Assembly: GCA_031549535.1 (NCBI GenBank)
Contig: JAVBPP010000024.1
Span: forward strand, 10,180 to 74,179
DNA length: 64,000 bases
Direction of reading: 5' to 3'
From: Oscillospiraceae bacterium
GTDB taxonomy: Bacteria; Bacillota; Clostridia; Oscillospirales; Acutalibacteraceae
In this document: one piece after another, positions 1 through 64,000 of the stretch
Layout of the letters: the number at the start of each line of letters is the position of its first letter
Position numbering within the stretch: position 1 is the first letter of the stretch
Made by a program: the position numbers and the translations under genes
The notes under the pieces: model-generated
The model's input: only the letters and a program-made list of their open reading frames with translations
The model's database searches: none
What the model was told of the DNA's origin: nothing

Positions 1-61
1 CGGAAAAACATAGCACGGTTAACAACAGCGTAAGTGCCAATGCGAGATAACGTTTCGTCAT
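1..61 (-). CDS. 5' end of a signal-peptide/lipoprotein-like CDS running off the window (partial)
   Basis: A reverse-strand ATG at 61 lies 7 nt after GAGGGG. It translates to MTKRYLALALTLLLTVLCFS, which looks like a signal peptide. Only about 20 codons are visible. Confidence 0.3.
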   Translation of the reverse strand, partial: MTKRYLALALTLLLTVLCFS

Positions 62-264
62 AATAAGTCCCCTCAATCTGTCCGCAGGCTGCGGAACGCC
101 TTTATTATTTCAAGATAGCCCCCAAAAGTCAAGGGAAGTTAGGGCTTTTTAACGAAAGGATAAGAGACTTGTTAGAAAAATTAAAAAAATCCTTGTAATC
201 ATTCGCCATTTCGGTATAATGGAATTTGGAATATACAGATTTCAAACAGCAGGAGGAAAATACA

Positions 265-1350
265 ATGGAAAAAACATTAAACATCGGCATCATCGGCTGC
301 GGCGGCATTGCCAACGGCAAGCACATGCCCGCGCTGAAAAAACTGGACGCGGTCAAGATGGTTGCGTTCTGCGACATTGAGATTGAAAAAGCAAACAAGG
401 CGGCTCTAATTTACGGTACGCCGGACGCAAAGGTCTATACGGATTATAAGGAATTGCTGAAGGACGCGAGCATTGATGTCGTTCACGTGCTGACACCCAA
501 CCGTTCCCACAGCTTTATTACCATTGACGCGCTGGAAGCAGGCAAGCATGTTATGTGCGAAAAGCCCATGGCAAAAACCTATGCCGAAGCGAAGGCCATG
601 TATGAGGCCGCCGAGCGCACCGGAAAAAAGCTGACCATTGGCTACCAATCCCGCTGGAGGGGCGATTCCTTATACCTAAAAGAAATGATTGAGAACGACG
701 AGCTAGGCGAAATTTATTATGCCCGTGCCATTGCGCTGCGCCGCAGAGCGGTTCCCACCTGGGGCGTATTTCTCAACGAATATGAGCAGGGCGGCGGCCC
801 GCTGATTGATATCGGCACCCACGCGCTGGACTTAACGCTTTGGCTGATGAACAACTACAAGCCGAAGATGGTGGTCGGCTCCGTCTACCGCAAGCTTGCC
901 GACCAAAAGCGGGCGGCAAACGCTTGGGGCGATTGGGATCCCAACGAGTTTACAACAGAGGATTCCGCGTTTGGCTTTGTGATTATGGAAAACGGCGCAA
1001 CCATCGCGCTGGAAAGCGCCTGGGCCATCAATATTTCCGACCCGCGCGAGGCAGTTTGCACCCTCTGCGGCACCAAGGCGGGTGCGGATATGTATGACGG
1101 CTTGAAGATTAACAACGTAAAGTATGGCCGCCAGAACATCGAGACACCGAGTTTCAAGGCCGGCGGCGTAGCGTTTTATGACGGGGACGCCTCCAAAATT
1201 GAGGACGTCGAAGCCTACGCCTGGATTGACGCCATTTTGAACGATAAGGACGTGCCCACCAAGGCCAGCCAGGCCATGGTTGTCACCCAGATTCTGGAAG
1301 GCATCTATGAATCCGCCAAAACGGGCGAGCCTTACTACTTCAATAAATAA
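265..1350 (+). CDS. Gfo/Idh/MocA family NAD(P)-dependent oxidoreductase
   Basis: Track ORF 226..1350. The ATG at 265 lies 8 nt after AGGAGG (251-256). The product has an N-terminal Rossmann motif IGIIGCGGIANGKH and the family-typical MCEKPMA. Confidence 0.85.
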   Translation: MEKTLNIGIIGCGGIANGKHMPALKKLDAVKMVAFCDIEIEKANKAALIYGTPDAKVYTDYKELLKDASIDVVHVLTPNRSHSFITIDALEAGKHVMCEKPMAKTYAEAKAMYEAAERTGKKLTIGYQSRWRGDSLYLKEMIENDELGEIYYARAIALRRRAVPTWGVFLNEYEQGGGPLIDIGTHALDLTLWLMNNYKPKMVVGSVYRKLADQKRAANAWGDWDPNEFTTEDSAFGFVIMENGATIALESAWAINISDPREAVCTLCGTKAGADMYDGLKINNVKYGRQNIETPSFKAGGVAFYDGDASKIEDVEAYAWIDAILNDKDVPTKASQAMVVTQILEGIYESAKTGEPYYFNK

Positions 1351-1416
1351 AAACAACAAAGGGATGGGCGGGCATTTGCCCGCCTGTCTTATGATAGTAA
1401 TATAAGGAGCGATACC

Positions 1417-2208
1417 ATGCAATTAGGAATTATTAACGACGAACTGACGAAGGAAAGCTACGCGAAGGTAAAGGAATACGGCCTTTCCTTTGTGGAAACC
1501 TGCCAGAATATTGGCAAGGATTTACAGGCCTTTGCCGATAAGGTTCCGGCTCTTTTGGAATGGGAGAAGGAATTCGGTATCCCGGTGCGGTCCATCGGCA
1601 GATGGGGTTCCGATAAATTTGACGAGGACGGCAAGCTGATTCAAGAGGAGCTGGAAAACAACTACCTGCTCATCGACTGCGCCGCAAAGCTCGGCTGCCC
1701 CGTGTTTAACACCGGCGTAAACTATGTGGAGGGGATTTCTTACTACGACAACATCGGCATGGCCATCTCCTTCTTGGAAAAACTGCTTGCTTACGGCAAA
1801 GAGCACGGCGTAAAGATTGCAACCTATAACTGCCATTGGAATTCTTACATCACAGGCCCCAAGCAGTGGGAATTAATTCATGGGCATTTGGACGATTTGG
1901 GCATTAAATATGACCCCACACACTGCTTCAATGACGGAGACGGCAATTATCTGCAGGATGTTGCGGATTGGGGGCACCGCTTCTACCATGTGCACATCAA
2001 GGGTTCCCTAAACCTCGGCGGCAAGCATCTGGACGATCCGCCCGCAGGGCTCGACATGCTCAATTGGCCCGCGTTTATGGGTCTGCTCTATAAGCATAAG
2101 TATGACGGCACCCTGAGCCTGGAACCGCATTCCAACATTTGGAAGGGCGAGCTGGGCGAGTGGGGTGTGCGCTATACCACAGAATACATAAAAAAGATGA
2201 TATTTTAA
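1417..2208 (+). CDS. sugar phosphate isomerase/epimerase (xylose isomerase-like TIM barrel) family protein
   Basis: An AAGGAG RBS lies 7 nt upstream. HVHIKG and SLEPH metal-site-like motifs are typical of this fold family. Confidence 0.7.
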   Translation: MQLGIINDELTKESYAKVKEYGLSFVETCQNIGKDLQAFADKVPALLEWEKEFGIPVRSIGRWGSDKFDEDGKLIQEELENNYLLIDCAAKLGCPVFNTGVNYVEGISYYDNIGMAISFLEKLLAYGKEHGVKIATYNCHWNSYITGPKQWELIHGHLDDLGIKYDPTHCFNDGDGNYLQDVADWGHRFYHVHIKGSLNLGGKHLDDPPAGLDMLNWPAFMGLLYKHKYDGTLSLEPHSNIWKGELGEWGVRYTTEYIKKMIF

Positions 2209-2217
2209 CGAGAGGTT

Positions 2218-2952
2218 ATGCAGATGAAGATTGCAGTACAGTTATATAGTATCCGCGACCGGATTCAAAGCGGCGAGGATATGCTGAATGTCTTAGGCAA
2301 GGTCAAGGCCTTGGGCTATGACGGCGTGGAATTTGCCGGCTATCAGGGCTTGGACGCCGCAACGCTAAAGGCAAAGCTGGATGAAGTGGGTCTGGTTGCC
2401 ATCGGCACACACACGGGCATGGACGCCTTGAAAGCAGAAAACATTGAGGCAACGCTGGATTACCATGCAACCCTCGGCTGTCAGGATGTCGGCGTGGGCG
2501 GCGGCCCCCACGGCAGCCCGGAGGAGACGGCGAACAGCTGCGCCATTCTGCGCTATGCCAATGAGCAGGCACAAAAGCGCGGCATGCGCGTATATTATCA
2601 CAACCACACGCGGGAGTTTGAGCCCTTTGCGGACGGTTCCCTTGCCATGGATTCTTTTTTGAACGCCGCCTTTGTGGAGATTGACACCTACTGGAGCTTT
2701 TGCGCGGGAGTGGAGAACTACGGCTATATCAAGGAGCATCAGGAGCGCATCATTCATCTGCACATCAAGGACGGCTCCGGCAAGGAGTCCCGCGTGCTCG
2801 GCCAAGGGGATTGCGATATCCCCAGTGTCGTGAAAGCGGCAAAGGAAATCGGCCTGGAATGGCTGATTGTGGAGAATGAGACGGACAGCGCAACCACGAG
2901 CAGCCTGGACGAAATCGGCAGCTGCCTTGCCTATTTGAAGTCCGTCATATAA
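2218..2952 (+). CDS. sugar phosphate isomerase/epimerase (xylose isomerase-like TIM barrel) family protein
   Basis: Starts 9 nt after the previous stop. The N-terminus KIAVQLYSIRD and the HLHIKDG motif are typical of the family. Confidence 0.7.
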   Translation: MQMKIAVQLYSIRDRIQSGEDMLNVLGKVKALGYDGVEFAGYQGLDAATLKAKLDEVGLVAIGTHTGMDALKAENIEATLDYHATLGCQDVGVGGGPHGSPEETANSCAILRYANEQAQKRGMRVYYHNHTREFEPFADGSLAMDSFLNAAFVEIDTYWSFCAGVENYGYIKEHQERIIHLHIKDGSGKESRVLGQGDCDIPSVVKAAKEIGLEWLIVENETDSATTSSLDEIGSCLAYLKSVI

Positions 2953-2970
2953 CGAAGGAGGAACAACGCG

Positions 2971-3936
2971 ATGAAACTCGGTGTATTTACCTGCCTGTTG
3001 AGCAATCTGCCGCTGGAAGAAGCCCTCAAGTATTTTCAATCTCTCGGCATTGAAATGATTGAGCTGGGCGTCGGCGGCTACCCCGGCAATTCCCACGCCG
3101 ACCCGGAAGTGCTGCTGCATGACGCAGAAAAGCTGGCGCAATTTAAGGCACTGATCGCGAACTATAACATGCAAATCAGCGCGCTGAGCTGCCACGCCAA
3201 CCCCGTTCACCCGCAAAAGGAGGTTGCCGCGGAGTTTGATAAGGCCATCCGCAACGCTATTTTGCTTGCGGAACAGCTGGGTCTCTCTCAAATCAACACC
3301 TTTTCCGGCTGCCCGGGCGACAGCGAAAACGCCAAATACCCCAACTGGGTGACCTGCCCCTGGCCGAACGAGTTTTCCGAGCTGCTGGATTGGCAGTGGA
3401 ACGCGGTGCTTATTCCGTATTGGAAAGATTTGGTGGCCTTTGCCAAGGCGCATGGGGTCAACAAAATTGCGCTGGAATTGCATCCGGGCTTTTGCGTATA
3501 TAACACAGATTCTCTGCTGCGCCTGCGTGAGGCAGTCGGCCCTGAAATCGGCGCAAACTTTGACCCGAGCCACCTGATTTGGCAGGGCATGGATCCGGTC
3601 GCCTGCATCCGTAAAATGGGCGAGGCAATTTTCCACTTCCACGCGAAGGATACGAAAATTGACGCCATGAACACGGCTGTGACCGGTGTGCTGGACACCA
3701 AGCCTTACGGGGACGAAATCAACCGTGCCTGGGTGTTCCGTACGGTCGGCTATGGCAATGAGGCCGCCTATTGGAAGGACATTATCTCCAACCTGCGCAT
3801 GGTGGGCTATGACTATGCCATCAGCATTGAGCATGAAGATTCCCTCATGAGCCAGAACGAAGGCCTGTCCAAGGCCGTGGCATTTTTAAAGAACGTGCTG
3901 ATTACGCAGAAGCCCGCTGAAATGTGGTGGGTATGA
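2971..3936 (+). CDS. sugar phosphate isomerase/epimerase (xylose isomerase-like TIM barrel) family protein
   Basis: GAAGGAGG RBS upstream. Motifs ELHPG, HFHAKDT and SIEHED are present. Confidence 0.75.
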   Translation: MKLGVFTCLLSNLPLEEALKYFQSLGIEMIELGVGGYPGNSHADPEVLLHDAEKLAQFKALIANYNMQISALSCHANPVHPQKEVAAEFDKAIRNAILLAEQLGLSQINTFSGCPGDSENAKYPNWVTCPWPNEFSELLDWQWNAVLIPYWKDLVAFAKAHGVNKIALELHPGFCVYNTDSLLRLREAVGPEIGANFDPSHLIWQGMDPVACIRKMGEAIFHFHAKDTKIDAMNTAVTGVLDTKPYGDEINRAWVFRTVGYGNEAAYWKDIISNLRMVGYDYAISIEHEDSLMSQNEGLSKAVAFLKNVLITQKPAEMWWV

Positions 3937-3977
3937 CCGCGCTGCAGCGGCCATCATTCTGAAAGGGAGTGAATTGC

Positions 3978-4862
3978 ATGTCATTGTCGGCTATAATGCT
4001 CTTGCTGAAACGTATTTTTGCATCGCTGCTCGTTGCGCTGGAGGTTTTTATCGGCTGGGCGTTCGGCATTCCCGTGCATGCGCACGGCTCGGCGCTGGAC
4101 CGCAGCAAGTTTACACAGGAGCCCGTCTGGGCGGATGAATTTGACGGCACTCAGCTGGACGCAAGCAAGTGGGGAGACCACCATAAATGGGGCGGGGAAA
4201 CCACGGTACGCCGCGGCGGCTACTGGAACTTGGCTATGGCGGAGCTGAAGGACGGCTGCTTAAACATCCGGACAGAATATTTGGAACAGGGGCTTGACGG
4301 GGGCCCGGCGGGATATTATACTTGCGGTATTGACACAAACGGCCTGTTTGAACAGGCTTACGGCTTTTTCGAAGTGCGCTGCAAGCTCCCGGCGGGGGCT
4401 GGGCACTGGGCAGCGTTTTGGATGCTCAACAACGCCATGGGGAATGTGGACGGCAGCGGCCGTGACGGCGCAGAAATTGATATTTTTGAAGCGCCCTATT
4501 ACTTTAAAGGCGGCAGCTACCGCAATGCCGTTACCTCCAACATTCACATTGATGGCTACGACGAGGGGCACAAGTCCGACAGCCTCGGCCGCTGCCTCGT
4601 TGCAGGTGACCCGTATAACGAGTTCCACACCTACGGCTTGGAATGGAGCGAGAAGGAATACATCATTTACGTGGACGGTATTCAGTTTGCAAAAAGCAGC
4701 TTCGGCGGCCCCAGCCGCGCTCCGGAGTACCTGATTCTTTCCGTGGAAGTGGGCGGCGAAAACGGAACGCCGGGGGATTCCTGGGCGGGCGATATCCGCA
4801 ACAACAGCTTTTTGCCCACGTCATTCTTGATTGATTATGTACGCGTATACCAATATAAATAA
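3978..4862 (+). CDS. secreted glycoside hydrolase family 16 (beta-glucanase/laminarinase-like)
   Basis: Track ORF 3969..4862. The ATG at 3978 follows a GGGAG RBS. The N-terminus is a hydrophobic signal/anchor, and the GH16 catalytic motif EIDIFE is present (GAEIDIFEAP). Confidence 0.8.
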   Translation: MSLSAIMLLLKRIFASLLVALEVFIGWAFGIPVHAHGSALDRSKFTQEPVWADEFDGTQLDASKWGDHHKWGGETTVRRGGYWNLAMAELKDGCLNIRTEYLEQGLDGGPAGYYTCGIDTNGLFEQAYGFFEVRCKLPAGAGHWAAFWMLNNAMGNVDGSGRDGAEIDIFEAPYYFKGGSYRNAVTSNIHIDGYDEGHKSDSLGRCLVAGDPYNEFHTYGLEWSEKEYIIYVDGIQFAKSSFGGPSRAPEYLILSVEVGGENGTPGDSWAGDIRNNSFLPTSFLIDYVRVYQYK

Positions 4863-4888
4863 AGCAAACAGAAAGAGGAAACGGGTAA

Positions 4889-5950
4889 ATGGATAAGAAG
4901 AACGAAATCGGCTGCGCGATTATCGGCTACGGCGGAATGGGCAGTTGGCACGCGCGAAAGATTAAGGGGCTGAACGGCGGACGGGTCGTGGGTATCTATG
5001 ATATCGATCCCAATCGCTGCAAGGCGGCGGAAAAAGACGGCTTTCACGCCTATTCCTCCCGCGAAGAATTGCTGGCAGACCCGGCAATTGACCTGGTGAC
5101 CATTGCAACGCCCAACGATGTCCACAAGGAAATCGCGGTTGCCGCCATGGCGGCGGGGAAAAACGTGATTTCAGAAAAGCCGGTCGCCATGAACTCCGGC
5201 GAGCTGGAGGAAATGATTGCGGCTTCCAAACAATACAACAAAATGTTTACCGTCCACCAAAACCGTCGCTGGGATGAGGATTATCTCACCGCAAAATACA
5301 TGCTGGACGAAAACACCCTGGGTCCCGTTCACCGTGTGGAGTCCCGCGTGCAGGGTTCCCGCGGAATTCCGGGGGATTGGCGCAATCAAAAGGCGCACGG
5401 CGGCGGCATGCTGCTGGACTGGGGCATTCATTTGCTCGACCAGGCGCTGATGATGACCCTGCCGCGCAAACTGGTTTCCGTGTATGCCAACCTCACCAGC
5501 GTCACCAATGAGGAATGTGACGACGGCTTTTATTGCACCATGAAGTTTGACGACGGCATGACCTTCTATATTGAGGTCACCACAAGCAACTTTATTGAGC
5601 TGCCTCGTTGGTATGTTTTGGGTCAAAACGGTTCCGCCGTTGTGGAAAACTGGAGCCTGAAGGGGAAAATCATCAAGGTCTCCGACTGGGAAAACCGCGA
5701 CGCAGTTCCGGTGCAGGCAGGCGCAGGCCTAACAAAAACAATGGCGCCGCGCACAGACGACACCATCAAAAAATTTAAGCTTCACAAAGTCCACGCGGAC
5801 TGGGGCGCCTATTACCAAAATATTTTTGCCACACTGCGCGGCGAAGAAACCCAGCTCATCACCCACGACCAGCAGCGCAGGCTCATTAAACTGATTGAAG
5901 GTATTTTTGAATCCCATGAGCAGAATAAGGTTGTTTATTTTAACGAATAA
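4889..5950 (+). CDS. Gfo/Idh/MocA family oxidoreductase
   Basis: Rossmann motif CAIIGYGGMGSWHARK and EKP motif (ISEKPVA). It is the last gene of the tightly spaced + strand operon. Confidence 0.85.
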   Translation: MDKKNEIGCAIIGYGGMGSWHARKIKGLNGGRVVGIYDIDPNRCKAAEKDGFHAYSSREELLADPAIDLVTIATPNDVHKEIAVAAMAAGKNVISEKPVAMNSGELEEMIAASKQYNKMFTVHQNRRWDEDYLTAKYMLDENTLGPVHRVESRVQGSRGIPGDWRNQKAHGGGMLLDWGIHLLDQALMMTLPRKLVSVYANLTSVTNEECDDGFYCTMKFDDGMTFYIEVTTSNFIELPRWYVLGQNGSAVVENWSLKGKIIKVSDWENRDAVPVQAGAGLTKTMAPRTDDTIKKFKLHKVHADWGAYYQNIFATLRGEETQLITHDQQRRLIKLIEGIFESHEQNKVVYFNE

Positions 5951-5968
5951 TTTCTACAAGGCAACGAA

Positions 5969-5993
5969 GGGCGCCCGCAGTGTGTGGGCGCCC
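5969..5993 (+). terminator. GC-rich hairpin after the sugar operon (possible terminator)
   Basis: GGGCGCCC (5969-5976) pairs with GGGCGCCC (5986-5993) across a 9-nt loop. The T-tract is weak. Confidence 0.4.
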
Positions 5994-6105
5994 TACTTCA
6001 TACTAATCCGCATAAGTAAATTAATTTATTTTATTTAATAGTTATTATATTGTTTTTATTGAATTAAACAGGTAAACAGTAACGGCCATATATGAAATCA
6101 GAATA

Positions 6106-6134
6106 TTGACAAAAATAAATAGCTTTGCTACAAT
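6106..6134 (+). promoter_or_regulatory. sigma-70-like promoter of the QueC-like gene
   Basis: TTGACA (6106-6111), a 17-nt spacer, then TACAAT (6129-6134), in an AT-rich stretch. Confidence 0.45.
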
Positions 6135-6176
6135 AAAGTACACGTTGTATTTTTACCTTAAAGGAGGAACTTTTGA

Positions 6177-7574
6177 TTGCCAAACAAAGTAAAGCTGAAT
6201 GAAATCGTCATTGATAAAAACCGAATTTTTTACGATTGCACGATTACCGGAGAATGGCAGCGCATTTTTCACATGGATCGCGATTTTTTTGTCGAATATA
6301 GTGAAGATATGACGCAATGTCCACCGAGTATTGCGGTGTTACCTTTTATGGGAACCATGCTGGTTCTCTCATGGCTGTTTGATGCGGAGATTATTTTGAA
6401 TCAGCTTGATTGTGACTTTTACGATGCAATCGAGGATATGAAGCGAGAGTACGTGGAAATGTACCCCAAGTTTACCTTCTTGGGCGAGTTGACGGTTGCG
6501 CAAATTGTAAAGACAAATAAACCAAAACAGCAGCACGGTAACACGGTGTTGTTATATTCAGGAGGCGTTGATGCCAATTACTCGTTGTATACAAATATGG
6601 AGGATAAGCCCGCATTGCTTTCCGTTTGGGGCGCTGATGTAAAATTTGAGGATGAAGCCGGTTGGAATCTGGTTGCCGCACATACGCGCCAGGTTGCTAA
6701 GCAACATGATTTACCCTGCTGCCTGGTCAAGTCCTCATTTCGACGTTTTGTTAACTATGGTGTTGTGAGCAAATTGCTCAAACGTCCAAGCTTTTTAAAC
6801 TATTGGTATACATTTCATCATGGCATGGGCTTGGTTTCGCACGCAGCACCTTACGCCTTTTTACACGGTATTCGCTATGTGATGATTTCTGCTTCCTATT
6901 GTTTTAAAGAGTTGCACCGTTCTTTTTGTGCCTCTGACCCTGCGCTGGATTGCGCCATTCGTTTTTGCGGATGCAAAGTGATTCACGAAGGATATGAAGT
7001 TGCAAGAATTACAAAGATAAGGCGATTGTGTACCTATTCAAAACGGATGGAAACGCCGATGAATTTCCGGGTCTGTTGGGTCACGGGAACCGGCAAAAAC
7101 TGTTGCATCTGCATGAAATGTTCCCGAACATGGCTAAATATTTTGACGGAGGGTTTTGATCCGGAGGACTTCGGATTTTCTGTTACATCGGAAACAGTAA
7201 TGCAGGTAATCGGAACCATAACCAACGAAGAGAACTATTCGAAAATTGCAAAAAATGATTTCTGGAAAGATTGTTATTTGCGCTTAAAGGAGTATTTAGA
7301 ATCCGAACAACAGCATGCGTGGAAGCCAGATTATTATGAGTTGCTGCACGACCTAATGAAAGAACTGCCATTTGCGAAAAGTCCTGCTGTAGCAGCAAAA
7401 AAGGAGACAACGAACCAAGCAAAGCCCATTCCCTTAAGTAATCCGCCCGTAAAGGTGCTGACAGCGCAAGATGGCGATACCGTCCCTAATTCGGAAAAGA
7501 GCCGAAACTTCGCAGCTCGTGCAAAAAAATTTCTTCGCGGTGGCTCAACCAACTCGCCACAGAATAAAGATTGA
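6177..7574 (+). CDS. QueC-like PP-loop ATPase superfamily protein with long N- and C-terminal extensions (function unknown)
   Basis: TTG start 9 nt after AGGAGG (6162-6167). PP-loop LLYSGGVDA at residues 126-133. Cys300-x8-Cys309-x2-Cys312-x2-Cys315 has the same spacing as the QueC zinc site. The coding GC is visibly lower than in the flanking genes. Confidence 0.6.
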   Translation: MPNKVKLNEIVIDKNRIFYDCTITGEWQRIFHMDRDFFVEYSEDMTQCPPSIAVLPFMGTMLVLSWLFDAEIILNQLDCDFYDAIEDMKREYVEMYPKFTFLGELTVAQIVKTNKPKQQHGNTVLLYSGGVDANYSLYTNMEDKPALLSVWGADVKFEDEAGWNLVAAHTRQVAKQHDLPCCLVKSSFRRFVNYGVVSKLLKRPSFLNYWYTFHHGMGLVSHAAPYAFLHGIRYVMISASYCFKELHRSFCASDPALDCAIRFCGCKVIHEGYEVARITKIRRLCTYSKRMETPMNFRVCWVTGTGKNCCICMKCSRTWLNILTEGFDPEDFGFSVTSETVMQVIGTITNEENYSKIAKNDFWKDCYLRLKEYLESEQQHAWKPDYYELLHDLMKELPFAKSPAVAAKKETTNQAKPIPLSNPPVKVLTAQDGDTVPNSEKSRNFAARAKKFLRGGSTNSPQNKD

Positions 7575-7600
7575 CCAAACACGGATTTTCTAATGAAAAA

Positions 7601-7660
7601 GCTTCAAAATCCTTAGAATATAGCTATCTCTATATTCTAAGGATTTTGAAGCATGTTTTT
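7601..7660 (+). terminator. rho-independent terminator
   Basis: A perfect 22-bp stem (7601-7622 pairs with 7631-7652) with an 8-nt loop, followed by ATGTTTTT. Confidence 0.75.
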
Positions 7661-7783
7661 ATATTAAAATAAAACGTCAAATATCCCAACTCTAAGTTGA
7701 GCTGCAACATATTTTTGCAACAATTTGTTTGTGGTGTTACCGGCAAAAACAGGCTACAATAAATTGCGGGAGGGAATTATGTT

Positions 7784-9100
7784 ATGGACATGAAACAAAT
7801 TGGCAAAAATATTGCAGGTCTACGAAAAGAAAAGGGGTACACGCAGGAAGCTCTTGCAGAAAAACTTGGAATTTCTCCGCAGGCTGTCAGCAAGTGGGAA
7901 ACGGGAATTGGTTTACCCGAGGCGGCGCTGTTGCTCGCGTTATCGGAGCTACTCCATGTGACGATTGATGAAATCTTGCAGCCGGAGAACCGGCAAAACC
8001 GTATGGCAGATTTTTTTAACCGAAATATGCCTGCCCCCGCAGGGAAAATACTGCAACACCTTCCAAAAATTGACCGCTGGAATCCGCCGCCCGGTTGTGA
8101 CATGTATTATTCCATGCCGGCGATGGTTGCCGAGGCATTGTGTTGCATTGAGGCGCGGGAGGGGGGAAGACCAGAAAGCGTTACTCTGGAACAAATCAAC
8201 GATAGATTCCGTGACCTGATGCATATTATGGGGGTCGGCTATGGGTTTTTATGGTTTGAAAAGCGGCATCTGATTGAGGAACTTTGGCGCATTAATGAAC
8301 CCGAAGATATGATGAACCGCGCCATGCGTTACTATGGGCGGGATTATCTTTGGCTTACGCCGCAAAATGCCTCCGGGGAGGAAATGCAGCGTGCTGTGCT
8401 GTGGTCCATTGATAGAGGACATCCGGTTGTAATGGAATGGGCGGGTGGAATCCCGGAGTACAGTATTGTCGCCGGCTATGAGGAGCGGGGCAAGTGCCTG
8501 ATTGGGTGGACTTACTGCAGCGAATGCGCTGCCAAAACCAATGAGCAGGGCATGTTTGTGAATCCGGCTCGCTGGGAGGAGGCGCTGCCCTTCCGCGTTC
8601 TGATTATCGGTGATGCAATTCCGCCATCCTACTCTGACCGGGACTCCATGCACTACGCGCTGGAAACACTGAACCGCAACCAGCCGGGCGGATGGAGCAA
8701 GGCAGCGCATGAAGCCCTAACCGGTGACCGTTGGGCGGTGGCAGGGGAGGATGCCCTGCAAAAATGGCTGGAGGCCTGTGATACGGAGCAGCACACCATT
8801 CAACTCTTGACGGTTGCGGATATCTTTACGCACGCCTTATACCAAAATACCATGTATACGCAAAAATGTCTGTTGTCTTATTACAAAAAGCTGGGCGCGC
8901 GCAGCCCCACGCGGGTCAATGATGTGGTAAACCAAATTTCTATTGCAGTCATACAACTTGAAAACAGTTGGAACGGGATAGGCAAACAGAAAAAAAAGCC
9001 CACGGAACAAGCCAAAGCCTGCCGCAGGCATATAGAAACCATACTGCAACACCGCCAATCTATGCGCGGGTGGGTAACGGACTTGGCGGAACGGCTATAA
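7784..9100 (+). CDS. XRE-family helix-turn-helix protein fused to a ~360-aa uncharacterised C-terminal domain
   Basis: The N-terminus IGKNIAGLRKEKGYTQEALAEKLGISPQAVSKWETG is a classic HTH_3/Cro-C1 motif. The remainder has no motif I can name with confidence. Confidence 0.8.
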   Translation: MDMKQIGKNIAGLRKEKGYTQEALAEKLGISPQAVSKWETGIGLPEAALLLALSELLHVTIDEILQPENRQNRMADFFNRNMPAPAGKILQHLPKIDRWNPPPGCDMYYSMPAMVAEALCCIEAREGGRPESVTLEQINDRFRDLMHIMGVGYGFLWFEKRHLIEELWRINEPEDMMNRAMRYYGRDYLWLTPQNASGEEMQRAVLWSIDRGHPVVMEWAGGIPEYSIVAGYEERGKCLIGWTYCSECAAKTNEQGMFVNPARWEEALPFRVLIIGDAIPPSYSDRDSMHYALETLNRNQPGGWSKAAHEALTGDRWAVAGEDALQKWLEACDTEQHTIQLLTVADIFTHALYQNTMYTQKCLLSYYKKLGARSPTRVNDVVNQISIAVIQLENSWNGIGKQKKKPTEQAKACRRHIETILQHRQSMRGWVTDLAERL

Positions 9101-9112
9101 AACGCATCGGTA

Positions 9113-10552
9113 TTATTCCGCCCCATACCGTAAAATCGGTTTGCGCACGGCCGCTGTTTCATCCGGCCTGCCGACAGGGGTTGTCACCGGGGCTTGGTGC
9201 AGCTGCTCCGGCTGTGTTTTGGCAAGTTCCGCGAGCTCACAGAGGGTTTGCGCTGCCTGATCCAGTGTTTCGCGGCTTTCGGTTTCTGTTGGCTCAAACA
9301 TCAGCGCCTCGTGCACAATCAGCGGGAAATACATCGTGGGCGGGTGAATGCCTCGGTCAATCAAGCTCTTGGCGATATCCGCCGCGCTGACGCCGTGCTG
9401 CTTTTTCATCTCCTCCAATGTAAGCACAAATTCATGCATACAGGGGGCGGAATAGGGCAAATCGTATGTGCCGCACAGGCGTTCCATAAGGTAGTTCGCG
9501 TTTAAAACCGCATTCTCCGCCGTTTCGCGAATCCCATCGGAGCCGAGCGTCAGAATATAGCTCAAGGCCTTTAGGCATACCAAAAAGTTTCCGTAAAAGG
9601 CGCGAACACGCCCGATGGTATGCTCCGGCTCAATGAAACGGTAAGTGCCGCCCTCCCGCGCGACCACGGGGGAGGGGAGAAAGGGGGCGAGATGCTCCTT
9701 ACAACCAACGGGGCCGCTGCCGGGGCCGCCGCCGCCGTGCGGGGTGGAAAAGGTTTTGTGCAGGTTGAGGTGCACCACATCAAAGCCCATGTCACCGGGA
9801 CGCGTTATGCCCATCACGGCGTTTAAGTTTGCACCGTCGTAATACACCAGCCCGCCTGCATCGTGAATTATCTGCGTAATTTGTGTAACGTTTTGTTCGA
9901 ACAGCCCCACCGTATTCGGGTTCGTGAGCATGAGCGCCGCCGTATCCGGCCCAACTTGGGCGCGCAGGGCGTCTAAATCCACCATGCCCTGGGAGGTGGA
10001 GGGAATGTTTACTGTGGTAAAACCGTTCATCGCCGCGCTGGCGGGGTTGGTGCCGTGGGCCGAATCCGGAACCAAAATTTTTGTGCGCCTTGTTTCACCC
10101 TTGGCTGCCAGATAGGCCTTGACCATGGCGAGCGCGGTAAATTCCCCGTGTGCGCCCGCAGCGGGCTGCAGGGTGAAGGCGTCCATACCCGTGATTTCAC
10201 AAAGGGAGGCACCCAGTGTATCCATGGCTTCCAGCGCACCCTGCACACTTTCCTGCGGCTGCAGAGGGTGGATATCTGTAAAGCCCCGCATGGCGGCTAC
10301 TGCCTCGTTGCGCTTGGGGTTGTATTTCATCGTGCAGGAGCCAAGAGGGTAAAAGCCGTTATCCACGCCGAAGGCGCTGCGGCTCAGCTCCGTGTAATGG
10401 CGCACTAAATCCACCTCGGCCAGCTCCGGCAGGGGGAGCACCGCACCGCGGCTATGGGCGCAGGGCAGTTCATAGGCCGGGACATCGCAGGCAGGCAGGC
10501 TGACGCAGCGCCTGCCCGGGCGGCTTTTTTCAAAACTCAGTTTCATCCGCAC
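9113..10552 (-). CDS. gcvPB: glycine dehydrogenase (aminomethyl-transferring) subunit 2
   Basis: Typical GcvPB sequence (PLGSCTMKYNP, HLNLHKTFSTPHGGGGPG with the PLP lysine). Lies in a gcvT-H-PA-PB operon. Confidence 0.95.
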   Translation of the reverse strand: MRMKLSFEKSRPGRRCVSLPACDVPAYELPCAHSRGAVLPLPELAEVDLVRHYTELSRSAFGVDNGFYPLGSCTMKYNPKRNEAVAAMRGFTDIHPLQPQESVQGALEAMDTLGASLCEITGMDAFTLQPAAGAHGEFTALAMVKAYLAAKGETRRTKILVPDSAHGTNPASAAMNGFTTVNIPSTSQGMVDLDALRAQVGPDTAALMLTNPNTVGLFEQNVTQITQIIHDAGGLVYYDGANLNAVMGITRPGDMGFDVVHLNLHKTFSTPHGGGGPGSGPVGCKEHLAPFLPSPVVAREGGTYRFIEPEHTIGRVRAFYGNFLVCLKALSYILTLGSDGIRETAENAVLNANYLMERLCGTYDLPYSAPCMHEFVLTLEEMKKQHGVSAADIAKSLIDRGIHPPTMYFPLIVHEALMFEPTETESRETLDQAAQTLCELAELAKTQPEQLHQAPVTTPVGRPDETAAVRKPILRYGAE

Positions 10553-11868
10553 ACCTCCTGTAACAGCGTAATCAGGCGGTCCAGCTCCTGCTTACTGACG
10601 GTCTCTGTGACACACCACAAGATGCAGTCCCTGCCGTGATAGAGAAGGGGCAATCCGCAGAGGATGCCTTGTTCGGCAAGCTTTTGTTCCAGCTGCTCCG
10701 GCGGAACCGGGCAGGCTGTGACAAATTCGTGAAAGAATTCGCCTGTGCATTGCAGTTCAAAGCCGGGAACGGCGGCAATCGCCTTTGCCGCATAGTGCGC
10801 CTTGGCAAGGCATTGCTGCGCAACCTCGCGCAGGCCCTCCTTACCCATTGCGGCGCAGTAGATGGTTGCGGTCAGGGCGCAGAGCGCCTCATTGGAGCAA
10901 ATGCTGGAGGAGGCCTTCTCCCGCCGGATCTGCTGCTCGCGCGCCTGCAACGTCAGCACATAGGCTGTTCGGCCGTCTTTATCGCTGGTTTGCCCAACAA
11001 TGCGGCCGGGCAAACGCCTCATATCCGCGTTCATCACCGCCATATAGCCCAGATACGGGCCTCCGAAGGAGAGCGGCATGCCCAGGGGCTGCATTTCGCC
11101 CACGGCCGCGTCCGCTGCGCATTCGCGCGGCGTTTGAATCGTGGCCAGCGCGGTTGGATAACAGCCGAGAATCAGCTTTGCCCCCGCCGCGTGAATCAAC
11201 TGCGCGGCTGCGGAACAGTCCTCCAGCTGGCCGAAATAGTTCGGGTTTTCAAGGTAAACGCCGGCGCTTTGCTCGTCCAGCATATCGCGCAGGGCAGCCA
11301 AATCCGTTGTGCCGTCCTTCTCCGGAATCAGCAGCAGCTCGCTGCCCGCCGCCGCGCAGTAAGTGCGCAGCACGGCAAGGGTCATGGGCTTAACGGCGGC
11401 GGAAACCAGGGTCTTGCCGCGCTTTTTATCGCGATACATCGCGGCGGCCTCTGCGGCGGCATGCGCTCCGTCATAGACACCCGCGTTGGAAACATCCATG
11501 CCCGTTAAAGCGCAGACTGTGGTTTGATATTCAAAAATCGCCTGCAAAACGCCCTGAGAAAGCTCCGCTTGATAGGGGGTGTAGGCAGTGACAAATTCCT
11601 CCCGGGCGCTTAAACTGCGCACCACGCTCGGGATAAAGTGCCGATAGGCTCCCGCACCGCGCAGGCAGGTTTTGTAAACGGTGTTTTTCGCCGCCAGGGC
11701 TTCAAACCCGGCGAGCAGCTCCATTTCGCTTTGCGCCTGCGGCAGCTTCAGCGCATTGCGCAGGCGCAGTTCCTGCGGAATGCCGGAAAACAGCTCGTCA
11801 ACGCACCGCCTGCCAATGGCGGCAAGCATCTCCTCGCGCTCGGCGGGGGTGTTCGGGATATAATTCAT
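10543..11868 (-). CDS. gcvPA: glycine dehydrogenase (aminomethyl-transferring) subunit 1
   Basis: N-terminus MNYIPNTPAEREEML and YTPYQAE(L)SQG motifs. Overlaps the gcvPB start by 10 nt. Confidence 0.95.
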   Translation of the reverse strand: MNYIPNTPAEREEMLAAIGRRCVDELFSGIPQELRLRNALKLPQAQSEMELLAGFEALAAKNTVYKTCLRGAGAYRHFIPSVVRSLSAREEFVTAYTPYQAELSQGVLQAIFEYQTTVCALTGMDVSNAGVYDGAHAAAEAAAMYRDKKRGKTLVSAAVKPMTLAVLRTYCAAAGSELLLIPEKDGTTDLAALRDMLDEQSAGVYLENPNYFGQLEDCSAAAQLIHAAGAKLILGCYPTALATIQTPRECAADAAVGEMQPLGMPLSFGGPYLGYMAVMNADMRRLPGRIVGQTSDKDGRTAYVLTLQAREQQIRREKASSSICSNEALCALTATIYCAAMGKEGLREVAQQCLAKAHYAAKAIAAVPGFELQCTGEFFHEFVTACPVPPEQLEQKLAEQGILCGLPLLYHGRDCILWCVTETVSKQELDRLITLLQEVCG

Positions 11869-11883
11869 ACAAAGCCTCGCTTT

Positions 11884-12264
11884 TTATAAGTCTTCGGCCA
11901 ACAGAGCGTCGTAGGCGGCGGCGTCCAGCAGCTCCGGATTGGCGGCCACGTCTTCCAGCTCAATCAGCCACGCGCCATACGGGTCGGCATTGATGGATTC
12001 CGGCGCATTGAGCAGGGCATCGTTCACACGGGTGACTGTGCCGGAAACCGGGCAGTATAAGTCAGAAACCGCCTTAATGGACTCCACATCGCCGAACACA
12101 TCGCCGGCCTCCAGCTGCTCCCCCTCGTCGCAGAGATTGACAAACACCACGTCGCCCATTTCCTCCTGCGCGTGGTCAGAGACGCCAACCCGCGCCTTGC
12201 CTTCTTCCAGATACCGTACCCATTCGTGGCTCTTTGCAAAAAACAGTTTGTTTGCTGTGCTCAT
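11884..12264 (-). CDS. gcvH: glycine cleavage system H protein
   Basis: 126 aa with the lipoyl-lysine motif VESIKAVSDLY. Confidence 0.95.
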   Translation of the reverse strand: MSTANKLFFAKSHEWVRYLEEGKARVGVSDHAQEEMGDVVFVNLCDEGEQLEAGDVFGDVESIKAVSDLYCPVSGTVTRVNDALLNAPESINADPYGAWLIELEDVAANPELLDAAAYDALLAEDL

Positions 12265-12279
12265 CGTATTAATCGCTCC

Positions 12280-13365
12280 TTATCGTGATCTTTTATAAAA
12301 CGGCAGGGAAACAACCTTTGCCTCCAGCAGCCTGCCGCGGACAGAAAGCTGCAGCATGTCGCCCGGCTGTACACTGCCCGCCTTGACTAAGGCCATGGCT
12401 ACCGCTTGGTTAACGAAGGGGCACATCGTGCCGGAGCTAACTGTGCCGATTTCCGCGCCGCCGCTGATTACAGCGTCCCCCTCCCGCGCAATTCCGCGTT
12501 GCTGCAGCGCAAGGCCAATGCGCATGCGCTGCGGCTCGCCCGCCGCCAGAAGAGCCTGTTTGCCGATAAAGTCCTCCTTCTGCAGCTTCACAGCCCAGCC
12601 CAAGCCGGTTTCAAAGGGCGTGACCGTTTCGTCCATCTCATGGCCGTAAAGCGGCATGGCCGCCTCCAACCGCAGGGTGTCGCGCGCGCCCAGGCCGCAG
12701 GGGATAAGCCCCTCCGGCTCACCCGCCTCCAGCAGGGCGTCCCAGAGCGCGGTAACCTGGGCTTTGGGCGGGTAAATTTCAAAGCCGTCCTCCCCCGTGT
12801 AGCCTGTGCGGGAGAGCAGGCAGGGGATGCCCGCGAGTTCAACATTCTCAACAAAGCTATAATTTTTCTGCGGAAACAGGCTGGCATCGCCCAGCTTGGA
12901 AAGGATTTCCTGCGCCTTCGGCCCCTGCAAGGCCAGCTGCGCCCATTCGTCCGAAACATCGGCGTAATGCAGTTCGCCCTCCAGATGCGCGGCAATCCAC
13001 TGCGCGTCCTTTTCCCGGTTTGAGGCGTTTACCACCAGCAAATAGGCGTTTTCGCCCCGGCGATAAACCAGCAAATCGTCCAGCATGCCGCCCGCCTCAT
13101 TGCACAGGGGAGAGTAGCGCACCTGGCCGACAGCCATGGTGGAAAAATCATTGGTGAGCAGCTTCTGCAGATTCCGCAGCGCGTCCTTGCCCTCCAGCAG
13201 CAGTTCCCCCATGTGCGAAACATCAAACAGTCCACAGGCATTGCGCACAGCCATGTGTTCCGCCGTAATGCCGGAAAACTGCACAGGCAGCCAATAGCCC
13301 GCAAAGGAGACAATTTTTCCGCCGTATTTCACATGAGACCAATATAGGGGCGTTTGTTTTTCCAT
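12280..13365 (-). CDS. gcvT: aminomethyltransferase (glycine cleavage T protein)
   Basis: 361 aa with LFDVSHMGE and GYTGEDGFE motifs. First gene of the gcv operon. Confidence 0.95.
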   Translation of the reverse strand: MEKQTPLYWSHVKYGGKIVSFAGYWLPVQFSGITAEHMAVRNACGLFDVSHMGELLLEGKDALRNLQKLLTNDFSTMAVGQVRYSPLCNEAGGMLDDLLVYRRGENAYLLVVNASNREKDAQWIAAHLEGELHYADVSDEWAQLALQGPKAQEILSKLGDASLFPQKNYSFVENVELAGIPCLLSRTGYTGEDGFEIYPPKAQVTALWDALLEAGEPEGLIPCGLGARDTLRLEAAMPLYGHEMDETVTPFETGLGWAVKLQKEDFIGKQALLAAGEPQRMRIGLALQQRGIAREGDAVISGGAEIGTVSSGTMCPFVNQAVAMALVKAGSVQPGDMLQLSVRGRLLEAKVVSLPFYKRSR

Positions 13366-13378
13366 ATAACAGCTTCCT

Positions 13379-13490
13379 TTTCTATGTACTCCTGCATGTA
13401 ATGGTCGCAGGTTTTGCGGGATGAAATGCTTTGCTGTCTGGGATTTTATCCCGCAAAACCCGTGCTACCATTTGATGCAGGAGTAATATC
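13379..13490 (+). repeat. RF-A palindromic intergenic element, copy 1 (~112 bp)
   Basis: About 94% identical to 14512-14622 in direct orientation. Its arms (TACTCCTGCATGTAATGGTCGCAGGTTTTGCGGGAT ... ATCCCGCAAAACCCGTGCTACCATTTGATGCAGGAGTA) form an imperfect stem of about 35 bp. Confidence 0.85.
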
Positions 13491-14497
13491 TATCGTATCT
13501 CTTCGGTTCCTATAATCCAATCCACCATATCCGCGGCGGATTGCGCGGCGCTCATGGGGGTGTAGCCCAGCTCAGCCTTGGCTTTGGCGCAGTCAAAATT
13601 GCTGTTTGCCCGCAGCTTGCGGATGGCGTAGCGTGTAAACAGCGGGGTGGTTTGCGTGATGCGGTAGTAGCGCTCCATAGGCGGCGCTACGGCCTTGGCA
13701 AGGGCGAGGGGCAGCTTCAGCTTCGGCGCTTTACATTTCTCATACCCCGGCAAAGTGGCGCAGTGCGCGGCGAGCGCCTGCATCAACCCGTCCACTGTCA
13801 TGGGCTCGCCCGTAAGCAAATAGCCCTCCCCAGCTCTGCCCTGCTCCGCCGCGGCAAGCATGCCGCGCGCCACATCGCGCACATCCACAAAGTTATAACC
13901 GCCAAACGCAAGAGATACCGGAAATTTGCGCTTTAAAAACATGCGCACCATTTCCCCAACATTGGAAATACGAAAATCGTAAGGCCCAATGCACGCGCTG
14001 GGATAAACGGCAATCGTCTGCAGTTGAGGGCTGTTTGCTTCAAACACATAGCGCGTGGCCTCCGCCTTGGTTTTGGCGTAGACGCCCTCCAGAGCCTCCG
14101 GGTCAAATGTTGTGATTTCCGCCATGGCGGCATCGCCCGCCAGCGGCGGAAACGCGTCCACGGAGGATGCATAAATTAATTTTTTTACGCCGCAGTTCAA
14201 GCAGGCTCTCACCACGTTTTTGGTGCCCTCCAGGTTCACCTGCCGCAGCTGCTCGGCGTTTCCGCTGTTCACCTCAATCATGCCCGCAAGGTGGTAAACC
14301 ACATCCGCGCCCGCAAAGGCCAGCTCCAGCTGCTGTAAATCCGTAATATCGCCATACGCAATGTTGCAGGGAATGCCGTCAAAAATCGGACTTTGCCTGC
14401 GAATCAGGATGCGCGGCACAATGCCCCGCTCCTGCATTTCCTTCAATAACGCGTAGCCGATATGGCCGCTCGCACCTGTGATAACCGCAAGTTGCAT
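13490..14497 (-). CDS. NAD-dependent epimerase/dehydratase family (extended SDR) protein
   Basis: N-terminal ITGASGHIGYAL glycine-rich NAD motif and the YAKTK catalytic Tyr/Lys motif. Confidence 0.85.
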   Translation of the reverse strand: MQLAVITGASGHIGYALLKEMQERGIVPRILIRRQSPIFDGIPCNIAYGDITDLQQLELAFAGADVVYHLAGMIEVNSGNAEQLRQVNLEGTKNVVRACLNCGVKKLIYASSVDAFPPLAGDAAMAEITTFDPEALEGVYAKTKAEATRYVFEANSPQLQTIAVYPSACIGPYDFRISNVGEMVRMFLKRKFPVSLAFGGYNFVDVRDVARGMLAAAEQGRAGEGYLLTGEPMTVDGLMQALAAHCATLPGYEKCKAPKLKLPLALAKAVAPPMERYYRITQTTPLFTRYAIRKLRANSNFDCAKAKAELGYTPMSAAQSAADMVDWIIGTEEIR

Positions 14498-14511
14498 CCT
14501 ATTACTCTCCG

Positions 14512-14622
14512 TTTCTATTACTCCTGCATGTAATGGTCGCAGGTTTTGCAGGATGAAATGCTTTGCTGTATGGGATTTTATCCCGCAAAACCCGTACTAC
14601 CATTTGATGCAGAAGGAATATC
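14512..14622 (+). repeat. RF-A palindromic intergenic element, copy 2
   Basis: Direct repeat of 13379-13490. It overlaps the last ~15 codons of the upstream kinase-like CDS. Confidence 0.85.
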
Positions 14623-15420
14623 CATCTGATTCAGCTGTGCGGCAATTTTTTTCTGCAGCATCTTCCGCTCGGAATCCGGAATGTTCATCGTCAGCCGATA
14701 CGCTGCAATCGGCACAATCCAGCGTTCAATCTCCTCCCGCGCGGCACCGGAGGCGCGGCAGTATTCCCGCACATAAATCCGGCGCACAAGCCCCCGAAAA
14801 AGCCGAATCACCATGCGCCGGGCAGCGGAACTGCCCAGCATTTTGCCGCACTGCAAAATGAGGCTGGTTCGTGCGGCGTCCGCCGCGGGCACGGCAATGC
14901 AGGCGTTTGGCCAATCCACGGCAATCAAACCGTTTGGCGCACAAATAATGTTGTTTAAATGAAAGTCAAAATGGCATAATATGTCGCCGTCCGGCAGGGC
15001 CTCTATTTGCCGGAGCAGCTCCTGTTTCTGCCGCGGCGTAAACAGGGTTGCCCGCTCCATGGCGTGCGCCAAGCGTGTTTTTAAAACAGGCAACCGCGCC
15101 TTCGTGGGGCACTGCAGCTGCAGCTGCAGGCGCGCAAACTGTTTGGCTCTGCGCGGAATACTCCAGGGGGCATACAGCATGCTGCGCAGCAGGGTTTGCC
15201 CCTCAATGCGCTCGTAAACAATGCCGTTTCGCCCCTCGTATTCAATCAGCTCATACACCTGCGGCGCGCGCAGACCCAGGCGGTTCATCTCCTGCATTAC
15301 ACGAAACTCATGCCGGCAAAAGGCGAGAGAAATGTGGGGATAGAACAGCTTGATTACACGACCCTGCGGCCATTCGTAAATCTCAGCCGTCGTGCCCCAG
15401 CCAATCAGCTTACCCTGCAT
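14578..15420 (-). CDS. aminoglycoside/choline-kinase-like phosphotransferase family protein
   Basis: HFDFHLNNII (Brenner-type HxDxxxxN motif) and a downstream D-W motif (IAVDWPNA). Confidence 0.7.
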   Translation of the reverse strand: MQGKLIGWGTTAEIYEWPQGRVIKLFYPHISLAFCRHEFRVMQEMNRLGLRAPQVYELIEYEGRNGIVYERIEGQTLLRSMLYAPWSIPRRAKQFARLQLQLQCPTKARLPVLKTRLAHAMERATLFTPRQKQELLRQIEALPDGDILCHFDFHLNNIICAPNGLIAVDWPNACIAVPAADAARTSLILQCGKMLGSSAARRMVIRLFRGLVRRIYVREYCRASGAAREEIERWIVPIAAYRLTMNIPDSERKMLQKKIAAQLNQMDIPSASNGSTGFAG

Positions 15421-15492
15421 GCGCTATCTCGCTTTCTGAAAAAATAACCTTAACATTTTAACACAAACCGCCTTGCAATTTATTCTTTAGAG

Positions 15493-15524
15493 GAAAAAAC
15501 CCACAGCACGTTCCGGTACTGCGG
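15493..15524 (-). terminator. rho-independent terminator after the 15544..16422 gene
   Basis: A 9-bp stem (15501-15509 pairs with 15516-15524, two G-U pairs) followed on the minus strand by a T-run (A-run 15494-15499 on the plus strand). Confidence 0.5.
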
Positions 15525-15543
15525 ACTTTTTTCGCTTTAAAAA

Positions 15544-16422
15544 TCAACTGCCCGTTGTCCCGTTCCCACGGGGTGGAATGGTGATATTGATTCCGGTTGA
15601 ACCGGCGGTTGTGCTGCTTGGCGCCTGGGTTGGCGCGCTGCTTTGTGTCTGCTGCTCTTTGGAACTGCTCTCCTGCGGGGACTCGGTTGGCGCCTGCGTG
15701 GGAGCGGCCGTTTTTTTGACTGTAATCGCCTCCGGCGCGTCTGTGGCTTGGATGGCGCTGATGATATAGCCCTCCTCATGCTCGCGCAGAGTGATTTTCA
15801 TAAACTTATCCGGTTCCGGCTCCACAATTTTCCCCGTTTTATCCTGCGCCAACTCCTCGGCGGGGACGTAACCGACCACAAGCACAATCAGCTTATCGCT
15901 CCGCTTGGCCTCATATACCTTGGGGATATAGGTGGGCGTAACACCTGTTAGGGGGATGAGGTAGCCCTTGCGCGCAGCCTCATAGGTAAAGTCGTAGCTG
16001 CTGCCGCTGACGGTGTTATGTATGGGCTTGATGTCCGTGCCGAAAATCTTGGCAAACTGCGCGTCCACCTTTTCCGCCGGAATAATCAGACCCACACGGT
16101 CGCCGTCCTCATAGTCCTCATACTCACTGGTGGAGGGATTGCTGTGCAGCATGGACCAAATGGTGATGTCGATGAGCTGCTGCATGCTCGCCTTGGTGAC
16201 ATCGTCAAAGGATTCCGGGTCGTTCATCACAACCGGAACCAGGAAGTTTTCATATTCGGCCAGCTTGGAGCCGTCGTCCGTCCATTGGCGGATATTTTGC
16301 GCCGCCATGCGCACCAGAAAACCGGCACCCACCACCGCGAGTGCAATAATCAACAGCCCCAGCGCAAAGGCCCAGGGCTTTTTGATGCCCTCGCCTTTCT
16401 TCTTTTTTCTTCTCTTTGCCAT
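15544..16422 (-). CDS. membrane-anchored hypothetical protein with a Pro/Ser/Thr/Gln-rich C-terminal tail
   Basis: Basic N-terminus followed by one TM helix (WAFALGLLIIALAVVGAGFLV). The tail is low-complexity. No recognisable catalytic motif. Confidence 0.55.
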   Translation of the reverse strand: MAKRRKKKKGEGIKKPWAFALGLLIIALAVVGAGFLVRMAAQNIRQWTDDGSKLAEYENFLVPVVMNDPESFDDVTKASMQQLIDITIWSMLHSNPSTSEYEDYEDGDRVGLIIPAEKVDAQFAKIFGTDIKPIHNTVSGSSYDFTYEAARKGYLIPLTGVTPTYIPKVYEAKRSDKLIVLVVGYVPAEELAQDKTGKIVEPEPDKFMKITLREHEEGYIISAIQATDAPEAITVKKTAAPTQAPTESPQESSSKEQQTQSSAPTQAPSSTTAGSTGINITIPPRGNGTTGS

Positions 16423-16434
16423 AGTGATCCCCTT

Positions 16435-17682
16435 TTATTCCCGAATTTGGCCGTTGCCGTAAATCACAAACTTTTCGCTTACAAGCTTGGATAGCCCCAA
16501 GGGGCCGCGCGCATGGAGCTTTTGGGTGGAGATGCCGATTTCCGCGCCATAGCCAAACTCGCCGCCGTCCGTAAAGCGCGTGGAGGCGTTGACATAAACC
16601 GCCGCCGAATCCACTTCGTCTAAAAAGCGCTGCGCGCTGCTATAATCCTCTGTAACGATGCATTCGCTGTGGTGGGTGGAATAGCGGTCAATCCAGGCAA
16701 TTGCCTCGTCGATATTCTCCACAACCTTGACACTGAGGATATAGTCGCCGTATTCCGTTTCCCAATCCTCCGGGGTAGCCGCCACGGCACCGGGCAAAAT
16801 GGCGCAGACCACTTCATCCCCGCGAATTTCCACAGTTTTTTCACACAGACGCCCTTGCATCGTCAACAGGGCAAGCTCCGCTATATCTTTATGAAGCAAC
16901 ACGCTCTCGCATGCATTGCATACGGAGGGGCGGCTGGTTTTTGCGTTGTAAATAATCTGCGCAGCCATTTCAATGTCCGCGTCGCGGTCCACATAGATAT
17001 GGCAGTTACCCGCACCGGTTTCAATGACGGGAACGCTTGCGTGTTCCACCACGGAGCGAATCAGCCCCGCCCCGCCCCGCGGAATCAAAACGTCCACATA
17101 ACCGTTTAGGCGCATGAGTGCGGTTGCGCTCTCGCGGGAGGTGTCCTCCACCAGCTGAATACAATCCGCAGGGAGCCCTGCCTGCTCCAGCGCCGTGCGC
17201 AAAACGCTCACAATTGCGGTGTTGGAGAAAATCGCTTCCTTCCCCCCGCGCAGAATGACGGCGTTCCCCGCCTTTAAACACAGGGCGGCCGCGTCTGAGG
17301 TTACATTCGGCCTTGCCTCAAAAATAATGCCGATTACGCCCAGCGGCACACTCACGCAATAAACCCTCATGCCGTTGGGGCGCACATCACCCGAACGCAT
17401 TTTGCCGATGGGGTCCGCCTCGCTGTTCACCGCGCGCAGCCCCTGTGCCATGCCCGCAATGCGCTCATCGGTCAGCGTCAAGCGGTCGAGCAAGGCCGTG
17501 CTCATCCCCGCCTGCGCCGCGTTTTCCACATCCCGCGCATTGGCGGCACATATCTGCTCGCTGTTTGCAAGCAGAGCCTGTTCCATGGCAGCGAGTGCGG
17601 CTGTGCGCACGGCTCCGCCTGCCTTTGCCAAAAGACGCTGTGCCTGTTTGGCGCGTATGCCCAATTCTTCCATTGTTGTCAT
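16435..17682 (-). CDS. proA: glutamate-5-semialdehyde dehydrogenase
   Basis: Track ORF extends to 17739. The ATG at 17682 (MTTMEELG) lies 4 nt after the proB stop. The sequence is typical ProA. Confidence 0.93.
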   Translation of the reverse strand: MTTMEELGIRAKQAQRLLAKAGGAVRTAALAAMEQALLANSEQICAANARDVENAAQAGMSTALLDRLTLTDERIAGMAQGLRAVNSEADPIGKMRSGDVRPNGMRVYCVSVPLGVIGIIFEARPNVTSDAAALCLKAGNAVILRGGKEAIFSNTAIVSVLRTALEQAGLPADCIQLVEDTSRESATALMRLNGYVDVLIPRGGAGLIRSVVEHASVPVIETGAGNCHIYVDRDADIEMAAQIIYNAKTSRPSVCNACESVLLHKDIAELALLTMQGRLCEKTVEIRGDEVVCAILPGAVAATPEDWETEYGDYILSVKVVENIDEAIAWIDRYSTHHSECIVTEDYSSAQRFLDEVDSAAVYVNASTRFTDGGEFGYGAEIGISTQKLHARGPLGLSKLVSEKFVIYGNGQIRE

Positions 17683-17686
17683 ATGC

Positions 17687-18490
17687 TCATGCCTTTGCCT
17701 TTCTGCCGACAAAATGGGTGCCGATTTGTCGGCCCTCAAACAGTTTGTATAAATCCTCCGGGTCCGCGCCGTTCATCACAATCACATCAATGCCCGCTTC
17801 GGTTGCGATTTTTGCGGCCTGTAGCTTGGTTGCCGTGCCACCTGTGCCCCGTTTGGAGCCCGGTGCGCCGCCCATGGCCATGATTTCGTCCGTAAGCTCC
17901 CGAACCAGGGGGATATGGTACGCGTCCGGGTTCTCACGCGGATCCGCGCTGAACAGGCCGTCCGTATCCGTTAAAATCACCAGTGCGTCCGCCTCCACAA
18001 GCTTTGCCACAATGGCGCTCAAGCGGTCATTATCCCCGAACACATTCTCGATTTCATCCACCGCAACGCTGTCGTTCTCATTGATAATCGGCAAAACCTG
18101 GTACTCCAGCATTTTGCCCAGCGTGTTAATTAAATTCCCGCGCCGACCCGGCTCCTCTGTGTCAAACTTGGTGATGAGCAGTTGACCGACCGTTTGGCCA
18201 AATTCGCCAAACAGCTTGTCATACATAAACATCAGCTCGCACTGCCCAACAGTCGCGACAGCCTGGCGGCTGGGCGTATCCTTTGGGCGCTCCGGCAAAT
18301 TGAGCTTGCCCACGCCGATGCCCAGCGCGGCGGAGGTGACCAAAATCACTTCTTTGCCGGAGTTGCTCAAGTCAGATAATACTTGCGCCAGCTTGGAAAT
18401 TCGGCGGATATTCGCCTTGCCGCTTTCATAAGTCAAGGAGGAGGTACCAACCTTGACGACGATGCGTTTGGCCTGTTTGATGGTTTCCAT
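17687..18490 (-). CDS. proB: glutamate 5-kinase (short form, no PUA domain)
   Basis: 267 aa. The KRIVVKVGTSSLT amino-acid kinase N-terminus is present. Adjacent to proA. Confidence 0.93.
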   Translation of the reverse strand: METIKQAKRIVVKVGTSSLTYESGKANIRRISKLAQVLSDLSNSGKEVILVTSAALGIGVGKLNLPERPKDTPSRQAVATVGQCELMFMYDKLFGEFGQTVGQLLITKFDTEEPGRRGNLINTLGKMLEYQVLPIINENDSVAVDEIENVFGDNDRLSAIVAKLVEADALVILTDTDGLFSADPRENPDAYHIPLVRELTDEIMAMGGAPGSKRGTGGTATKLQAAKIATEAGIDVIVMNGADPEDLYKLFEGRQIGTHFVGRKAKA

Positions 18491-18504
18491 GCGATTATTC
18501 CTAT

Positions 18505-19764
18505 CTATTGTAATATTTCTTGATACACGTTTTCCGCTTTCAATTCCCCGACCACGCAGAGCGAGGCCTTGCTTAACTCCGTCACCGTCTGCGCCGCCTG
18601 CAGAACCTCCGGCAGCGTCACTGCGCGAATTTTTTGAATGATTGCATCCTCAGAGAGCACGCTACCGTAAAGCAACTCACTGCGCCCTGTGTGCGAAACC
18701 CGCGTTGCCGTGGATTCAAAGCCCATAATCATGCTGGCAATTGCCTGTTCTTTCACACGGGCAAGCTCCTCCTCCTGCAAAGAGGCGGCAAAGCCGCGCA
18801 GGATGGAAACGGTTTCCGTCAGTGCCTGCACCTCGGCCTCCGGCGAGACGCCCATGGCTATGCCAAACAGCCCCGCCGTCAAATGCGGCACGTGAAAGGA
18901 TTCCACGGAATACACAAGACCCAGGTCCTCGCGAATCCGGCGAAACAGCCGGGAAGAGGAGGAGGCGCCGAGCAGGGAGGAATACAGCTGAATGGCATAT
19001 TTCCGCTCATCCCCCGCCGCCACGCCGGGGAAGCCCAAAACAAGCTGGTTCTGCTCCACATCTTTTTCATGCAACAACATGGTAGGCTGGTAGCGCACCG
19101 CGCCGAGCATGCCCGCGTCGCCGCCGTCTTGAATTGTGCCGAAAAATTCCTCGCACAATTCTTCCACGCGTCCCAGGTCAAAATTCCCGCAGAAGGAAAC
19201 AACCATGCGCGAGGGGCGGTAATAGCGCTGCAGGTGGGTGCAAAGGGAATCAATCTTCGTTGCGGAGACGGTTTCCCGCGTGCCGAGGATATTGCGCCCG
19301 AAGGCGTTTTCCGGCCAAACGGATTCATAGAATAAATCCATGCACAAATCCTCCGGAGAATCCTCATACATGGCAATTTCTTCCGTAATAATGCCTTTTT
19401 CGGTTTGGATATCCTGCTCATCCAGGCGCGGGTTGGTCACCATGTCGGCAATCACCGAAAAGGCCTGCTCCACATGGTCGGTCAGTGCGCGGGCATAAAT
19501 GCAGGTGTATTCTTTGGCCGTATAGGCGTTTAACACGCCGCCAATCGCGTCCATTTGTTGCGCGATATCCTGCGCGCTGCGCGTGGGTGTGCCTTTGAAC
19601 AGCATGTGCTCCATAAAGTGGGAAAGCCCGGCCTGCTCCGCGCTTTCGTAGCCGGAGCCGCTCGCAATCCACACCCCCATGGAACAGCTGCGCATGCGCT
19701 CGTCCTGCTCCAGCAGAATCCGCAGCCCGTTGGGGAAAACCAAGCGTTTGATGTCGCGTTCCAA
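18505..19764 (-). CDS. M16 family (pitrilysin-like) zinc peptidase
   Basis: Inverted zinc motif HFMEH (HxxEH) near the N-terminus. 419 aa. Confidence 0.85.
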   Translation of the reverse strand: MERDIKRLVFPNGLRILLEQDERMRSCSMGVWIASGSGYESAEQAGLSHFMEHMLFKGTPTRSAQDIAQQMDAIGGVLNAYTAKEYTCIYARALTDHVEQAFSVIADMVTNPRLDEQDIQTEKGIITEEIAMYEDSPEDLCMDLFYESVWPENAFGRNILGTRETVSATKIDSLCTHLQRYYRPSRMVVSFCGNFDLGRVEELCEEFFGTIQDGGDAGMLGAVRYQPTMLLHEKDVEQNQLVLGFPGVAAGDERKYAIQLYSSLLGASSSSRLFRRIREDLGLVYSVESFHVPHLTAGLFGIAMGVSPEAEVQALTETVSILRGFAASLQEEELARVKEQAIASMIMGFESTATRVSHTGRSELLYGSVLSEDAIIQKIRAVTLPEVLQAAQTVTELSKASLCVVGELKAENVYQEILQ

Positions 19765-19850
19765 ATAGTCAACCGCCTTTTTAAAATTTAAGTGAAATAA
19801 TCATAGTATTTGCGGCGTTAAAAGTCAATATCGCGGGCTCAGCTGCCGCG

Positions 19851-21020
19851 CTACGCCCGCGCCACACCCGTCTCCCGCGCCGCGCGGGCTACAGCCTCGG
19901 CTACGGCTGGGCCTACGCGTGGGTCGAAGGCCTCCGGTAAAATCCGCTCGCAGCTTCTCTCGTCCGGGGCAATCAAATCCGCCAGTGCGTGGGCAGCCGC
20001 GAGTTTCATGGCCTCGTTGATGTCACGCGCACGCACATCCAAAGCACCGCGAAAAATGCCGGGGAAGGCCAAAACGTTGTTGATTTGGTTTGGAAAATCA
20101 CTTCTGCCTGTGCCGACAACTGCGGCGCCCGCTTTTTTGGCCAAATCGGGCATAATTTCCGGAACAGGGTTTGCCATGGCGAGCACAACGGCATCCGCCG
20201 CCATGCCGCGCACCATATCCTGCGTCACAACGCCCGGCGCGGAGACACCGATAAAGACATCCGCCCCCTGCATGGCATCCGCGAGGGAGCCGCGCCTTTT
20301 CTGCTTGTTGGTAAAGGCCGCAAGCTCCGCCTTGGCGCTGCTTAACGCATCTCCTGCGCAGATAAGGCCGCTGCGGTCACACAGCAGCTGATCCTTCACA
20401 CCCAGGGTAGCAAGCAGCCTGGCGATGGCAACCCCCGCCGCACCCGCTCCGCTGAACGCCACCGTACATTCTTCAATCCGCTTGCCCACCAGGCGCAGGG
20501 CATTGAGAAGCGCCGCCACGGTGACTACTGCGGTGCCGTGCTGGTCGTCATGAAAAATAGGGATATCACAGCGCTCCTTGAGCTTGCGCTCAATTTCAAA
20601 ACAGCGCGGCGCGGAGATGTCCTCCAGGTTCACACCGCCGAAGCTGCCCGCAAGCAGGGCGACGGTGTTGACAATCTCATCCACATCCTTGGAGCGAATG
20701 CAGAGCGGAAGGGCATCCACCCCGCCGAATTCCTTAAACAAAACGCACTTGCCCTCCATCACAGGCATGCCCGCCTCAGGGCCGATATCGCCCAGCCCCA
20801 GCACAGCTGTTCCATCCGTCACAACGGCAACGGTGTTCCAGCGGCGGGTGAGCAAATAGCTCTGGTTGACGTCCTTTTGAATTTCCAAGCAGGGCTGTGC
20901 AACACCGGGCGTGTAGGCAAGCGACAGCTCTTGCCGATTGCTGACCGTTGCGCGGGCAACCATCTCCAGCTTGCCCTTCCACTCATAATGCAGCTTCAAT
21001 GATTCTGATGCGTAATCCAT
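19851..21020 (-). CDS. NAD(P)-dependent malic enzyme (short form)
   Basis: Typical motifs LSLAYTPGVA, VVTDGTAVLGLGDIG and FSGAGAAG. Confidence 0.9.
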   Translation of the reverse strand: MDYASESLKLHYEWKGKLEMVARATVSNRQELSLAYTPGVAQPCLEIQKDVNQSYLLTRRWNTVAVVTDGTAVLGLGDIGPEAGMPVMEGKCVLFKEFGGVDALPLCIRSKDVDEIVNTVALLAGSFGGVNLEDISAPRCFEIERKLKERCDIPIFHDDQHGTAVVTVAALLNALRLVGKRIEECTVAFSGAGAAGVAIARLLATLGVKDQLLCDRSGLICAGDALSSAKAELAAFTNKQKRRGSLADAMQGADVFIGVSAPGVVTQDMVRGMAADAVVLAMANPVPEIMPDLAKKAGAAVVGTGRSDFPNQINNVLAFPGIFRGALDVRARDINEAMKLAAAHALADLIAPDERSCERILPEAFDPRVGPAVAEAVARAARETGVARA

Positions 21021-21032
21021 ATGAACTCTCCT

Positions 21033-22541
21033 TTACTCGTTTGCCCAGCTCAAGGAACGCTCCACCGCCTTCTTCCAGCCCGCATAGAGCGTATCCCGCT
21101 GTGCTTGCTCCATGTGCGGCGTGAAAACCCGCTGCGAGACGCGGTTTTGCAGCAGCTCCTCTTTGTTCTTCCAAAAACCAACAGCTAGCCCGGCGAGATA
21201 GGCCGCGCCAAGCGCCGTCGTCTCCACTGTTTCCGGCCTGTCAACCCGGCAGCGCACAAAATCCGCTTGAATCTGCAGCAAAATATCGCTCACGCTCGCG
21301 CCGCCGTCCGCGCGCAGCTGCGTAAAATCTATGCCGGAATCCGCGCGCATAGCCTCCAGAAGATCCGTAACCTGGAAGGCAATGGCCTCCAGCACACTGC
21401 GCGCAATGTGTGCGCGGCTCACCCCGCGCGTCAAGCCTACCAAAATCCCCCGCGCATACATATCCCAATACGGTGCGCCCAGGCCCGTGAACGCGGGGAC
21501 GAAAAAGGCCCCGTTTGCGTCCGGCACACTCGCGGCAAGCTCATCGCAGCGGCTGGCCGTGTCAATCATATGCAACTCATCCCGCAGCCATTTGATGACG
21601 GAACCGGCATTGAAGGCCGAACCCTCAATGGCGTATTCCACCGAATCGCCAAGACCCCAGGCAACGCCCGTGAGCAGCTTGTTGTGGGATTGCACCCGTG
21701 TTTTCCCCGTGTTCATAAGTAAAAAACAGCCTGTTCCATAGGTGTTTTTTGCCTCCCCGGGGGAGAAGCAGCATTGCCCGAACAGGGCGGCGGGCTGGTC
21801 GCCCACAGCGCTGGCTATGGGAATGCCCGCAAGCGCCTCCAAACCCAGTATCCCCGGCGCAACCGCCCCGTATACCGCACCGGACGGCATGGGCGTGGGC
21901 AGCAATTCCATCGGCACGCGAAGCTTTTTGCAAAGTGTTTTGTCCCACTGCAGGGTATCCACATCAAACAGCATGGTGCGCGAGGCATTGGAATAATCCG
22001 TGATATGCACCTTGCCGCCTGTCAAATTCCAAATCAGCCAGCTGTCCACCGTGCCAAAACAAAGCTCCCCCGCCTGCGCTTTTTCCCGCGCACCGGGGAC
22101 GTGATCTAAAATCCAGGCAATTTTTGTGCCGGAAAAATAAGCGTCAATCACAAGGCCGGTTTTCTGCGTGATATAGTCTGCCAAACCGGGCTCCTGTTTC
22201 AGCTGTTCGCACTGCTCCGCCGTGCGCCTGCATTGCCAGACAATGGCGTTGTAAATCGGTTTTCCGCTCGCTCTATCCCAGATAACCGTAGTTTCACGCT
22301 GATTGGTGATGCCGACCGCGGCAATCTCCGCCGCCTGCGCCACCCCCTTGCGCAGCAGGGAGGACACGGACTGAAACTGGCTGTAAAGGATTTCCATTGG
22401 GTCATGCTCCACCCAGCCCGCGCGGGGGTAAAGCTGCTGAAATTCGTTCTGAGAGCTCGCGGCGATGGTTCCCCTGCGGTCAAACAAAATCGCCCGGGAG
22501 CTGGTGGTTCCCTGGTCAAGCGCCAAAATATACTGCTTCAT
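21033..22541 (-). CDS. glpK: glycerol kinase
   Basis: Track ORF extends to 22634. The ATG at 22541 (MKQYILALDQGTTSSR) follows a GGGGGAGGG RBS. The sequence is canonical FGGY kinase. Confidence 0.95.
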   Translation of the reverse strand: MKQYILALDQGTTSSRAILFDRRGTIAASSQNEFQQLYPRAGWVEHDPMEILYSQFQSVSSLLRKGVAQAAEIAAVGITNQRETTVIWDRASGKPIYNAIVWQCRRTAEQCEQLKQEPGLADYITQKTGLVIDAYFSGTKIAWILDHVPGAREKAQAGELCFGTVDSWLIWNLTGGKVHITDYSNASRTMLFDVDTLQWDKTLCKKLRVPMELLPTPMPSGAVYGAVAPGILGLEALAGIPIASAVGDQPAALFGQCCFSPGEAKNTYGTGCFLLMNTGKTRVQSHNKLLTGVAWGLGDSVEYAIEGSAFNAGSVIKWLRDELHMIDTASRCDELAASVPDANGAFFVPAFTGLGAPYWDMYARGILVGLTRGVSRAHIARSVLEAIAFQVTDLLEAMRADSGIDFTQLRADGGASVSDILLQIQADFVRCRVDRPETVETTALGAAYLAGLAVGFWKNKEELLQNRVSQRVFTPHMEQAQRDTLYAGWKKAVERSLSWANE

Positions 22542-22676
22542 GGCCAAGCCCTCCCCCATATTCTTCTTAATTGTATTATCATAATCCGTTTGGGCTGCGA
22601 TGTCAACTTTTGACAACAAGTTGCAGCGCTTCAAAAAACGACCTTCACTTGCTTTTTTTCGGCGGCTGCCTTATAG

Positions 22677-22782
22677 TAATACCAATCACCATTAAGAATA
22701 CTTCCTGCAACATTCGGCAAGAGCGCATACACGAAACGCCCGTTACCGAATTTTGCAAGTATTCTAAAAGGTGATTGGTATA
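22677..22782 (+). repeat. RF-B palindromic MITE-like element, copy 1 (~106 bp)
   Basis: About 95% identical to the reverse complement of 46927-47031. The termini TAATACCAATCACC and GGTGATTGGTATA are inverted, and the internal arms pair over about 40 bp. Confidence 0.85.
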
Positions 22783-22808
22783 ACAAACAGGGACAAGGGG
22801 GGATTTTC

Positions 22809-23870
22809 ATGCGAAAATATCATATTGACAATCTGCGCTGGGCAGTGGTTTTATTTTTGTTTCCCTACCACACGTTTATGGTGTATAACCACTTTGGGGA
22901 CGATTTTTATGTCAAGGGCGCGGCGCTTCCCTTTGCAGGGAACGTGATTATTGCCACCTGGCCCTTTCTTATGCCGCTGATGTTTCTGCTGGCGGGCGTC
23001 AGCTCCTATTATGCGCTGCAAAAGCGCAGCACGGGAGAATACTGCAAGGAACGCGTGAAAAGGCTGTTGATCCCCTTTCTGGCGGGGGTGCTGCTCCTGG
23101 TTCCGAGCCAAACCTATTTTGCGGAACGCTTTCACAACGGCTATACCGGCGGCTATGTTCGGCAGTATCTCCTCTTTTTCACAAAGCCTACCGATTTGAG
23201 CGGCAATACGGGCGGATTTACACCCGGACAGCTTTGGTTCATTCTGTTTCTGTTTGTGATTTCCCTTCTCACGCTACCGCTGTTACACTGGCGGAAACAG
23301 TCCGGCAAACAGTTTGCGGCGGAAAAAATTCCGCTGCCGCTGCTGCTCTTATTTTTCTTGATTCCCAGCGTAAGCCAGATTGTTCTGGATTTTGGCGGAA
23401 AAAGCCTGGGGGAGTATAGCGCCTTTTTTCTGTTGGGTTATTTTGTTGTCGCAAGAGAAGCGCTGCAGCAAAAGCTGGAAAAATACCGCTGGCTCCTGCT
23501 TGCGCTCGCTCTGTGCAGCATGATACCGTATACTTTTTTCGGCCGGGAGCTGGAGGCAAAAAGCACGCTCGCCTATGAGGCGCTGTACGGTTTTTACGCA
23601 TGGGCGGCTGTGCTCGCCCTGCTCGGCCTTGGCAGGCGGTATTTTGCGCAGCATAACAAGCTGACAGCCTATTTATCCGGTGCATCCTTCGGCATTTATG
23701 AGTTTCACCAGCAGTGGCTCGTTATGGCCGCGTTTTTCGCCCTGCGCTGGACAGGCAGCGTACCGCTGCAGCTGGCCATGATACTCGCGTTCAGCGTTGG
23801 CGCAACCTTTTTGCAGTACGAGCTGTTTCGCCGCTGGTCGGTAACGCGGTTTTTGTTTGGACTAAAATGA
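22809..23870 (+). CDS. membrane acyltransferase family 3 (OafA/OpgC-like) protein
   Basis: Polytopic membrane protein. The N-terminus IDNLRWAVVLFLFPYHTF is typical of the acyltransferase_3 family. Confidence 0.7.
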   Translation: MRKYHIDNLRWAVVLFLFPYHTFMVYNHFGDDFYVKGAALPFAGNVIIATWPFLMPLMFLLAGVSSYYALQKRSTGEYCKERVKRLLIPFLAGVLLLVPSQTYFAERFHNGYTGGYVRQYLLFFTKPTDLSGNTGGFTPGQLWFILFLFVISLLTLPLLHWRKQSGKQFAAEKIPLPLLLLFFLIPSVSQIVLDFGGKSLGEYSAFFLLGYFVVAREALQQKLEKYRWLLLALALCSMIPYTFFGRELEAKSTLAYEALYGFYAWAAVLALLGLGRRYFAQHNKLTAYLSGASFGIYEFHQQWLVMAAFFALRWTGSVPLQLAMILAFSVGATFLQYELFRRWSVTRFLFGLK

Positions 23871-23875
23871 GTCCT

Positions 23876-25747
23876 TTAGTTGTAATATTGTGCCTGCGCG
23901 TGCCATAGCTCGGCATACTTCCCCTGTGTGTCACACAGCAGCTGCTCGTGGGTGCCGGTTTGAACCATTTCTCCGCCGTGGAACACCGCAATCTTGTCGC
24001 TGAAGCGGCAGGAGGAAAGGCGGTGGGAAATATAGATGGCCGTTTTGGCGCTGATGATTTCGTTGATACGGGAATAAATGTCATATTCGGCAATTGGGTC
24101 AAGCGATGCGGTGGGTTCATCCAGAATCACAAAGGGCGCATCCTTGTAGAGGGCGCGGGCAATGGCAATTTTCTGTTCCTCTCCGCCGGAAACCTCAACC
24201 CCATCCTCTTCAAAGTGTTTATAGAGCGGATGCTCCAGACCGCGCGAAAATTCCGCTACCCGCTCCATGACACCTGCCATCCGGAGGCTTTGCTTGACCC
24301 TGTCGCTGTCATATTCCAGGTCGGAGGCCACCACTTGACCAAGCGGGAAGGCCAGCAAATGAAAATCCTGAAACACAACGGAGAAGAGCGCGAGGTATTC
24401 CTCATACTTATATTCCTTGATGTCAATGCCATCCAGCGTGATGCTGCCCTCGGTCGGGTCATACAGGCGGCAGAGCAGCTTAATCATGGTTGTTTTGCCG
24501 GAGCCGTTCATGCCTACCACCGCCAACCGCTCCCCGATGTTTAAGGTGAAGGAAACATTACGCAGCGCGTATTCCTCGCTGCCAGGGTAGCGAAAACTGA
24601 CATCATGGAACGCAATGCGGTAGTCCGGCTTTTTGGGAACGAGTTTCGTTCCCATTTTCATTTCAGAGGGGATTTCCACATAATCAAAAAAGAACTGCAG
24701 CGCCTCGTTGTTGTTGCGCAGATCCGTGAAGGCGCTTACAATTTCATTGGCGGCGGAAACCAGGCGGTTGATGGAACCGAAGTAAAGCATAACACTGCCC
24801 AGGGAAAACGCCGTGGTTGCAATGGCCTTGAGCGCCACAAAAATATAGATAAACGCGCCCAGCAGGGTGACTGCAAACGTCTCGCGGCCTAAATATTTGA
24901 TATCAATTTTCTCCCGAAATTTCTGAAAGTTGGTAATAATGGCGTTGCAGCTGCGGTCAATTTCATGCAAGACTAAGTTTTTTTGGTTAAATATTCGCAC
25001 ATCCTTGGCGGCCTTGTTATCATTCAAATATTCTTCTTTGTAAAATCGGTTGTAAAGCTCTGATTTTGCAATCAGAGAATGGTGCTGGATGCGCTCCTGA
25101 AATGCGCGGCGATTGATTACTACAGTGTAAACAATGCTGGCAATTACAAGCGCAAACAGAATGGCCGTCGGCCATATGGAGCTTAAAAATACATACAGGC
25201 TGCTGTCGTTCAACGGCTGGGTGCTTACAGAAAACATGGAGTAGGAAAGCACGACGGCAACCACGATGGACGCGACGGAGCTGACAATGTACGCCATCAA
25301 GGAGGGCAGCTTGCACACGCCGCCCCAGCTGACCCAGGAATTTTCAAAAACCTTTTCGCGCATGGCGTTAATTGCGGGATCCTCCAGCTTCGCATAATCC
25401 ATTTGATAGCTAATGTGGTTGAGCTGAATCTCCTGAAAGCGCACCAGCGTGATGCTTTTGACCCGCGCTCTGCGCTCAAAAAAGGCCCCGACGGCCTCCA
25501 ACACCAGGGTTACGCCGGTTGCGATTGCAACATAGAAAATCAGTGTGCGCAAATTGCGCGCCCCGGATAGCTCGTTGATAATTTTAGAGGACATATAGAT
25601 GGGTACATAGGGGGTCAAAAAAGCGAGTAATTCACTGATGTGGATGAGCGGGAGGTCGCCCGGCGCGATTTCCCGCACAAAGCAAAGCCCCTTCCAGATT
25701 ATCCGAAAATTTGCTTGTAAGCTGTTCGGCTTGTTGTCCCGTTTCAA
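23876..25747 (-). CDS. ABC exporter fused permease/ATPase subunit
   Basis: Walker A GMNGSGKTT, signature VSGGEEQK and Walker B FVILDEPT, with an N-terminal six-TM-type domain. Confidence 0.9.
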   Translation of the reverse strand: MKRDNKPNSLQANFRIIWKGLCFVREIAPGDLPLIHISELLAFLTPYVPIYMSSKIINELSGARNLRTLIFYVAIATGVTLVLEAVGAFFERRARVKSITLVRFQEIQLNHISYQMDYAKLEDPAINAMREKVFENSWVSWGGVCKLPSLMAYIVSSVASIVVAVVLSYSMFSVSTQPLNDSSLYVFLSSIWPTAILFALVIASIVYTVVINRRAFQERIQHHSLIAKSELYNRFYKEEYLNDNKAAKDVRIFNQKNLVLHEIDRSCNAIITNFQKFREKIDIKYLGRETFAVTLLGAFIYIFVALKAIATTAFSLGSVMLYFGSINRLVSAANEIVSAFTDLRNNNEALQFFFDYVEIPSEMKMGTKLVPKKPDYRIAFHDVSFRYPGSEEYALRNVSFTLNIGERLAVVGMNGSGKTTMIKLLCRLYDPTEGSITLDGIDIKEYKYEEYLALFSVVFQDFHLLAFPLGQVVASDLEYDSDRVKQSLRMAGVMERVAEFSRGLEHPLYKHFEEDGVEVSGGEEQKIAIARALYKDAPFVILDEPTASLDPIAEYDIYSRINEIISAKTAIYISHRLSSCRFSDKIAVFHGGEMVQTGTHEQLLCDTQGKYAELWHAQAQYYN

Positions 25748-27573
25748 GAGGTCGCCCCCTCTGCTTTATTTTTTTGATAATAGTGGCTTTGGATGCCGAA
25801 CATTTCTGCATACTTTCCCTTCAGCGCCATCAGTTCTTCGTGCGTGCCGGTTTCGGCAATCGTTGCGCCGTCTAAAAAGATGATACGGTCACAAAACTTG
25901 GTAGACGATAGGCGGTGGGAGATATAAAGCGTGGTTTTATTTGCGGTCAGCTCGTTGTAGTTGAGATACAGCTGATTCTCCGCAATGGGGTCAAGCGAGG
26001 CGGTGGGTTCGTCCAGAATCATCATGGGTGCATCCTTGTAAATAGCTCGTGCCAAAATCAAGCGCTGCAGCTCTCCGCCGGAAAGCTCCACGCCGTCCTC
26101 CACCACATTTTTAACCAGCTCACTGTCCAGACCCTTGGGCAGTGAGCGAATTTTTTCCGTCAGACTGGCAAGGTCCAGGCATTTCAACACCTTCTCGGTG
26201 TTCATGTCCTCATCGCTTAGGGCAATGTTTTTCGCGATGCTCGCGGGCAGATAGCAGATATCCTGAAAAATCGCTGAAAATAGTGTGTAGTATGCGTCAC
26301 GGTTAAAACACCTGATGTCCGTGCCGTTTAACAGAATTTCGCCCTCGCTTGGGGCAATCAACCCACAAATAAGTTTCACAAGCGTGGTTTTGCCCGCACC
26401 GTTTTCACCCACAACCGCGATTTTTTCGCCCGGTTGAATCTCCAGGGTAACACCGTGCAAAACCGCTTTTTCGCCGCCTTCATAGCTGTATCCAACGTTA
26501 CGCAAAGAAAGCGCGGGGGGCGCAGCGCAATCCGGCAAGGGGAGACCTCCGCTGCGCAGCCGCTCGTCCGGGATATCCATAAAGGCGCGGTAATGGTTCA
26601 TGCTGCGGTTGGAGTCCAAAAACATTTCCACGTAGTTTGCGAGCTTTTCGAGCCATTCGGCAAAGCCGGTAATGGCGGCAAAATAGGCGGTAAAAGCCGC
26701 AATGGATAAGGCGCTGCCCGGCCGGAGCATGAGGTAAATCAAGTAGCCGTAGGCAAAGCCGTTGCGCAGAAATACCAAGAAAAGTTCAATGCCGCTTTGC
26801 AGAGAACGGTCATTTGAGTTTTTGTTTTCAATGTGCATATAGTCCAGAACGCTTTTTTTCGAAAGCGCCCGCAGCCAGTCACTCATGCGATAGATTTTGA
26901 TGTCCTTGGCAATGGAGAGGTCTCGTGTGCGAAAGGCAAGGTAGTCGATTTTCATGCGCAGCCTACCCCATTCGTCCCGCCGCCCATCAACCCGTTTATC
27001 AATCCAGATGCCCAGCGCGATATCTATAACGTAAGAAACCGCCAGAATCAGAATAATCCAGGGATTCAAGGCAATTAAAACGGCCAAAAACGCTGTAAAG
27101 CCAAATAAATTCTGCGCAAGACCGAACGCATTTTGCAAAAAAGAAAACACAGAGCGGTCATTCCAGAGAGAGCCGAACGCCTTTTGGTGTTTCACTCTGC
27201 CCTCCGGTGAGCAAAACAGCTCATAATCCATATCCATCACTTTTTCAAGCAAACTGCGCTCATAGTAGTTATGCAGCACCAAGTCGCGTTCTGTGTTGCT
27301 GCGAATGGAAAGGACAAGGCTGCAACATTTGACAACAGCCAGAAAAAGCCCGGCTGCCGCAACCGTTCCCATCAGCGGCAGCGGGGCAAATTTTTGCTCA
27401 ATGGTGTAAATGACAATAGAAGGCAAAAAGGCCGCCAACGCCGCCACGGCAAGGTCGGACGGAATTTGCAAAGCAGGCAGCAGTATGCTGCTCCTGCTGG
27501 TCTGCCAGTTTACCCGGGCGGCAAAGCGCAGGTTATCCCAAATGCTGTGGGCTTTTGCGTCACCTTTTTTCAA
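25744..27573 (-). CDS. ABC exporter fused permease/ATPase subunit (heterodimer partner)
   Basis: Walker A GENGAGKTT, signature LSGGELQR and Walker B MMILDEPT. A 4-nt overlap with the downstream partner suggests translational coupling. Confidence 0.9.
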   Translation of the reverse strand: MKKGDAKAHSIWDNLRFAARVNWQTSRSSILLPALQIPSDLAVAALAAFLPSIVIYTIEQKFAPLPLMGTVAAAGLFLAVVKCCSLVLSIRSNTERDLVLHNYYERSLLEKVMDMDYELFCSPEGRVKHQKAFGSLWNDRSVFSFLQNAFGLAQNLFGFTAFLAVLIALNPWIILILAVSYVIDIALGIWIDKRVDGRRDEWGRLRMKIDYLAFRTRDLSIAKDIKIYRMSDWLRALSKKSVLDYMHIENKNSNDRSLQSGIELFLVFLRNGFAYGYLIYLMLRPGSALSIAAFTAYFAAITGFAEWLEKLANYVEMFLDSNRSMNHYRAFMDIPDERLRSGGLPLPDCAAPPALSLRNVGYSYEGGEKAVLHGVTLEIQPGEKIAVVGENGAGKTTLVKLICGLIAPSEGEILLNGTDIRCFNRDAYYTLFSAIFQDICYLPASIAKNIALSDEDMNTEKVLKCLDLASLTEKIRSLPKGLDSELVKNVVEDGVELSGGELQRLILARAIYKDAPMMILDEPTASLDPIAENQLYLNYNELTANKTTLYISHRLSSTKFCDRIIFLDGATIAETGTHEELMALKGKYAEMFGIQSHYYQKNKAEGATS

Positions 27574-27601
27574 CGGAAATTTCCTCCTTTGCCGCGGAAT
27601 C

Positions 27602-29203
27602 TTAGTGCGTCGTCTCTTCCTCGTTCTCGTTCTTTTGTTCCGGCTCCTCCTGCATGCGCTGCAAAACGGCGCGGCGCTCCGCGAGAGCCAGTTCCGTGCG
27701 TTCCCGATCCTCCGGTTTCCATTTCACAAAGCTGCGGCAAAAGATATAAATGAAATTATCCAGCACGGGAATCAGCGTATACATCGGCCAAATCCATTTC
27801 AGATAGCGTTCCGGCGGACGTGTGCCGTCGGCAGTGTAGCCGCCGCGGTAGCCGGTCCAGGATAAAAAGGCATTGCCGGTCACAAGGCCGATGTTGTTCC
27901 GGATGGTTTTTGCAAAAAGACCGTCCACTGCGGCGGTAATGCCCTCGCTGCGTTCGCCCGTCTGCAGCTCCACATAGTCATAAAACTCATAGTTCAGCAT
28001 ATCTTCCGCCACGCCGTCCCAGTTGGTGGAGGCGTTGATGGCGGTCTCGGCTAAAATCATCACCGCCAGCTTCGGCACACTGTTATATCCCACGAGGAAT
28101 TGTAAAAATTTGCCGCCGGCGTCAATCAGGCTTTTGATTTGCTGCGCCCGCAGCGGGCCGCCCAGCTTGTTGATAATTTGCCGGTTAAAGGGCTGCATAA
28201 TGGAGGAAGGGAAGCCGGATATCATCTGCTTAATCAGCAAAACACCCTCGCCGGACATTTGCTTGCCGAACACGTTGAGTTTGGGCACCAAATAACGATA
28301 CACCAGCAGCTCGTCGCCCACATTCGGTGAAAACACCTCAATAAAGCGGGCAATGGAGTTGAAGATAAAATAGCGGTTATGCCGAATGATAGGAACCGTG
28401 TCTCGCAGGCGGCGTTTCACCTCCTCCGGATTCGGGCGGTCTTCGCCGTCCTGCACCGGGGCCGGAGCTGAATAGTCAACACGCTGTTTAACAAAGGTTG
28501 GCAAAACAGAAGAGGCAATGGCAAAGGGTAACAGCAACGACGCGCCCATGAAAATAATTTGATAATCCGTCAGGCCGAACACCTCGCGAAAGCCCATGAG
28601 CAGGGTTGGCAAATTAGCAATCGCCCAAACAAGCTGGCCGCCCATATTGCTCCATATCCGCACACGGCTGCGCTGCTGTGTCAGCGGGCTGATGCCCGAG
28701 CGGATTTTCTGCCCCGCAACGCCGTCCAGTGTGCCGATAATATCCTGGCTCATGTTACAGAACATGAGCAGCGCAACATGTCCCCAGGGGGAAAGGCCGC
28801 CGTCTACCATTTTTACGATGTTCAGGGTGTGGCCGGTGAAGGCGGAAATGCGCATAATGGTTTTTAGTGCATGAGCACCAAACCGTTTTTTATCCATCCA
28901 CGCGCCGAGGATGGGGTCGTTTATCGCGTCCCAGAGGGAGGAAACCACACCTGCGACGGAGAGGTAGTTGGGCGGCACGCGGTACACTTCTTTATACAGA
29001 AAATCCCGTCTGTCCGTATAGCCGCGGGACATGCCGCCGAACGCCGACGAAACAGCGTGAAGCAGCAGCTCCCAAGGCGTGACATGCTCCGCGGGAATCC
29101 CGTCGCCTTTCAGCCATTTTACGGGATGCTGCAGCCCGGTGCGTGTATTGCTCAGAGTTTGCGCGGGAAGAAATCTGCCGAGAAAGCGGAATAACCAGTC
29201 CAT
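27602..29203 (-). CDS. MFS transporter, glycoside-pentoside-hexuronide (GPH/MFS_2)-like
   Basis: DAINDPILGAWMD motif and a later LQTGERSEG motif resemble the GPH family. Multiple hydrophobic segments. First gene of an operon with the ABC pair. Confidence 0.6.
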   Translation of the reverse strand: MDWLFRFLGRFLPAQTLSNTRTGLQHPVKWLKGDGIPAEHVTPWELLLHAVSSAFGGMSRGYTDRRDFLYKEVYRVPPNYLSVAGVVSSLWDAINDPILGAWMDKKRFGAHALKTIMRISAFTGHTLNIVKMVDGGLSPWGHVALLMFCNMSQDIIGTLDGVAGQKIRSGISPLTQQRSRVRIWSNMGGQLVWAIANLPTLLMGFREVFGLTDYQIIFMGASLLLPFAIASSVLPTFVKQRVDYSAPAPVQDGEDRPNPEEVKRRLRDTVPIIRHNRYFIFNSIARFIEVFSPNVGDELLVYRYLVPKLNVFGKQMSGEGVLLIKQMISGFPSSIMQPFNRQIINKLGGPLRAQQIKSLIDAGGKFLQFLVGYNSVPKLAVMILAETAINASTNWDGVAEDMLNYEFYDYVELQTGERSEGITAAVDGLFAKTIRNNIGLVTGNAFLSWTGYRGGYTADGTRPPERYLKWIWPMYTLIPVLDNFIYIFCRSFVKWKPEDRERTELALAERRAVLQRMQEEPEQKNENEEETTH

Positions 29204-29261
29204 AGCGTATGACTCCTTATGTTTTTTGTTATGTAATTGGTTTTAATTTGTAGAAAAGTTC

Positions 29262-29289
29262 CAAACATGACACACAGCTGTCATGTTTG
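29262..29289. promoter_or_regulatory. perfect 11-bp inverted repeat in a divergent promoter region (possible operator)
   Basis: CAAACATGACA (29262-29272), a 6-nt spacer, then TGTCATGTTTG (29279-29289). Lies between the divergent genes starting at 29203 (-) and 29338 (+). Confidence 0.35.
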
Positions 29290-29337
29290 ATGTTTTATCG
29301 TTTTAGAAAACAAAAACAACATTTGGAGGGGTACCTA

Positions 29338-29892
29338 ATGCGTAAAATATTATTAACATCCTCTGGGTTCGAGAACCAAAGAATTATGAACGTGTTTCAT
29401 AGCCTGCTTGAAAAAAAACCTAACGAAGCGAAAGCCTTGTTTATTCCGACAGCCGCGATACATGCGGATGCGATAGCTGTGCTTCCAAAATGTATGAACG
29501 ATTTACGCAGCGCCGGAATCCTGGCCGAAAACATCGTGGTTTTCGACTTGCATCGGCCTATGACATACGAAGAATTGTGTACGTATGATGTGGTTTATGT
29601 AACCGGGGGAGATTCCAGATATTTATTGAAACGGATCAACGACACCTTCTTCCATGAATCACTGACACAATTTGTCGAACAGCGAGGTGTTTATGTGGGA
29701 GTCAGTGCCGGAAGCTGTATTGCCGCACAAAATCTGCCGGAGGGGTTACAGTTTATCCATTGTACCTTGGATGTGCATATGCAAATTGGAACAAAAGGCG
29801 GTCTGATTGACACATCGAAATGTCCGCATATCAATTTAACGGGCAATAACGCAATTGTAATTCGCGGTGAGCGGTATGAGGTTGTAGAATAA
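29338..29892 (+). CDS. peptidase S51 (dipeptidase E-like) family protein
   Basis: Track ORF starts at 29287. The ATG at 29338 follows a GGAGGGG RBS. The nucleophile motif GVSAGS is present. The gene is visibly lower in GC than its neighbours. Confidence 0.7.
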   Translation: MRKILLTSSGFENQRIMNVFHSLLEKKPNEAKALFIPTAAIHADAIAVLPKCMNDLRSAGILAENIVVFDLHRPMTYEELCTYDVVYVTGGDSRYLLKRINDTFFHESLTQFVEQRGVYVGVSAGSCIAAQNLPEGLQFIHCTLDVHMQIGTKGGLIDTSKCPHINLTGNNAIVIRGERYEVVE

Positions 29893-29898
29893 CACGTG

Positions 29899-30912
29899 TC
29901 ATGTCTCCTGTGCCTCACTCACCACGCGCTGCGCCAACAGGCGCAATGCCTCCGGTGTCGAGAGCGCCCCGATTTCCTGCCTGTATTTCGCCGCGCCGCG
30001 CACTCCCTTGATGTACCAAGCCGCGTGTTTCCGCGCCTGCCGCATGCCAATTTTTTCGCCCTTATAGGCGCACAGTGTGCGAATATGCCGCAGCATGATT
30101 TCCATGCGCTCCTCGAGCGGCGGTTCGGGCAACAGGGTGCCGTCCTGTAAATAGGCATTGATCTGCGCGAAAACCCAGGGTCTGCCCAAGGCCCCTCTGC
30201 CCACCATAACCAGGTCGCAGCCGGTTTCTTCCAGCATCCTCTTCGCGCCGGGGCCGTCCGTAATATCGCCGTTGGCAATGACGGGAATGTGCAGCGCCTG
30301 CTTCACCAGGCGAATTTGCTCCGTGTCAACCGGCGGGGCATACATTTGCATGCGCGTTCTGCCGTGCACGGTGACGGCGGCAACGCCCGCGTCCTCACAG
30401 CGTTTGGCAAGCTCCACGGCGTTCCGGTTCTCCCCGTCCCAGCCGGTGCGCATTTTAACGGTCACAGGCAGGGGCACACTGTTTACACAGGCCTTTGCAA
30501 TGGCGGCAGCGAGCTCCGGCCGCCTCATCAATGCGCTCCCCCCGCCGTTCCCGGCAATTTTCGGGGCAGGGCAGCCCATATTGATGTCGATGATATCCGG
30601 CTCATACGCCATGGCCTGCTTTGCGGCGGCGGCTAAGATGTCCGGGTCGTCCCCAAACAGCTGCACCGCCGCGGGGCGTTCCTCCGGCGTGAGGGTGAGC
30701 AGCTCCTTGGTTTTGCGGCTGTTTAGGCTGATACCCTTTGCGCTGGCCATTTCACCCACCACATAACCCGCGCCGAAGGAGCGGCAAAGCTCTCGAAACG
30801 CGCGGTCCGCAACGCCCGCCATCGGGGCAAGCGCAGCTGGGGCGCTAACTGTTACATTCCCAATTTGCAAATAAACGACCTCCAAACCCATATGGTAACC
30901 ATTATAACGCAT
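29899..30912 (-). CDS. dusB: tRNA dihydrouridine synthase
   Basis: LAPMAGVADRAFR, INMGCP and HGRTR motifs. The start could instead be the ATG at 30891. Confidence 0.9.
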   Translation of the reverse strand: MRYNGYHMGLEVVYLQIGNVTVSAPAALAPMAGVADRAFRELCRSFGAGYVVGEMASAKGISLNSRKTKELLTLTPEERPAAVQLFGDDPDILAAAAKQAMAYEPDIIDINMGCPAPKIAGNGGGSALMRRPELAAAIAKACVNSVPLPVTVKMRTGWDGENRNAVELAKRCEDAGVAAVTVHGRTRMQMYAPPVDTEQIRLVKQALHIPVIANGDITDGPGAKRMLEETGCDLVMVGRGALGRPWVFAQINAYLQDGTLLPEPPLEERMEIMLRHIRTLCAYKGEKIGMRQARKHAAWYIKGVRGAAKYRQEIGALSTPEALRLLAQRVVSEAQET

Positions 30913-31031
30913 ATTGCGGATTCGTCAATTGGATTCCTCCTCCAATTTGACTTTCGCCGCCCTGTGGAGTACAATATAAACTACCCGTCACAGGGTTTGG
31001 CGGGCAAACTGATGGAAAGCCAGGAACAACA

Positions 31032-31820
31032 ATGGCCGAAATAAAATTAATGACAGGCGAACAAAATGATATGCGGCTGGCTGTGTTGATTGACGCAGAC
31101 AATGTCTCCCACAAATATGTGCGTTTGATGATGGAGGAGGTCGCCCGCTATGGCAAGCCCACCATAAAGCGTATTTACGGGGACTGGACACGCCCGGAGG
31201 CAAACAGCTGGAAAAAAGGTCTTTTAGAAAACGCCATTATTCCGATTCAGCAATACAGCTACACCAGCGGCAAAAACGCAACGGACTCCGCCATGATAAT
31301 TGATGCAATGGACGTGCTTTACTCGGACAAGGTGGATGGCTTTTGCATTGCGTCCAGCGACAGTGATTTCACCCGCCTTGCCACCCGCCTGCGCGAGGCG
31401 GGCATGGTGGTCATCGGCATTGGCGAAAAGAAAACGCCGGAGCCCTTTATCGTGGCCTGTGACCGCTTTATTTATCTGGAAATTCTGGGGCAGGCACAGG
31501 AGAGTGCACAGGAAAACAACAACAAGAAGAACGGTTCTGAAAAGCCGAAGCAGCATAATAAGATTCCGCCGCAGATACTTAAACTCATTGTTGATTCCGT
31601 GAACGACGTTGCGGATGATGACGGCTGGGCATTTTTGGGCGACGTGGGGAATATAATCCTGCGTAAGCAACCTTCCTTTGACTCCCGCAGCTACGGCTAC
31701 CACAAGCTGACCGCTCTGATAACCACGCTGGAACGCTTTGAAATGCAGCAGCGCGATACGACGAGCCGCGGCGTAAAACATATTTATATTCGGGATAAGG
31801 AGGGCGACAATGGCAAGTAA
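31032..31820 (+). CDS. NYN (LabA/DUF88-like) nuclease-fold domain protein with a C-terminal OST-HTH/LOTUS domain
   Basis: LAVLIDADN ... GKNATDSAMIIDAMD ... IASSDSDFTRLA matches the acidic-residue pattern of NYN/LabA. The C-terminal ~70 aa resemble OST-HTH. Confidence 0.8.
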   Translation: MAEIKLMTGEQNDMRLAVLIDADNVSHKYVRLMMEEVARYGKPTIKRIYGDWTRPEANSWKKGLLENAIIPIQQYSYTSGKNATDSAMIIDAMDVLYSDKVDGFCIASSDSDFTRLATRLREAGMVVIGIGEKKTPEPFIVACDRFIYLEILGQAQESAQENNNKKNGSEKPKQHNKIPPQILKLIVDSVNDVADDDGWAFLGDVGNIILRKQPSFDSRSYGYHKLTALITTLERFEMQQRDTTSRGVKHIYIRDKEGDNGK

Positions 31821-32499
31821 TACGACAAAAAAAGGGTTTTTGGAACGCATATACGGGATGCAGGAGCTGAACAAAGCCCTGTTGACTCTTGCGTTCAGCT
31901 TTGCCTTTTGCTTTATGTTTCTTTTGGATTATTCTGTGCCCGGCATGAGTATTTTCTACCGCTATTCCACCACCAGCATCATTGGCATGGAGCACCCATA
32001 CCTGTTTATCATTTACATTGCGCTCATTGGCCTAAGCCTGTTTTTCAACCTGGGTTACGCCCGCAGGCGCTACCAGTGCACAAGCAAGCTTGTTACCGCG
32101 CTGCAATATATTGGCCTGGCGGGGATTATTTTGGTTGTGTTGGTTGAAACGGATTTGGATAGGGGTCCGCGTTTTTATATTCATTTAGCCGCGGCCATTG
32201 TCTATGCGGTGGGGAATGCCTTTAGCCTGATTCTTCTCATCGCCTTTTCTAAGCGCCGTTACCCGCGCATGAAGCCGGTTTTTATAGGCGGCGTTGTGTT
32301 TGCCCTTGCCGCCATTACGGGCTTTTTGATTCACCTGTGCGGCTTTATGGAAACCGCGCCCATGCTTATCGCCATGGCGGTTTTGTATCTGCTCAACTAT
32401 ACGGATGTGTTTCTCGCAAAACCACAGACGGAATCCATTGTGCACAGCGCAAACGCAAACGCAAGCGCAACCGAAAAAGAGAAGCTGCAAACAAAATGA
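31810..32499 (+). CDS. polytopic membrane protein, function unknown
   Basis: Its ATG overlaps the upstream stop by 11 nt. About 5-6 hydrophobic helices. No named motif. Confidence 0.55.
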   Translation: MASNTTKKGFLERIYGMQELNKALLTLAFSFAFCFMFLLDYSVPGMSIFYRYSTTSIIGMEHPYLFIIYIALIGLSLFFNLGYARRRYQCTSKLVTALQYIGLAGIILVVLVETDLDRGPRFYIHLAAAIVYAVGNAFSLILLIAFSKRRYPRMKPVFIGGVVFALAAITGFLIHLCGFMETAPMLIAMAVLYLLNYTDVFLAKPQTESIVHSANANASATEKEKLQTK

Positions 32500-32570
32500 C
32501 GCTTGTTTGCCTATTATAATATTTTTTATCCTCATTGTTTGCCAAAACTTGGGGGAGAAAGAGGTTTGTT

Positions 32571-33293
32571 ATGGCGGCGCTTCGCGAACTGTGGTTTCGC
32601 GCAATAGAATCTTACACCTTCCACATCAGTTTAGACACCATGGTAAAGTTGGGGATGGCGGCTATTTTGGGCGGCTTTATCGGCTTTGAGCGGGAACATT
32701 CTCACCGCCCGGCCGGCTTTCGCACACATATTTTGGTGGCGGTCGGCTCCGCGCTCGTGATGGCGATTTCGTATTATATTTACGACTCCTTTGATGGCTT
32801 GGGCAATTTTGACCCCACACGCCTGGGTGCGCAGGTCATCAGCGGCATTGGATTTTTGGGCGCGGGCACCATTTTGCGCGAAGGCTTTTCGGTGAAGGGC
32901 TTGACCACGGCGGCGAGCCTGTGGGCGGTTTCGTGCATCGGCCTGGCTGTTGGTGCGGGCTTTTACCCGGGCGCAGTCATCGGCACGCTGGTTATTTTTG
33001 TTACGCTGAACATGTTGAAGAAGGTGTTTATCCGGGGAAATGCGGGCAAAACGCTATATATTGAGGCCGCGGATATCGCCAAGGTCGCGCCGGAAATCGG
33101 CAGCATCATCAAACGCTTCGGTGCCAACCTGCACTCGCTGGAAATTATGTATGCAGACGATGATAACAGACGCAAAAAAGGCGATTCCGTTGTATTGAAG
33201 GCGCTGATTTATCTGAAAAAAGAAAATTCCCTGGAAATGATTCAAGAAAGCATTCGGGATTTGGACGGTATTTTAGACTTATATGTAGATTAA
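32571..33293 (+). CDS. MgtC/SapB family membrane protein
   Basis: Track ORF starts at 32535. The ATG at 32571 follows a GGAGAAAGAGG RBS. The GGFIGFEREH and GIGFLGAG motifs of the MgtC family are present. Confidence 0.85.
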   Translation: MAALRELWFRAIESYTFHISLDTMVKLGMAAILGGFIGFEREHSHRPAGFRTHILVAVGSALVMAISYYIYDSFDGLGNFDPTRLGAQVISGIGFLGAGTILREGFSVKGLTTAASLWAVSCIGLAVGAGFYPGAVIGTLVIFVTLNMLKKVFIRGNAGKTLYIEAADIAKVAPEIGSIIKRFGANLHSLEIMYADDDNRRKKGDSVVLKALIYLKKENSLEMIQESIRDLDGILDLYVD

Positions 33294-33304
33294 GGACGAA
33301 AACA

Positions 33305-33919
33305 ATGAGCAACTTTTTTGCCATGATTTCCCGCATGAAGTGGATTACCCGTTGGTCGCTCATGCGTTCCTCCCAGCCGGAGAACCTCAGCGAGCACGCC
33401 ATGGAGGTTTCCTGCATCGCGCATGCGTTGGCTGTGATTCACAACCGGCGTTTCGGCGGGCGGGCAAACGCGGAGCGCTGCGCGCTGCTGGGGCTATACC
33501 ACGATGCACCCGAATGCCTGACAGGTGATTTGCCCACCCCTGTGAAGTATGCCAGCCCCGCGCTGCGCTGCGCTTATCAGACGGTGGAGGATAACGCCGT
33601 TGCACAGCTGCTCGCCATGCTGCCGGAGGATTTTCGTCCGGATTTTTCTCCCCTGCTGCAGCCAATCCAGGCGGACGAGCTGCTCTGGCGTTTTGTAAAG
33701 GCGGCAGATAAACTCTCTGCCCTGATTAAATGCATTTGTGAGCAGCAAAACGGCAACAAGGAGTTTTCCATCGCCGCGCAAAGCATTCGCGAGAGCATCA
33801 CCGCCCTGCAGCTGCCCGAGGCAGAGCTATTTCTGGAGGATTTTCTGCCGGGCTACGCCCTGACCTTGGATGAGATGCGGGAAACGGGAGCGCATGGATT
33901 GACTTCTTCTCAAATTTGA
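33305..33919 (+). CDS. yfbR: HD-domain 5'-deoxynucleotidase (YfbR-like)
   Basis: RWSLMRSSQPENLSEHAMEV ... LYHDAPECLTGDLPTP matches the YfbR HD motif pattern. Confidence 0.85.
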   Translation: MSNFFAMISRMKWITRWSLMRSSQPENLSEHAMEVSCIAHALAVIHNRRFGGRANAERCALLGLYHDAPECLTGDLPTPVKYASPALRCAYQTVEDNAVAQLLAMLPEDFRPDFSPLLQPIQADELLWRFVKAADKLSALIKCICEQQNGNKEFSIAAQSIRESITALQLPEAELFLEDFLPGYALTLDEMRETGAHGLTSSQI

Positions 33920-33927
33920 AAAAGGCC

Positions 33928-33956
33928 TTGCCTTTATATTGAAAATATAGTATACT
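33928..33956 (+). promoter_or_regulatory. sigma-70-like promoter of the SRP RNA gene
   Basis: TTGCCT (33928-33933), a 17-nt spacer, then TATACT (33951-33956). Confidence 0.4.
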
Positions 33957-33966
33957 CTTTTTATCT

Positions 33967-34100
33967 TTCGGATGATTTATGTGGCGTGTGGGTCCTGTGC
34001 GACGGGGCGCTGTGAACCATGTCAGGCGGGGAACCGAGCAGCATTAAACAGTCAGCACTGTGCGCCACAGTCTGCCTGCACGTCACATAAATCACCCGAA
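33967..34100 (+). ncRNA. ffs: signal recognition particle RNA (small bacterial SRP RNA)
   Basis: The terminal helix pairs 33967-33985 with 34082-34100. The conserved domain IV core is TGTCAGGCGGGGAACCGAGCAGC with a GGAA tetraloop. It sits in the classic Firmicutes position upstream of dnaX. Confidence 0.75.
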
Positions 34101-34116
34101 TTTTTTATTGGGGTAA

Positions 34117-34161
34117 CAGTTTGAAAAACAATGTTTTCAAACTGAAGTTTTGTGTTTTTTT
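34117..34161 (+). terminator. terminator after ffs
   Basis: An 11-bp stem (CAGTTTGAAAA 34117-34127 pairs with TTTTCAAACTG 34134-34144), then a T-rich run ending in TTTTTTT. Confidence 0.5.
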
Positions 34162-34221
34162 GTCAAAAGGCGGATAAAAAGCTTAAAACTTCTGCCGGCT
34201 TCTGAAAGGATAGTCATCACT

Positions 34222-35865
34222 ATGTACCGCGTGCTTTACCGTAAATACCGGCCGCAGACCTTTCGCGATGTTGTCGGCCAAGCCCATGTCACCTCCACGC
34301 TGCAGCATGAGCTGGAGGCGGGCAGGCTTTCGCATGCCTATTTATTCACCGGCACACGCGGCACAGGCAAAACCACCTGCGCCAGGCTGCTTTCCCGCGC
34401 GGTAAACTGCCTCACCCCGGTGGAGGGCAACCCCTGCAATCACTGCGAAATCTGCACGGAACTGTTACAGGGCACGCTTTTGGATGTGATTGAAATTGAC
34501 GCCGCCAGCAACAGCGGCGTGGATAATATCCGTGATTTATGTGAGGAAGCGAATTTTACGCCCGTACGCGCAAAATACCGTGTGTATATTATAGATGAGG
34601 TGCACATGCTCACCACGCAGGCTTTTAACGCCCTGCTCAAAATAATGGAGGAACCGCCCGGCCATGTGATTTTTATTTTGGCCACCACTGAGGTGCATAA
34701 AATTCCGGCGACCATCCTCTCGCGCTGTCAGCGCTTTGATTTTCATCGCCTGCCCGCCCAACGCATTGCCGAGCGCCTAACAGAGGTGGCGCAACGTGAG
34801 GGCTTTGTCTTGGAGCCTCAGGCCGCGCAGCTGATAGCCCGCATTTCGGACGGTGCGCTGCGCGACGCACTTTCTCTGTTAGACCGCTGCATCTCCCAGC
34901 ATGAAACGGTTACGGCCGAAGTCGTTACCGCCTGCGCAGGGCTGACGGGGAAGGGGCATATTTTTTCACTGGCCGACAGCATTGCCGCCCGCCAAACGCA
35001 GGACGCCATCCGCAGGCTGCACAGTCTTTATGCGGACTCCTGCGACATGGAACAGCTCTGCGGTGAACTGCTTTCCCACATGCGCGATTTGATGATTATG
35101 AAAACCGTGGAACGCGCACAGGATATCTTGATTTGTACTGATACCGAATGGAAGCAGTTTCAGGAACAGGCCACGCGCTTTACCTTGGATCGTATCTTGC
35201 AATGCCTGCGTATTTTGGAAGAAACGTTGTTCTCAGTCAAGCGGGAGATGAATAAGCGTGTCCTGCTGGAGATGACACTCATCCGCCTTTGCACGCCGGA
35301 GCTGGATACGGATATCTCCGCATTAAGCGCCAGAATAAGCGCTTTAGAAGAAAAACTGCGGGACGGCATCCCCGTTACAGCGAGAATGGATTCGAAGCCT
35401 TCCGCCTCCCTTTCGGCGGAACTGCAGGAACAACCGAACAACACTCCCGAAGAAGAGGCAGAAGCCGACCCACAGGAAGAGGACGACACGCAAGAGGAAG
35501 AGGAGGAGGAAACCCCTCTCCCCGGCCAAATGGGTTTGTTTGCACAGGAGGAAACGGCTCCCGCCGGCGGAAATTTTAATTGGGAAGCGGTTTTATCCGC
35601 CCTCGCCGTTAAAAATCCTGCCCTTTACGGCCTCATTTGCGGCGTTACCGTAAGCCTGGAACAGGACGTTTGCATCATAGAAGGTTCAAATCCCAGCCTG
35701 GCGCAATTTTTAGAAATTGGCAGTAATGCACAAACGCTGCAGGACGCCATGCGTGAAAGCTGCGGCAGTGTTTACCCGGTGCAATTCCGTAACAGCCCCA
35801 AACAAGCCGCAAAAAGCAATGATCCGCTCGCGGGTTTTGCCGATAAAATTAATACATTATTCTGA
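34222..35865 (+). CDS. dnaX: DNA polymerase III subunit gamma/tau
   Basis: Track ORF starts at 34150. The ATG at 34222 gives MYRVLYRKYRPQTF. Walker A GTRGTGKTT and Zn-module Cys residues (CNHCEIC) are present. Confidence 0.95.
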   Translation: MYRVLYRKYRPQTFRDVVGQAHVTSTLQHELEAGRLSHAYLFTGTRGTGKTTCARLLSRAVNCLTPVEGNPCNHCEICTELLQGTLLDVIEIDAASNSGVDNIRDLCEEANFTPVRAKYRVYIIDEVHMLTTQAFNALLKIMEEPPGHVIFILATTEVHKIPATILSRCQRFDFHRLPAQRIAERLTEVAQREGFVLEPQAAQLIARISDGALRDALSLLDRCISQHETVTAEVVTACAGLTGKGHIFSLADSIAARQTQDAIRRLHSLYADSCDMEQLCGELLSHMRDLMIMKTVERAQDILICTDTEWKQFQEQATRFTLDRILQCLRILEETLFSVKREMNKRVLLEMTLIRLCTPELDTDISALSARISALEEKLRDGIPVTARMDSKPSASLSAELQEQPNNTPEEEAEADPQEEDDTQEEEEEETPLPGQMGLFAQEETAPAGGNFNWEAVLSALAVKNPALYGLICGVTVSLEQDVCIIEGSNPSLAQFLEIGSNAQTLQDAMRESCGSVYPVQFRNSPKQAAKSNDPLAGFADKINTLF

Positions 35866-35882
35866 AAGGACTTTAATAGGAT

Positions 35883-36230
35883 ATGAAAGCCAGAATACCG
35901 AATGGGGGCGGCAACAGCCGTCAGGACATGCTGAAAAACCTTCAAAAAATGCAGGAAGACATGGCACGCGTGCAAGAGGAAGTGGAAAACAGCGAGTTTT
36001 CCTCTTCTGCCGGCGGCGGCGCTGTGACCGTTACGGTCAACGGCAGGCATGAAATTCTTTCCGTTCAGCTGCAACCGGAAATTGTTGACCCGGAGGATAT
36101 TGAGATGCTGCAGGATTTGCTGCTTGCCGCAGCAAATGAGAGCCTGCGCAAGGCGGGCGAAGCCATGGAAAAGGCCATGGAACCCATGCAGAACGCAATG
36201 AATATCCCGGGCATGCAGGGGCTGTTTTAA
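35883..36230 (+). CDS. ybaB: YbaB/EbfC nucleoid-associated protein
   Basis: 115 aa. The MLKNLQKMQEDMARVQEE pattern is typical. Lies in the conserved dnaX-ybaB-recR order. Confidence 0.9.
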   Translation: MKARIPNGGGNSRQDMLKNLQKMQEDMARVQEEVENSEFSSSAGGGAVTVTVNGRHEILSVQLQPEIVDPEDIEMLQDLLLAAANESLRKAGEAMEKAMEPMQNAMNIPGMQGLF

Positions 36231-36829
36231 TGGCGAACCCTGTTGCGCCGCTTGCGCGATTAATTGAACAATTCGAGCGCCTGCCCGGCATCGGCCACAA
36301 AAGCGCCCAGCGCTTAGCTTTATATTTATTAAACAGGCCTGCACAGGAACTGGAGGCCTTTGCCGAAACCCTGCTGCTTGCGCAGAAAAGCATTCGCCGC
36401 TGTACCCAGTGCTGCGATTTGACAGACAGCGAGCTGTGCCGTATTTGCGCCTCTCCCTCGCGCGACAAGAGCATGCTTTGTGTGGTGGAGGATTCACGCG
36501 ATGTGATGGCGATAGAGCGCACCCAGGAATACGCGGGGCTGTATCATGTTCTGCATGGTGTTATTTCCCCCATCAACGGTGTTAATCCGGAGGATTTGAC
36601 CATAAAAGAGTTGCTGCACCGCCTGCAGGATGAGGGCATTACTGAAATTATTATGGCCACAAACCCTACAGTGGAGGGGGAGGCCACCGCAATGTACCTT
36701 TCCCGTCTGATTAAGCCAATTGGGGTAAAAGTGACACGCCTCGCCTATGGCATCCCTGTGGGCGCCACGCTGGAATTTGCAGACGAAGTGACACTGCTGC
36801 GCGCTATTGAGGGCAGAAAAGAACTGTAG
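36230..36829 (+). CDS. recR: recombination protein RecR
   Basis: LPGIGHKSAQRLA helix-hairpin-helix, a C4 zinc finger (CTQC...CRIC) and a Toprim region. Confidence 0.95.
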   Translation: MANPVAPLARLIEQFERLPGIGHKSAQRLALYLLNRPAQELEAFAETLLLAQKSIRRCTQCCDLTDSELCRICASPSRDKSMLCVVEDSRDVMAIERTQEYAGLYHVLHGVISPINGVNPEDLTIKELLHRLQDEGITEIIMATNPTVEGEATAMYLSRLIKPIGVKVTRLAYGIPVGATLEFADEVTLLRAIEGRKEL

Positions 36830-36847
36830 TTTAATTTTTAGGAAAAG

Positions 36848-37046
36848 TTTTCCATAAAGTTGTTCTTTTTCCACCTATGGTTTTCCACAGTTTCCTTTTT
36901 CACTATTTTTCCACCGGAAAAATTCCCCATTTTTTCCCCTGTCTCTAAACAGTTTCACGCTGCTTTTTTCCAATTATGACAAGCACTTGCAGTGTTTTCC
37001 ACCGTTTCCACCGCCCCTACTACTACTACTAAATAAATCTAATACC
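36848..37046 (+). other. oriC-like module: DnaA-box cluster, GC spacer, (CTA)5 DnaA-trio-like tract and an AT-rich stretch
   Basis: Seven co-oriented TT(T/A)TCCA(C/A/T)N boxes lie at 36848, 36867, 36881 (TTTTCCACA), 36907, 36966, 36995 and 37004. They are followed by GCCCC, then CTA x5 at 37017-37031 (the bottom strand reads 3'-GAT-5' x5), then AATAAATCTAATA. Confidence 0.6.
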
Positions 37047-37108
37047 CGCTATGCAATAAGAGCGCAAACATTGCAAGAATCAGTTTTCACCGGAAAGGAT
37101 TTGACAAG

Positions 37109-38215
37109 ATGAAAATCATTTGCGACACCCAGCTTCTGTCCGAAGCCTGCCAGAATGTACAGCGTGCCGTTACACAAAAAACCACGATTCCGGCGCTGGA
37201 ATGTATTCTGTTACGCACGGGAGAAAATTCTGTTGCACTTACCGGCTATGATTTGGATGTCGGTATTCAAACCAGTATCGAAGCTAAAGTGGGGCAGGAG
37301 GGCGCGATTGCGCTGAATTCCCGCGTATTGTGCGACATTCTGCGCAAGCTGCCGGGCGATACTGTGGTAATTGAATCTGATTTTCGCTATCTTGCTAAAA
37401 TACAGAGCGCTGAGGCAGAGTATTCCCTCATCGGCATTTCACCGGAGGAGTTTCCGGAGCTTCCCAGTGTGACAGGTGGCTATCCCATCGTGCTTGCACA
37501 GGGTATTGTAAAGGAAATGGTGCGGCAAACCATTTTTGCCGTCGCGGTGAAGGATAGTAAAATTATACATACCGGCATTAAATTTGAAATTCAGGACGGG
37601 GAAATTCGCCTGGTTGCCGTAGACGGTGTGCGCCTTGCCCTGCGTAAGGAAAAAATTGAGTACGATGGGGAGGAACTCTCCTTTGTTGTGCCGTCCAAAA
37701 CGCTTTCTGAAGTGGTGAAACTCATGGATGATGATGATGCGTTTGTTTCCATGAGTGTGGGAAAAAGGCACATTGTGTTTGATATTTCCGGTTATAATGT
37801 AGTATCCCGCTTATTGGACGGAGAGTTTTTAAACTACCGCGCGAGCATTCCGCAGGTGCACGCAACAAGCGTGCAGGTGAATACTCGCCAGTTTATTGAG
37901 AGCATTGACCGCACCTCGCTGATTATCACAGATAAACTGAAGAGCCCCGTAAAATGTAATTTTTCACAGGATTCCATTTATATTTCATCCGTGACAGCCC
38001 TGGGTACCGCGAGCGATAAAATCGGCGCGCAAATCAAGGGAGACAGTGTGGAAATTGGTTTCAATAACAAGTATTTGGTGGAGGCGCTGCGTGTATGTGA
38101 CTCTGACGAGGTGCGTTTGGAATTAAACGGCCCCGTTGCGCCGATACTCATTCTTCCCGTGGAGGGCGACGACTTTCTGTTTTTGGTATTACCTGTGCGA
38201 TTGAAGGCTGATTAA
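37109..38215 (+). CDS. dnaN: DNA polymerase III beta subunit (sliding clamp)
   Basis: 368 aa. The MKIICDTQLLSEACQNVQRAV N-terminus and three-domain clamp length fit, as does synteny with yaaA-recF. Confidence 0.95.
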   Translation: MKIICDTQLLSEACQNVQRAVTQKTTIPALECILLRTGENSVALTGYDLDVGIQTSIEAKVGQEGAIALNSRVLCDILRKLPGDTVVIESDFRYLAKIQSAEAEYSLIGISPEEFPELPSVTGGYPIVLAQGIVKEMVRQTIFAVAVKDSKIIHTGIKFEIQDGEIRLVAVDGVRLALRKEKIEYDGEELSFVVPSKTLSEVVKLMDDDDAFVSMSVGKRHIVFDISGYNVVSRLLDGEFLNYRASIPQVHATSVQVNTRQFIESIDRTSLIITDKLKSPVKCNFSQDSIYISSVTALGTASDKIGAQIKGDSVEIGFNNKYLVEALRVCDSDEVRLELNGPVAPILILPVEGDDFLFLVLPVRLKAD

Positions 38216-38218
38216 GTT

Positions 38219-38488
38219 ATGGATGAAAAGAAAAAAATTAAAGTCCGTGTTGTACCGAGGCAGGAAATTCCGATTTCGATTACTACTGATTTCATTCGCT
38301 TAGATGCCTTCCTCAAGCTTTGTAATGCCGTGGAAAGCGGAGGGCATGCAAAGGAGGTCATTCAAGCGGGAGAAGTTCTGGTCAACGGAGAAGTTTGCCT
38401 GCAACGGGGCAGAAAGCTGCGCGGGAATGACCGGGCACAATTTGGAAGAGATATTTTTGTGGTAGTATATGACAATATTGGAACATGA
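38219..38488 (+). CDS. yaaA: S4-domain RNA-binding protein YaaA
   Basis: 89 aa with an S4-like fold sequence (IRLDAFLKL ... VLVNGEV). Lies in the conserved position between dnaN and recF. Confidence 0.8.
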   Translation: MDEKKKIKVRVVPRQEIPISITTDFIRLDAFLKLCNAVESGGHAKEVIQAGEVLVNGEVCLQRGRKLRGNDRAQFGRDIFVVVYDNIGT

Positions 38489-39560
38489 AATCAACCACTT
38501 TCGCAATATAACACACATCCGTTTTTGTCCGGAGAGCGGCATTAACATGCTCTACGGTAGCAACGGGCAGGGAAAAACAAATATATTGGAAAGCCTTTGG
38601 CTGTATACCGGCTGCCACAGTTTTCGCACAAAAAAAACTGCGGAGCTGATTCAGCAGGGCGCGCGTTTTGCCCAAACCTCGCTGCGTTTTTTCGCGGCGG
38701 AGCGGGAGCAGGACGCGCAAATGAAACTGCACCAAAAGCGTGAGGTGCTGCTTAACGGCGTTGCCAAGGCCAGCCCCCGGCAACTGCTTGGCGAGGTTCA
38801 GGCAGTTGTTTTTTCGCCGGAGGTGCTGAGTATTGTGAAAGAAGGTCCCGCGCAGCGCAGGCGCTTTTTGGATGTGGCAATCAGTGTTGTTCGGCCGCAA
38901 TATGCCCATATTTTAGCAAAATACGGTAAGGCGTTGGATCAGCGTAATAACCTGCTGCGGCAGATTGCGCAGGGTAAAACGAAGGAAGAGTATCTGGAAC
39001 CTTGGGATGAGGAGCTTTCGCTCCTTGGAGCGAGGATAATAGAATACCGTAGGAACTATATCACACCCCTTACTCTCGCCTGTGAAAGTGTCTATGCCAA
39101 AATAACGCAGGGGAAGGAAGCACTCTCTCTTTCTTATCTGTGCAGCGCTGCGCAGGAAGTAACGGACCGGGCGGAGCTGGCCGCCGTGCTGTTTGGCTTG
39201 ATGTGGGAGAACAGAGCCTTGGATATCAGGCGGCTTTATACAACGGCAGGTATTCATAAAGAGGACTTAGAGCTGTTGATAGATGGGAGCCCCGCACGGG
39301 CTTTCGGATCCCAGGGGCAGCAGCGTTCCTGTGCGCTGGCGTTAAAAATTGCGGAGGCACAAATGCTTTTTGCCCTCTCCGGTGAAAAGCCTGTAGTTTT
39401 GTTGGACGATGTGATGAGTGAGCTGGATGAAAACCGCCAGCGGGATTTGCTGCTCTGCTTAGAGGATTGGCAGGTGTTTGTCACCTGCTGTGAACCGTCC
39501 CAGGTATTGCGGCAGAAAACCGCAAAGGCATTTGTGGTCAATCAAGGGAATTTGGTATAA
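38469..39560 (+). CDS. recF: DNA replication/repair protein RecF
   Basis: Walker A GSNGQGKTN, signature-like GSQGQQRS and Walker B VLLLDDVMSELD. Confidence 0.92.
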   Translation: MTILEHEINHFRNITHIRFCPESGINMLYGSNGQGKTNILESLWLYTGCHSFRTKKTAELIQQGARFAQTSLRFFAAEREQDAQMKLHQKREVLLNGVAKASPRQLLGEVQAVVFSPEVLSIVKEGPAQRRRFLDVAISVVRPQYAHILAKYGKALDQRNNLLRQIAQGKTKEEYLEPWDEELSLLGARIIEYRRNYITPLTLACESVYAKITQGKEALSLSYLCSAAQEVTDRAELAAVLFGLMWENRALDIRRLYTTAGIHKEDLELLIDGSPARAFGSQGQQRSCALALKIAEAQMLFALSGEKPVVLLDDVMSELDENRQRDLLLCLEDWQVFVTCCEPSQVLRQKTAKAFVVNQGNLV

Positions 39561-39575
39561 GGATGGGGGAAGCGC

Positions 39576-39836
39576 ATGTATCTGTATCTCGGGCAGGAAA
39601 CCATTATTCCTCAGGAAGAAATCATAGGCGTATTTGACTTGGACACCACCACGGTCTCAAAAGTGAGCAGGGACTTTTTGCGTTTTGCCCAGCAGGCGGG
39701 GGAAGTCATCAACGTCAGTATGGAATTGCCGAAATCCTTTATTCTGCGCGGGGATAACAAAAAAAGGCAGGTGTATATTTCCCAGATATCCACCACAACG
39801 CTGCTGAAGCGCATGGATTACCTGTCCGGCCTGTAA
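39576..39836 (+). CDS. remB: DUF370 / RemB-like small protein
   Basis: 86 aa in the conserved position between recF and gyrB. Resembles the RemA/RemB family. Confidence 0.65.
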   Translation: MYLYLGQETIIPQEEIIGVFDLDTTTVSKVSRDFLRFAQQAGEVINVSMELPKSFILRGDNKKRQVYISQISTTTLLKRMDYLSGL

Positions 39837-39849
39837 TGCCATGTATAAG

Positions 39850-41232
39850 CTATTTTGTCAAGGTACCGTTATCGCTCTGCAGCAACAGCAGAATGTCCGC
39901 CTGTTTGCCCGTTGTACAATCGATATAAAGCAAATACGTTTCCTGTTCTCTTGTGCACAAAAATTCGTAGCACAGGAGCTCTTTTTTATTTTTTGGGATA
40001 ACAGCCATGCCCCTGTAAGTTACCGCCATGTCTTTTTGTAAGCCGTCCTGCGCTTGCTGCTGCGTTATCTGCACGGCAGGAAGTTCACGCGTATGGTGGT
40101 TCTGCAAATAGGCGCTGCTGTCCAAGCCTACAATGGTTCCGCCTGTTAGGGAAACACTGACTTTGATTTGATCTGCATAACAGCGCGCGTCATCCTGCCT
40201 GGAAAGAAATTGAATTACACAAACGCCGTCCGCAATGTGATAATATCCAGCCTCCATCTGTGAAAAACGCTGTTCCTCCAAGCATGTTTTTGCCTTTTCT
40301 ATGGCGTCCTCCGGGGTGAACAGGCTTTCCCCCGCAAAGGCCGCGCTGAGCAGCGTGATGGGGTAACCGCCCTGTTTGCTAATGCTTACATATTGGTTTT
40401 GATAATAAAAACGAAAGCAGGGGATGGGCGCTTCGTCCTCGCCCTCATAGCGCAGGTATACCGGCTCAATGCCGAGCAGGGCCGCCGCGCGGTCGGCCGC
40501 TTCACTGCGCGGTAATTCTTCTTTCTGCGCAAGAAAGCGGTTTTCTTTCTCTGTCTGCTCCGTTGAGAACGGGCCGTCATAGACCAAAACGGGAAAATCT
40601 GTGAAGCGCTCCGGAACCGTTTGCAACTCTGCTGTCAGCAACGCCTCCCGCTGTATGTCATTCAGTTTTTCACCCGCCCGCTCCGGTGTAATCCGCTCGT
40701 TGAGCAAATCTCCCGTTAGGGTATCCAGCTGCTGTGAGAGGGTCTGTGCCCAAGTTGCGAGGGTCAGCAGGGTGCTTCGCTCTCCGGCGGTGATTTCCGC
40801 CCCGGAAGAGAGCTTTTTTTGCAGATATAAAACAAAGTCACCGGTCTGGCGGAAAAAACGGTAAATCGGCCGATAGCTTGCACCGTCTCCGGGCAGGGCG
40901 TCCAGGCTCTGCTGCGCGCAGGAGCTGTTTTCCAACGCGGCGGCCAGCTGCTCCGAAAACAGGGTGGGCTGGGTCACCGCCGCGGCCTTTTGTAACACAG
41001 GGAACAGGGCGGCTGTGTGCTCACCCAACTGCAGCATGGTTCGAAGGCGCCCGGCGGCATGGGCTTCCTGATAATAGGCGCGTGAATGCAGGGTGGTAAG
41101 CGTAACGATTCCTAATACGCTTAAGGCGGCTAAAAAAAAGGAAAGCAGGCGAATCAAAGGTCTGCGCCGCTGAAAAACAGGCATAAAAAGTCTCCTTTCT
41201 GTCGAAGCGTTGCAAAATTTAGTATCCTGCAT
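39850..41232 (-). CDS. ypeB: germination protein YpeB-like (PepSY domains, N-terminal membrane anchor)
   Basis: The C-terminus ELLCYEFLCTREQETYLLYIDCTTGKQ closely resembles the YpeB C-terminal PepSY motif. TM anchor LLSFFLAALSVLGIVTL is present. The start may be the ATG at 41184. Confidence 0.7.
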   Translation of the reverse strand: MQDTKFCNASTERRLFMPVFQRRRPLIRLLSFFLAALSVLGIVTLTTLHSRAYYQEAHAAGRLRTMLQLGEHTAALFPVLQKAAAVTQPTLFSEQLAAALENSSCAQQSLDALPGDGASYRPIYRFFRQTGDFVLYLQKKLSSGAEITAGERSTLLTLATWAQTLSQQLDTLTGDLLNERITPERAGEKLNDIQREALLTAELQTVPERFTDFPVLVYDGPFSTEQTEKENRFLAQKEELPRSEAADRAAALLGIEPVYLRYEGEDEAPIPCFRFYYQNQYVSISKQGGYPITLLSAAFAGESLFTPEDAIEKAKTCLEEQRFSQMEAGYYHIADGVCVIQFLSRQDDARCYADQIKVSVSLTGGTIVGLDSSAYLQNHHTRELPAVQITQQQAQDGLQKDMAVTYRGMAVIPKNKKELLCYEFLCTREQETYLLYIDCTTGKQADILLLLQSDNGTLTK

Positions 41233-41291
41233 AATGCCGCGGCTATTCTGCTTTTGCGCACGAAAAGAAATGGAAAAACCAAAGAAAAACC

Positions 41292-41320
41292 TTGTTTTAG
41301 AAGCAATTTTATGCTATAAT
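41292..41320 (+). promoter_or_regulatory. sigma-70-like promoter for the 41363 gene
   Basis: TTGTTT (41292-41297), a 17-nt spacer, then TATAAT (41315-41320). Confidence 0.45.
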
Positions 41321-41362
41321 CAATGGAATGGATTTTGACAGTGGAAAGGTTTGGAAAAAAAC

Positions 41363-42259
41363 ATGGCAGATAAAAACAGCTTATTGGCTGAGGTCTTGGT
41401 TGGCATGGTAGAAACCACGAAAAACTGCGGGTTTACAGTCTTGTTGCCACATGGCGTGAGCAAAACAGAATTGCCCCTGTTTGAGTTAAACGGGCGCAGT
41501 GTTTTGGAGTTCCGTGGGGAGAACAAGGCTCTGCGTGTGGAACAGTTCGACGATAAAATTTATCTTATGTGCGCCCGGCGCGAGGGCGGGCAGGAGGAAG
41601 AGCGGGAGTTCGCGGACGCGGATTTTTCCCAACTTTTAGTTTCCCTGTTTGACAGCGCTACGATGGAGAGCAAGGACGCGCGTTATATCGCCAACGAATT
41701 TTCGGAGGCGGTGGAGGACTACTTCGGCGCGAACGCAAAAAAGGAGAAAAAGCTGCCCCAAACCGTTTCCAAGGCGGCGGCCAAGAGCGGTGCGCTTTCT
41801 TACGACGCGAACACCCTGGCGAATCGCCTTTCGGTCATGTATCCGGAGCTGCGCGAGCCTTATAAGCAAAATGTGCAGCAATACGGCGATTTTCTGCCGG
41901 AGGAATTTTTTCAAAAATACGGCAACAAGCCCATCTTGGAAACCATACGCGGGAATGACGCGCAAAAAATGCGCAAGCTGTTCAACCTGCTGAATGAAAT
42001 TTATGAGGACGGCACCAACGAAATTCAGAGCATCATTGCCGTAACCGTTTTGAGTGAATTGCAGAACGACCAGGAGCTGCTGGCCAACTGCGTGGACTAT
42101 ATGTGCGCGGATATGATTACACCCGTTGTGCAGGTGAATAAATATCTGCACAGCCCCTCCGGCAAGGGCGCACGCATGCGCATGGCGACTCCGCCAAAAT
42201 ATAAGCCGAAAAAAGAAAAGAAGAAGAGTGGTCTACTCTCCTCTCTGGGGCTGCAATAA
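41363..42259 (+). CDS. hypothetical protein with a Lys-rich C-terminal tail
   Basis: Track ORF 41351..42259 has a TTG start; the ATG at 41363 is more plausible. Coding-like composition. No recognisable motif. Confidence 0.5.
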   Translation: MADKNSLLAEVLVGMVETTKNCGFTVLLPHGVSKTELPLFELNGRSVLEFRGENKALRVEQFDDKIYLMCARREGGQEEEREFADADFSQLLVSLFDSATMESKDARYIANEFSEAVEDYFGANAKKEKKLPQTVSKAAAKSGALSYDANTLANRLSVMYPELREPYKQNVQQYGDFLPEEFFQKYGNKPILETIRGNDAQKMRKLFNLLNEIYEDGTNEIQSIIAVTVLSELQNDQELLANCVDYMCADMITPVVQVNKYLHSPSGKGARMRMATPPKYKPKKEKKKSGLLSSLGLQ

Positions 42260-44245
<1,986 letters not shown>

Positions 44246-44266
44246 TGCGGAAAGGCAGGATATATT

Positions 44267-46825
44267 TTGGCTTTTAACGACGAAACGCTGGACATGCAAA
44301 AAATAATACCCGTGGATATCGACAAGGAGATGAAAAAATCCTTTTTGGATTATTCCATGTCGGTTATCATGGCGCGTGCGCTGCCCGATGTGCGGGACGG
44401 CTTAAAACCCGTTCACCGGCGTATTTTATACACCATGTATGAAAATAATTTGTATCCGGATAAGGCTTACCGCAAGTGCGCGGATACGGTGGGTTCGGTT
44501 TTGGGCCGCTACCACCCGCATGGCGACGCCTCTGTGTATGACGCCATGGTGCGCTTGGCGCAGGATTTTTCCATGCGCTATATGCTTGTGGACGGCCACG
44601 GCAACTTTGGCTCCGTAGACGGTGACCCGCCTGCGGCCTACCGTTACACCGAGTCCCGCATGAGCAAAATTTCGCTGGAGCTGCTGACGGATATCGACAA
44701 GGAGACCGTTGATTTCGCGCCGAACTACGATGACCGCCTGCAGGAGCCGACGGTGCTGCCCTCGCGTTACCCGAATCTGTTAGTGAACGGCTCCTCCGGC
44801 ATCGCCGTGGGTATGGCGACCAATATTCCGCCGCACAACATGAACGAGGTTGTGAACGGCATGTCCTGCCTCATTGATAACCCGGAGGCCTCCTTAGAGG
44901 AGCTGATGGAGCATATCAAGGGGCCCGACTTTCCCACAGCCGGTATTATTATGGGCAAGGCGGGTATCCGCGCGGCCTATGGCACCGGGCGGGGGCGCAT
45001 CACCCTACGCGCACGGGCAGAAATTGTGGAAGAAAAGGGCGACCGCTTTAAAATTATCGTCACGGAGCTGCCCTATCAGGTCAACAAGGCCAAGCTAATT
45101 GAATCGATTGCGGAACTGGTGAAGGAAAAGCGCATAGAGGGCATTGCCGACGTTAACGACTATTCCTCCCGCGAGGGGATGCAAATTGAGGTCAAGCTTA
45201 AGCGCGACGCAAACCCCCAGGTGGTATTAAACCAGCTCTATAGCTTTACCCAGTTGCAAACGACGTTCGGCGTTATCATGCTTGCCCTTGTGAATGGGGA
45301 GCCGAAAATCCTGACGCTTAAGGAGATGCTACAGCATTACATTCAATTCCAGTGCGAAATTGTAACCCGCCGCACGCAGCATGATTTGCGCAAGGCGAAG
45401 GAACGCGCCCATATTTTAGCGGGCTTGCTCATCGCGCTGGATTATATTGATGAAGTGATTGCGATTTTACGCGCGTCCAAATCCATTCCGGAGGGCAAGG
45501 AGGCGCTGATTACGCGCTTTGGCCTGGATGATGTGCAGGCGCAGGCCATTGTACAAATGCGCCTTGGTCAGCTCACGGGCATGGAACGCGAGAAGATAGA
45601 GGAAGAAATGCAGCGCCTGGAAACGCTGATTGCGGACTTGGAGGATATCCTGGGCGACAGCGCACGCGTGCTTGCCATCGTTAAGGAGGAGACCGCCGCC
45701 ATCGGTAAAAAATACCACGATGAGCGCCGCACGGAAATTGTCAATATCACGGGCGAAATGGATATTGAGGATTTGATTCCCGAGGAAACCTGCGTCTTTA
45801 CCCTGACAAACATGGGGTATATCAAACGCATGCCCATGGATACCTATCAGACGCAGCGGCGCGGCGGGCGCGGCATTATCGGCATGAGCCGCCGCGAAGA
45901 GGATGTTGCCCAAACGATGTTTTCCTGCTCCACGCATGAGTATGTGATGTTCTTCACCACGCGCGGCAGGGCGTACCGCCTGAAGGGCTACGAAATCCCC
46001 GAGGGCTCCCGCACAAGCAAGGGTATGAACATTGTGAATCTCCTGCCCATTGAGGCAGATGAAAAGGTCTCCGCGATGATTCGCGTGCCGGCCTATGAGG
46101 GCGGGCAATATCTGTGCATGGTTACGCGCAAGGGCATCATCAAGCGCACGGAGCTGGAACTGTATAAAAACGTCCGGAAAAACGGCGTAATTGCCATTAA
46201 TCTGGACGATGACGACGAGCTGGCCTGGGTGCGCCTGACCAGCGGCGGGGATGAACTGATTGTTGCCACCCGGCGCGGTATGGCCATCCGCTTCGCGGAA
46301 TCCGGCGCGCGCTGCGTGGGCAGAACCGCACGCGGTGTGAAGGCGCTGACACTGCGCCCCGGCGACGAGGTTGTGGGCATGGTGGTTGTGGATGAGGAAA
46401 AAAGCGTCCTCACTTTGAGCGAAACCGGCTACGGCAGGCGCAGCAAGCCCGGCGATTTCCGCTGCCAATCCCGCGGCGGCAAGGGGCTCATCAACTATAA
46501 GACCGCCCTGTACGGCGATGTGGCCGCGGTCTGCGTGGTAGATGAAACAGATGATTTGATTCTGATTTCCTCAGACGGCATTATCATCCGCATACCCGTG
46601 GAGCAAATCAGCACCTTCGCAAGGCCCTCCAAGGGTGTGCGCGTGATGCGCGTGACCCAGGGGGAGCGCCTGGTGACGGTGGTGGCCGCTGAGCATGACG
46701 AAGAGGCGGAGGAGACCGACGCCCTGCCCGAGCAAAGCCCCGAGGATGTGCAGGAGGCCGGAAAGGACGCGGGGGATATCGCGGAGGATGAAGCGGAGGA
46801 AACGGCGGAATCCGTAGAAGAATAG
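44267..46825 (+). CDS. gyrA: DNA gyrase subunit A
   Basis: Canonical motifs [20 protein letters not shown], the QRDR-region [10 protein letters not shown] and the catalytic AAYRYTE. Acidic C-terminal tail. The start is TTG at 44267 or ATG at 44294. Confidence 0.97.
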
Positions 46826-46837
46826 GGCAACAAAACG

Positions 46838-46885
46838 CACGCACAATTCACCTTGAAGAAAGTGAATTGTGCGTGATATTTTTTT
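46838..46885 (+). terminator. rho-independent terminator of gyrA
   Basis: A perfect 14-bp stem (46838-46851 pairs with 46862-46875), then ATATTTTTTT. Confidence 0.8.
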
Positions 46886-46926
46886 CGGGACCGGTATTAT
46901 GACGTGTGATCCGTCGCATTCCAGTT

Positions 46927-47031
46927 TATACCAATTACCTTTTAGAATACTTGCAAAATTCGGTAACGAGCGTTTCATGTATGCGCTCTTGCCGAATTTT
47001 GCAGGAAGTATTCTTAATGGTGATGGTATTA
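46927..47031 (-). repeat. RF-B palindromic MITE-like element, copy 2
   Basis: Its reverse complement is about 95% identical to 22677-22782 (4 substitutions and 1 indel by eye). Confidence 0.85.
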
Positions 47032-47059
47032 GCGCATAATCATAGCCGTTTTCCGGATG

Positions 47060-47094
47060 TAATACCAATATCCAAAGAAAGCGTAGATAAAAAA
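47060..47094 (+). repeat. left copy of a perfect 35-bp inverted repeat
   Basis: TAATACCAATATCCAAAGAAAGCGTAGATAAAAAA is the exact reverse complement of 48415-48449. Confidence 0.9.
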
Positions 47095-47500
47095 TCCGCG
47101 CAAAAGCCATACAGCAAAGCTTTTCCTTGATTTTTTATAACGCTTTCTAATGGCGCTTGGTATAAACTCAAAGTTAAACACTCTTGGCTGTCTGTTCCGA
47201 AGGGGGATTTTCGATAGTCAAGCGTACCCCAAATTTGGATAATCTCTACTCGAGCAAACTCCCTAAATCAAAGGGCGTGCAGCGCAGCGACATAGTCCGC
47301 CGTCAACTTCCCTGCCGGATGCAGCGGCGTGGAAACCCATAGAGGCATATGTTGTTGAAAACGTAATAAAATACCGTTGCCGCCGTTTGTATTCAGTTCC
47401 CAACCCAAATTCTCATTGTTTAGATTTGCCGCAAAATGCATAGTCAAACTGCTTGAGAAGCGACACAGGACTTGCGAAGATATTTTTCATCCTGCAAGGC

Positions 47501-47528
47501 AAAAAACGCAGGAATACTTCTGTATTCC
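47501..47528 (-). terminator. terminator after the lipoprotein gene
   Basis: Stem GGAATAC (47511-47517) pairs with GTATTCC (47522-47528) across a 4-nt loop, followed on the minus strand by TGCGTTTTTT. Confidence 0.45.
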
Positions 47529-47594
47529 GAGGATTTTTAACGCAACAGGGTGGAAAATAGACCGCAGGGATGTGTTGATTTTCAAGTAGTTTGA

Positions 47595-48170
47595 CTATAA
47601 AACACGCGGGGAGGGATAGGCCTTTGGCTCCAGTTGCCAGATTGCGGTATAGCCAGAGCGCATGTCCGGAGAGCCTGTGACTTTCTCTTGCACCAGCACA
47701 ACGTGCAGGTTATAGTCCTCCAGCTCAGCGCTGCCGGTGTAGACGTGAATCTTATTTGAGGTTTTATCGAATACCAGCGTGTCTTTTATGCTGTCCTTTT
47801 CAATATTACTCCGGCACTTAACAGTAGTTAATTTTGCGGGTCGAAATGCTTGGATGTATGGAATTTTGACACGCAAAATTTTTACTACTGTTGGTGCAGG
47901 TGTAATAGCATCCTTGTGGACGACCAGATGCTTGGCGTTGTCCAGCAGCCAGCGGTGCAGGGGAACATCATCTTCCAGCTGAATCCCGAGTTCGTTTGAT
48001 AGCGCATCCACGTCCTTCTGTGGCAATTCAAGGATAAACCAAGGTGTAATCGTGTTTGCCAGAGCGAAATATTGCAGATGTCTTTGTGCGCTGCGTAATG
48101 CCGCGCAGCTTGCCGCGACGAATGCAAGGCAGAGAATTGCGATGAGGCTAAGCAGATACTTGCGTTTCAT
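47595..48170 (-). CDS. putative lipoprotein, function unknown
   Basis: An AAGGAG RBS lies 8 nt upstream. The signal peptide MKRKYLLSLIAILCLAFVAASC has a lipobox-like AASC. The gene is lower in GC than its surroundings. Confidence 0.6.
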   Translation of the reverse strand: MKRKYLLSLIAILCLAFVAASCAALRSAQRHLQYFALANTITPWFILELPQKDVDALSNELGIQLEDDVPLHRWLLDNAKHLVVHKDAITPAPTVVKILRVKIPYIQAFRPAKLTTVKCRSNIEKDSIKDTLVFDKTSNKIHVYTGSAELEDYNLHVVLVQEKVTGSPDMRSGYTAIWQLEPKAYPSPRVL

Positions 48171-48208
48171 GGGCGACGTCTCCTTTTTTCATCATCGTAT
48201 CAGTGTGC

Positions 48209-48385
48209 GTCCGATGACGGTTCCCTGTGGCAAACGGCATCCACCGAGAACGACGGTGCGCCCGGTGTGCGCACCCTACGGCGATATGCCCCGCAAATTC
48301 TGCAGATGCCGTCCGGGCAGCCAATCCTGGCCTCCCTCGCCGAGGGAGGTGTCCCCGCAGGGACGCAGGGAGTCCCCGGGGTGCT
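48209..48385 (+). repeat. RF-C GC-rich mosaic palindromic element (single unit)
   Basis: Contains, in order, the modules CCGATG-N-CGGCATCC, GGTGCGCCCGGTGTGCGCACC (48255-48275), CCTCCCTCGCCGAGGGAGG and GTCCCCGCAGGGAC, as in the arrays at 50.9 kb and 55 kb. Confidence 0.8.
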
Positions 48386-48414
48386 CACTGTGGAAAACGA
48401 GTGGGCGTCCCAAG

Positions 48415-48449
48415 TTTTTTATCTACGCTTTCTTTGGATATTGGTATTA
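48415..48449 (-). repeat. right copy of the perfect 35-bp inverted repeat
   Basis: Exact reverse complement of 47060-47094. It overlaps the last ~10 codons and the stop of the P-type ATPase gene. Confidence 0.9.
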
Positions 48450-50395
48450 GGCTTGGCGTAGCGCCCCAACAGCCGCGAGGCGTTGAGCACCGTTACCAGC
48501 AGCACGCCCACATCGGCGAACACGGCGGCGGAGATTGGCGCAAGGCCGCACAATTCCAGCAGCAGGATGGCACCTTTGACGAGCAGGCAGAAGACGATAT
48601 TGCTGTTGACAATGCGCATGGTGCGGCGGCAGATGATTTGTGCGTCCGCCAGGCGGGCGAGGTTGGAGCCAACCAAAATGATATCCGCCGCTTCGCTTGC
48701 GGCCTGGGTGCCAAGCCCCATGGCAACGCCCGCGTCCGCCGCCGCCAGAACCGGGGCATCGTTGATGCCGTCGCCCACAAAAACAACGCTGCCTTCTTGT
48801 TTCATCTGCTCCACGAAGCGCAGCTTTTCCTCCGGCAGCAGACCGGCACGGTAAGTATCCATCCCCAGTTCCTGCGCTAAGGGAAAAGCCTGGCTTTCGC
48901 TGTCGCCCGTGAGCATCACCAGCTGTTTGGCGGCGCCTTTGCCGCTGCGCAGGCGCTGGAAAAGGCTGTGCACCTGCGGACGCAGCTCGCCCGTAAATGC
49001 GATTGCGCCCAAGGCTTTTCCGTCCGCTGCGAGGTAAACGGCGCTTTCCGGCAGGGCGGAAACATCAATTTGCTGCGCCTGCATGAGGCGCAAGCCGCCG
49101 CAGAGAAGCTGCTGCCCTTGATACACGGCCATTGTGCCGCCGCCGGGCATTTCTGAAAAATTCGAAAGCTGTGCGGGGTCAATTGATGTGCGTGGCAGGC
49201 TTTGCGTTGCGTGGGTGACAATTGCTTTCGCGAGGGGATGTGTGCTGTGTGTTTCACAGGCCGCCGCGAGCAGCAACAGGGTATCCGGGGAAATGCCCGG
49301 TGCGGGGGTCAGCTCGGAAACGCTCATTTCGCCCGTGGTAAGTGTTCCGGTTTTATCAAAAGCAAAGTGCCTTGCCTTGGCCAGATTTTCTAAAAAGATG
49401 CCGCCTTTGATGATAATGCCCTGCTTGGCCGCTGCGCCCATTCCGGCAAAAAAACTCAAGGGAACGCTCAACACCAGCGCACAGGGGCAGCTCGCCACCA
49501 AAAAACCCAGCGCACGCCGCAGCCATTCCTGCCAATCTCCTGTAATCAGGGAGGGAATCACGAATAGCAACACCGCCAAAACCACAACGGTGGGTGTGTA
49601 CACTCGCGCAAAGCGAGTAATTTTTTTATGGGCGCTGCCCTTGCGCTCCACGGCGTCCTCCACCATGCGAATGATACGCGCGGCGGCGGAGTCTGTTACG
49701 GTGGAACTCACCCGCACCACAAGTGTGCCGTCCGCGTTCATCATTCCGCTGGAAACACGTTCGCCGGGCACAGCCCCCACGGGTAGGGATTCGCCTGTCA
49801 GCGCGGCGGCGTCCAGACTGGAGCTGCCGCGCAGGATAACGCCGTCCAGCGGGACACGCTCATGCGGAAGAATGACAATTTCACTTGCGACGGCAATTTC
49901 CGCCGCCGCAACGGTTTGCATCTTGCCGTCCGCCAAGAGAAGATGTGCGGTGTCCGGCTGGAGGTCGGAGAGGGAGCGTATCATATTGCGGCTGCGCCGG
50001 GAGGCATAGTCTTCAAACGCCTCCCCAATGCGGAAAAACAGCGTTACCGCCGCGCCCTCCGCAAACTCGCCCATGCCGAAGGCCGCAAGGGAGGCGATGG
50101 ACATCAGCAGCGTTTCATCCATCTCCCCGTGGCGCAGAGTTTTGTAGCCTTGTATCACAACAGGGTAGCCGGAAATCAAGGCCGAAAGGGCAAATAGAAT
50201 TGCCTTCGGCCAGCCCTCTATCATGGGCAGGAACGCAAGCGCGAGCAGCAGCGCGGAAATACCCATCTCCCAAAGGCCGCGCGCTGTCCCTTTTTCCGCA
50301 TCGGCATGCGCATGTTTATGGCCGCAGCCGCAAAGGGACTCCGGCTGGGCTTGCACCCCGCAGTTGCAGTTTTTTTCGTTATAACACTCTGACAT
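48419..50395 (-). CDS. heavy-metal translocating P1B-type ATPase (Zn/Cd/Co-type)
   Basis: CPC transmembrane motif (ASCPCALV), DKTGTLT phosphorylation site, GDGINDAP hinge and a Cys/His-rich N-terminus. Confidence 0.92.
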   Translation of the reverse strand: MSECYNEKNCNCGVQAQPESLCGCGHKHAHADAEKGTARGLWEMGISALLLALAFLPMIEGWPKAILFALSALISGYPVVIQGYKTLRHGEMDETLLMSIASLAAFGMGEFAEGAAVTLFFRIGEAFEDYASRRSRNMIRSLSDLQPDTAHLLLADGKMQTVAAAEIAVASEIVILPHERVPLDGVILRGSSSLDAAALTGESLPVGAVPGERVSSGMMNADGTLVVRVSSTVTDSAAARIIRMVEDAVERKGSAHKKITRFARVYTPTVVVLAVLLFVIPSLITGDWQEWLRRALGFLVASCPCALVLSVPLSFFAGMGAAAKQGIIIKGGIFLENLAKARHFAFDKTGTLTTGEMSVSELTPAPGISPDTLLLLAAACETHSTHPLAKAIVTHATQSLPRTSIDPAQLSNFSEMPGGGTMAVYQGQQLLCGGLRLMQAQQIDVSALPESAVYLAADGKALGAIAFTGELRPQVHSLFQRLRSGKGAAKQLVMLTGDSESQAFPLAQELGMDTYRAGLLPEEKLRFVEQMKQEGSVVFVGDGINDAPVLAAADAGVAMGLGTQAASEAADIILVGSNLARLADAQIICRRTMRIVNSNIVFCLLVKGAILLLELCGLAPISAAVFADVGVLLVTVLNASRLLGRYAKPNTNIQRKRR

Positions 50396-50404
50396 GACAA
50401 TTCC

Positions 50405-50815
50405 TCACTTCTTTACGCCAATTTCGCGCAGGTGGGATAGGCCGGTTTCAATAATTTCTTTGACGTGGTCGTCGTCCAGCGCGTAAAAAATTGTTTTGCC
50501 GCTGCGGGTCGGGCGCACAAGACCGCTCGTGCGTAGAATACGCAGTTGGTGCGAGACCGCGCTTTGCCCCATTTCCAGCTGCTGTGCAATATGCTGCACG
50601 CACATTTCCCCCTGCATCAAGGCGGTTAAAATGCGGATACGCGTAGAATCTCCAAACACCTTAAACAGTTCGGAAAGGTCATACAGGGTTTCAATGTCGG
50701 GCTGTTCAGCCGCGTGGAGCAGGCAACAATCCTCCGCCGTACAAGGGGGTTGGGTATGCTTATGTTCTTCCATAGGTATCACATCCGACGCATAATCATA
50801 TGAGCAATTGTTCAT
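50405..50815 (-). CDS. ArsR/SmtB family metalloregulatory repressor
   Basis: Winged-helix core FKVFGDSTRIRILTAL ... CVQHIAQQLEMGQSAVSHQLRIL with N-terminal Cys residues. Lies directly upstream of the ATPase. Confidence 0.9.
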   Translation of the reverse strand: MNNCSYDYASDVIPMEEHKHTQPPCTAEDCCLLHAAEQPDIETLYDLSELFKVFGDSTRIRILTALMQGEMCVQHIAQQLEMGQSAVSHQLRILRTSGLVRPTRSGKTIFYALDDDHVKEIIETGLSHLREIGVKK

Positions 50816-50818
50816 ATG
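50797..50818. promoter_or_regulatory. candidate ArsR/SmtB operator (22-bp imperfect palindrome)
   Basis: CATATGAGCAA paired with TTGTTCATATG gives 10 of 11 matching positions. It spans the arsR start codon, just downstream of the predicted -10. Confidence 0.5.
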
Positions 50819-50826
50819 TTGCCTTT

Positions 50827-50855
50827 AGTATAAGCCGCTGATGCGGCTTTGTCAA
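50827..50855 (-). promoter_or_regulatory. sigma-70-like promoter of the arsR-ATPase operon
   Basis: On the minus strand: TTGACA (50850-50855), a 17-nt spacer, then TATACT (50827-50832). Confidence 0.55.
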
Positions 50856-50900
50856 GAGATTTTTAAATAAATAAAGAATTGGGCATTGCAAAACGACCGA

Positions 50901-51383
50901 AACGGCAGGCGGCCAAGGCCGGCCTCCCTCGCCGCGGGAGCTGTCCCCGCAGGGACGGAGGGGGTCGTCAGCGTTCCGATGCCGATCGCCTGCAGCAGAC
51001 GGCATCCAAAGGGAACGACGGTGCGCCCGGGTGTGCGCACCCTACACGATATGCCCCGCAAATTCCGCCGATGTTGTTTAGGCAGCCAATCCCCGCCTCC
51101 CTCGCCGAGGGAGCTGTCCCCGCAGGGACGGAGGGGGTCGTCAGCGTAGCTCCACCGGGTAAAAAGCGGACGACGCCCACGTCGTCCCGATGCCGGTTCT
51201 CTCCGGCAGAGGGCATCCAAAGGGAACGTCGGTGCGCCCGGGTGTGCGCACCCTACACGATATGCCCCGCGATTTTCGCCGCTCCGTCCGGATTGCCTGG
51301 TAGATGCCGGTTCCCTGTTGCAAATGGCTTCCACCGGGAACGGCGGGTGACCGGGGACGCGCCCCTACAACATATGCCCACAG
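50901..51383 (+). repeat. RF-C GC-rich mosaic palindromic repeat array (about 3-4 units, one degenerate)
   Basis: Module GGTGCGCCCGGGTGTGCGCACC occurs at 51020-51041 and 51231-51252. CCTCCCTCGCCG(A/C)GGGAG plus CTGTCCCCGCAGGGACGGAGGGGGTCGTCAGCG occurs twice. A diverged unit lies at 51301-51383. Confidence 0.85.
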
Positions 51384-51500
51384 TGAAAGGATGGCCTACG
51401 ACATGTAGGGGCAAATGCGCGTCCAGTACTTTCGCAAGCTCCTGTAAAGCTTGGTATAATACGTATGGTATAAGGCGGGCGTAACAAAAGCGTTTTATAT

Positions 51501-53294
51501 TCACGCAAGGATATTGCCCGTGTCCTCCGTGGGGATAACGTCATTTGGCGGCAAGGTGGGGGTATCGCTTGGCGGCGGCAGGGTGGTCGGCGGGGGCAGA
51601 GTGGTTGGCGGTTCTGTTGGTGCCGCGTCCCAGACGCGAATGGTGAGCTTGGTGCCTTTGCTGTATTTTTTCCCGGCGGTGAGGTTCATGTCCTTCACAA
51701 CGCCCTCTGTTTTTGATCCGTCGTTAGCCACTTTAATCAGATCGTAGTCAAAACCGAGCTTATCAAAGTTGGCTTTTTGGTCTGAAAATTTCTTGCCGGT
51801 CAAATCCGGAAGCTCCACAAGCTCTTTGCCGTTGCTGATGGTTAACACAATTTCGGTGCCCTGCGCAACCCGTTTGCCCGGTTCAATACTTTGCTTTATG
51901 ATGTAGTTGCTTTCCACCGTGTCACTGTAAACGTATACTTCTTTAAAGCTAAAGCGGCTCTGCAAAATCGGATCTTCCAAAACGGAAATATAGGTGCGAT
52001 CGTTGGTGAGGTTTGGCACTTCCAACAATTCGCCCTGTGCCTGGGTTACCTGGCCGGGACTGGTTGTTGTTTCTGCCACGCCGAACAAATCGTCCTTAAA
52101 AACCGTTAACGCCAGTGCCGCAAAAATCACAAGGCCAGCGCCAAGGCTGATGAGCATGGCTTTGATGATGGTGCTGCGCTGCGAATTACTCTTTTTCTCT
52201 ATTGTCGCCGGGCGCGGCCGGGGAGCTGCCGCAGTTGCAGCAGGCCTGGCGTTGGGTTGCCCTGCGCTGCTTTGCCGTGCTGCCTGCTCCAGATAGGCTG
52301 CGCCGGCTACCGAAGCGCTTGGGGAGGCGGAAAGCTCCGCGCGCAGGATATCCACGGTACGCGTGCGGTCCTCCGGCCGAATCTGCATGGCGTTCACCAG
52401 CGCGTGTATCACGTAGGCGGGTACCTGCTCCGCGACCTGGCCGGGCACCATGAGCCTGTCGTTCGTCACGCGTAGGGAGGCGTCAATCGGGTCACTGCCG
52501 GTGAGGGAGCGGTATAACACGCCCGCGAAGGCGTAAATATCCGTCCAGCTCCCCTGCTGCCCCTCAAAGCCATATTGCTCGATTGCGGAATAACCGGGGA
52601 ACAGCTGGGCGTTCAAATCACCGCGCGCCGTCCGCGCCTGCCAAATGCTGAAGCCGGAGAGCCAGACCTTGCCGTCCTGGCTCACAAGCAGGGTGGTGGG
52701 GGAGATGCCGCGATGAATGATTCCGGCGGAATGCAATGTCCCAATGGCGGAAAGCACGGGCATTAAAAGCTGCCGCGCACGCTCCCAGCTGAGGGTGCCG
52801 GTTTTGCTTTTAATGAGCAAATATTCCCGAAGGGTGTTGCCGCTGATATGTTCATAAACCGCGTAGGAGCTGTTATTCTCCTCCAAAATATCCGTTACAC
52901 TGATGAGGGAGGACAGGCCACGCAGGCGCGCGAGCTTCTGCCAAAGCTCTAAAAAACTTTGGCGGCATTCCTCAAAGGTGCGCTCACAGCCGGGCATCAC
53001 GCTTAAAAACGCGCTGTCCTGGCTGCGCTGGGCAATCGAATCCGGGAAAAACTCACGGATGCAAACGGCAATGCGCCGGTTGAGATCCCAGCCAATGTAA
53101 GTGATGCCCTCTCCGTTTTGCTCCAGGGCTTTGCCGAACAAATAGCGGTTGGCTATCACATAACGCACGGGTAAATAGGCGGCGGGCTGCGCAGCTCCAA
53201 CGGCATAACCGCAATGCGGGCACTGTTTGAGCTCCCCGATTTCCCGCATGCAGCTCATGCAAAGATGGTCGGTGTTAATCATAATATTCGGCAC
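51501..53294 (-). CDS. membrane Ser/Thr-kinase-like protein with an N-terminal zinc ribbon and two extracellular PASTA domains; predicted pseudokinase
   Basis: Zinc ribbon CMSC-x10-CPHC. A kinase fold is recognisable (WTDIYAFAGVLYRSLTG), but the motifs are HRGISPTT instead of HRDxKxxN, SGFS instead of DFG, and AVCIRE instead of VAIK. TM helix AMLISLGAGLVIFAALALTVF. Two PASTA-like repeats follow. Confidence 0.8.
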   Translation of the reverse strand: MPNIMINTDHLCMSCMREIGELKQCPHCGYAVGAAQPAAYLPVRYVIANRYLFGKALEQNGEGITYIGWDLNRRIAVCIREFFPDSIAQRSQDSAFLSVMPGCERTFEECRQSFLELWQKLARLRGLSSLISVTDILEENNSSYAVYEHISGNTLREYLLIKSKTGTLSWERARQLLMPVLSAIGTLHSAGIIHRGISPTTLLVSQDGKVWLSGFSIWQARTARGDLNAQLFPGYSAIEQYGFEGQQGSWTDIYAFAGVLYRSLTGSDPIDASLRVTNDRLMVPGQVAEQVPAYVIHALVNAMQIRPEDRTRTVDILRAELSASPSASVAGAAYLEQAARQSSAGQPNARPAATAAAPRPRPATIEKKSNSQRSTIIKAMLISLGAGLVIFAALALTVFKDDLFGVAETTTSPGQVTQAQGELLEVPNLTNDRTYISVLEDPILQSRFSFKEVYVYSDTVESNYIIKQSIEPGKRVAQGTEIVLTISNGKELVELPDLTGKKFSDQKANFDKLGFDYDLIKVANDGSKTEGVVKDMNLTAGKKYSKGTKLTIRVWDAAPTEPPTTLPPPTTLPPPSDTPTLPPNDVIPTEDTGNILA

Positions 53295-53410
53295 TCCTAG
53301 TTATTGTTGCACTTTAAACTGTGACATACAAAATAGATGCAAGTATCGTACCAAAGTTCCCGAAAAAAGTCAATTACAGGATTGTTACCGCAATTTTCCA
53401 ACGATGCATG

Positions 53411-54676
53411 CTATTCATCTTTTATATTCTTCCAATACGCCGCAAAAGTCTGCTCTGTTTTATTCTTACCCGGCTCATAATAGCGGGTGCCCAGCAGATT
53501 GTCGGGTAAATACTGCTGCTTGACCCAGTTGTTTGCATAGTCATGCGCATAGAGGTAGTGCTGCCCCTTTTGCGCGGCGTCCTCGCCGTCAAAATGTTTA
53601 TTTTGCAGGCTGCGCGGGATGGAGCCTGTTTTCCCCGCCTGCACATCCGCGCGGGCTTTGGCAATGGCGCTCACGCCGGAATTGGATTTCGGCGCAGTGC
53701 AAACCAAAATCACGGCATCCGCCAAAGGAATCTGCGCCTCGGGCAGGCCAACCATCAAGGCAATATCCGCCGCGGCCTTGACGATGGGGATAATCTGCGG
53801 ATAAGCAAGGCCGACGTCCTCGCAGGCGGTCACAACCAGTCGCCGGATGGCGCTGGGCAGGTCGCCCGCCTCCAACAGCCGCGCAAGGTAATGCAGCGCC
53901 GCGTCCGTGTCGGAGCCGCGCATGGATTTTTGATAGGCGGAGAGAATGTCGTAATGCTCATCCCCCTCGCGGTCATAGCGCAAAGCGCTTTTTTGGGTGA
54001 GCTGCTTTGCACATTCCAGCGTAACAACGCGCACACCGTTTTCCGGCGGGGAAGAGAGCACGCAAAGCTCGGCGGCGTTCATTGCCTTGCGTACGTCGCC
54101 GGAACAACCCTGCGCAATGTAAGCGCACACGCCATCCTCACAAGTAATTTGTTCCCCGTGTTCTGTTTCCATAAACGCAAATGCGCGTTCCACTGCGGGA
54201 ATTAAATCCTCCGCCGTGACGGATTTAAACTCAAACACGGTGGAACGGCTTAAAATGGCGCTGTAGACATAAAAATAGGGATTTTCCGTGGTGGAGGCAA
54301 TCAGCGTAATCGTGCCGTTCTCAATAAACTCCAACAGGGTCTGCTGTTGCTTTTTATTAAAATACTGAATCTCATCCAGATACAACAAGATTCCGTTGGG
54401 TGCAAGAAAAGTATCCAGCTTGGCAACCGCGTCTTTGATGTCCTGCGTGCCCGCCGTGGTGCCGTTGAGCTTCACGAGCAGGCGGTCGGTTTTCTGCGCA
54501 ATAATGCCCGCTAGCGTGGTTTTCCCGATGCCGGGCGGGCCGTAGAACACGAGGTTCGGCAGCGTTCCGGAGTTGATAATATTGTATAACGGCTTCCCCG
54601 GGGCAAGCAAATGCCGCTGCCCGACGATATCCTCCAGCGTCTTCGGACGAAGGCGTTCCGCAAGCGGTGCAGACAT
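53411..54676 (-). CDS. rarA: replication-associated recombination protein A (AAA+ ATPase)
   Basis: N-terminus LAERLRPKTLEDIVGQ, Walker A GPPGIGKTT, Walker B LYLDEIQ and the MgsA C-terminal region. Confidence 0.93.
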   Translation of the reverse strand: MSAPLAERLRPKTLEDIVGQRHLLAPGKPLYNIINSGTLPNLVFYGPPGIGKTTLAGIIAQKTDRLLVKLNGTTAGTQDIKDAVAKLDTFLAPNGILLYLDEIQYFNKKQQQTLLEFIENGTITLIASTTENPYFYVYSAILSRSTVFEFKSVTAEDLIPAVERAFAFMETEHGEQITCEDGVCAYIAQGCSGDVRKAMNAAELCVLSSPPENGVRVVTLECAKQLTQKSALRYDREGDEHYDILSAYQKSMRGSDTDAALHYLARLLEAGDLPSAIRRLVVTACEDVGLAYPQIIPIVKAAADIALMVGLPEAQIPLADAVILVCTAPKSNSGVSAIAKARADVQAGKTGSIPRSLQNKHFDGEDAAQKGQHYLYAHDYANNWVKQQYLPDNLLGTRYYEPGKNKTEQTFAAYWKNIKDE

Positions 54677-54931
54677 GGCGAACCCTCCTTGAGTTGACTT
54701 CTCTGGTGTATAGTACTGATTATTTTGGAACTAAAAATCCACAGAATAACGGTACAGAGGTTTTTATGGTACGCTTATATATTGGTAAAGGAACTATTTT
54801 TTCAGCTGAGCTTGCGCAGGCGCGATCCGATGCGCAGGCTTTCGCTTTCCTGTATTTTTATTGATGCGAAAGCGCCTCATAAAAATAATCAGATGGCTAA
54901 AGTGAAAACTTTAGCCGCTTTTTGATTTGTA

Positions 54932-55305
54932 GGGAACGATGCCCTCATCGTTCCGATGCCGCTTCCCTGCAGCAAACGGCATCCAAAGGGAACGGCGGTG
55001 CGCCCGGTGTGCGCACCCTACACGATATATGCCATAAATTCTGCCGACGCCGTTAGGCAGCCAATCCCCGCCTCCCTCTCCGAGGGAGGCGTCAGCGTCC
55101 CGATGCCGCTTCCCTGCAGCAGACGGCATTCAAAGGGAACGGCGGTGCGCCCGGTGTGCGCACCCTACACGATATGCCCCGCAAATTCCGCCGATGTCGT
55201 TTAGTCCGCCAATCCCCGCTCCCTCCCCGAGGGAGCTGTCCCCGCAGGGACGGAGGGAGTCGTCAGCGTTCCGATGCCGCTTCCCTCGGGCAAACGGCAT
55301 CCAAG
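54932..55305 (+). repeat. RF-C GC-rich mosaic palindromic repeat array (2 full units plus a partial unit)
   Basis: Units of about 147 bp (54950-55096) and 171 bp (55097-55267), then a partial third unit. Module GGTGCGCCCGGTGTGCGCACC occurs at 54997-55017 and 55144-55164. Confidence 0.85.
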
Positions 55306-55451
55306 TGCGGATAAAAACCGAAAAAGCAGAGCCATTCCGGAACGGCTTGGCTTTGCTTTAGAGGGTATGCTCCGGGACGGAGAATGCCTGTACGGCGTAT
55401 ATTTTGATTGCGCAGTATATGCAATACTCAAGCGGAATTGGCATAATTAGT

Positions 55452-56603
55452 TTATTTCCCGAACATCAGCAGCAAAAAGCCCGCCGCCACTGCGGAACCG
55501 ATTACACCCGCCACATTCGGCCCCATGGCATGCATCAACAGGAAGTTGACCGGATTTGCCCGCTGCCCTTCTTTTTGGGAGATACGCGCCGCCATCGGAA
55601 CGGCGGAAACGCCCGCAGAGCCAATCAACGGATTCACCTTGCCGCCGGTGATCCAATACATCAATTTGCCCAATAAAATGCCGCCGGTAGTGGAAAACGC
55701 AAATGCCAAAAGTCCCAGAAGGATAATACCTAACGTTTTCCATTGCAAAAACAGTGCGCCGTTTGCCGTTGCACCAACGCTGACGCCCAGCAGAATCGTA
55801 ACAATATTGATTAGGGCATTCTGCGCCGTGTCATGTAAACGCTCCACCACGCCGCTTTCGCGGAACAGGTTGCCGAGCATCAGCATGCCGATTAAAGGCG
55901 CAACAGAGGGCAACATAAACGCGCAGAGTACCAAGACCACAATCGGAAAAATAATTTTTTCCGCCTTGCTGACCTTGCGCAGCTGCTTCATTTCGGTTTT
56001 CCGCTCTTTTTCTGTAGTCAGCGCACGCATGATGGGCGGCTGAATCAACGGAATCAACGCCATATAGGAATAGGCTGCAACCGCAATGGGCGCGAGCAGA
56101 TCCCCCGCCAGCTTTGTCGTCAGCCAGATTGCCGTGGGGCCGTCCGCGCCGCCAATGATACTGATGGACGCGGCTTCCGCCGGACTGTACCCAAGCAAAA
56201 TGGCAAGCAGGAACGCCACATAAATACCCAGTTGTGCCGCTGCGCCGAGCAGCAGGCTCATGGGGTTCGCAAGCAGCGGTCCAAAATCCGTCATCGCCCC
56301 GACCCCCAAAAAAATCAAGCAGGGGAAAATGCTGCTTTTGACGCCCATATAAATAATTTTCAGCACGCCTGCCGTATAAAACGGTTCTCCTGCGGCCGGG
56401 TCTGCCATCAGCCCGGCATTGGGTAGGTTTGCCAGCAGAATGCCAAATGCAATCGGCAAGAGCAGCAGCGGCTCAAATTTTTTTACAATGGCAAGCGTCA
56501 GCAGTACAAACGCCACCAATATCATAACGCCTTCTTGCCAGGTCAGAGCCGCTATGCCGGAGCCTTCCCACAGGCCCCTGCCGATTCCGATTAAAAAGTC
56601 CAT
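55452..56603 (-). CDS. oadB: Na+-translocating decarboxylase beta subunit
   Basis: Track ORF extends to 56705. The ATG at 56603 (MDFLIGIG) follows an AAGAAGGGGG RBS. Polytopic OadB/GcdB/MmdB family sequence. Confidence 0.9.
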
Positions 56604-56616
56604 AGCCGCCCCCTTC

Positions 56617-56988
56617 TTATAAGACGGCCAGCACTTCATCCGTGCTGACGGTCTGCCCTTTTTGCACCAAAATTTGCTTGACGGTGCCGTCCTGTGGGGC
56701 AACAATTTCGTTTTCCATCTTCATCGCCTCGAGGATGAGCAACACATCGCCGGCTTTCACCACATCACCGGCCTGTTTGTGCACAGCCAGAATCGCGCCG
56801 GGCATGGGCGCGGTGACCTGCAATCCGGCCTGTGCGGATGCGGGTGCGGGAGCTGCCGCCTGCACGGGGGCGGCAACGGGTGCAGATGCGGGTGCAACAG
56901 GCGCGGCAGTGACATTCGCAATCACCGCGCTGCTTTGTTCCACTTCCACCTCATACTGTTTTCCGTTTAATGTCACGATATATTTCAT
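56617..56988 (-). CDS. biotin carboxyl carrier (biotinyl domain) subunit
   Basis: Biotinylation motif [10 protein letters not shown] and an Ala/Pro-rich linker. Confidence 0.85.
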
Positions 56989-57002
56989 GTTGTTATCCTT
57001 TC

Positions 57003-57347
57003 TCAGCGGGTTTCCGGCAGCAAGCGAATGCTGCGGAACTGCAGGCGGTTTAAGGGGATGCCGCTCTGGTGGCTGACAATGGCCATAATCGCCGCTGCTT
57101 CCGCTTCGTCCGTATCTATCAACTTCAATTCCCCTGCGGCAACCTGCGGAGCGTTGGTTTCCTCCGCTAAAACCGGCATCGCTTCAACCGATTTATTCCC
57201 CGCCGCAATTTTTTCGCCCGCCCGGACGGCAGCGGAAAGCAGCCGTACCAGAAACGCCAGCAGAATCAATGCGAAAAACACAACAGCAAAACCCGCAACC
57301 GCAATCATCAGCGCACGGCTGAGGGAGATATCCTGTCCGTAAAACAT
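57003..57347 (-). CDS. OadG-like small membrane subunit of the decarboxylase
   Basis: A single N-terminal TM helix (LMIAVAGFAVVFFALILLAFLV), and the operon position fits. Confidence 0.65.
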   Translation of the reverse strand: MFYGQDISLSRALMIAVAGFAVVFFALILLAFLVRLLSAAVRAGEKIAAGNKSVEAMPVLAEETNAPQVAAGELKLIDTDEAEAAAIMAIVSHQSGIPLNRLQFRSIRLLPETR

Positions 57348-57358
57348 ACAAAACCCTC

Positions 57359-58738
57359 CTATTCCGCCGCGCGAATGCTATAGCTGAATGTCCTGCTCTT
57401 TTTCTCCTCACGCTGCGCAAAAAATGCCTCCGCCTGTTGCGGGAACGCAATGTAGGAGAGTACGTCCTCGTCCGACTGCGCTGTTGCGCCCAAATATGCG
57501 CGCGCCTCGGGCAGGCCGTCCGCAAGCGTGTCGGCAAAACGGCCGGTATAGGGCTTTGCGTCACCCAGCACTTGTTGCGCGAGTGCAAAATCAATTTCGC
57601 CCGGTGCCTTGCCGTATTCCCCCGCGATGTAGCTCTTTATCTCTTTGGAAACGGTTTTATAGCGCTCACCGGAAAGTACATTCTGCGCCGCCTGCACGCC
57701 GACCATCTGGCTCATGGGGGTGACGAGCGGCGGATAGCCCAACTCCTGGCGCACACGCGGCACTTCCGCAAGCACTTCGTCGAACCGATCCATCTTATTC
57801 TGTGCGCTTAGCTGCGCCACCAGATTGGAAAGCATGCCGCCGGGTACCTGATACACCAGGGCATCGGTATCCGTGGTGAGCACCAGCGGGTTCAGTAGGC
57901 CGCTATCTAAATCCTTTGCGCGCAGAGGTTTGAAAAAGTCATTGATTTTTTGCAATATACTTTCGTCCACTGCCACGGTGTGCCCGAGCTGTTTCAGGGC
58001 ATAAACCAACGTTTCGGTGGGCGGCTGTGAGGTGCCGCCGGAAAAGCTGGAGATGGCGCTGTCAATTACATCCGCGCCCGCCTCCACAGCCTTTAGATAG
58101 GTCAGCAGGCCAAGCCCTGTGGTGGAATGGGTATGCACCACAATGGGTGCTTTTACGTTTTCTTTCAGTGCTTTTACTAAGTCATAGGCCTCCTGCGGCC
58201 CCATGATGCCTGCCATATCTTTGATGCAGATGGTTTGCACACCCAAAGCTTCCATTTGCCTGGCAAGGGTGACATAGCTCTCTAAATTGTGAATTGGGCT
58301 GATGGTAAAGCAGATAGTTCCGGACGCAACCGCGCCGGCCTTCAGTGTTTCATCCACTGCCGTTTCGATGTTGCGAATGTCGTTCAGCGCGTCAAAAATG
58401 CGGATGATATCAATGCCGTTTTCCACGCTTTTTCGTACAAACAGGCGCACCACATCGTCCGGGTAGTGTTTATATCCAAGCAAATTCTGCCCGCGCAGCA
58501 GCATCTGCAGCTTGGTATTTGGGCAGTGTTTCTTAATTACGCGCAGGCGCTCCCAGGGATCTTCAGAAAGGTAGCGCAGGCAGGAATCAAAGGTCGCCCC
58601 GCCCCAGCATTCCAGGGAATAATACCCAGCCCCATCCATCGTTTGCAAAATATCCGCAAAGTCAGAAAGGGGCATGCGTGTTGCAATCAATGACTGATTT
58701 GCATCGCGTAAAACGGTTTCGGTAAATTGTACATTCAT
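57359..58738 (-). CDS. oadA: oxaloacetate decarboxylase alpha-type carboxyltransferase subunit (no fused biotin domain)
   Basis: The N-terminus FTETVLRDANQSL is the HMGL-like / PYC_OADA signature. The 459-aa product ends before any biotinyl domain. Confidence 0.88.
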   Translation of the reverse strand: MNVQFTETVLRDANQSLIATRMPLSDFADILQTMDGAGYYSLECWGGATFDSCLRYLSEDPWERLRVIKKHCPNTKLQMLLRGQNLLGYKHYPDDVVRLFVRKSVENGIDIIRIFDALNDIRNIETAVDETLKAGAVASGTICFTISPIHNLESYVTLARQMEALGVQTICIKDMAGIMGPQEAYDLVKALKENVKAPIVVHTHSTTGLGLLTYLKAVEAGADVIDSAISSFSGGTSQPPTETLVYALKQLGHTVAVDESILQKINDFFKPLRAKDLDSGLLNPLVLTTDTDALVYQVPGGMLSNLVAQLSAQNKMDRFDEVLAEVPRVRQELGYPPLVTPMSQMVGVQAAQNVLSGERYKTVSKEIKSYIAGEYGKAPGEIDFALAQQVLGDAKPYTGRFADTLADGLPEARAYLGATAQSDEDVLSYIAFPQQAEAFFAQREEKKSRTFSYSIRAAE

Positions 58739-58752
58739 AGGATTATACCCCC

Positions 58753-60135
58753 TTAAAACTGCAGCTTCCCTTCAATATAAGCCTCCAATTGCTCAAGCGA
58801 AACGCGCTCCTGTTGCATGCTGTCGCGCTCACGGATGGTGACACAGCCGTCCTCGGCCGACTCAAAGTCGTAGGTCACGCAAAGCGGCGTGCCGATTTCA
58901 TCCTGGCGGCGGTAGCGCTTGCCGATGGAACCGGCGTCGTCAAATTCGCAGCTAAAGCGTTTGGTTAAATCATGATAAATTTTCTCGGCCGCTTCGCTGA
59001 GCTTTTTGGAAAGCGGCAGAATGGCAACCTTAACGGGCGCCAACGCCGGATGCAGGCGCAGCACAATGCGCACATCGTTCTTTTCCGCGTCCACAACCTC
59101 CTCGTCGTAGGCGTCGCACAAAAAGGCCAGTGCCACACGGTCCGCGCCGAGGGAGGGCTCTATGACATAGGGCAGATATTTTTCGTTCGCCTCCTGATCG
59201 AAATACTCCATGCTCTTGCCGGAGGTTTCCTGGTGCTGTGTGAGGTCAAAATTTGTGCGGGAGGCAACGCCCCAAAGCTCGCCCCAGCCGAAGGGGAACA
59301 AAAACTCAAAGTCCGTTGTGGCATTGGAGTAGTGCGAAAGCTCCTCCTGCTCATGGTCACGCAGGCGCAGATTCTCCTGCTTCATGCCAAGGGAGAGCAG
59401 CCACTGCCTACAGAATTCCTTCCAATAGGCGAACCACTCCAGCTCCGTGCCGGGCTTGCAGAAAAACTCCAGCTCCATTTGCTCAAACTCCCGTGTGCGG
59501 AAGGTGAAGTTGCCGGGCGTAATTTCGTTGCGGAAGCTTTTGCCCACCTGGCATACGCCGAAGGGGATTTTGCGGCGCGTGGTGCGCTGAATGTTCGGGA
59601 AGTTCACAAAAATACCCTGCGCGGTCTCCGGCCGCAAAAACAGTTCATTTTTTGCGTCCTCCGTCACGCCCTGAAAGGTCTTAAACATCAGGTTAAACTT
59701 GCGAATATCCGTAAAATCATTTGCGCCGCAATCCGGGCAGCAGATATTTTTCTCTTTGATATAGGCGCTCATCTGCTCAAAGCTCCAGCCCGCCGGGTTT
59801 ACATCCGTGTCCTCAATCAGCTTGTCGGCACGGTGGCGTGTTTTGCAGCCCTTGCAGTCCATCAGCGGGTCGGAAAAACCGCCCACATGGCCGGAGGCAA
59901 CCCAGGTCTGCGGATTCATTAAAATGGCGCTGTCCAAACCAACGTTATGGGGATTTTCGCGCACAAATTTTTGCCACCAGGCCGCCTTGACATTGTTCTT
60001 AAACTCCACACCCAGAGGGCCGTAGTCCCAAGTGTTTGCAAGGCCGCCGTAAATTTCGCTGCCGGAATAAACAAAGCCCCTGCCCTTACACAGCGCAACG
60101 ACTTTTTCCATCGTTTTTTCAGAATTCCCTAGCAT
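58753..60135 (-). CDS. glyQS: glycine--tRNA ligase (homodimeric class II type)
   Basis: Typical GlyQS sequence ([40 protein letters not shown]). GGGGAG RBS. An alternative start is the ATG at 60111. Confidence 0.95.
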
Positions 60136-60173
60136 ATGCCGAAACTCCCCTTATTTTATACAGATTAGCTTTT

Positions 60174-60202
60174 AGTATATGCTGAATATGGTGAAAAGTC
60201 AA
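60174..60202 (-). promoter_or_regulatory. sigma-70-like promoter upstream of glyQS
   Basis: On the minus strand: TTGACT (60197-60202), a 17-nt spacer, then TATACT (60174-60179). Confidence 0.4.
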
Positions 60203-60234
60203 GGATGCCGCCGCCTTTTTCGTGCGGATTGGTA

Positions 60235-61293
60235 TTACAGTTCCGTTGTTTCAAATGGCTCAATGCTAAGGAGTCCTAGCTTCATAACAAGGTATCTTGC
60301 AAAGGAGTTATACATAAAAAACGACTTTAGGCTTTTCAACACCAGCTTGCCACGCAGTGCGCGTGTTTTGCTGCGATATACCCGCCGCGGGTTGGATTTT
60401 CGCAAGGCCTCTGCGAGCAGCCTGGCGCTTTCCAACGCATAGCTAATGCCCTCCAGGGAACTGGGGCTGATGAATCCTGCGGCTTCGCCGATTAAAAAGG
60501 CTGTGCGGTCTCCTGTGCAACATTGCCAAAACCCCAAGGGACGCAGCACCAGACAGGCCTGTGTTTTAACCTCCTCGCCAAACGCAAAGCCGCGCTGTTC
60601 CAGCTTTGCTTGCAGCTGCGCGAAACGCTCCCGCCCCCCCGCCTTGGGGAAGGCTCCGCCTAAGATAAAATATTCGTCTTTCGTAACACCCCAGGCATAG
60701 CAATCTGTCAACGCGGAATCAAAAAAGCAGGAGTAGAGCGGATTGCTGCCGGGGTGCCGGTACCACTTTTGAATGGAAATATATTCTCGGATGCGTTTTT
60801 CGGGAAAAAATGTTCTGCGAACCAGGGAATTTGCGCCGTCCGCGCCAACCAGATAGCGAGCGCAGACGGTAGACTCCCGCCCGTTTTGGCTGTAGGTGAT
60901 TTGATAGCCATCTTCTGTACGCACGATACTGCGGCAGTTGGCTTGAGCGGCAACGGTTACGCTGTCCGGAATCAAGCCAATCAGCCAGCGGTCAAATTGG
61001 TGACGATCCAAATTGATATAAAAACGCTGATAATAACGTTCGAGGTTTTGGCGGGTATCAATCGTGCGCACCGCAAAAATCTGCGGATCGACCAAAATTT
61101 GTTTTGGCAAAACCATATTAAACCGAGCCAGCAGCTTCTGCGCGTCTGGCGCCAGCAAACCGCCGCAGGGCTTGCAAAAGCCGGAGGAAGCTGCCCCCTT
61201 TTTGTCAATGGCAATAACAGAAAATTGCGCCCCCAGCAGGCGAGCCAAAGTCGCCCCCGCAGGGCCCAGTCCGATAATTGCAATATCATACAT
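60235..61293 (-). CDS. FAD-dependent oxidoreductase (geranylgeranyl reductase-like family)
   Basis: N-terminal dinucleotide motif YDIAIIGLGPAGATLA and a later GDAAGF-like motif (IGEAAGFISP). Confidence 0.8.
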   Translation of the reverse strand: MYDIAIIGLGPAGATLARLLGAQFSVIAIDKKGAASSGFCKPCGGLLAPDAQKLLARFNMVLPKQILVDPQIFAVRTIDTRQNLERYYQRFYINLDRHQFDRWLIGLIPDSVTVAAQANCRSIVRTEDGYQITYSQNGRESTVCARYLVGADGANSLVRRTFFPEKRIREYISIQKWYRHPGSNPLYSCFFDSALTDCYAWGVTKDEYFILGGAFPKAGGRERFAQLQAKLEQRGFAFGEEVKTQACLVLRPLGFWQCCTGDRTAFLIGEAAGFISPSSLEGISYALESARLLAEALRKSNPRRVYRSKTRALRGKLVLKSLKSFFMYNSFARYLVMKLGLLSIEPFETTEL

Positions 61294-61342
61294 ATTGCTT
61301 GCTCCTTCTTATTCTTTAAGTTTGCGAGTTAAAGGAAAGTGA

Positions 61343-61946
61343 TCACTCTGAACAGAAAGACTTATCAAATTCTCTAGCTTGTTCTCGATTCAAATCGTCG
61401 TTATATATATCTGCTTCAATAAATTTGCCTTTAATATTTTTGAAAAACCCTTCTCTTAGTTCCATAGCCATAAATGCAGGACAATTATCTCCGTTACAAT
61501 CAGAAATTCCAAAATGCTTTGCTTCAACAAAACCAAAACGAGGATAATATTCTGGATGACCAAAGAAAAGTATAGCACCAAATCCAAGATGTTTTGCCTT
61601 TTCAATATGAGTGCTTCATCAAAGCGCTGCCGATACCCGTTTTTTGCAATTCTGGCCATACACTGATTGGGCCGAAGTTTAAGACATCAACCTTTGTACC
61701 ATCTGGTTGTAAAATATAGGCACGACTATAGATGATATGTCCTACAATCTTTCCATCAATTTCGGCAACAAAATCTAAATCCATTACTCCTTCATGTTCT
61801 CGCAAAAAGTGAACCATATGGTGCTCCATGGGGCAATCAATTTTCGAACGGTCTACTCTGGCCGAATTATTGAAAGCTGCTCTCGTTAATTCCTCAACAA
61901 TTCTAAAGTCTTTGGGTTCTTCTAAGCGGATACTTATGGGCATCAA
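61343..61946 (-). pseudogene. GNAT family N-acetyltransferase interrupted by a 1-nt frameshift
   Basis: Track ORF 61602..61946 ends at ...QKTGIGSALMKHSY*. One frame over, the sequence continues IEKAKHLGFGAILFFGHPEYYPRFGFVEAKHFGI... to a stop at 61343. The shift lies at about 61601-61610. The patch is low in GC. Confidence 0.6.
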
Positions 61947-62024
61947 TTTATCAAATCCTTACTCGAAAAATATGTTTTTTGGGAGACTTTAACTTGCTTT
62001 GCACCAATTTCAAAATATGTTCCC

Positions 62025-63413
62025 TCACACGTCGCCGCCTGAAACCGCACCTTGGCTATCGACCCTTGACAGCAGAACCACCGTCTCCACATGCCCCGCT
62101 CGCGGGAACATATCCACCGGGGTCACCTCTTTTACTTCATAGCCGAAGCTGCGCAGCTCGGCGCAGTCGCGGGCGAGGGTTGCCGGGTCGCAGGAGATGT
62201 AGACGATGCGATTTGGCTGCAGTTGCGCTAAAATTGGCAGCAGCTCTGCCGCGCAGCCCTTACGCGGCGGATCCAGCAGGATGACGTCCGGAACCAGTTT
62301 GCGCCTGCGCAGTTCTTTTGCCGCTTCCAGCGCGTCCAAGCAGAGAAATTCGGCGTTGGTGATGCCGTTGTTTGTTGCGTTCTCCTGCGCGTCCCGCACC
62401 GCCTGCTCCACCACTTCCACGCCAATCAGGCGTTTGGCGCGCTTTGCCATGGAAAGGCCGATGGTGCCGGTTCCGCAATACAGGTCAAGCAGAATTTCTT
62501 TTCCGCTCAGGTCCGCGCATTCTGCAGCCTTTTGGTACAAGCGCTCGGCCTGGGGGCGGTTGACTTGATAAAAGGAAAGCGGTGAAATTCGAAAGGAAAG
62601 GCCGCAGAGCCGGTCAGTCAACGCATCTTCACCAAACAAAACACGCGTTTGTTTGCCCAATATTGCGTTGGTGTCCTGCGCGTTTGTGTTTAGCATTATG
62701 CTGACAACGCGCGGGTCAGCCTGTGTCAGCGTTTGCACCAGCTCCGCTTCATGCGGCAGCTGCCTTGCCTTGGCAACCAGGCAAACCATCAGGGTGTCCG
62801 TTTCCTCCGCCTTGCGCAGATAGATGTGCCGCAGCAGGCCGCGGCGGCTGCCCTCATCATAGACTGGAATCGCATATTTTTCCGCCCACGCGGTTATGAT
62901 AGCAACAAGGTGGGAGAACTCCTTCGGCTGCAGCAGGCAATCCGCGCAGGCGACCACGCGGTGACTGTGCGGGGCATAGAAGCCGGCTACGATGCCGCCT
63001 TCCGTTTGCGCAAGCGGGTACTGCGCCTTGTTGCGGTAACGGTTCGGCTCCGCCGCCCCGCATATGGGCTGCGGTTCTATAGCCATGCCGCCGATACGCG
63101 CAAAAGCATCCGCCACGGCGTTTTGCTTGACTTCTAGCTCTGCCCGATAATCCAGGTGGCGGAACACGCAGCCGCCGCATTGCCGGCTGACCGGGCAATC
63201 CTCCGGGATACGGTCAGGCGATGGAATCAGCAGTTCCGTCATCTTCGCAAAGGCGTAACGGGGTTTGACCTTCAGTATTTTCGCGCGGATGCAATCCCCC
63301 CGCGCCGTGGAAGGCACAAAAACCGCCATATCCTCATGGCGTGCAACGCCGCTGCCCGCGAGCGTCAGCGCCCCGATGGTCAGCTCCAATTCTTGATTTT
63401 TTTGCAGCGGCAT
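62025..63413 (-). CDS. rlmD: 23S rRNA (uracil-C5)-methyltransferase, RlmD/RumA family (TRAM domain, Fe-S Cys cluster, SAM MTase)
   Basis: N-terminal TRAM domain, Cys cluster CPVSRQCGGC, SAM motif DLYCGTGTIG and the catalytic ISCDPATLARD. Confidence 0.88.
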   Translation of the reverse strand: MPLQKNQELELTIGALTLAGSGVARHEDMAVFVPSTARGDCIRAKILKVKPRYAFAKMTELLIPSPDRIPEDCPVSRQCGGCVFRHLDYRAELEVKQNAVADAFARIGGMAIEPQPICGAAEPNRYRNKAQYPLAQTEGGIVAGFYAPHSHRVVACADCLLQPKEFSHLVAIITAWAEKYAIPVYDEGSRRGLLRHIYLRKAEETDTLMVCLVAKARQLPHEAELVQTLTQADPRVVSIMLNTNAQDTNAILGKQTRVLFGEDALTDRLCGLSFRISPLSFYQVNRPQAERLYQKAAECADLSGKEILLDLYCGTGTIGLSMAKRAKRLIGVEVVEQAVRDAQENATNNGITNAEFLCLDALEAAKELRRRKLVPDVILLDPPRKGCAAELLPILAQLQPNRIVYISCDPATLARDCAELRSFGYEVKEVTPVDMFPRAGHVETVVLLSRVDSQGAVSGGDV

Positions 63414-63548
63414 AGGGCAACCTGCTTTCTAAAGCTTTCTAAAATATGTTCTGCCTGCAGTATACCTCATCTGAGTTTCGGCTGTCAAACCGTTGACTTT
63501 GGGGTGAAAACGCGTTACACTTAACAAACTGGGAAAGAAGGCGTTTTT

Positions 63549-64000
63549 ATGCGAGACATTACAACACTGTATCAACTGTGGCTGGCGCAGACCGCTGCGG
63601 AGCCTGCGTTGTTTCAAGAATTACAGTCCGTCGCGGGGCAAGAGGATGCAATCCGCGACCGCTTTTATCAGGATTTGCAGTTCGGTACTGCCGGGCTGCG
63701 CGGTGTGCTCGGCGCGGGCACCAACCGCATGAATGTGTTCACCGTCAACCAAGCGACACAGGGGCTGGCCAATTATCTCAACGCACAGTTTTCCGCCCCC
63801 TGCGTTGCCATCGCGTATGATTCACGCATCAACTCCGCGCGTTTTGCCCAAAGCGCCGCCTGTGTGTTGGCGGCAAACGGAATCCGGGTGCATTTGTTTG
63901 CGGAATTGGTGCCAACCCCCATGCTCTCCTTTGCCGTGCGCGCGCTGAAATGCCAATCCGGCATTATTATTACCGCCAGCCACAATCCGGCAAAGTATAA
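63549..64000 (+). CDS. phosphoglucomutase/phosphomannomutase family protein (5' part, runs off the window)
   Basis: Not in the ORF track because no stop falls inside the window. The ATG at 63549 gives MRDITTLYQLWL...FGTAGLRG...IIITASHNPAKY, which contains the phosphoserine loop TASHNP. Confidence 0.85.
   Translation, partial: MRDITTLYQLWLAQTAAEPALFQELQSVAGQEDAIRDRFYQDLQFGTAGLRGVLGAGTNRMNVFTVNQATQGLANYLNAQFSAPCVAIAYDSRINSARFAQSAACVLAANGIRVHLFAELVPTPMLSFAVRALKCQSGIIITASHNPAKY

What the first reader, a model, noticed from the sequence alone, without database searches (positions are those of the whole stretch)
5994..7660. Low-GC single-gene island encoding an orphan, extended QueC-like PP-loop protein
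This ~1.7 kb AT-rich stretch sits between GC-rich housekeeping operons and looks like an autonomous cassette. It has a near-consensus promoter (TTGACA-17-TACAAT), a strong RBS with a TTG start, one 465-aa ORF, and a perfect 22-bp-stem terminator. The protein core carries a PP-loop (SGGVDA, residues 128-133) and Cys300-x8-Cys309-x2-Cys312-x2-Cys315, the same spacing as the QueC (7-cyano-7-deazaguanine synthase) zinc site. Unlike QueC (about 220 aa), it has a ~120-aa N-terminal domain and a ~140-aa C-terminal extension ending in a Lys/Pro/Asn-rich tail. No queD, queE, queF or tgt genes are nearby, so a role in queuosine biosynthesis is unlikely. Stand-alone QueC-like proteins occur as components of anti-phage systems (QatC of QatABCD, Cap9 of type IV CBASS) and of 7-deazaguanine DNA-modification clusters, but none of their partner genes are present here. 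This is my best candidate for an undescribed activity, perhaps a single-gene deazapurine- or adenylation-dependent modifier or defence gene, possibly working with the adjacent HTH fusion protein.
Basis: partly seen in the sequence, partly recalled or inferred. Interest (0 to 1): 0.75.

Follow-up and report, generated by a model that had tools for sequence, protein, structure and literature searches.

The report
Orphan QueC-fold enzyme from glycan clusters
The AT-rich gene is real, but it is a stray, probably horizontally acquired copy of a very large unnamed enzyme family with a QueC-like ATP-using core. That family normally sits next to, or is fused to, enzymes that decorate cell-surface polysaccharides with pyruvate, and nothing links it to phage defence or queuosine.

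Summary
ORF 6177-7574 (465 aa, TTG start) has a near-consensus promoter, an RBS and a strong terminator (-35.7 kcal/mol). It lies in the lowest-GC stretch of the window (0.41 vs 0.54). SGGVDA and C300-x8-C309-x2-C312-x2-C315 are present. D132 and the four Cys are invariant in 137/137 relatives; the other PP-loop positions are nearly so.

No Pfam, NCBIfam, PADLOC or PHROGs model matches the protein. A model of the core alone matches only PP-loop ATPases, and QueC gives the best overall superposition (TM 0.55-0.63). The substrate motifs of canonical QueC are absent.

The N-terminal domain and most of the C-terminal region are not extensions. They are conserved across a family of about 410 aa (6186 clusters at 50% identity, Bacteria and Archaea) that is annotated only as hypothetical.

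Of 65 relatives with enough flanking sequence, 58 sit among polysaccharide genes. Of 38 long fusion proteins, 21 carry a pyruvyl-transferase domain and 8 a sugar-associated ATP-grasp domain.

The HTH neighbour is not a partner. There are no phage or defence links.

Best reading: an ATP-dependent carboxylate-activating (amidating) glycan-decoration enzyme, present here as a divergent, horizontally acquired orphan. The chemistry is inferred, not shown.

The parts
5968..5994 (+). GC-rich hairpin ending the upstream GC-rich operon; marks the left edge of the AT-rich stretch
   Evidence: Inverted repeat I17, arms 5968-5979/5983-5994, 92% complementary. GC drops from about 0.55 to 0.36 here.
6106..6134 (+). 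Sigma-70-type promoter-like site TTGACA-17-TACAAT with TG extension
   Evidence: 11 of 12 positions match; best site in the region. A consensus match only; not tested.
6163..6167 (+). Ribosome-binding site GGAGG, 9 nt upstream of the TTG start
   Evidence: Read directly from the sequence.
6177..7574 (+). CDS, 465 aa: divergent member of an unnamed ~410-aa family with a QueC-fold PP-loop ATPase core
   Evidence: ORF. 208 homologues at 30-44% identity. 6186 representative clusters at E <= 1e-3. No Pfam, NCBIfam, PADLOC or PHROGs hit.
6177..6509 (+). N-terminal domain (residues 1-111), specific to and conserved across the family; fold and function unknown
   Evidence: Aligned along its whole length in all 34 sequences of A1, with conserved P56, D78, F81, P97. 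pLDDT 92-98. No PDB match for the full-length model.
6510..7181 (+). PP-loop ATP-pyrophosphatase core (residues 112-335) with QueC-like topology
   Evidence: Core-only AF2 model has pLDDT 83.4 and pTM 0.83. All top 50 Foldseek PDB hits are PP-loop ATPases. The best TM-scores are to QueC 2pg3 and 3bl5. hhalign to QueC covers residues 120-329.
6558..6575 (+). PP-loop motif SGGVDA (residues 128-133), between a strand and a helix
   Evidence: S 135/137, G 132/137, G 136/137, D 137/137; last position A 110 / S 25 / G 2. Strand 123-126 followed by helix 131-139 in the model.
7074..7121 (+). C300-x8-C309-x2-C312-x2-C315: QueC-type metal (probably zinc) site, with an aromatic residue (W301) after the first Cys
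   Evidence: The four Cys are 137/137 invariant; C310 is 103/137. Spacing is identical to QueC's C(x)8CxxCxxC (PMC13329287). It aligns in register with E. coli QueC C188/C197/C200/C203 in hhalign.
7182..7382 (+). C-terminal helical region (residues 336-402), conserved in the family; weakly resembles Pfam DUF6395
   Evidence: Helices 338-401 with pLDDT about 73-89. Aligned across the family. DUF6395 matches at E 0.012-0.16 cover the Cys cluster plus these helices in members.
7383..7571 (+). Low-complexity Lys/Pro/Asn-rich tail (residues 403-465). It includes a basic helix (440-453; nt 7494-7535) that aligns with the family's basic C-terminal helix
   Evidence: pLDDT < 50 for 403-439 and 455-465, helix at 440-453. 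The insertion is unique to this protein in alignment A1.
7596..7657 (+). Long AT-rich hairpin terminator, bidirectional in form
   Evidence: 28-nt arms, 93% complementary. -35.7 kcal/mol, z = -9.6. T-runs follow the stem on both strands.

Best explanation
The gene encodes a divergent member of a very large, unnamed protein family. Each member has a family-specific N-terminal domain, a QueC-fold PP-loop ATP-pyrophosphatase core with a 4-Cys (probably zinc) site, and a helical C-terminal region.

The family works in the decoration of cell-surface polysaccharides, in tight partnership with polysaccharide pyruvyl transferases and, less often, sugar-associated ATP-grasp ligases.

The most likely mechanism is inferred from the chemistry shared by QueC-type PP-loop enzymes. 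The enzyme uses ATP to adenylate a carboxyl group on the glycan repeat unit. The best guess for that group is the carboxylate of the pyruvate ketal installed by the partner enzyme; otherwise a uronic acid. Ammonia or an amine then displaces AMP to give an amide.

In this genome the gene is an orphan. It was probably acquired horizontally from a lower-GC donor, keeps its own promoter and terminator, and has no pyruvyl transferase or glycosyltransferase within the 64-kb window.

Shown: family membership, motif conservation, fold, genomic association and fusions, and compositional foreignness. Inferred: ATP use, the substrate, the amide product and the metal.
For: - Family: 208 homologues. 6186 / 3730 / 1088 representative clusters at E <= 1e-3 / 1e-10 / 1e-30. 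At least 447 species genomes across Bacillota, Actinomycetota, Bacteroidota, Verrucomicrobiota, Spirochaetota, Chloroflexota and Archaea.
- Motifs: the PP-loop and the four Cys are conserved in 137 sequences.
- Fold: with the core-only model, all top 50 PDB hits are PP-loop ATPases at probability about 1. QueC gives the highest TM-scores in both normalisations (0.55-0.63 over 217-226 columns). hhalign to QueC gives 45.6% probability with the PP-loop and the Cys cluster both in register.
- Context: P0015, P0008, P0055, P0068 and P0101 all lie inside glycosyltransferase / pyruvyl transferase / Wzx clusters. Of 65 family genes with at least 6 neighbours, 58 have at least one polysaccharide gene within 4 ORFs either side. 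49 have at least two. 49 have a pyruvyl transferase as neighbour or are a long fusion protein. One apparent orphan (L082) turned out to have a divergent pyruvyl transferase immediately upstream.
- Fusions: 9 of 10 long proteins carry PS_pyruv_trans, N- or C-terminal. Among 38 long representatives: PS_pyruv_trans 21, ATPgrasp_ST 7, GT2 4, TupA 1, GT8 1.
- Independent RefSeq annotation: a Priestia plasmid carries two tandem copies next to a 'polysaccharide pyruvyl transferase family protein', glycosyltransferases and GalU.
- Chemistry precedent: QueC converts a carboxylate to an amide and then a nitrile with ATP and ammonia. Cap9 and QatC make amide conjugates. WbpG-type sugar amidotransferases use the same scaffold (PMC13329287, read).
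- Orphan and foreign: GC statistics. No GT2, pyruvyl transferase or Wzx relative in the 64-kb window.
Against: - No biochemical data exist for any family member.
- No sequence model detects the relationship to QueC: no Pfam hit at E <= 1, and 1 of 34 members at E 0.93.
- The hhalign probability is only 46% against a low-diversity QueC profile.
- The best Foldseek E-values go to LarE and TtuA-type sulfur transferases, not QueC.
- Co-location in polysaccharide clusters does not identify the substrate. A pyruvate-ketal amide is, to my knowledge, not a described glycan modification.
- About 5 of 65 relatives with enough flanking sequence (roughly 8%) also lack detectable glycan neighbours.
- The window protein deviates at 10 of 62 highly conserved columns against a median of 3 (third most deviant of 137). 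The changes include E313M inside the Cys motif and W209Y/Q214H in the WWHGFQHG block. Its activity or specificity may therefore differ, or be decaying.
Confidence: 0.6

Rival explanations
1. Same family and same glycan context, but the chemistry is sulfur transfer rather than amidation. The Cys cluster, with or without the 92%-conserved Cys251, would bind a [4Fe-4S] cluster or carry a persulfide, as in LarE or TtuA. The adenylated group would then be thiolated, for example to a thiocarboxylate.
For: The lowest Foldseek E-values for the core are LarE (8cp3, 1.2e-4) and TtuA-type sulfur transferases (5ztb, 2.7e-4; 5gha; 5b4e). In the full-length search TtuA had the highest probability, 0.87. There is a fifth Cys (C310, 103/137) and a conserved CASDP cysteine (126/137). 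FrhB/Fer4 iron-sulfur proteins occur in some of the same clusters.
Against: The Cys spacing is exactly QueC's zinc motif C-x8-C-x2-C-x2-C, with an aromatic residue after the first Cys. It is not the 3-Cys pattern of LarE or TtuA (PMC13329287). TM-scores to LarE and TtuA (0.42-0.49) are lower than to QueC (0.55-0.63). C310 and C251 are not invariant. No sulfur-carrier or cysteine-desulfurase genes were seen among the recurrent neighbours.
Confidence: 0.12
2. In this genome the gene does nothing useful. It is a stranded fragment of a foreign polysaccharide cluster, still intact but without substrate or partner, and drifting.
For: There are no polysaccharide genes in 64 kb. Composition is strongly foreign. 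It is the third most deviant of 137 sequences at conserved columns, and it carries a unique low-complexity insertion. Its closest relatives, at only 42-44% identity, are embedded in glycan clusters or fused to pyruvyl transferase.
Against: The 465-codon ORF is intact. All predicted catalytic and metal residues are retained. It has a near-consensus promoter, a good RBS and a strong terminator. The identical sequence appears in an independent sequencing run. Partner genes may lie elsewhere in the genome, which was not available. A GH16 gene lies two genes upstream, and GH16 genes recur beside the family elsewhere.
Confidence: 0.18
3. One reading: a stand-alone QueC-like defence or deazapurine-dependent modifier, akin to QatC or Cap9 or to DNA 7-deazaguanine systems, possibly working with the adjacent HTH protein.
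For: It has a QueC-like fold and motifs. It has an island-like composition and is a single gene with its own signals. Cap9 (9nto_B) is among the structural matches, with TMt 0.52.
Against: No PADLOC model, including those for QatC and Cap9, matches at E <= 1. There is no PHROGs hit and no phage homologue. No qatA/B/D, CD-NTase, Cap10/TGT, queD/E or dpd genes are nearby, here or in the relatives' loci. The canonical QueC substrate motifs YxQxHxxE, VPxRN and YPDC are absent (against PMC13329287). The HTH gene is native in composition (GC 0.52), and its orthologues never accompany the family.
Confidence: 0.04
4. The family is a non-catalytic accessory subunit of pyruvyl transferases, serving as a scaffold, substrate-presenting subunit or membrane-targeting subunit. 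It would have kept a PP-loop-like fold without ATP chemistry.
For: The last PP-loop position is Ala rather than the canonical Ser/Thr in 110 of 137 members. It is fused to the transferase in either order. It has a basic C-terminal helix.
Against: S, G, G and D of the PP-loop and many other polar residues (WGAD, CASDP, H270, R277, K280) are invariant or nearly so across phyla, which is typical of an active site. 25 of 137 members have the canonical SGGxDS.
Confidence: 0.06

Closest known systems
QueC, 7-cyano-7-deazaguanine synthase (Pfam PF06508; PDB 3BL5, 2PG3)
   Same: PP-loop SGGxD[S/A] at the start of the core. An identical C-x8-C-x2-C-x2-C motif near the end of the core, with an aromatic residue after the first Cys (QueC Y189, W301 here). 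The motifs occur in the same order. It is the best global structural match, TM 0.55-0.63 over about 220 residues (PMC13329287).
   Different: Not detected by PF06508. It lacks the YxQxHxxE, VPxRN and YPDC substrate motifs. It has an extra conserved ~110-aa N-terminal domain and a ~70-aa helical C-terminal region. It is never found next to queD/queE/tgt; it sits in polysaccharide clusters instead.
QueC-family defence proteins Cap9 (type IV CBASS) and QatC (QatABCD)
   Same: A PP-loop scaffold repurposed for ATP-dependent amide formation. Cap9 is a weak structural match, 9nto_B with TMq 0.43 / TMt 0.52.
   Different: No PADLOC hit. No partner genes. A different Cys pattern: QatC has C(x)19CGxCxxRR (PMC13329287). 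No phage or defence-island association.
N-acetyl-sugar amidotransferases (WbpG / PseA / WbuX; cluster 5 of the QueC-family survey)
   Same: PP-loop enzymes that act in surface-polysaccharide biosynthesis and carry a Cys-rich motif. This shows the scaffold is already used for sugar amidation (PMC13329287).
   Different: No NCBIfam or Pfam hit to that family. In that family the Cys-rich motif and the PP-loop are in the reverse order, and the Cys pattern is CxxC(x)6CxC. No HisH/HisF-like amidotransferase partners were seen here. The partner here is a pyruvyl transferase.
LarE and TtuA/TtcA-type PP-loop sulfur transferases
   Same: Best Foldseek E-values (1.2e-4 to 9e-4), a common PP-loop core, and Cys-based cofactor sites.
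   Different: Lower TM-scores (0.42-0.49). They have 3-Cys [4Fe-4S] or single-Cys sites rather than the 4-Cys QueC pattern. There are no LarB/LarC or tRNA-related neighbours.
Pfam DUF6395 (uncharacterised)
   Same: A weak match (E 0.012-0.16) in 9 of 34 members, over the Cys cluster and the helices that follow it.
   Different: Below the gathering threshold. It covers only about 100 residues. The window protein itself does not match. It carries no functional information.

Membership tests
PP-loop ATP pyrophosphatase superfamily (adenine nucleotide alpha-hydrolase fold) | SGGxD[S/T] loop between the first strand and first helix of a Rossmann-like core | tested here: met
   SGGVDA at residues 128-133, after strand 123-126 and before helix 131-139. 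S 135/137, G 132/137, G 136/137, D 137/137; last position A 110 / S 25 / G 2.
PP-loop ATP pyrophosphatase superfamily (adenine nucleotide alpha-hydrolase fold) | Overall fold matches solved PP-loop enzymes | tested here: met
   With the core-only model, all top 50 PDB hits are PP-loop ATPases at probability 0.87-1.0, and 7 have E <= 1e-3. The full-length model gave only weak hits to the same families.
PP-loop ATP pyrophosphatase superfamily (adenine nucleotide alpha-hydrolase fold) | ATP to AMP + PPi activity with an adenylated substrate intermediate | not testable with these tools
   Needs an enzyme assay.
QueC family (PF06508) | Passes the Pfam QueC model | tested here: not met
   No hit at E <= 1 for the window protein. 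1 of 34 members hits at E 0.93, over the PP-loop only. hhalign family profile against a QueC profile gives 45.6% probability.
QueC family (PF06508) | C(x)8CxxCxxC zinc motif C-terminal to the PP-loop | tested here: met
   C300-x8-C309-x2-C312-x2-C315, invariant in 137/137. It aligns in register with E. coli QueC C188/197/200/203. Zinc binding itself was not tested.
QueC family (PF06508) | Canonical substrate motifs YxQxHxxE, VPxRN and YPDC (PMC13329287) | tested here: not met
   The equivalent positions carry the family-specific WGAD[VI], WWHGFQHGIG and CASDP blocks.
QueC family (PF06508) | Genomic association with queD / queE / queF / tgt or dpd genes | tested here: not met
   None in window 1-16.4 kb. 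None in the homologue loci examined.
QueC family (PF06508) | Closest solved structure is QueC | tested here: met
   Highest TM-scores: 2pg3 0.59/0.60, 3bl5 0.55-0.57/0.62-0.63. E-values are slightly better for LarE and TtuA.
QatC / Cap9 defence QueC-like proteins | Match to PADLOC models and presence of partner genes (QatA/B/D; CD-NTase plus Cap10) | tested here: not met
   No PADLOC family at E <= 1. Neighbours are sugar-metabolism genes, an XRE regulator and the glycine-cleavage genes.
N-acetyl-sugar amidotransferase (WbpG/PseA/WbuX type) | Match to the NCBIfam or Pfam model; Cys-rich CxxC(x)6CxC motif preceding the PP-loop | tested here: not met
   No NCBIfam hit at E <= 1. The motif order here is PP-loop first, then the Cys cluster.
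Unnamed ~410-aa family studied here (partners of polysaccharide pyruvyl transferases) | Full-length alignment with the conserved blocks FFSGGVDA, WGADV, WWHGFQHGIG, CASDPxIDN, HDGYE..R..K and RVCW..G.NCC.CEKC.RT | tested here: met
   E = 4e-150 to the family profile over profile positions 1-390. All invariant columns are retained. However, 10 of 62 highly conserved columns are substituted.
Unnamed ~410-aa family studied here (partners of polysaccharide pyruvyl transferases) | Located in a polysaccharide cluster, or next to or fused to a pyruvyl transferase | tested here: not met
   No GT2, GT4, pyruvyl transferase or Wzx relative anywhere in the 64-kb window. The rest of the genome was not available.

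The most novel reading that the evidence does not exclude
The family is a previously unrecognised major branch of the QueC-type scaffold. It is invisible to PF06508 and absent from the 2026 QueC-family survey. It would chemically edit the carboxylate of pyruvate ketals on surface glycans, converting it to an amide or, by a second QueC-like ATP step, to a nitrile. That would be a glycan modification not yet described. The stand-alone copy in this window would then act in trans on a glycan made elsewhere in the genome, or would have been recruited to a new carboxylate substrate.
Probability: 0.3. Interest if true: 0.75.

Novelty: new variant of a known kind. Interest (0 to 1): 0.5.

Why it matters
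QueC-type enzymes have recently been shown to be reused for anti-phage protein conjugation, cofactor thiolation and sugar amidation.

This gene points to a further branch that is far larger and still unnamed. It has thousands of sequence clusters in gut, rumen, soil and halophilic Bacteria and Archaea. That branch is physically coupled to polysaccharide pyruvyl transferases.

Pyruvate ketals set the charge of capsules, exopolysaccharides and cell-wall polymers. They are recognised by S-layer anchoring domains, by phages and by immune systems. An enzyme that neutralises or converts that carboxylate would change all of these interactions.

For this window alone the result is modest. It is a stray, foreign copy of that enzyme, not a new defence system.

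Tried and rejected
- Direct family assignment failed. Pfam, NCBIfam, PADLOC and PHROGs gave nothing for the protein. phmmer and a family profile against PDB sequences gave nothing.
- Foldseek with the full-length model gave no hit at E <= 1e-3. Only the core-only model was informative.
- hhalign of the 34-sequence alignment against a single E. coli QueC aligned only the PP-loop, at 13% probability.
- My QueC homologue search returned only enterobacterial sequences of at least 81% identity. The QueC profile was therefore shallow, and the 46% probability is a weak test.
- The HTH-partner hypothesis was tested and rejected.
- A search for target-site duplications or flanking repeats around the island found nothing beyond chance-length matches. 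No empty-site comparison was possible, because orthologues of the HTH gene lie in non-syntenic loci.
- Apparent synteny between orphan locus L065 (a xylose-isomerase-like TIM-barrel gene upstream) and the window was rejected. There is no similarity at E < 1e-8.
- Literature searches found nothing describing this family: DUF6395; PP-loop with pyruvyltransferase; QueC-like with polysaccharide; YcfA with QueC.
- The organism was not identified. Cluster look-ups carry no names. The closest named relatives of the neighbouring HTH gene are Oscillospiraceae and Clostridia MAGs.
Full report
**1. What is in the sequence**

The finding's coordinates hold a single ORF, 6177..7574 on the + strand (TTG start, 465 aa).
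- Its best promoter-like site is TTGACA-17-TACAAT at 6106-6134, matching 11 of 12 positions with a TG extension.
- GGAGG lies 9 nt upstream of the start.
- A long hairpin follows the ORF: arms 7596-7623 / 7630-7657, -35.7 kcal/mol, z = -9.6 against shuffles.
- The upstream operon ends in its own GC-rich hairpin at 5968-5994.
- The stretch 5994-7660 has GC 0.407 against 0.537 for the window. It is the lowest of all windows of that size (z = -3.5). The ORF's GC3 is 0.457 against a mean of 0.641 (sd 0.065).
- A separately assembled contig from another data set is 100% identical over window 5398-8863.

**2. Surroundings**

Upstream lies a GC-rich operon: GFO/IDH/MocA oxidoreductases, three xylose-isomerase-like TIM-barrel proteins and a GH16 hydrolase. 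Downstream is an XRE-type HTH protein with a ~360-aa C-terminal domain of unknown function. After that come the glycine-cleavage genes on the other strand. No relative of a glycosyltransferase, pyruvyl transferase or Wzx flippase occurs anywhere in the 64 kb. No flanking repeats mark an insertion.

**3. The protein belongs to a large unnamed family**

No Pfam, NCBIfam, PADLOC or PHROGs model matches it at E <= 1. Sequence searches of the PDB find nothing.

It nevertheless has 208 homologues at 30-44% identity, nearly all about 410 aa and labelled hypothetical. A profile search of 1.84 billion representatives finds 6186 clusters at E <= 1e-3 and 1088 at E <= 1e-30. At least 447 species genomes carry one, mostly Clostridia. 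Others are Bifidobacterium, Microbacterium, Bacteroides, Muribaculaceae, Verrucomicrobiales, Spirochaetaceae, Anaerolineaceae, Methanobrevibacter and haloarchaeal megaplasmids.

The alignment shows that the N-terminal ~110 residues and the helical region after the Cys cluster are conserved family-wide. They are not extensions of this one protein. Only a ~40-55-residue low-complexity insertion before the final basic helix is unique to it.

**4. Motifs and fold**

In 137 diverse members the PP-loop is S (135), G (132), G (136), x, D (137), then A (110) / S (25) / G (2). C300, C309, C312 and C315 are invariant in 137/137. The spacing C-x8-C-x2-C-x2-C, with an aromatic residue after the first Cys, is exactly the hallmark zinc motif of QueC. 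It stands in the same order relative to the PP-loop (PMC13329287).

The full-length AlphaFold model is confident (pLDDT 83, pTM 0.81) but gave no significant PDB match.

A model of the core alone (residues 112-336; pLDDT 83, pTM 0.83) matched only PP-loop ATP pyrophosphatases in its top 50.
- The lowest E-values are for LarE and TtuA-type enzymes (1e-4 to 9e-4).
- The highest TM-scores in both normalisations are for QueC: 2pg3 0.59/0.60 and 3bl5 0.55-0.63, over 217-226 columns.

A local profile-profile comparison against a shallow QueC alignment gave 45.6% probability. It aligned residues 120-329 to QueC 1-217 with both motifs in register.

The substrate motifs of canonical QueC (YxQxHxxE, VPxRN, YPDC) are replaced by family-specific blocks: WGADV, WWHGFQHGIG and CASDP.

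The core is therefore QueC-like in architecture. The protein is not a member of the QueC family as currently defined.

**5. Where the family lives**

Five of six homologues looked up individually lie inside polysaccharide clusters with GT2/GT4, pyruvyl transferase, Wzx, acetyltransferase, PGA_cap or ATP-grasp genes. One stands alone.

I labelled the neighbours in 78 genome loci by similarity to those annotated genes and by extra Pfam scans. Of 65 family genes with at least six neighbours:
- 58 have a polysaccharide gene within four ORFs either side;
- 49 have two or more;
- 49 have a pyruvyl transferase as neighbour or are a long fusion protein.

Pyruvyl transferase is the commonest immediate neighbour. 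One supposed orphan proved to have a divergent pyruvyl transferase directly upstream.

Fusions are frequent.
- 9 of 10 long proteins carry a PS_pyruv_trans domain, on either side.
- Among 38 long representatives the counts are PS_pyruv_trans 21, ATPgrasp_ST 7, GT2 4, TupA-type ATP-grasp 1, GT8 1 and radical SAM 1.

RefSeq annotation of a Priestia plasmid shows two tandem copies beside a 'polysaccharide pyruvyl transferase family protein', glycosyltransferases and GalU. A Halobacterium plasmid copy lies beside an ATP-grasp gene and a GT2 gene.

No homologue exists in 50,697 phage records.

**6. The HTH neighbour**

Its GC (0.52) is native. It has full-length orthologues at 46-68% identity in Oscillospiraceae and Clostridia MAGs. 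Their loci contain no relative of the PP-loop protein, and none of the family's loci contains the HTH protein's C-terminal domain. It is not a partner.

**7. Interpretation**

The family is best read as an ATP-dependent enzyme of surface-glycan decoration, functionally coupled to pyruvyl transferases.

The scaffold's known chemistry points to adenylation of a carboxylate followed by attack of ammonia or an amine:
- QueC converts a carboxylate to an amide and then to a nitrile.
- Cap9 and QatC form amide conjugates.
- WbpG-type enzymes amidate sugars (PMC13329287).

The coupling to the enzyme that installs a carboxylate-bearing pyruvate ketal makes that carboxylate the leading candidate substrate. 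All of this is inference.

A sulfur-transfer variant (LarE/TtuA-like) is the main mechanistic rival.

In this window the gene is a divergent orphan. It differs from consensus at 10 of 62 highly conserved columns against a median of 3, while keeping every invariant residue. Elsewhere the family's genes match their genome's GC (mean difference -0.005, sd 0.037). Only 2 of 67 are as deviant as this copy at -0.10. This points to recent acquisition from a lower-GC donor. Whether it still has a substrate cannot be decided from 64 kb.

**8. Verdict**

The QueC-like PP-loop core and the foreign single-gene cassette hold up.
- Novelty: a new variant of a known kind. It is an undescribed, very large branch with a QueC-fold core, a new architecture and a new context.
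- Interest is moderate. The family-level link to pyruvyl transferases is a worthwhile lead, but the local gene is a stray copy.

Noticed in passing
window 37109-39560: dnaN (DNA polymerase III beta, 37109-38215) and recF (38469-39560) lie side by side. The window probably spans the chromosomal replication-origin region, about 30 kb from the gene studied.
   Followed up: no
window 29287-29892: A Peptidase_S51 ORF has the lowest GC3 in the window (0.441, GC 0.427), even lower than the gene studied. It is a second candidate for foreign origin.
   Followed up: partly
window 3969-4862; L082 11274-12344; L012, L015, L016, L020, L022, L028, L029 about 1-2 genes upstream of the family gene: GH16 glycoside hydrolase genes recur next to the family. 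They occur in 11 of the fetched loci, mostly related Bacillota MAGs plus one Verrucomicrobiales MAG. A GH16 gene also lies two genes upstream in the window. Identity between them is only 24-32%, so this may be coincidence or a loose functional link.
   Followed up: partly
window 7784-9100: This is an XRE-type HTH protein with a ~360-aa C-terminal domain that matches no Pfam family. It is conserved full-length (46-68% identity) in Oscillospiraceae and Clostridia MAGs, in varied genomic contexts.
   Followed up: partly
L092 (Priestia aryabhattai plasmid pG5.MM8) 6596-9200: Two tandem paralogues of the family lie side by side, directly downstream of a pyruvyl transferase gene.
   Followed up: no
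L048 10001-12712: One family member is fused to a ~500-aa multi-pass hydrophobic C-terminal region. It resembles a Wzx-type flippase by position and composition but has no Pfam hit. This would place the enzyme at the membrane.
   Followed up: no
L002 14016-15203; L004 11024-12184; L009, L043, L073: FrhB_FdhB_C / 4Fe-4S ferredoxin-domain proteins recur next to pyruvyl transferases in the same clusters. Their role in glycan modification is unexplained.
   Followed up: no
window 60001-62000: This is another dip in GC (0.46). It overlaps a FAD_binding_3 ORF at 60235-61293 on the minus strand.
   Followed up: no

Follow-up and report, generated by a model that had tools for sequence, protein, structure and literature searches.

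A probable chromosome replication origin between recR and dnaN, apart from dnaA, in an uncultured clade of Acutalibacteraceae

The 279 bp between recR and dnaN (positions 36830-37108) are very probably where chromosome replication starts in this gut bacterium, and the one departure from the usual Firmicute arrangement is that dnaA is no longer next to this site. We hold with high confidence that the spacer is the chromosomal oriC, a basal unwinding system (BUS) of the incC/oriC2 type left at dnaN when an ancestral rearrangement separated dnaA from it. What has been observed is the anatomy of the spacer, its uniqueness in the genome, its conservation in the family, the location of dnaA elsewhere and the coincidence of a GC-skew switch with the spacer in two related genomes; from there we infer DnaA binding, unwinding, read-through transcription and firing from the spacer in the organism's own genome.

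An rpmH-dnaA-dnaN origin context is commonly regarded as invariable in Firmicutes, and dnaA is used as the origin marker in automated origin calling, in genome start-point conventions and in peak-to-trough growth-rate estimates from metagenomes. No account of a recR-oriC-dnaN layout in a Firmicute turned up in a literature search. The window considered here is the whole stretch of 64,000 nucleotides that was analysed, C81:10180-74179 of the source genome (G000), and lies on a contig of 76 kb. The genome is metagenome-assembled (2.56 Mb, 125 contigs, 94% complete, 3.3% contamination), and the relatives with which it is compared come from its family, the Acutalibacteraceae, sampled across 150 genera, and its order, the Oscillospirales.

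Anatomy of the recR-dnaN spacer

All elements of the module are laid out along the + strand. Nine co-oriented DnaA-box-like 9-mers within two mismatches of TTTTCCACA are found in the spacer, five of them within one mismatch; an earlier, sequence-only reading of this DNA had their co-orientation and coordinates right and undercounted them as seven. Seven of the nine make up a distal array (36848..36974, + strand), comprising TTTTCCATA at 36848 and TTTTCCACC at 36867 (one mismatch each), TTTTCCACA itself at 36881, TTTTTCACT at 36896 (two mismatches), TTTTCCACC again at 36907 (one), and TTTTCCCCT at 36932 and TTTTCCAAT at 36966 (two each). The box at 36881 is the only perfect match to TTTTCCACA among the nine. 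The remaining two, a third TTTTCCACC at 36995 (one mismatch) and GTTTCCACC at 37004 (two), form a tandem, trio-proximal pair on the + strand (36995..37012) which is the counterpart of boxes 6/7 of B. subtilis and which relatives have as the same pair in the same position.

The pair is followed by a GC spacer, GCCC (37013..37016, + strand), and here the earlier reading was right about the element and wrote GCCCC by taking in the first C of the first triplet, a trivial difference. Then come five DnaA-trios (37017..37031), CTA five times on the top strand and 3'-GAT-5' five times on the bottom strand where they are read, conserved in relatives and with AT-rich sequence next to them, exactly as had been described. 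This short AT-rich stretch, AAATAAATCTAATA (37032..37045, no strand assigned), is presumed from a nearest-neighbour stability scan to be the unwinding element together with the trios; it is only ~14 bp long in this genome, and that of the relatives is longer. By the same scan the least stable 30-bp duplex of the interval 36400-37500 starts at 37015 and belongs to the top 0.19% of the 64-kb window. The ribosome-binding site of dnaN, GGAAAGGA (37092..37099, + strand), can be read off the sequence ~60 bp past the AT stretch.

Published rules for finding a BUS require a box with at most two mismatches to TTATCCACA, or else a tandem pair with at most two and at most four (Pelliciari et al. 2021, PMC8287927). 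Against TTATCCACA the TTTTCCACC box at 36995 has two mismatches and the GTTTCCACC box at 37004 has three. The rules further allow a gap of 0-16 bp from the first located box to the first trio (most often 13 bp), and they call for three or more consecutive trios centred on adenine with the consensus 3'-GAT-5' and for an adjoining AT-rich and easily melted region (PMC8287927). In the spacer 13 bp separate the upstream box from the first trio and 4 bp (the GCCC) separate the proximal one from it, the five bottom-strand trios at 37017-37031 are all perfect 3'-GAT-5', and the low-stability window from 37015 takes in the AT stretch of ~14 bp. By every one of these sequence criteria the module is an incC/oriC2-type BUS, and the earlier proposal that it fits the published DnaA-trio pattern is upheld on the same grounds.

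Genes around the spacer

Rfam and Pfam bear out the order ffs-dnaX-ybaB-recR, with recR directly upstream of the spacer, that had been proposed from the sequence. The gene for the small SRP RNA, ffs (33986..34084, + strand; Rfam RF00169, 60.7 bits), heads the run and is followed by dnaX for the clamp-loader tau/gamma (34150..35865, +; Pfam DNA_pol3_delta2 and DNA_pol3_gamma3), by ybaB/ebfC for a nucleoid-associated protein (35883..36230, +; Pfam YbaB_DNA_bd, 7.6e-32) and by recR (36230..36829, +; Pfam RecR_HhH, RecR_ZnF, Toprim_4 and RecR_C), which by synteny holds the place taken by dnaA in canonical relatives. On the other side of the spacer stand dnaN for the beta clamp (37109..38215, +; three DNA_pol3_beta Pfam domains) and the conserved origin-proximal block of yaaA (S4 domain), recF and a remB-like gene (38219..39836, +; Pfam). 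The minus-strand ypeB (Pfam) lies between the remB-like gene and gyrB (42281-44245, +; Pfam), and a DUF7674 gene (Pfam) between ypeB and gyrB; gyrA (44267-46825, +), an 852-aa ORF, was called from its position and size only.

A scan of the spacer predicts neither a + strand terminator after recR nor a consensus promoter, and so dnaN is probably transcribed by read-through from dnaX-ybaB-recR, as it is from dnaA in canonical relatives. That gene strand does not flip at the module had been pointed out earlier and is correct; the same is seen in relatives whose skew does switch at the module, and the reason is that dnaX-ybaB-recR just upstream point towards the origin. For ~16 kb right after gyrA (window 47595-63413) the genes are mostly on the minus strand and the GC skew is zero to negative, unlike an undisturbed right replichore, which suggests a later inversion or other local rearrangement of this block.

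The module within the genome

Across the assembly the recR-dnaN spacer is the top 200-bp window for DnaA boxes, with five at no more than one mismatch where the genome averages ~0.16. Runs of three or more CTA are found six times in the 2.56 Mb, both strands counted; the (CTA)5 of the spacer is the single occurrence of that length in the assembly and the only run of three or more that adjoins a box. Over the whole window (1-64000), TTTTCCACA-like 9-mers with at most one mismatch number 51 as against 19.6 +/- 4.0 in dinucleotide shuffles, an enrichment of 2.6-fold.

Two further box clusters are present in the genome outside the window. At C32:20493-20645 there are four DnaA boxes, of which three are perfect copies of TTTTCCACA and three are in tandem, and the ORF downstream of them has an N-terminus that resembles MraZ (MPKFTGSYQHALDQKNRLFIPAKLREK...), suggesting that DnaA may control the division and cell-wall gene cluster there. 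The other, at C13:28866-28895, consists of three tandem perfect minus-strand boxes (TGTGGAAAACCCTGTGGAAAATGTGGAAAA), lies upstream of an ORF of 1073 aa and is probably a titration or regulatory cluster. Neither trios nor an AT element were found at these two clusters, and both were rejected as alternative origins on that account, the C32 cluster being also at the mraZ promoter; to judge from their sequences they look like regulatory or titration sites.

Conservation and synteny among relatives

In about 25 relatives from the family and the order that have the canonical rpmH<-dnaA-dnaN arrangement the same module lies 50-210 bp upstream of dnaN. The parts that relatives have in common are the box pair, the GC spacer, CTA-type trios and the AT stretch, as in one canonical relative that reads TTTTCAACAATTTCAACA-CCCC-CTACTACTACTACTA-AATATATATTT. 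The comparison of synteny that the earlier reading had recommended places the module upstream of dnaN in all parts of the family, whether the gene on its far side is dnaA or recR, and the recR-dnaN spacer is by that synteny homologous to the incC/oriC2-type spacer of the family relatives. In many members of the family the dominant DnaA-box variant throughout the origin (upstream of dnaN) is TTTTCAACA, with A for C at position 6.

Within the family sample dnaA and dnaN do not share a contig in G000, G018, G134, G149, G101, G160 and G081, and the same is seen in a few more distant genomes. All seven of these sampled split genera have the order dnaX-ybaB-recR-[module]-dnaN, and ftsY comes after dnaA in each of the six whose dnaA locus extends far enough. 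In four relatives ftsY is directly after dnaA and in two more it is ~4 kb further on, with dnaN next in none of them; rpmH is still beside dnaA in three, namely G018, G101 and G160. Of the 80 species with the closest DnaN, 45 are recR-type and 27 dnaA-type, the remaining 8 being cut by contig ends; the at least 45 recR-type species have DnaN proteins that are only 55-66% identical. A rule-based scan for unwinding modules, modelled on the published BUS program, gives a hit in 54 of the 72 dnaN-upstream regions (33/45 recR-type and 21/27 dnaA-type) and in 0 of 1232 control windows. In the recR-type regions that fail the scan the module is visible by eye in 12 out of 12, with boxes that are more divergent.

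In a DnaN tree the recR-type genomes fall into two pure groups that arise from an unresolved node, a topology that is compatible with one or two origins of the recR-oriC-dnaN layout. Since it is common to at least 45 species-level relatives the separation of dnaA from the origin is not an assembly artefact, and by the same comparisons it is old, inherited and under selection.

Two genomes outside this pattern may be recorded. In G036, of the same order and another family, these genes are rearranged in another way: dnaA begins 26 bp after dnaX-ybaB-recR, and dnaN-yaaA-recF is on another contig behind a box cluster of its own and a degenerate trio-like stretch (loci L043 1282-5293 and L044 7557-8648). 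In G020, a one-contig family member of 1.3 Mb that is 93% complete and has dnaN at 992 kb, no DnaA match at E<=1e-60 was found, and its dnaA may be very divergent or absent.

GC skew at the module

Per-gene GC skew was fitted as a gene-strand effect plus a step, with the position of the step scanned and p obtained by permutation. In a canonical control, G066 (160 kb analysed), the changepoint at 128,896 falls inside the dnaA-dnaN spacer (R +0.067, variance gain 49%, 0 of 200 permutations). In the recR-type G167 (489 kb, JAZQJF010000024.1), where the spacer is at 249.6-249.8 kb, the changepoint is at 248.3-251.1 kb (R +0.034, gain 24%, p<0.01, 327 genes); the cumulative skew traces a V whose lowest point is at 240-250 kb, and dnaA is on another contig, more than ~190 kb from the module.

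The recR-type G168 (238 kb, JAXJTD010000106.1) has both genes on one contig and one strand, dnaA at 88.6 kb and dnaN at 213.4 kb, 124 kb apart, and hence its dnaA points towards the origin. Skew is negative all the way between 18 and 208 kb, dnaA included, with no switch at that gene, and reaches its minimum at ~204-210 kb. The changepoint at 211.8 kb is inside dnaX, ~1.3 kb left of the spacer at 213.1-213.4 kb (R +0.027, gain 6.7%, p=0.015), and with a low-GC island at the contig start left out p drops below 0.005. This island, the first 18 kb, has 31-38% GC and skew of the opposite sign. The gyrB of this genome (117031-118965) is outside the dnaN-recF block, 95 kb away and on the opposite strand.

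The GC-skew test which the sequence-only reading had offered against itself was thus run on two relatives with long enough contigs and came out for the module, the organism's own contig giving no significant result; the view that this looks like a functional oriC gains support from a switch that in G167 and G168 is at recR-dnaN and not at dnaA. On the own 76-kb contig of G000 (spacer 36.8-37.1 kb) the step is of the right sign, small and not significant, with its changepoint at 35.6 kb and a local optimum at 35.5-36.4 kb (R +0.014, or +0.011 at the spacer; gain <5%, p 0.58). More than ten contigs of this assembly have significant skew switches of both signs, and therefore its skew is too scrambled to nominate any locus. 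On a 124-kb contig of G134 a single-changepoint model picks a negative switch at 61 kb, and the binned skew rises at the module and reverses 24 kb further on, where G+C also changes. The own-contig result, the scrambled skew and the G134 reversal are counted against the origin reading, as are the minus-strand genes at 47.6-63.4 kb, the short AT stretch and the single perfect box, beside the three perfect tandem boxes that C32 and C13 each have, there without trios.

It might also be argued that the spacer is a relic or a regulatory site, a box cluster that controls dnaN transcription or titrates DnaA, with replication starting at some unassembled or unrecognised locus. Such a reading is unlikely. 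It can appeal to the lack of significance of the own-contig switch, to an assembly in 125 contigs and 94% complete in which another origin could be hidden, and to the non-origin clusters that this genome has on C32, ahead of mraZ, and on C13, each with three perfect tandem boxes. Non-origin DnaA-box clusters are exemplified by the six DBCs of B. subtilis and by DnaA-regulated promoters, and the spacer resembles them in having several co-oriented intergenic boxes upstream of a gene. However, a cluster of this class would have boxes only and lie away from the skew switch, whereas the spacer has trios and a low-stability element in addition. The GC spacer, the perfect trios and the low-stability stretch are not known as needs of such clusters, and C32 and C13 are without them. 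A relic would have decayed, yet at least 45 species, with DnaN proteins only 55-66% identical, have retained the module, and in G167 and G168 the skew switches at it.

Location of dnaA and rpmH

A search of the window's 76-kb contig found no dnaA. A complete dnaA (441 aa, with domains I, III and IV by Pfam) is on the 7.7-kb contig C34 in the order dnaA-ftsY-Ham1/rdgB-yhbY-smpB, and must be at least 47 kb left or at least 29 kb right of dnaN. The ribosomal gene rpmH is on a third contig (C20:5499-7460) and adjoins neither dnaA nor a box cluster; its divergent neighbour there is an unrelated ORF of 517 aa with a high content of Pro, Glu and Ala. G018, G101 and G160 retain the rpmH-dnaA pair, and in G000 these two genes have been separated in their turn. 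These placements, with the same split in at least 45 species-level relatives, confirm the earlier claim that the initiator gene is separated from the module. The last 150 nt of C34 (7592-7741), from ~70 bp upstream of dnaA, are a dispersed repeat with 97-100% identical copies on C96, C35 and C27. This repeat is probably why the contig ends there, and it may be the sign of a mobile or MITE-like element next to dnaA.

In the bipartite oriC of Firmicutes dnaA stands between two box regions in the context rpmH-dnaA-dnaN, an arrangement that G000 does not have, and at least three boxes are expected upstream of dnaA. Only 216 bp of sequence upstream of dnaA are assembled in G000, and these hold one box, with one mismatch, ~110 bp upstream of the gene. 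The second box cluster beside dnaA for which a search had been advised was found neither in these 216 bp nor in the rpmH-dnaA spacers of the split-clade G018, G101 and G160, in which no box with at most one mismatch occurs. In canonical relatives the rpmH-dnaA spacer has 1-6 boxes at that threshold, typically as a convergent pair at the dnaA promoter. To go by the rpmH-dnaA spacers of the split-clade genomes, a rival box cluster at dnaA seems to be absent.

This bears on whether the spacer could be one half of a split two-part origin, whose second box region, the equivalent of oriC1, would be near dnaA or elsewhere and be looped in trans. The origins of B. subtilis, H. pylori and C. difficile are described as bipartite and as flanking dnaA (PMC7561715), and the single box ~110 bp upstream of dnaA in G000 could be taken as a trace of such a region. 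Even so the reading is highly improbable, as the rpmH-dnaA spacers of the split clade are devoid of such boxes (the G000 sequence covers 216 bp), as even the canonical ones have only 1-6, and as a distance between dnaA and module of 124 kb in G168 and of more than ~190 kb in G167 is far for a looped complex. That recR and dnaN were joined by an error of assembly or binning and dnaA is truly beside dnaN, as a fragmented assembly with 3.3% contamination and a dnaA contig ending in a repeat might lead one to suppose, is scarcely credible when 45 species genomes, assembled independently and in different studies, have the same junction, when ftsY and not dnaN comes after dnaA in relatives and when the two genes are 124 kb apart on a single contig of G168.

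How the split arose

In 11 of 12 canonical relatives smpB is directly after recR, and in the split clade it is downstream of dnaA-ftsY-rdgB-yhbY. Because of this it appears that two adjacencies, dnaA with oriC and recR with smpB, were exchanged for recR with oriC and for dnaA with, at some genes' remove, smpB. A single inversion between the dnaA/oriC and recR/smpB junctions was considered and rejected as the whole story, dnaA and dnaN of G168 being on the same strand 124 kb apart; it is also at odds with the presence of ftsY-rdgB-yhbY between dnaA and smpB. The gene orders point instead to at least two events, or to an excision followed by reinsertion.

Comparison with known origins and a possible mechanism

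The recR-dnaN module agrees with incC of B. subtilis and oriC2 of C. difficile in the order, orientation and spacing of its elements, from tandem boxes through a GC spacer of 4 bp and 3'-GAT-5' trios to an AT stretch, with dnaN immediately downstream. The oriC2 of C. difficile unwinds in vitro and has the layout ...CAC-CTACTACTATTACTACTA, which is also that of the module, and the trios are nearly identical to the C. difficile CACCTACTACTATTACTACTA (PMC7561715). Unlike those two systems the module has recR upstream, a dnaA without an oriC1-type cluster and a shorter AT stretch. By analogy with B. subtilis and C. difficile (PMC8287927, PMC6669920, PMC7561715), DnaA would be supplied in trans from the dnaA-ftsY locus and would engage the co-oriented boxes through its domain IV, above all the tandem pair at 36995-37012. 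From this pair an oligomer of DnaA-ATP may be expected to extend across the GCCC onto the five bottom-strand 3'-GAT-5' trios at 37017-37031 and to stretch that strand, whereupon the adjoining low-stability AT stretch would open and could serve for helicase loading.

An origin beside dnaN with dnaA elsewhere and with the box TTTTCCACA is found in cyanobacteria, for example in S. elongatus PCC 7942 and Anabaena PCC 7120, and translocation of dnaA from an ancestral dnaA-dnaN origin has been proposed as the explanation (PMC4009838). The spacer studied here is likewise a box cluster with the motif TTTTCCACA that is linked to dnaN and unlinked from dnaA. Unlike the cyanobacterial case it belongs to an unrelated phylum (Bacillota, Oscillospirales), and sister lineages within the family still have the ancestral canonical arrangement, so that the event can be dated within it. 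With a dnaN-linked and dnaA-unlinked origin already known in cyanobacteria, and with the mechanism being the known one, the addition of a Firmicute member is an incremental gain.

The E. coli oriC, between gidA and mioC and ~42 kb from dnaA, has an R1 box, a GC-rich spacer and a trio-like DUE; it also has 13-mer repeats, is controlled by IHF, Fis and SeqA, and is not beside dnaN. The module resembles it in that the initiator gene is unlinked and in the polarity of box, GC-rich spacer and trio-like DUE, and differs from it in its flanking genes and in adjoining dnaN.

Implications

A broader proposal, rather evenly balanced and inclining slightly to doubt, is that the incC-type module of this Acutalibacteraceae clade serves as a fully self-sufficient one-part origin and does without oriC1, with dnaA acting in trans from more than 100 kb off, the relocated dnaA promoter being free of flanking boxes and the read-through from dnaX-ybaB-recR replacing that from dnaA into the origin. 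If so, the autoregulation of dnaA would have been lost or rewired, given a relocated promoter without flanking DnaA boxes, and the clade would be a natural counterpart of the minimal-origin experiments engineered in B. subtilis.

The origin reading itself means that in a clade of uncultured gut and rumen Acutalibacteraceae, represented by at least 45 species-level genomes, replication would start at dnaN with dnaA 100 kb or more away. In recR-type genomes the marker for the origin would then be dnaN or, better, the box-trio module, and the clade offers a natural test of whether a box pair and a DnaA-trio system are the sufficient core of a Firmicute origin.

Follow-up and report, generated by a model that had tools for sequence, protein, structure and literature searches.

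Tourist-type MITEs, which belong to the PIF/Harbinger-IS5 superfamily and generate a 3-bp TWA duplication, have been described from plants. The repeat family that is the subject of this analysis, here named RFD, resembles them in that it is about 106 bp long and non-coding, carries terminal inverted repeats, and folds into a hairpin. Together with a second family, RF-B, it also shares with them the presence of dozens of copies and a co-varying 3-bp T(A/T/G)A duplication. However, the host of RFD is a Clostridia-type bacterium, and a parental transposase of the IS5/Harbinger type with matching ends was not found for RFD/RF-B in the assembly.

In bacteria, the Correia elements of Neisseria, ERIC, RUP, and the Coxiella QMITEs are, like RFD, palindromic elements of about 100-150 bp that are mostly intergenic and often lie directly after stop codons. 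Some of them, again like RFD, join ORFs and thereby provide new C-terminal residues and stops; in-frame fusions of bacterial MITEs to ORFs have been reviewed (PMC10969869). These elements have no sequence relationship to RFD, and the target duplication is TA in Correia, RUP, and ERIC but 3 bp long in RFD and RF-B. Dozens of in-frame palindromic insertions are known from Rickettsia (PMC10969869). A copy of a further family, RFE, resembles the Rickettsia elements in lying in frame inside a coding-like ORF, but it is the only such case found in this genome, and RFE belongs to the IS630 type of MITEs, for which the genome contains a parent-like insertion sequence. Lastly, invertons of the Hin, Gin, and Fim types are likewise characterized by inverted repeats of about 15-35 bp around a short segment. 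However, they use a locus-specific recombination site, whereas the RFD end is dispersed, with 12 exact copies and no adjacent recombinase, and a flip at the present locus would alter no coding sequence and no obvious promoter-gene relation.

The window, i.e. the whole stretch of 64,000 nt that was analyzed, lies on contig C81 of an assembly of 2.56 Mb (125 contigs, 3.3% contamination). The features of the locus are as follows.

44267-46825, plus strand: gyrA, the left neighbour (ORF list; 852 aa), preceded by gyrB at 42281-44245
46838-46875: terminator hairpin 3' of gyrA, with a 17-bp stem and T-rich runs on both strands
46926-47031, plus strand: complete RF-B MITE, with TTA/TTA flanks at 46926-46928 and 47029-47031
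47032-47059: spacer of 28 nt between RF-B and RFD
47060-47165, plus strand: complete RFD MITE (106 bp) with TAA/TAA as target duplication; nucleotides 1-35 of the element form the left repeat arm
47166-47493: non-coding spacer, single-copy, with no other genomic match
47494-47565: copy of a dispersed repeat of about 70 bp (about 8 loci), which includes a bidirectional terminator hairpin at 47511-47528, 3' of the lipoprotein ORF
47595-48170, minus strand: orphan lipoprotein-like ORF, 191 aa, with an MKRK signal peptide, an AASC lipobox, and an AAGGAG RBS
47804-47907, plus strand: RFE MITE, IS630-derived and TA-flanked, in frame within the lipoprotein ORF (residues ~90-123)
~48203-48395: one RF-C unit of GC-rich stacked palindromes, with many genomic copies
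48415-48449, minus strand: solo left arm of RFD (35 nt), which forms the right repeat arm and encodes NTNIQRKRR plus the stop codon of the ATPase
48419-50395, minus strand: heavy-metal P1B-type ATPase, 658 aa, with CPC and DKTGT motifs (Pfam E1-E2_ATPase and Hydrolase)
50405-50815, minus strand: ArsR/SmtB-type regulator (ORF list), upstream of the ATPase in the same operon

The inverted repeat and the RFD family

A preliminary description of the locus had reported that 47060-47094 is the exact reverse complement of 48415-48449. This was borne out: the two arms are 100% complementary over 35 nt and lie 1320 nt apart, and none of 100 shuffles gave such a match. The terminator hairpin and the single RF-C unit that had been described between the repeats are present, as is the RF-B copy about 30 bp outside of the left repeat, which ends 28 nt to the left of the arm.

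A genome-wide search of the assembly yielded 12 occurrences of the exact 35-mer on 11 contigs, and thus the repeat is not specific for this locus. It is the left end of the palindromic MITE RFD, which occupies 73 loci in the 2.56-Mb assembly; 18 copies are near full length, and many are internally deleted. At about 10 loci, only a left arm remains, broken off between positions 22 and 48 of the element. RF-B is present at 56 loci, 42 of them near full length. The consensus lengths of 106 bp for RFD and 107 bp for RF-B leave no room for a transposase gene. We also considered a degenerate remainder of the right RFD copy hidden beyond the 35 nt; this was rejected, because only 32 of 71 positions matched, with a shuffle mean of 32.6. 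Elsewhere in the family, four genera have RFD-like elements with 75-86% identity, and one of these elements also abuts a TAA following an open frame.

It was also considered that the assembly might be mis-joined at one of the many near-identical RFD copies, in which case the inverted order of the arms or the solo copy would not exist in the cell. The fragmentation into 125 contigs, the 3.3% contamination, the many contigs that end in these repeats, and the 12 identical 35-mers would all fit such a mis-join. However, joining within a repeat would yield a complete chimeric copy, not 35 nt followed by unique sequence. In addition, solo arms with differing breakpoints occur about 10 more times, and the ATPase frame runs cleanly into the arm. 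We regard an artefact as extremely improbable.

The preliminary description had also noted a resemblance of the arms to the ends of RF-B, and this turned out to reflect real common features. RFD and RF-B have the termini TACCAAT...ATTGGTA in common, as part of the terminal inverted repeats T(A/T)ATACCAAT...ATTGGTAT(A/T)A. Both fold as DNA into long hairpins (RFD: -23.9 kcal/mol, z = -6.7; RF-B: -29.9 kcal/mol, z = -9.4), and all three MITEs at the locus fold into hairpins with z values of -6.7 to -9.4. The 3 nt flanking the elements are equal on both sides in 28 of 34 RF-B copies (shuffle maximum 27) and in 10 of 13 RFD copies (P = 0.04). The minority flanks TAA, TGA, and TTA also pair across the two sides, e.g. 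TAA/TAA four times and TGA/TGA in RF-B. Accordingly, the target duplication of RFD and RF-B is a 3-bp TNA, mostly TAA or TTA. The common TACCAAT termini and the co-varying duplication characterize both families as Tourist/IS5-like, a 3-bp TNA duplication presumably being assigned to IS5 subgroups.

No match to PF01609, PF13359, or PF13586 that could represent the cognate transposase was detected in the assembly; because 125 contigs may miss insertion sequences, this absence is weak evidence. Pairs of RFD/RF-B termini 0.1-5 kb apart enclosed only ordinary genes and no transposase, the assembly contained no multi-copy ORF families, and the IS5-type genes in four related genera had no TACCAAT ends nearby. 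RFD and RF-B are probably moved in trans by an IS5-type DDE transposase that is absent from the assembly.

The end of the ATPase gene

The right arm had been described as encoding the last codons and the stop of the ATPase gene, and this is indeed the case: the minus-strand ORF 48419-50395 ends with ...GRYAKPNTNIQRKRR and a stop, and the arm contains the tail together with this stop. The left arm had consequently been viewed as a displaced, inverted duplicate of the gene end. This view had to be abandoned because of the copy number of RFD and because other genes have repeat-encoded tails; it was a repeat with 73 loci that supplied the last codons and the stop of the gene. A second gene, C104:2500-4017, ends in an RFD arm in the same frame (...YYTNIQRKRS and stop), and a 135-aa open frame on C91 terminates with ...NTNIQRKRR and a stop. 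Two more ORFs, one on C121 and one on C62, terminate in the other frame of RFD. In an alignment of ATPase homologues, conservation extends up to ...NASRLLGRY and is followed by short, unrelated basic tails. Judging from these sequences, and in particular because at least one other gene ends in an RFD-encoded ...TNIQRKRS, the C-terminal tail of the ATPase originates from the repeat, and not vice versa.

The search for the ATPase covered 40 relatives, genome contigs, metagenome contigs, and 5.8e9 proteins. The nearest homologue of the ATPase was 63% identical, had other neighbours, and was not located beside gyrA. A gene for an HTH_5/HTH_20 regulator also precedes the ATPase gene in the two closest relatives. 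Exact-sequence look-ups retrieved no other strain with an identical ArsR or GyrA.

The lipoprotein ORF and its RFE insert

Between the repeats lies the lipoprotein gene of the preliminary description, and its AAGGAG-type RBS and AASC lipobox were found as described. It had also been characterized as a low-GC gene. The GC content is indeed lower, but this is mostly due to the embedded 104-bp MITE: the GC3 values of the flanking coding parts are 0.59 and 0.63, and the mean of the genes in the genome is 0.63. In codon scores, the N-terminal part reached 0.17, the C-terminal part 0.32, and the RFE insert -0.23, compared with reference values of 0.22±0.10 for genes and -0.39 for shadow frames. The ORF has host-like codon usage and is probably a native orphan. 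In the spacer 47166-47493, no coding remnant was detected, and the codon score was negative in all six frames.

A word-indexed search of 5.8e9 proteins returned only the query itself. A HMMER search of 1.8e9 proteins likewise retrieved only the protein itself at full length, in addition to three weak partial matches (E values of 2e-6 to 6e-4), one of which is probably a translated repeat. No Pfam family was assigned, and a single-sequence AlphaFold model had low confidence (pLDDT 42) and was uninformative.

The RFE insert adds 34 residues to the ORF without breaking the frame. Unlike the situation in the Rickettsia elements, the frame stays open only because of a 1-nt deletion (TTT to TT) that is unique to this RFE copy. 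The evidence from the frame and from codon usage is positive on both sides of the insert, but no insert-free homologue of this orphan gene was found and its modelled fold is of low confidence, so that the insert lies in a putative coding sequence. RFE has its termini in common with RF-A, whose terminal repeat agrees at 22 of 28 positions with that of an IS630-family element located at C42:21928-23041. For RFE/RF-A, a full-length, transposase-encoding, parent-like element with like termini is therefore present in the genome. A search against Rfam yielded only sub-threshold look-alikes of plant miRNA precursors, over the RFE hairpin.

Origin of the arrangement

The two arms are probably the same end of two separate RFD insertions that happen to lie 1.3 kb apart. 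The intact copy at 47060-47165 would have inserted into a TAA in the spacer on the gyrA side. The second copy, in the opposite orientation, would have entered a TAA within the last codons of the ATPase gene, replacing a native, short basic tail by the element-encoded PNTNIQRKRR and a stop, and would subsequently have lost all but the first 35 nt. The intervening 1.3 kb would then be resident DNA that gathered further repeats.

One possibility raised in the preliminary description was a single mobile or passenger-carrying element. Part of this idea holds, insofar as the arms are transposon termini, but there is no indication that the 1.39-kb segment is a single unit. The left arm is the beginning of an intact RFD copy of 106 bp, which has a TAA/TAA duplication of its own, and the outer flanks of the segment are TAA (47060-47062) and TTA (48447-48449), in agreement with the earlier remark that no direct duplication surrounds it. 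Furthermore, the unique parts of the interior occur only once in the genome, and the number of RFD neighbour pairs less than 3 kb apart corresponds to chance: six were seen, four of them inverted, and 73 loci placed at random in 2.56 Mb would give about six. The segment between the arms thus does not appear to move or to flip as a unit.

Nevertheless, both outer ends of 47060-48449 are true RFD left termini in inverted orientation, identical to one another, on which a transposase could in principle act. When the block 47063-48449 is removed, the spacer comes in frame with the ATPase, which then reads ...AKPYIRKTAMIMR and stops exactly at the TAA flanking RF-B; a flanking TAA is the stop codon of a gene at at least five other RF-B loci. 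Such a closure of the frame would be predicted if the whole block had been inserted as a composite transposon at a TNA within the 3' end of the ATPase gene, but we estimate that it would also occur by chance with a frequency of about 0.19. In addition to the unequal outer flanks and the separate duplication of the left copy, the cargo argues against this explanation: it has no second genomic copy, the lipoprotein has no full-length homologue in the proteins searched, and the cargo has host-like codon usage and contains repeats of the host. As no transposase was found either, movement of the block as a composite transposon seems very improbable. The restored frame is also the hint for a related functional reading, in which a native lipoprotein gene was picked up by two RFD ends that brought it to the 3' end of the ATPase gene or still invert it there. 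We consider such a MITE-bounded cassette to be very unlikely.

A further explanation is that the segment between the inverted RFD copies flipped in the past, or still flips rarely, by homologous recombination of the RecA type without a dedicated switch. The arms are 100% identical over their 35 nt, and the right copy probably once had the full 106 nt. TAA and TTA are reverse complements, and therefore the pattern TAA-RFD-TAA...RFD-TTA is compatible with a past inversion; it is what would result if a copy flanked by TAA had recombined with one flanked by TTA and the DNA between them had been inverted. After such a flip, the ATPase frame would remain open for 18 codons (...AKPKLKVKHSWLSVPKGDFR and stop). 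However, the flank pattern fits equally well without any inversion, 35 nt is about the lower limit for efficient RecA recombination, and the assembly contains only one orientation. The coding sequence of the ATPase would be left unchanged, because its stop lies inside of the repeat, and the lipoprotein gene would also stay as it is, so that no selectable switch is apparent. The preliminary description had seen no recombinase in the window, and this applies to the whole contig: matches to PF00239 (serine recombinases) were confined to C9 and C96, the only match to PF00589 (tyrosine recombinases) was on C70, and C81 carries neither of them nor an invertase. Taken together, an inversion is unlikely, and we favour two independent RFD insertions.

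What appeared to be a novel mobile or invertible cassette thus becomes ordinary MITE litter. If the functional cassette were nevertheless true, it would show that pairs of Tourist-like MITEs mobilise genes in gut Clostridia. For annotation, such MITEs are a hazard, as they give rise to spurious ORF extensions and to false "unique" inverted repeats, and inverton-calling pipelines would flag MITE pairs like the one at 47060-48449. At the same time, the analysis describes the repeats of an uncultured Clostridia-type bacterium as a system of two MITE superfamilies: RF-B/RFD, with a 3-bp TNA duplication and no known parent, and RF-A/RFE, which is derived from IS630. In this genome, MITEs insert at or near stop codons, rewrite the C-terminal tails of real genes, and break assemblies.

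Repeats of the gyrA-ATPase spacer

The preliminary description of an exact 35-nt inverted repeat was correct: the left arm (47060-47094, TAATACCAATATCCAAAGAAAGCGTAGATAAAAAA) is the perfect reverse complement of the right arm (48415-48449). The arms are 1320 nt apart, the window contains the 35-mer at just these two sites, also when up to 3 mismatches are allowed, and a match was obtained in 0 of 100 shuffles. The final residues of the ATPase (...GRYAKPNTNIQRKRR) and its stop codon both lie inside the right arm. The features reported between the arms, i.e. a lipoprotein ORF, a terminator and one RF-C unit, were all recovered, as was an RF-B copy outside the left arm, at a distance of 28 nt. Comparison with the whole assembly (2.56 Mb, 125 contigs), in which the window is C81:10180-74179, revealed that dispersed repeats form a mosaic throughout the spacer.

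Features of the locus (loci are counted in the genome)
44267-46825, plus strand: gyrA, followed by a strong hairpin terminator
46926-47031: RF-B element, 56 loci
47060-47165: RFD element, 73 loci (consensus-based count)
47494-47565: ~70-bp terminator-bearing repeat, ~8 loci
47511-47528: bidirectional hairpin terminator
47595-48170, minus strand: lipoprotein ORF, 191 aa, with a Shine-Dalgarno sequence and an AASC lipobox
47804-47907: RFE element, 71 loci (a count cross-hitting the RF-A repeat family)
~48203-48395: RF-C element, many loci
48419-50395, minus strand: P1B-type heavy-metal ATPase, 658 aa (Pfam E1-E2_ATPase and Hydrolase)
Upstream of the ATPase: ArsR-type regulator

A 28-nt inverted repeat of 86% (ATAGTCAAACT...AGTTTGACTAT, 47440-47598), which may be a further small element, surrounds the terminator-bearing repeat of ~70 bp; it overlaps the stop codon of the lipoprotein ORF.

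RFD and RF-B as miniature transposable elements

The left arm is the opening 35 nt of RFD, a unit of ~106 bp that recurs across the genome, and the 35-mer itself has 12 exact occurrences on 11 contigs. Eighteen of the 73 RFD loci are near full length, many others are internally deleted, and about 10 are solo left arms that break off between element positions 22 and 48. The right arm belongs to this last group; past its 35 nt, no leftover RFD similarity was found (32 of 71 matches versus a shuffle mean of 32.6). Alignment of near-full copies showed that RFD and RF-B have the termini TACCAAT...ATTGGTA in common and differ in their interiors, which explains why the arm termini had, rightly, been likened to RF-B ends.

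The 3-nt outer flanks of RF-B were TTA/TTA (n=23), TAA/TAA (n=4) or TGA/TGA (n=1), and this agreement between the two sides in 28 of 34 copies was reached by no shuffle. For RFD, 10 of 13 copies agreed (TAA/TAA, n=8; TTA/TTA, n=2; P = 0.04). These co-varying flanks are a target-site duplication of 3 bp (TNA). Each of the elements forms a long hairpin (z = -6.7 to -9.4). RFD and RF-B are small and non-coding, occur in high copy number and have terminal inverted repeats and a target duplication; together, these traits make them MITEs, and every tested feature of MITEs was found save a demonstrated parent IS. A 3-bp TWA duplication is characteristic of Tourist MITEs and the PIF/Harbinger-IS5 superfamily, and by analogy RFD and RF-B appear to behave like Tourist/IS5-type MITEs. 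Searches of the fragmented assembly for a matching transposase with PF01609, PF13359 and PF13586 gave no matches, and terminus pairs 0.1-5 kb apart in it enclosed just ordinary genes and no transposase; the parent IS may be missing because of the fragmentation.

Four further genera of the family also carry RFD-like elements of ~105 bp (loci L058-L062 in genomes G010, G013, G044 and G051), with 75-86% identity, the termini TAATAC(C/G/T)AAT and, in the centre, a conserved AAAAGCCATA...AAGCTTTTCCTTGATTTTT core. This distribution indicates that the RFD superfamily predates the genus.

An orphan lipoprotein ORF with an embedded RFE element

The lipoprotein ORF is an orphan. In a word-indexed search of 5.8e9 proteins, it matched solely itself, and a full HMMER search against 1.8e9 representative sequences added three weak partial matches and nothing else. 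It has no Pfam family, and a single-sequence structure model reached a pLDDT of 42. A log-odds model, for which 765 long ORFs served as the training set, was used to score codon usage (genes, 0.22 +- 0.10; shadow frames, -0.39; genome-wide gene mean GC3, 0.63). The scores were 0.17 for residues 1-87 (GC3 0.59), -0.23 for residues 88-123 (GC3 0.22) and 0.32 for residues 124-191 (GC3 0.63). By its codon usage, the orphan looks like a real host gene. The lower GC ascribed to the gene holds for its middle part, but not for the flanking parts, which are near the gene mean; it is largely that of the embedded repeat, because the RFE MITE makes up this middle part.

Together with its TA duplication, RFE is a net insert of 102 nt, i.e. 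34 codons, in frame with the ORF. A 1-nt deletion (TTT>TT) occurs five codons into RFE and is unique to this copy among 27 aligned near-full copies; without it, the frame would meet stops inside the element. In a codon-score screening, this was the single locus of the genome at which both flanks of an embedded MITE scored as coding. The arrangement is similar to in-frame palindromic insertions that have been described in Rickettsia and elsewhere among bacteria (review PMC10969869).

The RFE hairpin (47805-47906) has sub-threshold Rfam matches to plant miRNA precursors (MIR2606, MIR6297), a shape artefact of MITE hairpins.

RFE and RF-A form a second MITE superfamily (termini TATTACTCC.GCA, TA flanks), to which the RF-A copies bracketing an SDR gene (13379-14622) also belong. 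An IS630-family IS of ~1.1 kb with a 347-aa DDE_3 transposase was found outside the window (C42:21928-23041; also C66:28-1260). Its termini (TATTACTTCTGCACTAAAAGGTCGCACG) share 22 of 28 nt with the RF-A terminus, and the C42 element is likely to be the parent of these MITEs.

Origin of the 1.39-kb segment and of the ATPase end

The segment between the outer arm ends (47060-48449) had been proposed to be a bounded mobile or invertible element. This was not supported by the target-duplication and recombinase tests, and the segment is probably not a unit, but the product of two independent insertions. The left RFD copy is complete, with a matching TAA/TAA duplication of its own; therefore, 47032-47059 and 47166 onward were contiguous before its insertion. 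Same-family neighbours within 3 kb were found for RFD (6 pairs, 4 inverted), RFE (8) and RF-B (2), and 6 RFD pairs is the number given by 73 random loci in 2.56 Mb.

Transposition of the block as a composite element is very unlikely, although each of its outer ends is a proper left terminus of RFD. A composite transposon should be flanked by a target duplication, whereas the outer flanks here are TAA and TTA, in accordance with the original observation that no direct duplication surrounds the segment. In addition, the unique parts of the interior occur just once in the genome, and no homologue of the lipoprotein turned up anywhere searched. In favour of such an event, in silico deletion of 47063-48449 lets the ATPase frame run on through the 28-nt spacer 47032-47059 and stop exactly at the RF-B-flanking TAA (...AKPYIRKTAMIMR), a closure with a chance of ~0.19 (one third for the frame x ~0.56 for no earlier stop). 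The junction of 47032-47059 with 48450 onward is thereby suggestive of an older ATPase end. The genome, metagenome and protein collections searched contained no close relative. An assembly artefact is the least probable of the explanations.

A past or rare recombinational inversion between RFD copies is also unlikely. The flanks are compatible with a flip, since TTA is the reverse complement of TAA; after the flip, the ATPase end would read ...AKPKLKVKHSWLSVPKGDFR. However, an inverton is expected to have a recombinase, and contig C81, which carries the locus, encodes no serine or tyrosine recombinase, extending the earlier remark that none lies in the window. Moreover, inversion would leave both coding sequences unaltered because the ATPase stop sits inside the repeat.

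The left arm had been regarded as a displaced duplicate of the ATPase gene end, but the evidence points in the opposite direction: the repeat supplied the gene end. The RFD left arm encodes NTNIQRKRR plus stop in one of its frames, which is present in 22 RFD arms genome-wide. Alignments with ATPase homologues end at ...NASRLLGRY, and the tails beyond are short, unrelated and basic. Further ORFs also run into RFD arms.

ORFs with RFD-encoded ends
C104:2500-4017: 505 aa, ending ...YYTNIQRKRS
C91: 135-aa open frame, ending ...NTNIQRKRR
C121:26748-27446: other frame of the left arm, ...YPNKA (also given as ...YPKKA)
C62:116-760: other frame of the left arm, ...YPKKA

The RFD tails of these ORFs and the unrelated tails of the homologues argue that an RFD insertion made the ATPase end. 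An RFD copy entered a TAA within the last ATPase codons (AAG CC-TAA-T ACC) and gave the protein a new 10-residue tail and stop.

Judging from the ORFs with RFD-encoded tails, C-terminal remodelling by RFD is recurrent in this genome. A long ORF has its stop codon in the TAA next to an RFD or RF-B copy, with a 3-nt overlap, at no fewer than 10 loci (e.g. C89:3211-3316, C125:5647-5752, C82:38798-38901, C120:35161-35267 and C103:1-87), and the same holds for the RFD-like copy at L058 in another genus. Gene ends are thus habitual and preferred sites of these MITEs. RFD and RF-B land there, give proteins new C-terminal tails and cluster in spacers, as has been described for Correia, ERIC, RUP and QMITE elements.

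Follow-up and report, generated by a model that had tools for sequence, protein, structure and literature searches.

A zinc-ribbon PASTA pseudokinase, predicted to be a non-catalytic transmembrane receptor, conserved in Acutalibacteraceae

The window analysed here, a stretch of 64,000 nucleotides from contig JAVBPP010000024.1 of an Oscillospiraceae bacterium, carries on its reverse strand a gene for a single-pass membrane protein, with rarA, a cadC/cadA-type pair and oadB as neighbours. The features of the gene and of its product are listed in Table 1. The GTG at 53294 that opens the whole reading frame overlaps the AGGAG box, and from the sequence the ATG at 53282 (Met5) appears the likelier start. 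The promoter candidate sits within the 128-nt gap that follows rarA, and no Rfam RNA family was found inside or adjoining the gene.

Table 1. Features of the pseudokinase gene and its product, in positions of the window.
Feature	Position	Strand	Basis
Whole ORF (GTG start, 597 aa + stop)	51501..53294	-	ORF listing
Probable CDS (ATG start, 593 aa)	51501..53282	-	Met5 invariant in 44-sequence alignment; sequence reading
AGGAG ribosome-binding site, 11 nt ahead of the ATG at 53282	53294..53298	-	Sequence reading
Sigma-70-like promoter candidate, TTGACT-17-TACGAT, TG preceding the -10 box	53345..53373	-	Consensus match only
C4 zinc ribbon, C12/C15/C25/C28, C-x2-C-x9-CPxCG	53211..53261	-	Alignment; pLDDT ~90
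Pseudokinase domain, residues ~45-322	52329..53162	-	Pfam, alignments, AlphaFold2 model, Foldseek
Ala/Pro/Ser-rich juxtamembrane linker, residues 323-371, basic right before the TM helix	52182..52328	-	Sequence; pLDDT <50; poorly conserved
Single transmembrane helix, residues 372-397	52104..52181	-	Hydrophobic stretch; helix 372-397 in AlphaFold2 model
PASTA domain 1, residues ~421-488	51831..52034	-	Pfam, model, match to Stk1/PknB ectodomains
PASTA domain 2, residues ~489-556	51627..51830	-	Pfam, model, match to Stk1/PknB ectodomains
Pro/Thr-rich extracellular tail (PPTTLPPPTTLPPPSDTPTLPP...)	51504..51626	-	Sequence; pLDDT <50; not conserved

We confirmed that the protein consists, in this order, of a C4 zinc ribbon, a Hanks kinase fold, one transmembrane helix, two PASTA domains and a Pro/Thr tail. 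The Pfam Pkinase profile matched with 44.5 bits (cut-off 31.7) and the Pfam PASTA profile matched two stretches with 62.8 bits (cut-off 23.2). The AlphaFold2 model contains a kinase fold, the long helix 372-397 and two alpha/beta units at residues ~421-488 and 490-556, with low confidence in the activation segment, which is conserved and of full length, and in parts of the C-lobe. When the model was searched with Foldseek, kinase domains were matched, that of PpkA best (E 6e-18, TM 0.78 on the target). The PASTA part matched the ectodomains of Staphylococcus aureus Stk1 and Mycobacterium tuberculosis PknB. The Pfam, model, Foldseek and ectodomain matches are in agreement with the PrkC-like topology (cytoplasmic kinase fold, one TM helix, two PASTA domains) that an earlier note on this DNA, made from the sequence alone, had described. 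The N-terminal zinc ribbon of that note is present as well, with the spacing C12-x2-C15-x9-C25-x2-C28 instead of the x10 that it gave, and both the structural motif WTDIYAFAGVLYRSLTG and C-lobe Arg (R310) that it listed as retained and the terminal repeat PPTTLPPPTTLPPP are found in the sequence.

In three independent alignments the VAIK Lys is matched by R80, the HRD Asp by G196, the catalytic-loop Asn by T201 and the DFG Asp by G214. The same register was obtained by HMMER against PpkA and StkP, by MAFFT against the genome's own PrkC and by BLASTP against PrkC; the alignment check that had been proposed therefore did not recover the catalytic Lys, Asp, Asn and Asp, a register shift that would restore them was ruled out, and the prediction of a pseudokinase with substituted catalytic residues holds. 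Further losses in the query are the alphaC Glu (L117), the VAIK Ala (C78) and two Gly-loop glycines. The quoted motifs LEQNGEGITY, AVCIRE and HRGISPTT all occur in the ORF translation. So does LSGFS, but the DFG equivalent is G214-F215-S216 with S213 coming before it, and not the SGFS of the original reading. H194, E239-Q240-Y241, T251-D252 and R310 are kept. As judged from the sequence, the kinase fold retains none of the residues for ATP binding, Mg binding or the catalytic base. Binding of ATP is argued against, because the Gly loop of the clade has conserved acidic residues at 58 and 62 and the adenine-contacting Ala is replaced, most often by Lys or Thr (Ala never occurs at this position in the clade). 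Certain pseudokinases with degraded motifs nonetheless bind nucleotide or catalyse other reactions.

In an alignment of 120 close homologues with the query, R80, G196 and G214 are present in all 121 sequences and T201 in 117, so the four substitutions, whose conservation in orthologues the earlier note had wished to see checked, are invariant or nearly so. A pseudokinase is defined by sequence as a protein without one or more of the VAIK Lys, HRD Asp and DFG Asp, and all 121 sequences have the three replaced. The zinc-ribbon residues C25 and C28 are also invariant, and C12 and C15 are found in 116 of the 121, the other five being gaps. The clade of PASTA pseudokinases (43 sequences) was contrasted with 38 active relatives. 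The HRD Asp is absent from all 43 clade sequences (42 besides the query), down to ~30% identity, the DFG Asp is absent from 41 and kept in two, and the beta3 Lys is kept in six. Relative to the active relatives, the clade has lost G1, G2 and the Phe of the Gly loop, the VAIK Ala and Lys, the alphaC Glu, the HRD Asp, the DFG Asp and Gly and the APE Pro; the structural core (H194, F215, EQY, TDxY and R310) is kept, and an invariant W170 as well as R221 (38/43) were gained. In divergent orthologues the HRG motif is replaced by HYA, HLG or HGA, and some of them keep the catalytic-loop Asn. These data show that the state without catalytic residues is ancient and conserved throughout a bacterial family and beyond.

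The gene is a near-universal single-copy gene of the Acutalibacteraceae, Clostridia of the gut and rumen, with an orthologue-level match in roughly 135 of the 151 sampled genera (an automatic tally of 149/151 at E<=1e-10 includes PrkC-level cross-matches), and orthologues also occur in another family of the order. The pseudokinase domain is 30-50% identical between genomes, compared to 61-80% for the PrkC kinase domain in the same genomes, and evolves at about twice the rate of the latter. In-frame stops were reported in a few orthologues; where lengths were compared, as for the PrkC match of genome G133, the alignment overruns the gene end.

The earlier note had taken the protein for a paralogue of the PrkC/PknB type, and this part of it must be given up. 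Identity to the genome's own PrkC is 28% and confined to the C-lobe (BLASTP), and the best solved relative by HMMER is PpkA, with E 2e-29 vs 1e-15 for StkP. Over residues 5-330, the ribbon and the whole kinase fold, the protein is 30-37% identical to active zinc-ribbon kinases, and the four ribbon cysteines are common to 42 of the 43 pseudokinases and to all 38 active relatives. In the tree, all PASTA pseudokinases fall into a single clade (SH-aLRT 91) next to the active zinc-ribbon kinases, and PrkC is a distant outgroup. The C-lobe identity, the closeness to PpkA and the tree position rule out a recent PrkC duplicate; by sequence comparison, the kinase fold belongs with the zinc-ribbon, PpkA-like kinases of Clostridia and not with the PrkC lineage. 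The active zinc-ribbon kinases carry DUF5050, DUF6273 with BspA-type LRR, a weak solute-binding-protein-like match or unannotated ectodomains, and never PASTA in our sample. This bears on the timing of the dead state, as PASTA is seen on the dead branch only.

The assembly is 94% complete. A search for the canonical PrkC/PrpC pair, as the earlier note had advised, found a genuine pair elsewhere in the genome: the only active Hanks kinase of the assembly is a canonical PrkC with its PP2C phosphatase, encoded in a prpC-prkC-rsgA operon on another contig than the pseudokinase gene. PrkC co-occurs in 146 of the 151 genera. No active zinc-ribbon kinase was found in the assembly, and such a kinase was dismissed as a same-genome partner. 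A third Pkinase match (contig C20) reads as an APH-like two-domain phosphotransferase and is unrelated. Apart from the pseudokinase, PrkC and the product of one 777-aa open frame are the only PASTA proteins of the assembly, and its only FHA protein is an FHA-FtsW/RodA (FHA-SEDS) fusion.

In 80 related loci, neither rarA nor the cadC/cadA-type pair nor oadB occurs next to the gene. The context varies by lineage, the gene lying after three other genes, adjoining a putative aminotransferase or being divergent from a gene cluster, and a conserved operon was dismissed as a functional clue since the neighbourhood is not conserved. The divergently oriented cluster was read as a glycogen operon from N-terminal sequences only. 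No T7SS genes lie near the pseudokinase gene. It adjoins prkC in none of the 80 loci, and in the genome survey it lies just downstream of prkC-rsgA in 2 of 151 genera; this rare adjacency is the only hint of a link to PrkC.

We predict, with a probability of about 0.6, that the gene encodes a functional, non-catalytic transmembrane receptor. Retention of the gene in almost all genera of the family makes a non-enzymatic role of its product, as wall sensor or scaffold, probable. The PASTA ectodomain would bind peptidoglycan precursors or fragments, or would localise the protein to sites of wall synthesis, like that of PrkC, PknB and StkP, and the cytoplasmic zinc ribbon and pseudokinase would relay the signal via partner binding and not by phosphotransfer. 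PrkC is the likeliest candidate for this partner, an assignment that we hold tentatively and at less than even odds. The pseudokinase might regulate PrkC allosterically or might be a docking platform that PrkC phosphorylates, and this phosphorylation could create a site for the FHA-FtsW/RodA fusion. By analogy with HER3/HER2 or plant co-receptors, one can speculate, as a long shot, that the wall is sensed via a pair of PASTA receptors of separate origin, the active PrkC and the dead zinc-ribbon receptor; PrkC would phosphorylate T/S222 of the conserved activation segment, or the linker, which would then dock the FHA domain of the FHA-FtsW/RodA polymerase and couple peptidoglycan sensing directly to polymerisation.

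A wall factor independent of PrkC is an unlikely reading that still deserves attention: PASTA would place the protein at peptidoglycan synthesis and the cytoplasmic module would organise the SEDS/PBP machinery or the divisome, or else the ectodomain would be a decoy that titrates muropeptide or lipid II from PrkC and the PASTA-bearing PBP. The gene is unlinked to prkC in almost all genomes, its kinase fold descends from a non-PrkC lineage, and the gain of W170 and R221 suggests a new binding surface. With PASTA otherwise confined to PrkC and the 777-aa frame in the assembly, competition for ligand is conceivable. No conserved gene neighbourhood points to a partner, however, and a pure decoy would not require a strongly conserved cytoplasmic pseudokinase and zinc ribbon. 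Outright decay, with the gene a non-functional paralogue and a pseudogene in the making, would account for the lost catalytic residues and for a domain that evolves faster than PrkC. It is nevertheless effectively ruled out by the conservation data: the frame is intact, almost all genera of the family have the gene, non-catalytic residues are invariant and the origin is single and ancient.

Two other readings leave the protein with a different biochemical role. It would be improbable, on present data, for it to be an atypical enzyme with non-canonical nucleotide binding, phosphotransfer or another reaction, as reported or proposed for WNK, CASK, SelO and the DYD family. The degraded motifs are themselves invariant in close homologues (N60-G61-x-G63, I-R-E, H-R-G-I-S-P, G-F), and Arg at beta3 is also found in the DYD and ActPs2 families, which have been proposed to bind nucleotide or another ligand (PMC12599244; bioRxiv 10.1101/2025.01.12.632604). 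Against this, the HRD Asp, the catalytic-loop Asn and the DFG Asp have all disappeared together in the query and its close homologues, neither the alphaC Glu nor the adenine-contacting Ala remains, and acidic residues occur in the Gly loop. Since the HRG motif varies in divergent orthologues, the clade as a whole shares no alternative set of catalytic residues. We give very little weight to a membrane-tethered regulator that would use the pseudokinase as a switch and act through its zinc ribbon on nucleic acid or on the machinery of transcription or translation. Nucleic acids and components of the polymerase or ribosome are common ligands of zinc ribbons, and the C4 ribbon here is both conserved and modelled with confidence. 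Pfam and NCBIfam profiles revealed no DNA-binding domain in the protein, however, and the same type of ribbon precedes all the active kinases of the sister clade, whose many ectodomains are unrelated; the ribbon thus accompanies the kinase domain throughout the family and is not tied to the particular role of the pseudokinase.

In Gram-positive bacteria, PASTA kinases are central to the control of wall growth, division and tolerance to beta-lactams. In the family described here, a PASTA ectodomain is combined with a dead kinase that does not stem from PrkC. Should this protein modulate PrkC signalling or act as its scaffold, bacteria would have an equivalent of the kinase/pseudokinase receptor pairs of eukaryotes, and wall-sensing models for abundant gut anaerobes would so far have missed a component. 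To our knowledge, bacterial pseudokinases have hardly been studied by experiment, and no description of a PASTA pseudokinase family was found in the searchable literature, as the earlier note had supposed when it knew of no characterised member.

The topology is common to the PASTA Ser/Thr kinases (Bacillus subtilis PrkC, M. tuberculosis PknB, Streptococcus pneumoniae StkP and S. aureus Stk1), all with a cytoplasmic Hanks fold, a disordered juxtamembrane linker, one TM helix and extracellular PASTA domains. In contrast to these kinases, the pseudokinase carries a zinc ribbon at its N-terminus and has none of the catalytic residues Lys, Asp, Asn and Asp, and its score with the PASTA kinase equivalog model NCBIfam NF033483 is 155.6 bits, below the cut-off of 450. 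Compared with the genome's own PrkC, it has two PASTA domains instead of four, its gene lies outside the prpC-prkC operon and its kinase fold is from a different Hanks lineage. With the active zinc-ribbon kinases of Clostridia, for which the nearest solved structure is the PpkA kinase domain (PDB 5hnv / 5x1r), it has in common the N-terminal C-x2-C...CPxCG ribbon followed by kinase fold, TM helix and ectodomain, and the family-specific residues Y66, D70, E81, P84, R90, EQY, TDxY, R275 and R310. These kinases, often found in tandem arrays, retain all catalytic residues in the motifs LGxGGFGITY, VAIKEY, HRDISPDNI, LLDFGA and YAPxEQY, whereas GxGGFG, VAIKEY, HRDISPDN and DFG are degraded throughout the pseudokinase clade.

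Among described pseudokinases, EssB/YukC of type VIIb secretion in Firmicutes is a single-pass membrane protein with three degraded catalytic motifs and a structural role (PMC12599244); it differs in its ectodomain and T7SSb operon context and has neither PASTA nor zinc ribbon. The DYD pseudokinases of the bacterial STK atlas are membrane-associated and partly from Firmicutes, with the beta3 Lys changed to Arg and the alphaC Glu absent, as here, but they keep HRD and DFG, whereas in the PASTA pseudokinase the Asp of both motifs and the catalytic-loop Asn are gone. Membership in ActPs1-3, GLW, CP1, DYD or DLHK was rejected, as none of the hallmarks compared (actinobacterial indels, the GLW motif, COG3899 fusion, the DYD motif with HRD/DFG kept, and the DLHK motif) fits, the families being set apart by their published descriptions only (PMC12599244; bioRxiv 10.1101/2025.01.12.632604). 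ActPs3, to which the MviN (Rv3910) pseudokinase of M. tuberculosis belongs, is actinobacterial, fused to the MviN/MurJ flippase and without zinc ribbon or PASTA; it has a ~40-residue activation-loop deletion and bulky aromatics in the ATP site, in contrast to the full-length activation segment of the PASTA pseudokinase. The MviN pseudokinase is membrane-bound and tied to peptidoglycan synthesis, as a platform that is phosphorylated by PknB and recruits an FHA protein (PMC12599244), and it offers a model for the PASTA pseudokinase as a scaffold.

Two Pfam families score above their cut-offs in the pseudokinase, the protein kinase domain at 44.5 bits (cut-off 31.7) and PASTA, with two stretches, at 62.8 bits (cut-off 23.2). 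NF033483, by which NCBIfam defines the PASTA kinase equivalog, matched residues 128-555 (numbered here from the GTG start) with 155.6 bits, below its cut-off of 450. An AlphaFold2 model built with 44 homologues (mean pLDDT 73.6) comprised a small ribbon at the N-terminus and the kinase N-lobe, each with a pLDDT of about 86-93, a C-lobe in which confidence is mixed and the activation segment (222-247) ill-defined, a disordered linker followed by a helix (372-397), two alpha/beta units (about 421-488 and 490-556, pLDDT about 90) and a disordered Pro/Thr tail. All Foldseek matches in the PDB were kinase domains, with PpkA at the top (5x1r/5hnv, E 6e-18, target-normalised TM 0.78), ahead of S. aureus Stk1/PknB and M. 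tuberculosis PknB; the ectodomain alone matched the PASTA regions of Stk1 (3m9g, 3py9) and PknB (2kui). The architecture described in the earlier note, a zinc ribbon, a kinase fold, a helix and two PASTA repeats, was thus seen. The helix has basic residues ahead of it, in keeping with an N-in, C-out orientation. The GTG start coincides with part of an AGGAG box. Since the ATG at 53282, 12 nt 3' of the GTG, is spaced 11 nt from this box and encodes Met5, invariant in the 44-sequence alignment, the protein probably starts there and has 593 residues. A promoter-like TTGACT-17-TACGAT lies ahead of the gene, within the 128-nt gap after rarA.

Features discussed, with positions in the window unless a locus is named (G000 is the window's own assembly)
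Feature	Position	Strand	Remarks
Pseudokinase open frame	51501..53294	-	597 codons from GTG
Third Pkinase match	L003 1366..3093 (G000 contig C20)	-	575 aa
FHA-SEDS fusion	L135 1288..3048 (G000 contig C115)	+	586 aa; SEDS = peptidoglycan polymerase
GC-rich intergenic repeats	48211, 50976, 51187, 51301, 54953, 55100, 55271	+	seven copies vs 0 expected by chance
Bacterial small SRP RNA (RF00169)	33986-34084	+	Rfam, 60.7 bits; the window's only gathering-score match

The register of the catalytic residues was set with HMMER against PpkA and StkP, with MAFFT against the genome's own PrkC and with BLASTP against PrkC, and the three independent alignments gave one and the same result. The Gly loop, GEGGFG in PpkA and GVGGMA in PrkC, reads EQNGEG (E58, N60, E62). 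The Lys and Ala of the beta3 VAIK motif are R80 and C78, the alphaC Glu is L117, the HRD Asp and the Asn of the catalytic loop are G196 and T201, and DFG is G214-F215-S216. Structural landmarks are kept (H194, the APE-like E239-Q240-Y241, T251-D252 of the F-helix, R310). The earlier reading that the catalytic residues are substituted is upheld by all three alignments; its motifs stand, and two of its details need correction, the ribbon spacing (C-x2-C-x9-C-x2-C, not x10) and the DFG equivalent (GFS, not SGFS). Because the adenine-contacting Ala is lost, the Gly loop carries two acidic residues and the Lys-Glu pair is missing, the protein is predicted to be unlikely to bind ATP. These data demonstrate a conserved, intact, membrane-anchored kinase fold that lacks catalytic and nucleotide-handling residues and carries a zinc ribbon and PASTA domains.

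Among 5.8 billion proteins searched, 1638 matched, and conservation was computed from the best 120 plus the query. These 120 are full-length and 48-66% identical; the only name that their sources give is 'PASTA domain-containing protein', with Clostridia or Acutalibacteraceae MAGs as the origin. In this set the substitutions are kept: R80, G196 and G214 each occur in 121/121 sequences and T201 in 117, and the motifs are fixed in their degraded form (N60-G61-x-G63, I-R-E, H-R-G-I-S-P, G-F). In the ribbon, no sequence departs from C25 or C28, and 116 of the 121 have C12 and C15 (the remaining five are gaps); in the activation segment all have R221, and 118 have Thr or Ser at position 222. With one genome scanned per species, a pattern search detected a relative in 399 species, mostly Acutalibacteraceae, from animal guts, rumen and other metagenomes. 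When one genome from each of 151 genera of the window's family was surveyed, 149 matched at E<=1e-10, a count that includes PrkC-level cross-matches, and roughly 135 had an orthologue-level match (E below about 1e-45, aligned from the ribbon onward, the open frame usually 540-650 codons). Twenty of the most divergent matches (30-38% identity) were fetched. The HRD Asp was absent from all 20 (H-Y-A, H-L-G, H-G-A and similar instead) and the DFG Asp from 19, while beta3 had mostly Arg, a few Lys, and Asn or His in isolated sequences. Decay of the gene is excluded by this conservation. Since identity across the family's genera is 30-50% in the pseudokinase region versus 61-80% in the PrkC kinase domain, the dead domain is under weaker yet real constraint.

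The earlier note took the protein for a PrkC/PknB-type paralogue. It is 28% identical to its own PrkC, over the C-lobe only, and 26% in the PASTA region. Many other genomes of the order and class have, in its place, active Ser/Thr kinases with the same N-terminal zinc ribbon, 30-37% identical to it over the whole kinase fold. They keep every catalytic motif, LGxGGFGITY, VAIKEY, the alphaC Glu, HRDISPDNI, LLDFGA and YAPxEQY, range from 390 to 1380 residues and are commonly arranged in tandem. In five loci of other Oscillospirales or Clostridia (L105, L106, L113, L121, L134), such active kinases, with highly variable ectodomains, were observed in arrays of 3-6 genes, some of which also contain degraded copies of short length; the arrays resemble sets of diversifying receptor kinases.

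When 75 ribbon-plus-kinase regions were placed in a maximum-likelihood tree with PrkC as the root, all 33 PASTA pseudokinases formed one group (SH-aLRT 91) and 38 active kinases another (SH-aLRT 84), requiring only two state changes; three long-branched degraded copies, two from kinase arrays and one KDSD, fell outside the PASTA clade. Comparison of 43 clade sequences with the 38 active relatives, one alignment column at a time, showed the loss on the dead branch of G58, G60, F62, A78, K80, E117, A118, M147, D196, D214, G216, K232 and P237, and the gain of W170 (43/43), R221 (38/43), P39, S182 and K209. Common to both are the four Cys, Y66, D70, E81, P84, R90, H194, F215, EQY, TDxY, R275 and R310. 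Among six zinc-ribbon proteins scanned for ectodomains, PASTA was confined to the two dead ones; the ectodomains otherwise were DUF5050, DUF6273 with BspA-type LRR, a weak solute-binding-protein-like match, or unannotated. The order-level survey found full-length orthologues also in a second family (f9) and single dead PASTA-bearing copies in two more (f11, f26). The tree and the residue contrast, with the low C-lobe-only identity, therefore rule out a degraded PrkC paralogue; the pseudokinase belongs, as a dead branch that carries PASTA, to a zinc-ribbon kinase lineage that is PpkA-like and separate from that of PrkC.

The canonical PrkC/PrpC pair that the earlier note proposed looking for is present in the window's assembly (2.56 Mb, 125 contigs, 94% complete). 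PrkC has 782 residues with all motifs intact, and its gene adjoins that of a PP2C phosphatase in the order fmt, predicted membrane protein, rsmB, rlmN, PP2C phosphatase, prkC, rsgA, where fmt, rsmB, rlmN and rsgA are named from our reading of the sequences. PrkC is single-copy in 146/151 genera of the family. The assembly has three Pkinase matches: the pseudokinase, PrkC and an unrelated protein on contig C20. We read this last one as a two-domain, APH-like phosphotransferase whose halves are both kinase-like, one of APH type with HGDYHEGN and the other matching Pkinase weakly. The assembly yielded no active zinc-ribbon kinase. Apart from the pseudokinase, which has two, its PASTA domains are confined to PrkC (four) and a single additional open frame of 777 aa (two). 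The sole FHA-domain protein is a fusion to FtsW/RodA/SpoVE (SEDS), possibly a reader of phosphothreonines made by PrkC.

In the window the pseudokinase gene comes after rarA/mgsA and is followed 3' by a GC-rich repeat block, an ArsR-family regulator and a P-type ATPase. None of these three genes was its neighbour in 80 related loci, which had several lineage-specific contexts and none common to all. The repeats share a hairpin core, CCGATGCCG...GCARAYGGCAT, give rise to many spurious ORFs, had no Rfam match and look REP- or MITE-like. Their arrays (50907-51346 and 54935-55304; 2-3 units of about 150-210 nt) flank the rarA-pseudokinase pair. In genomes of two other genera, G098 (L090, contig C50) and G004 (contig C11), the gene comes immediately after prkC-rsgA, in the same orientation; this adjacency, limited to 2/151 sampled genera, is a weak hint of a link to PrkC.

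The PASTA domains may, as in PrkC, PknB and StkP, bind a peptidoglycan-derived ligand or localise the protein, and its output would have to pass through protein contacts. PrkC is the leading candidate partner because it is the sole active Hanks kinase found in the assembly, and it could act as an allosteric partner or phosphorylate the pseudokinase. The latter would have a parallel in the MviN pseudokinase, which recruits FhaA once PknB has phosphorylated it (PMC12599244); the FHA-SEDS fusion could conceivably serve as the reader. As rivals to a partnership with PrkC, the protein could be a scaffold or decoy independent of PrkC, a regulator acting through its zinc ribbon, or an atypical enzyme.

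Seven bacterial pseudokinase families are described in the bacterial STK atlas and the accompanying review: ActPs1-3, GLW, CP1, DYD and DLHK (PMC12599244; bioRxiv 10.1101/2025.01.12.632604). The full-text literature searched for a PASTA pseudokinase gave no closer description, which agrees with the earlier view of an uncharacterised class; the family is real, conserved and apparently undescribed. By the published descriptions none of the seven is a Firmicutes PASTA protein and none has a zinc ribbon. DYD resembles it in its beta3 Arg and lost alphaC Glu but retains HRD/DFG. The family is a new form of known kinds, the PASTA receptors and the bacterial pseudokinases.
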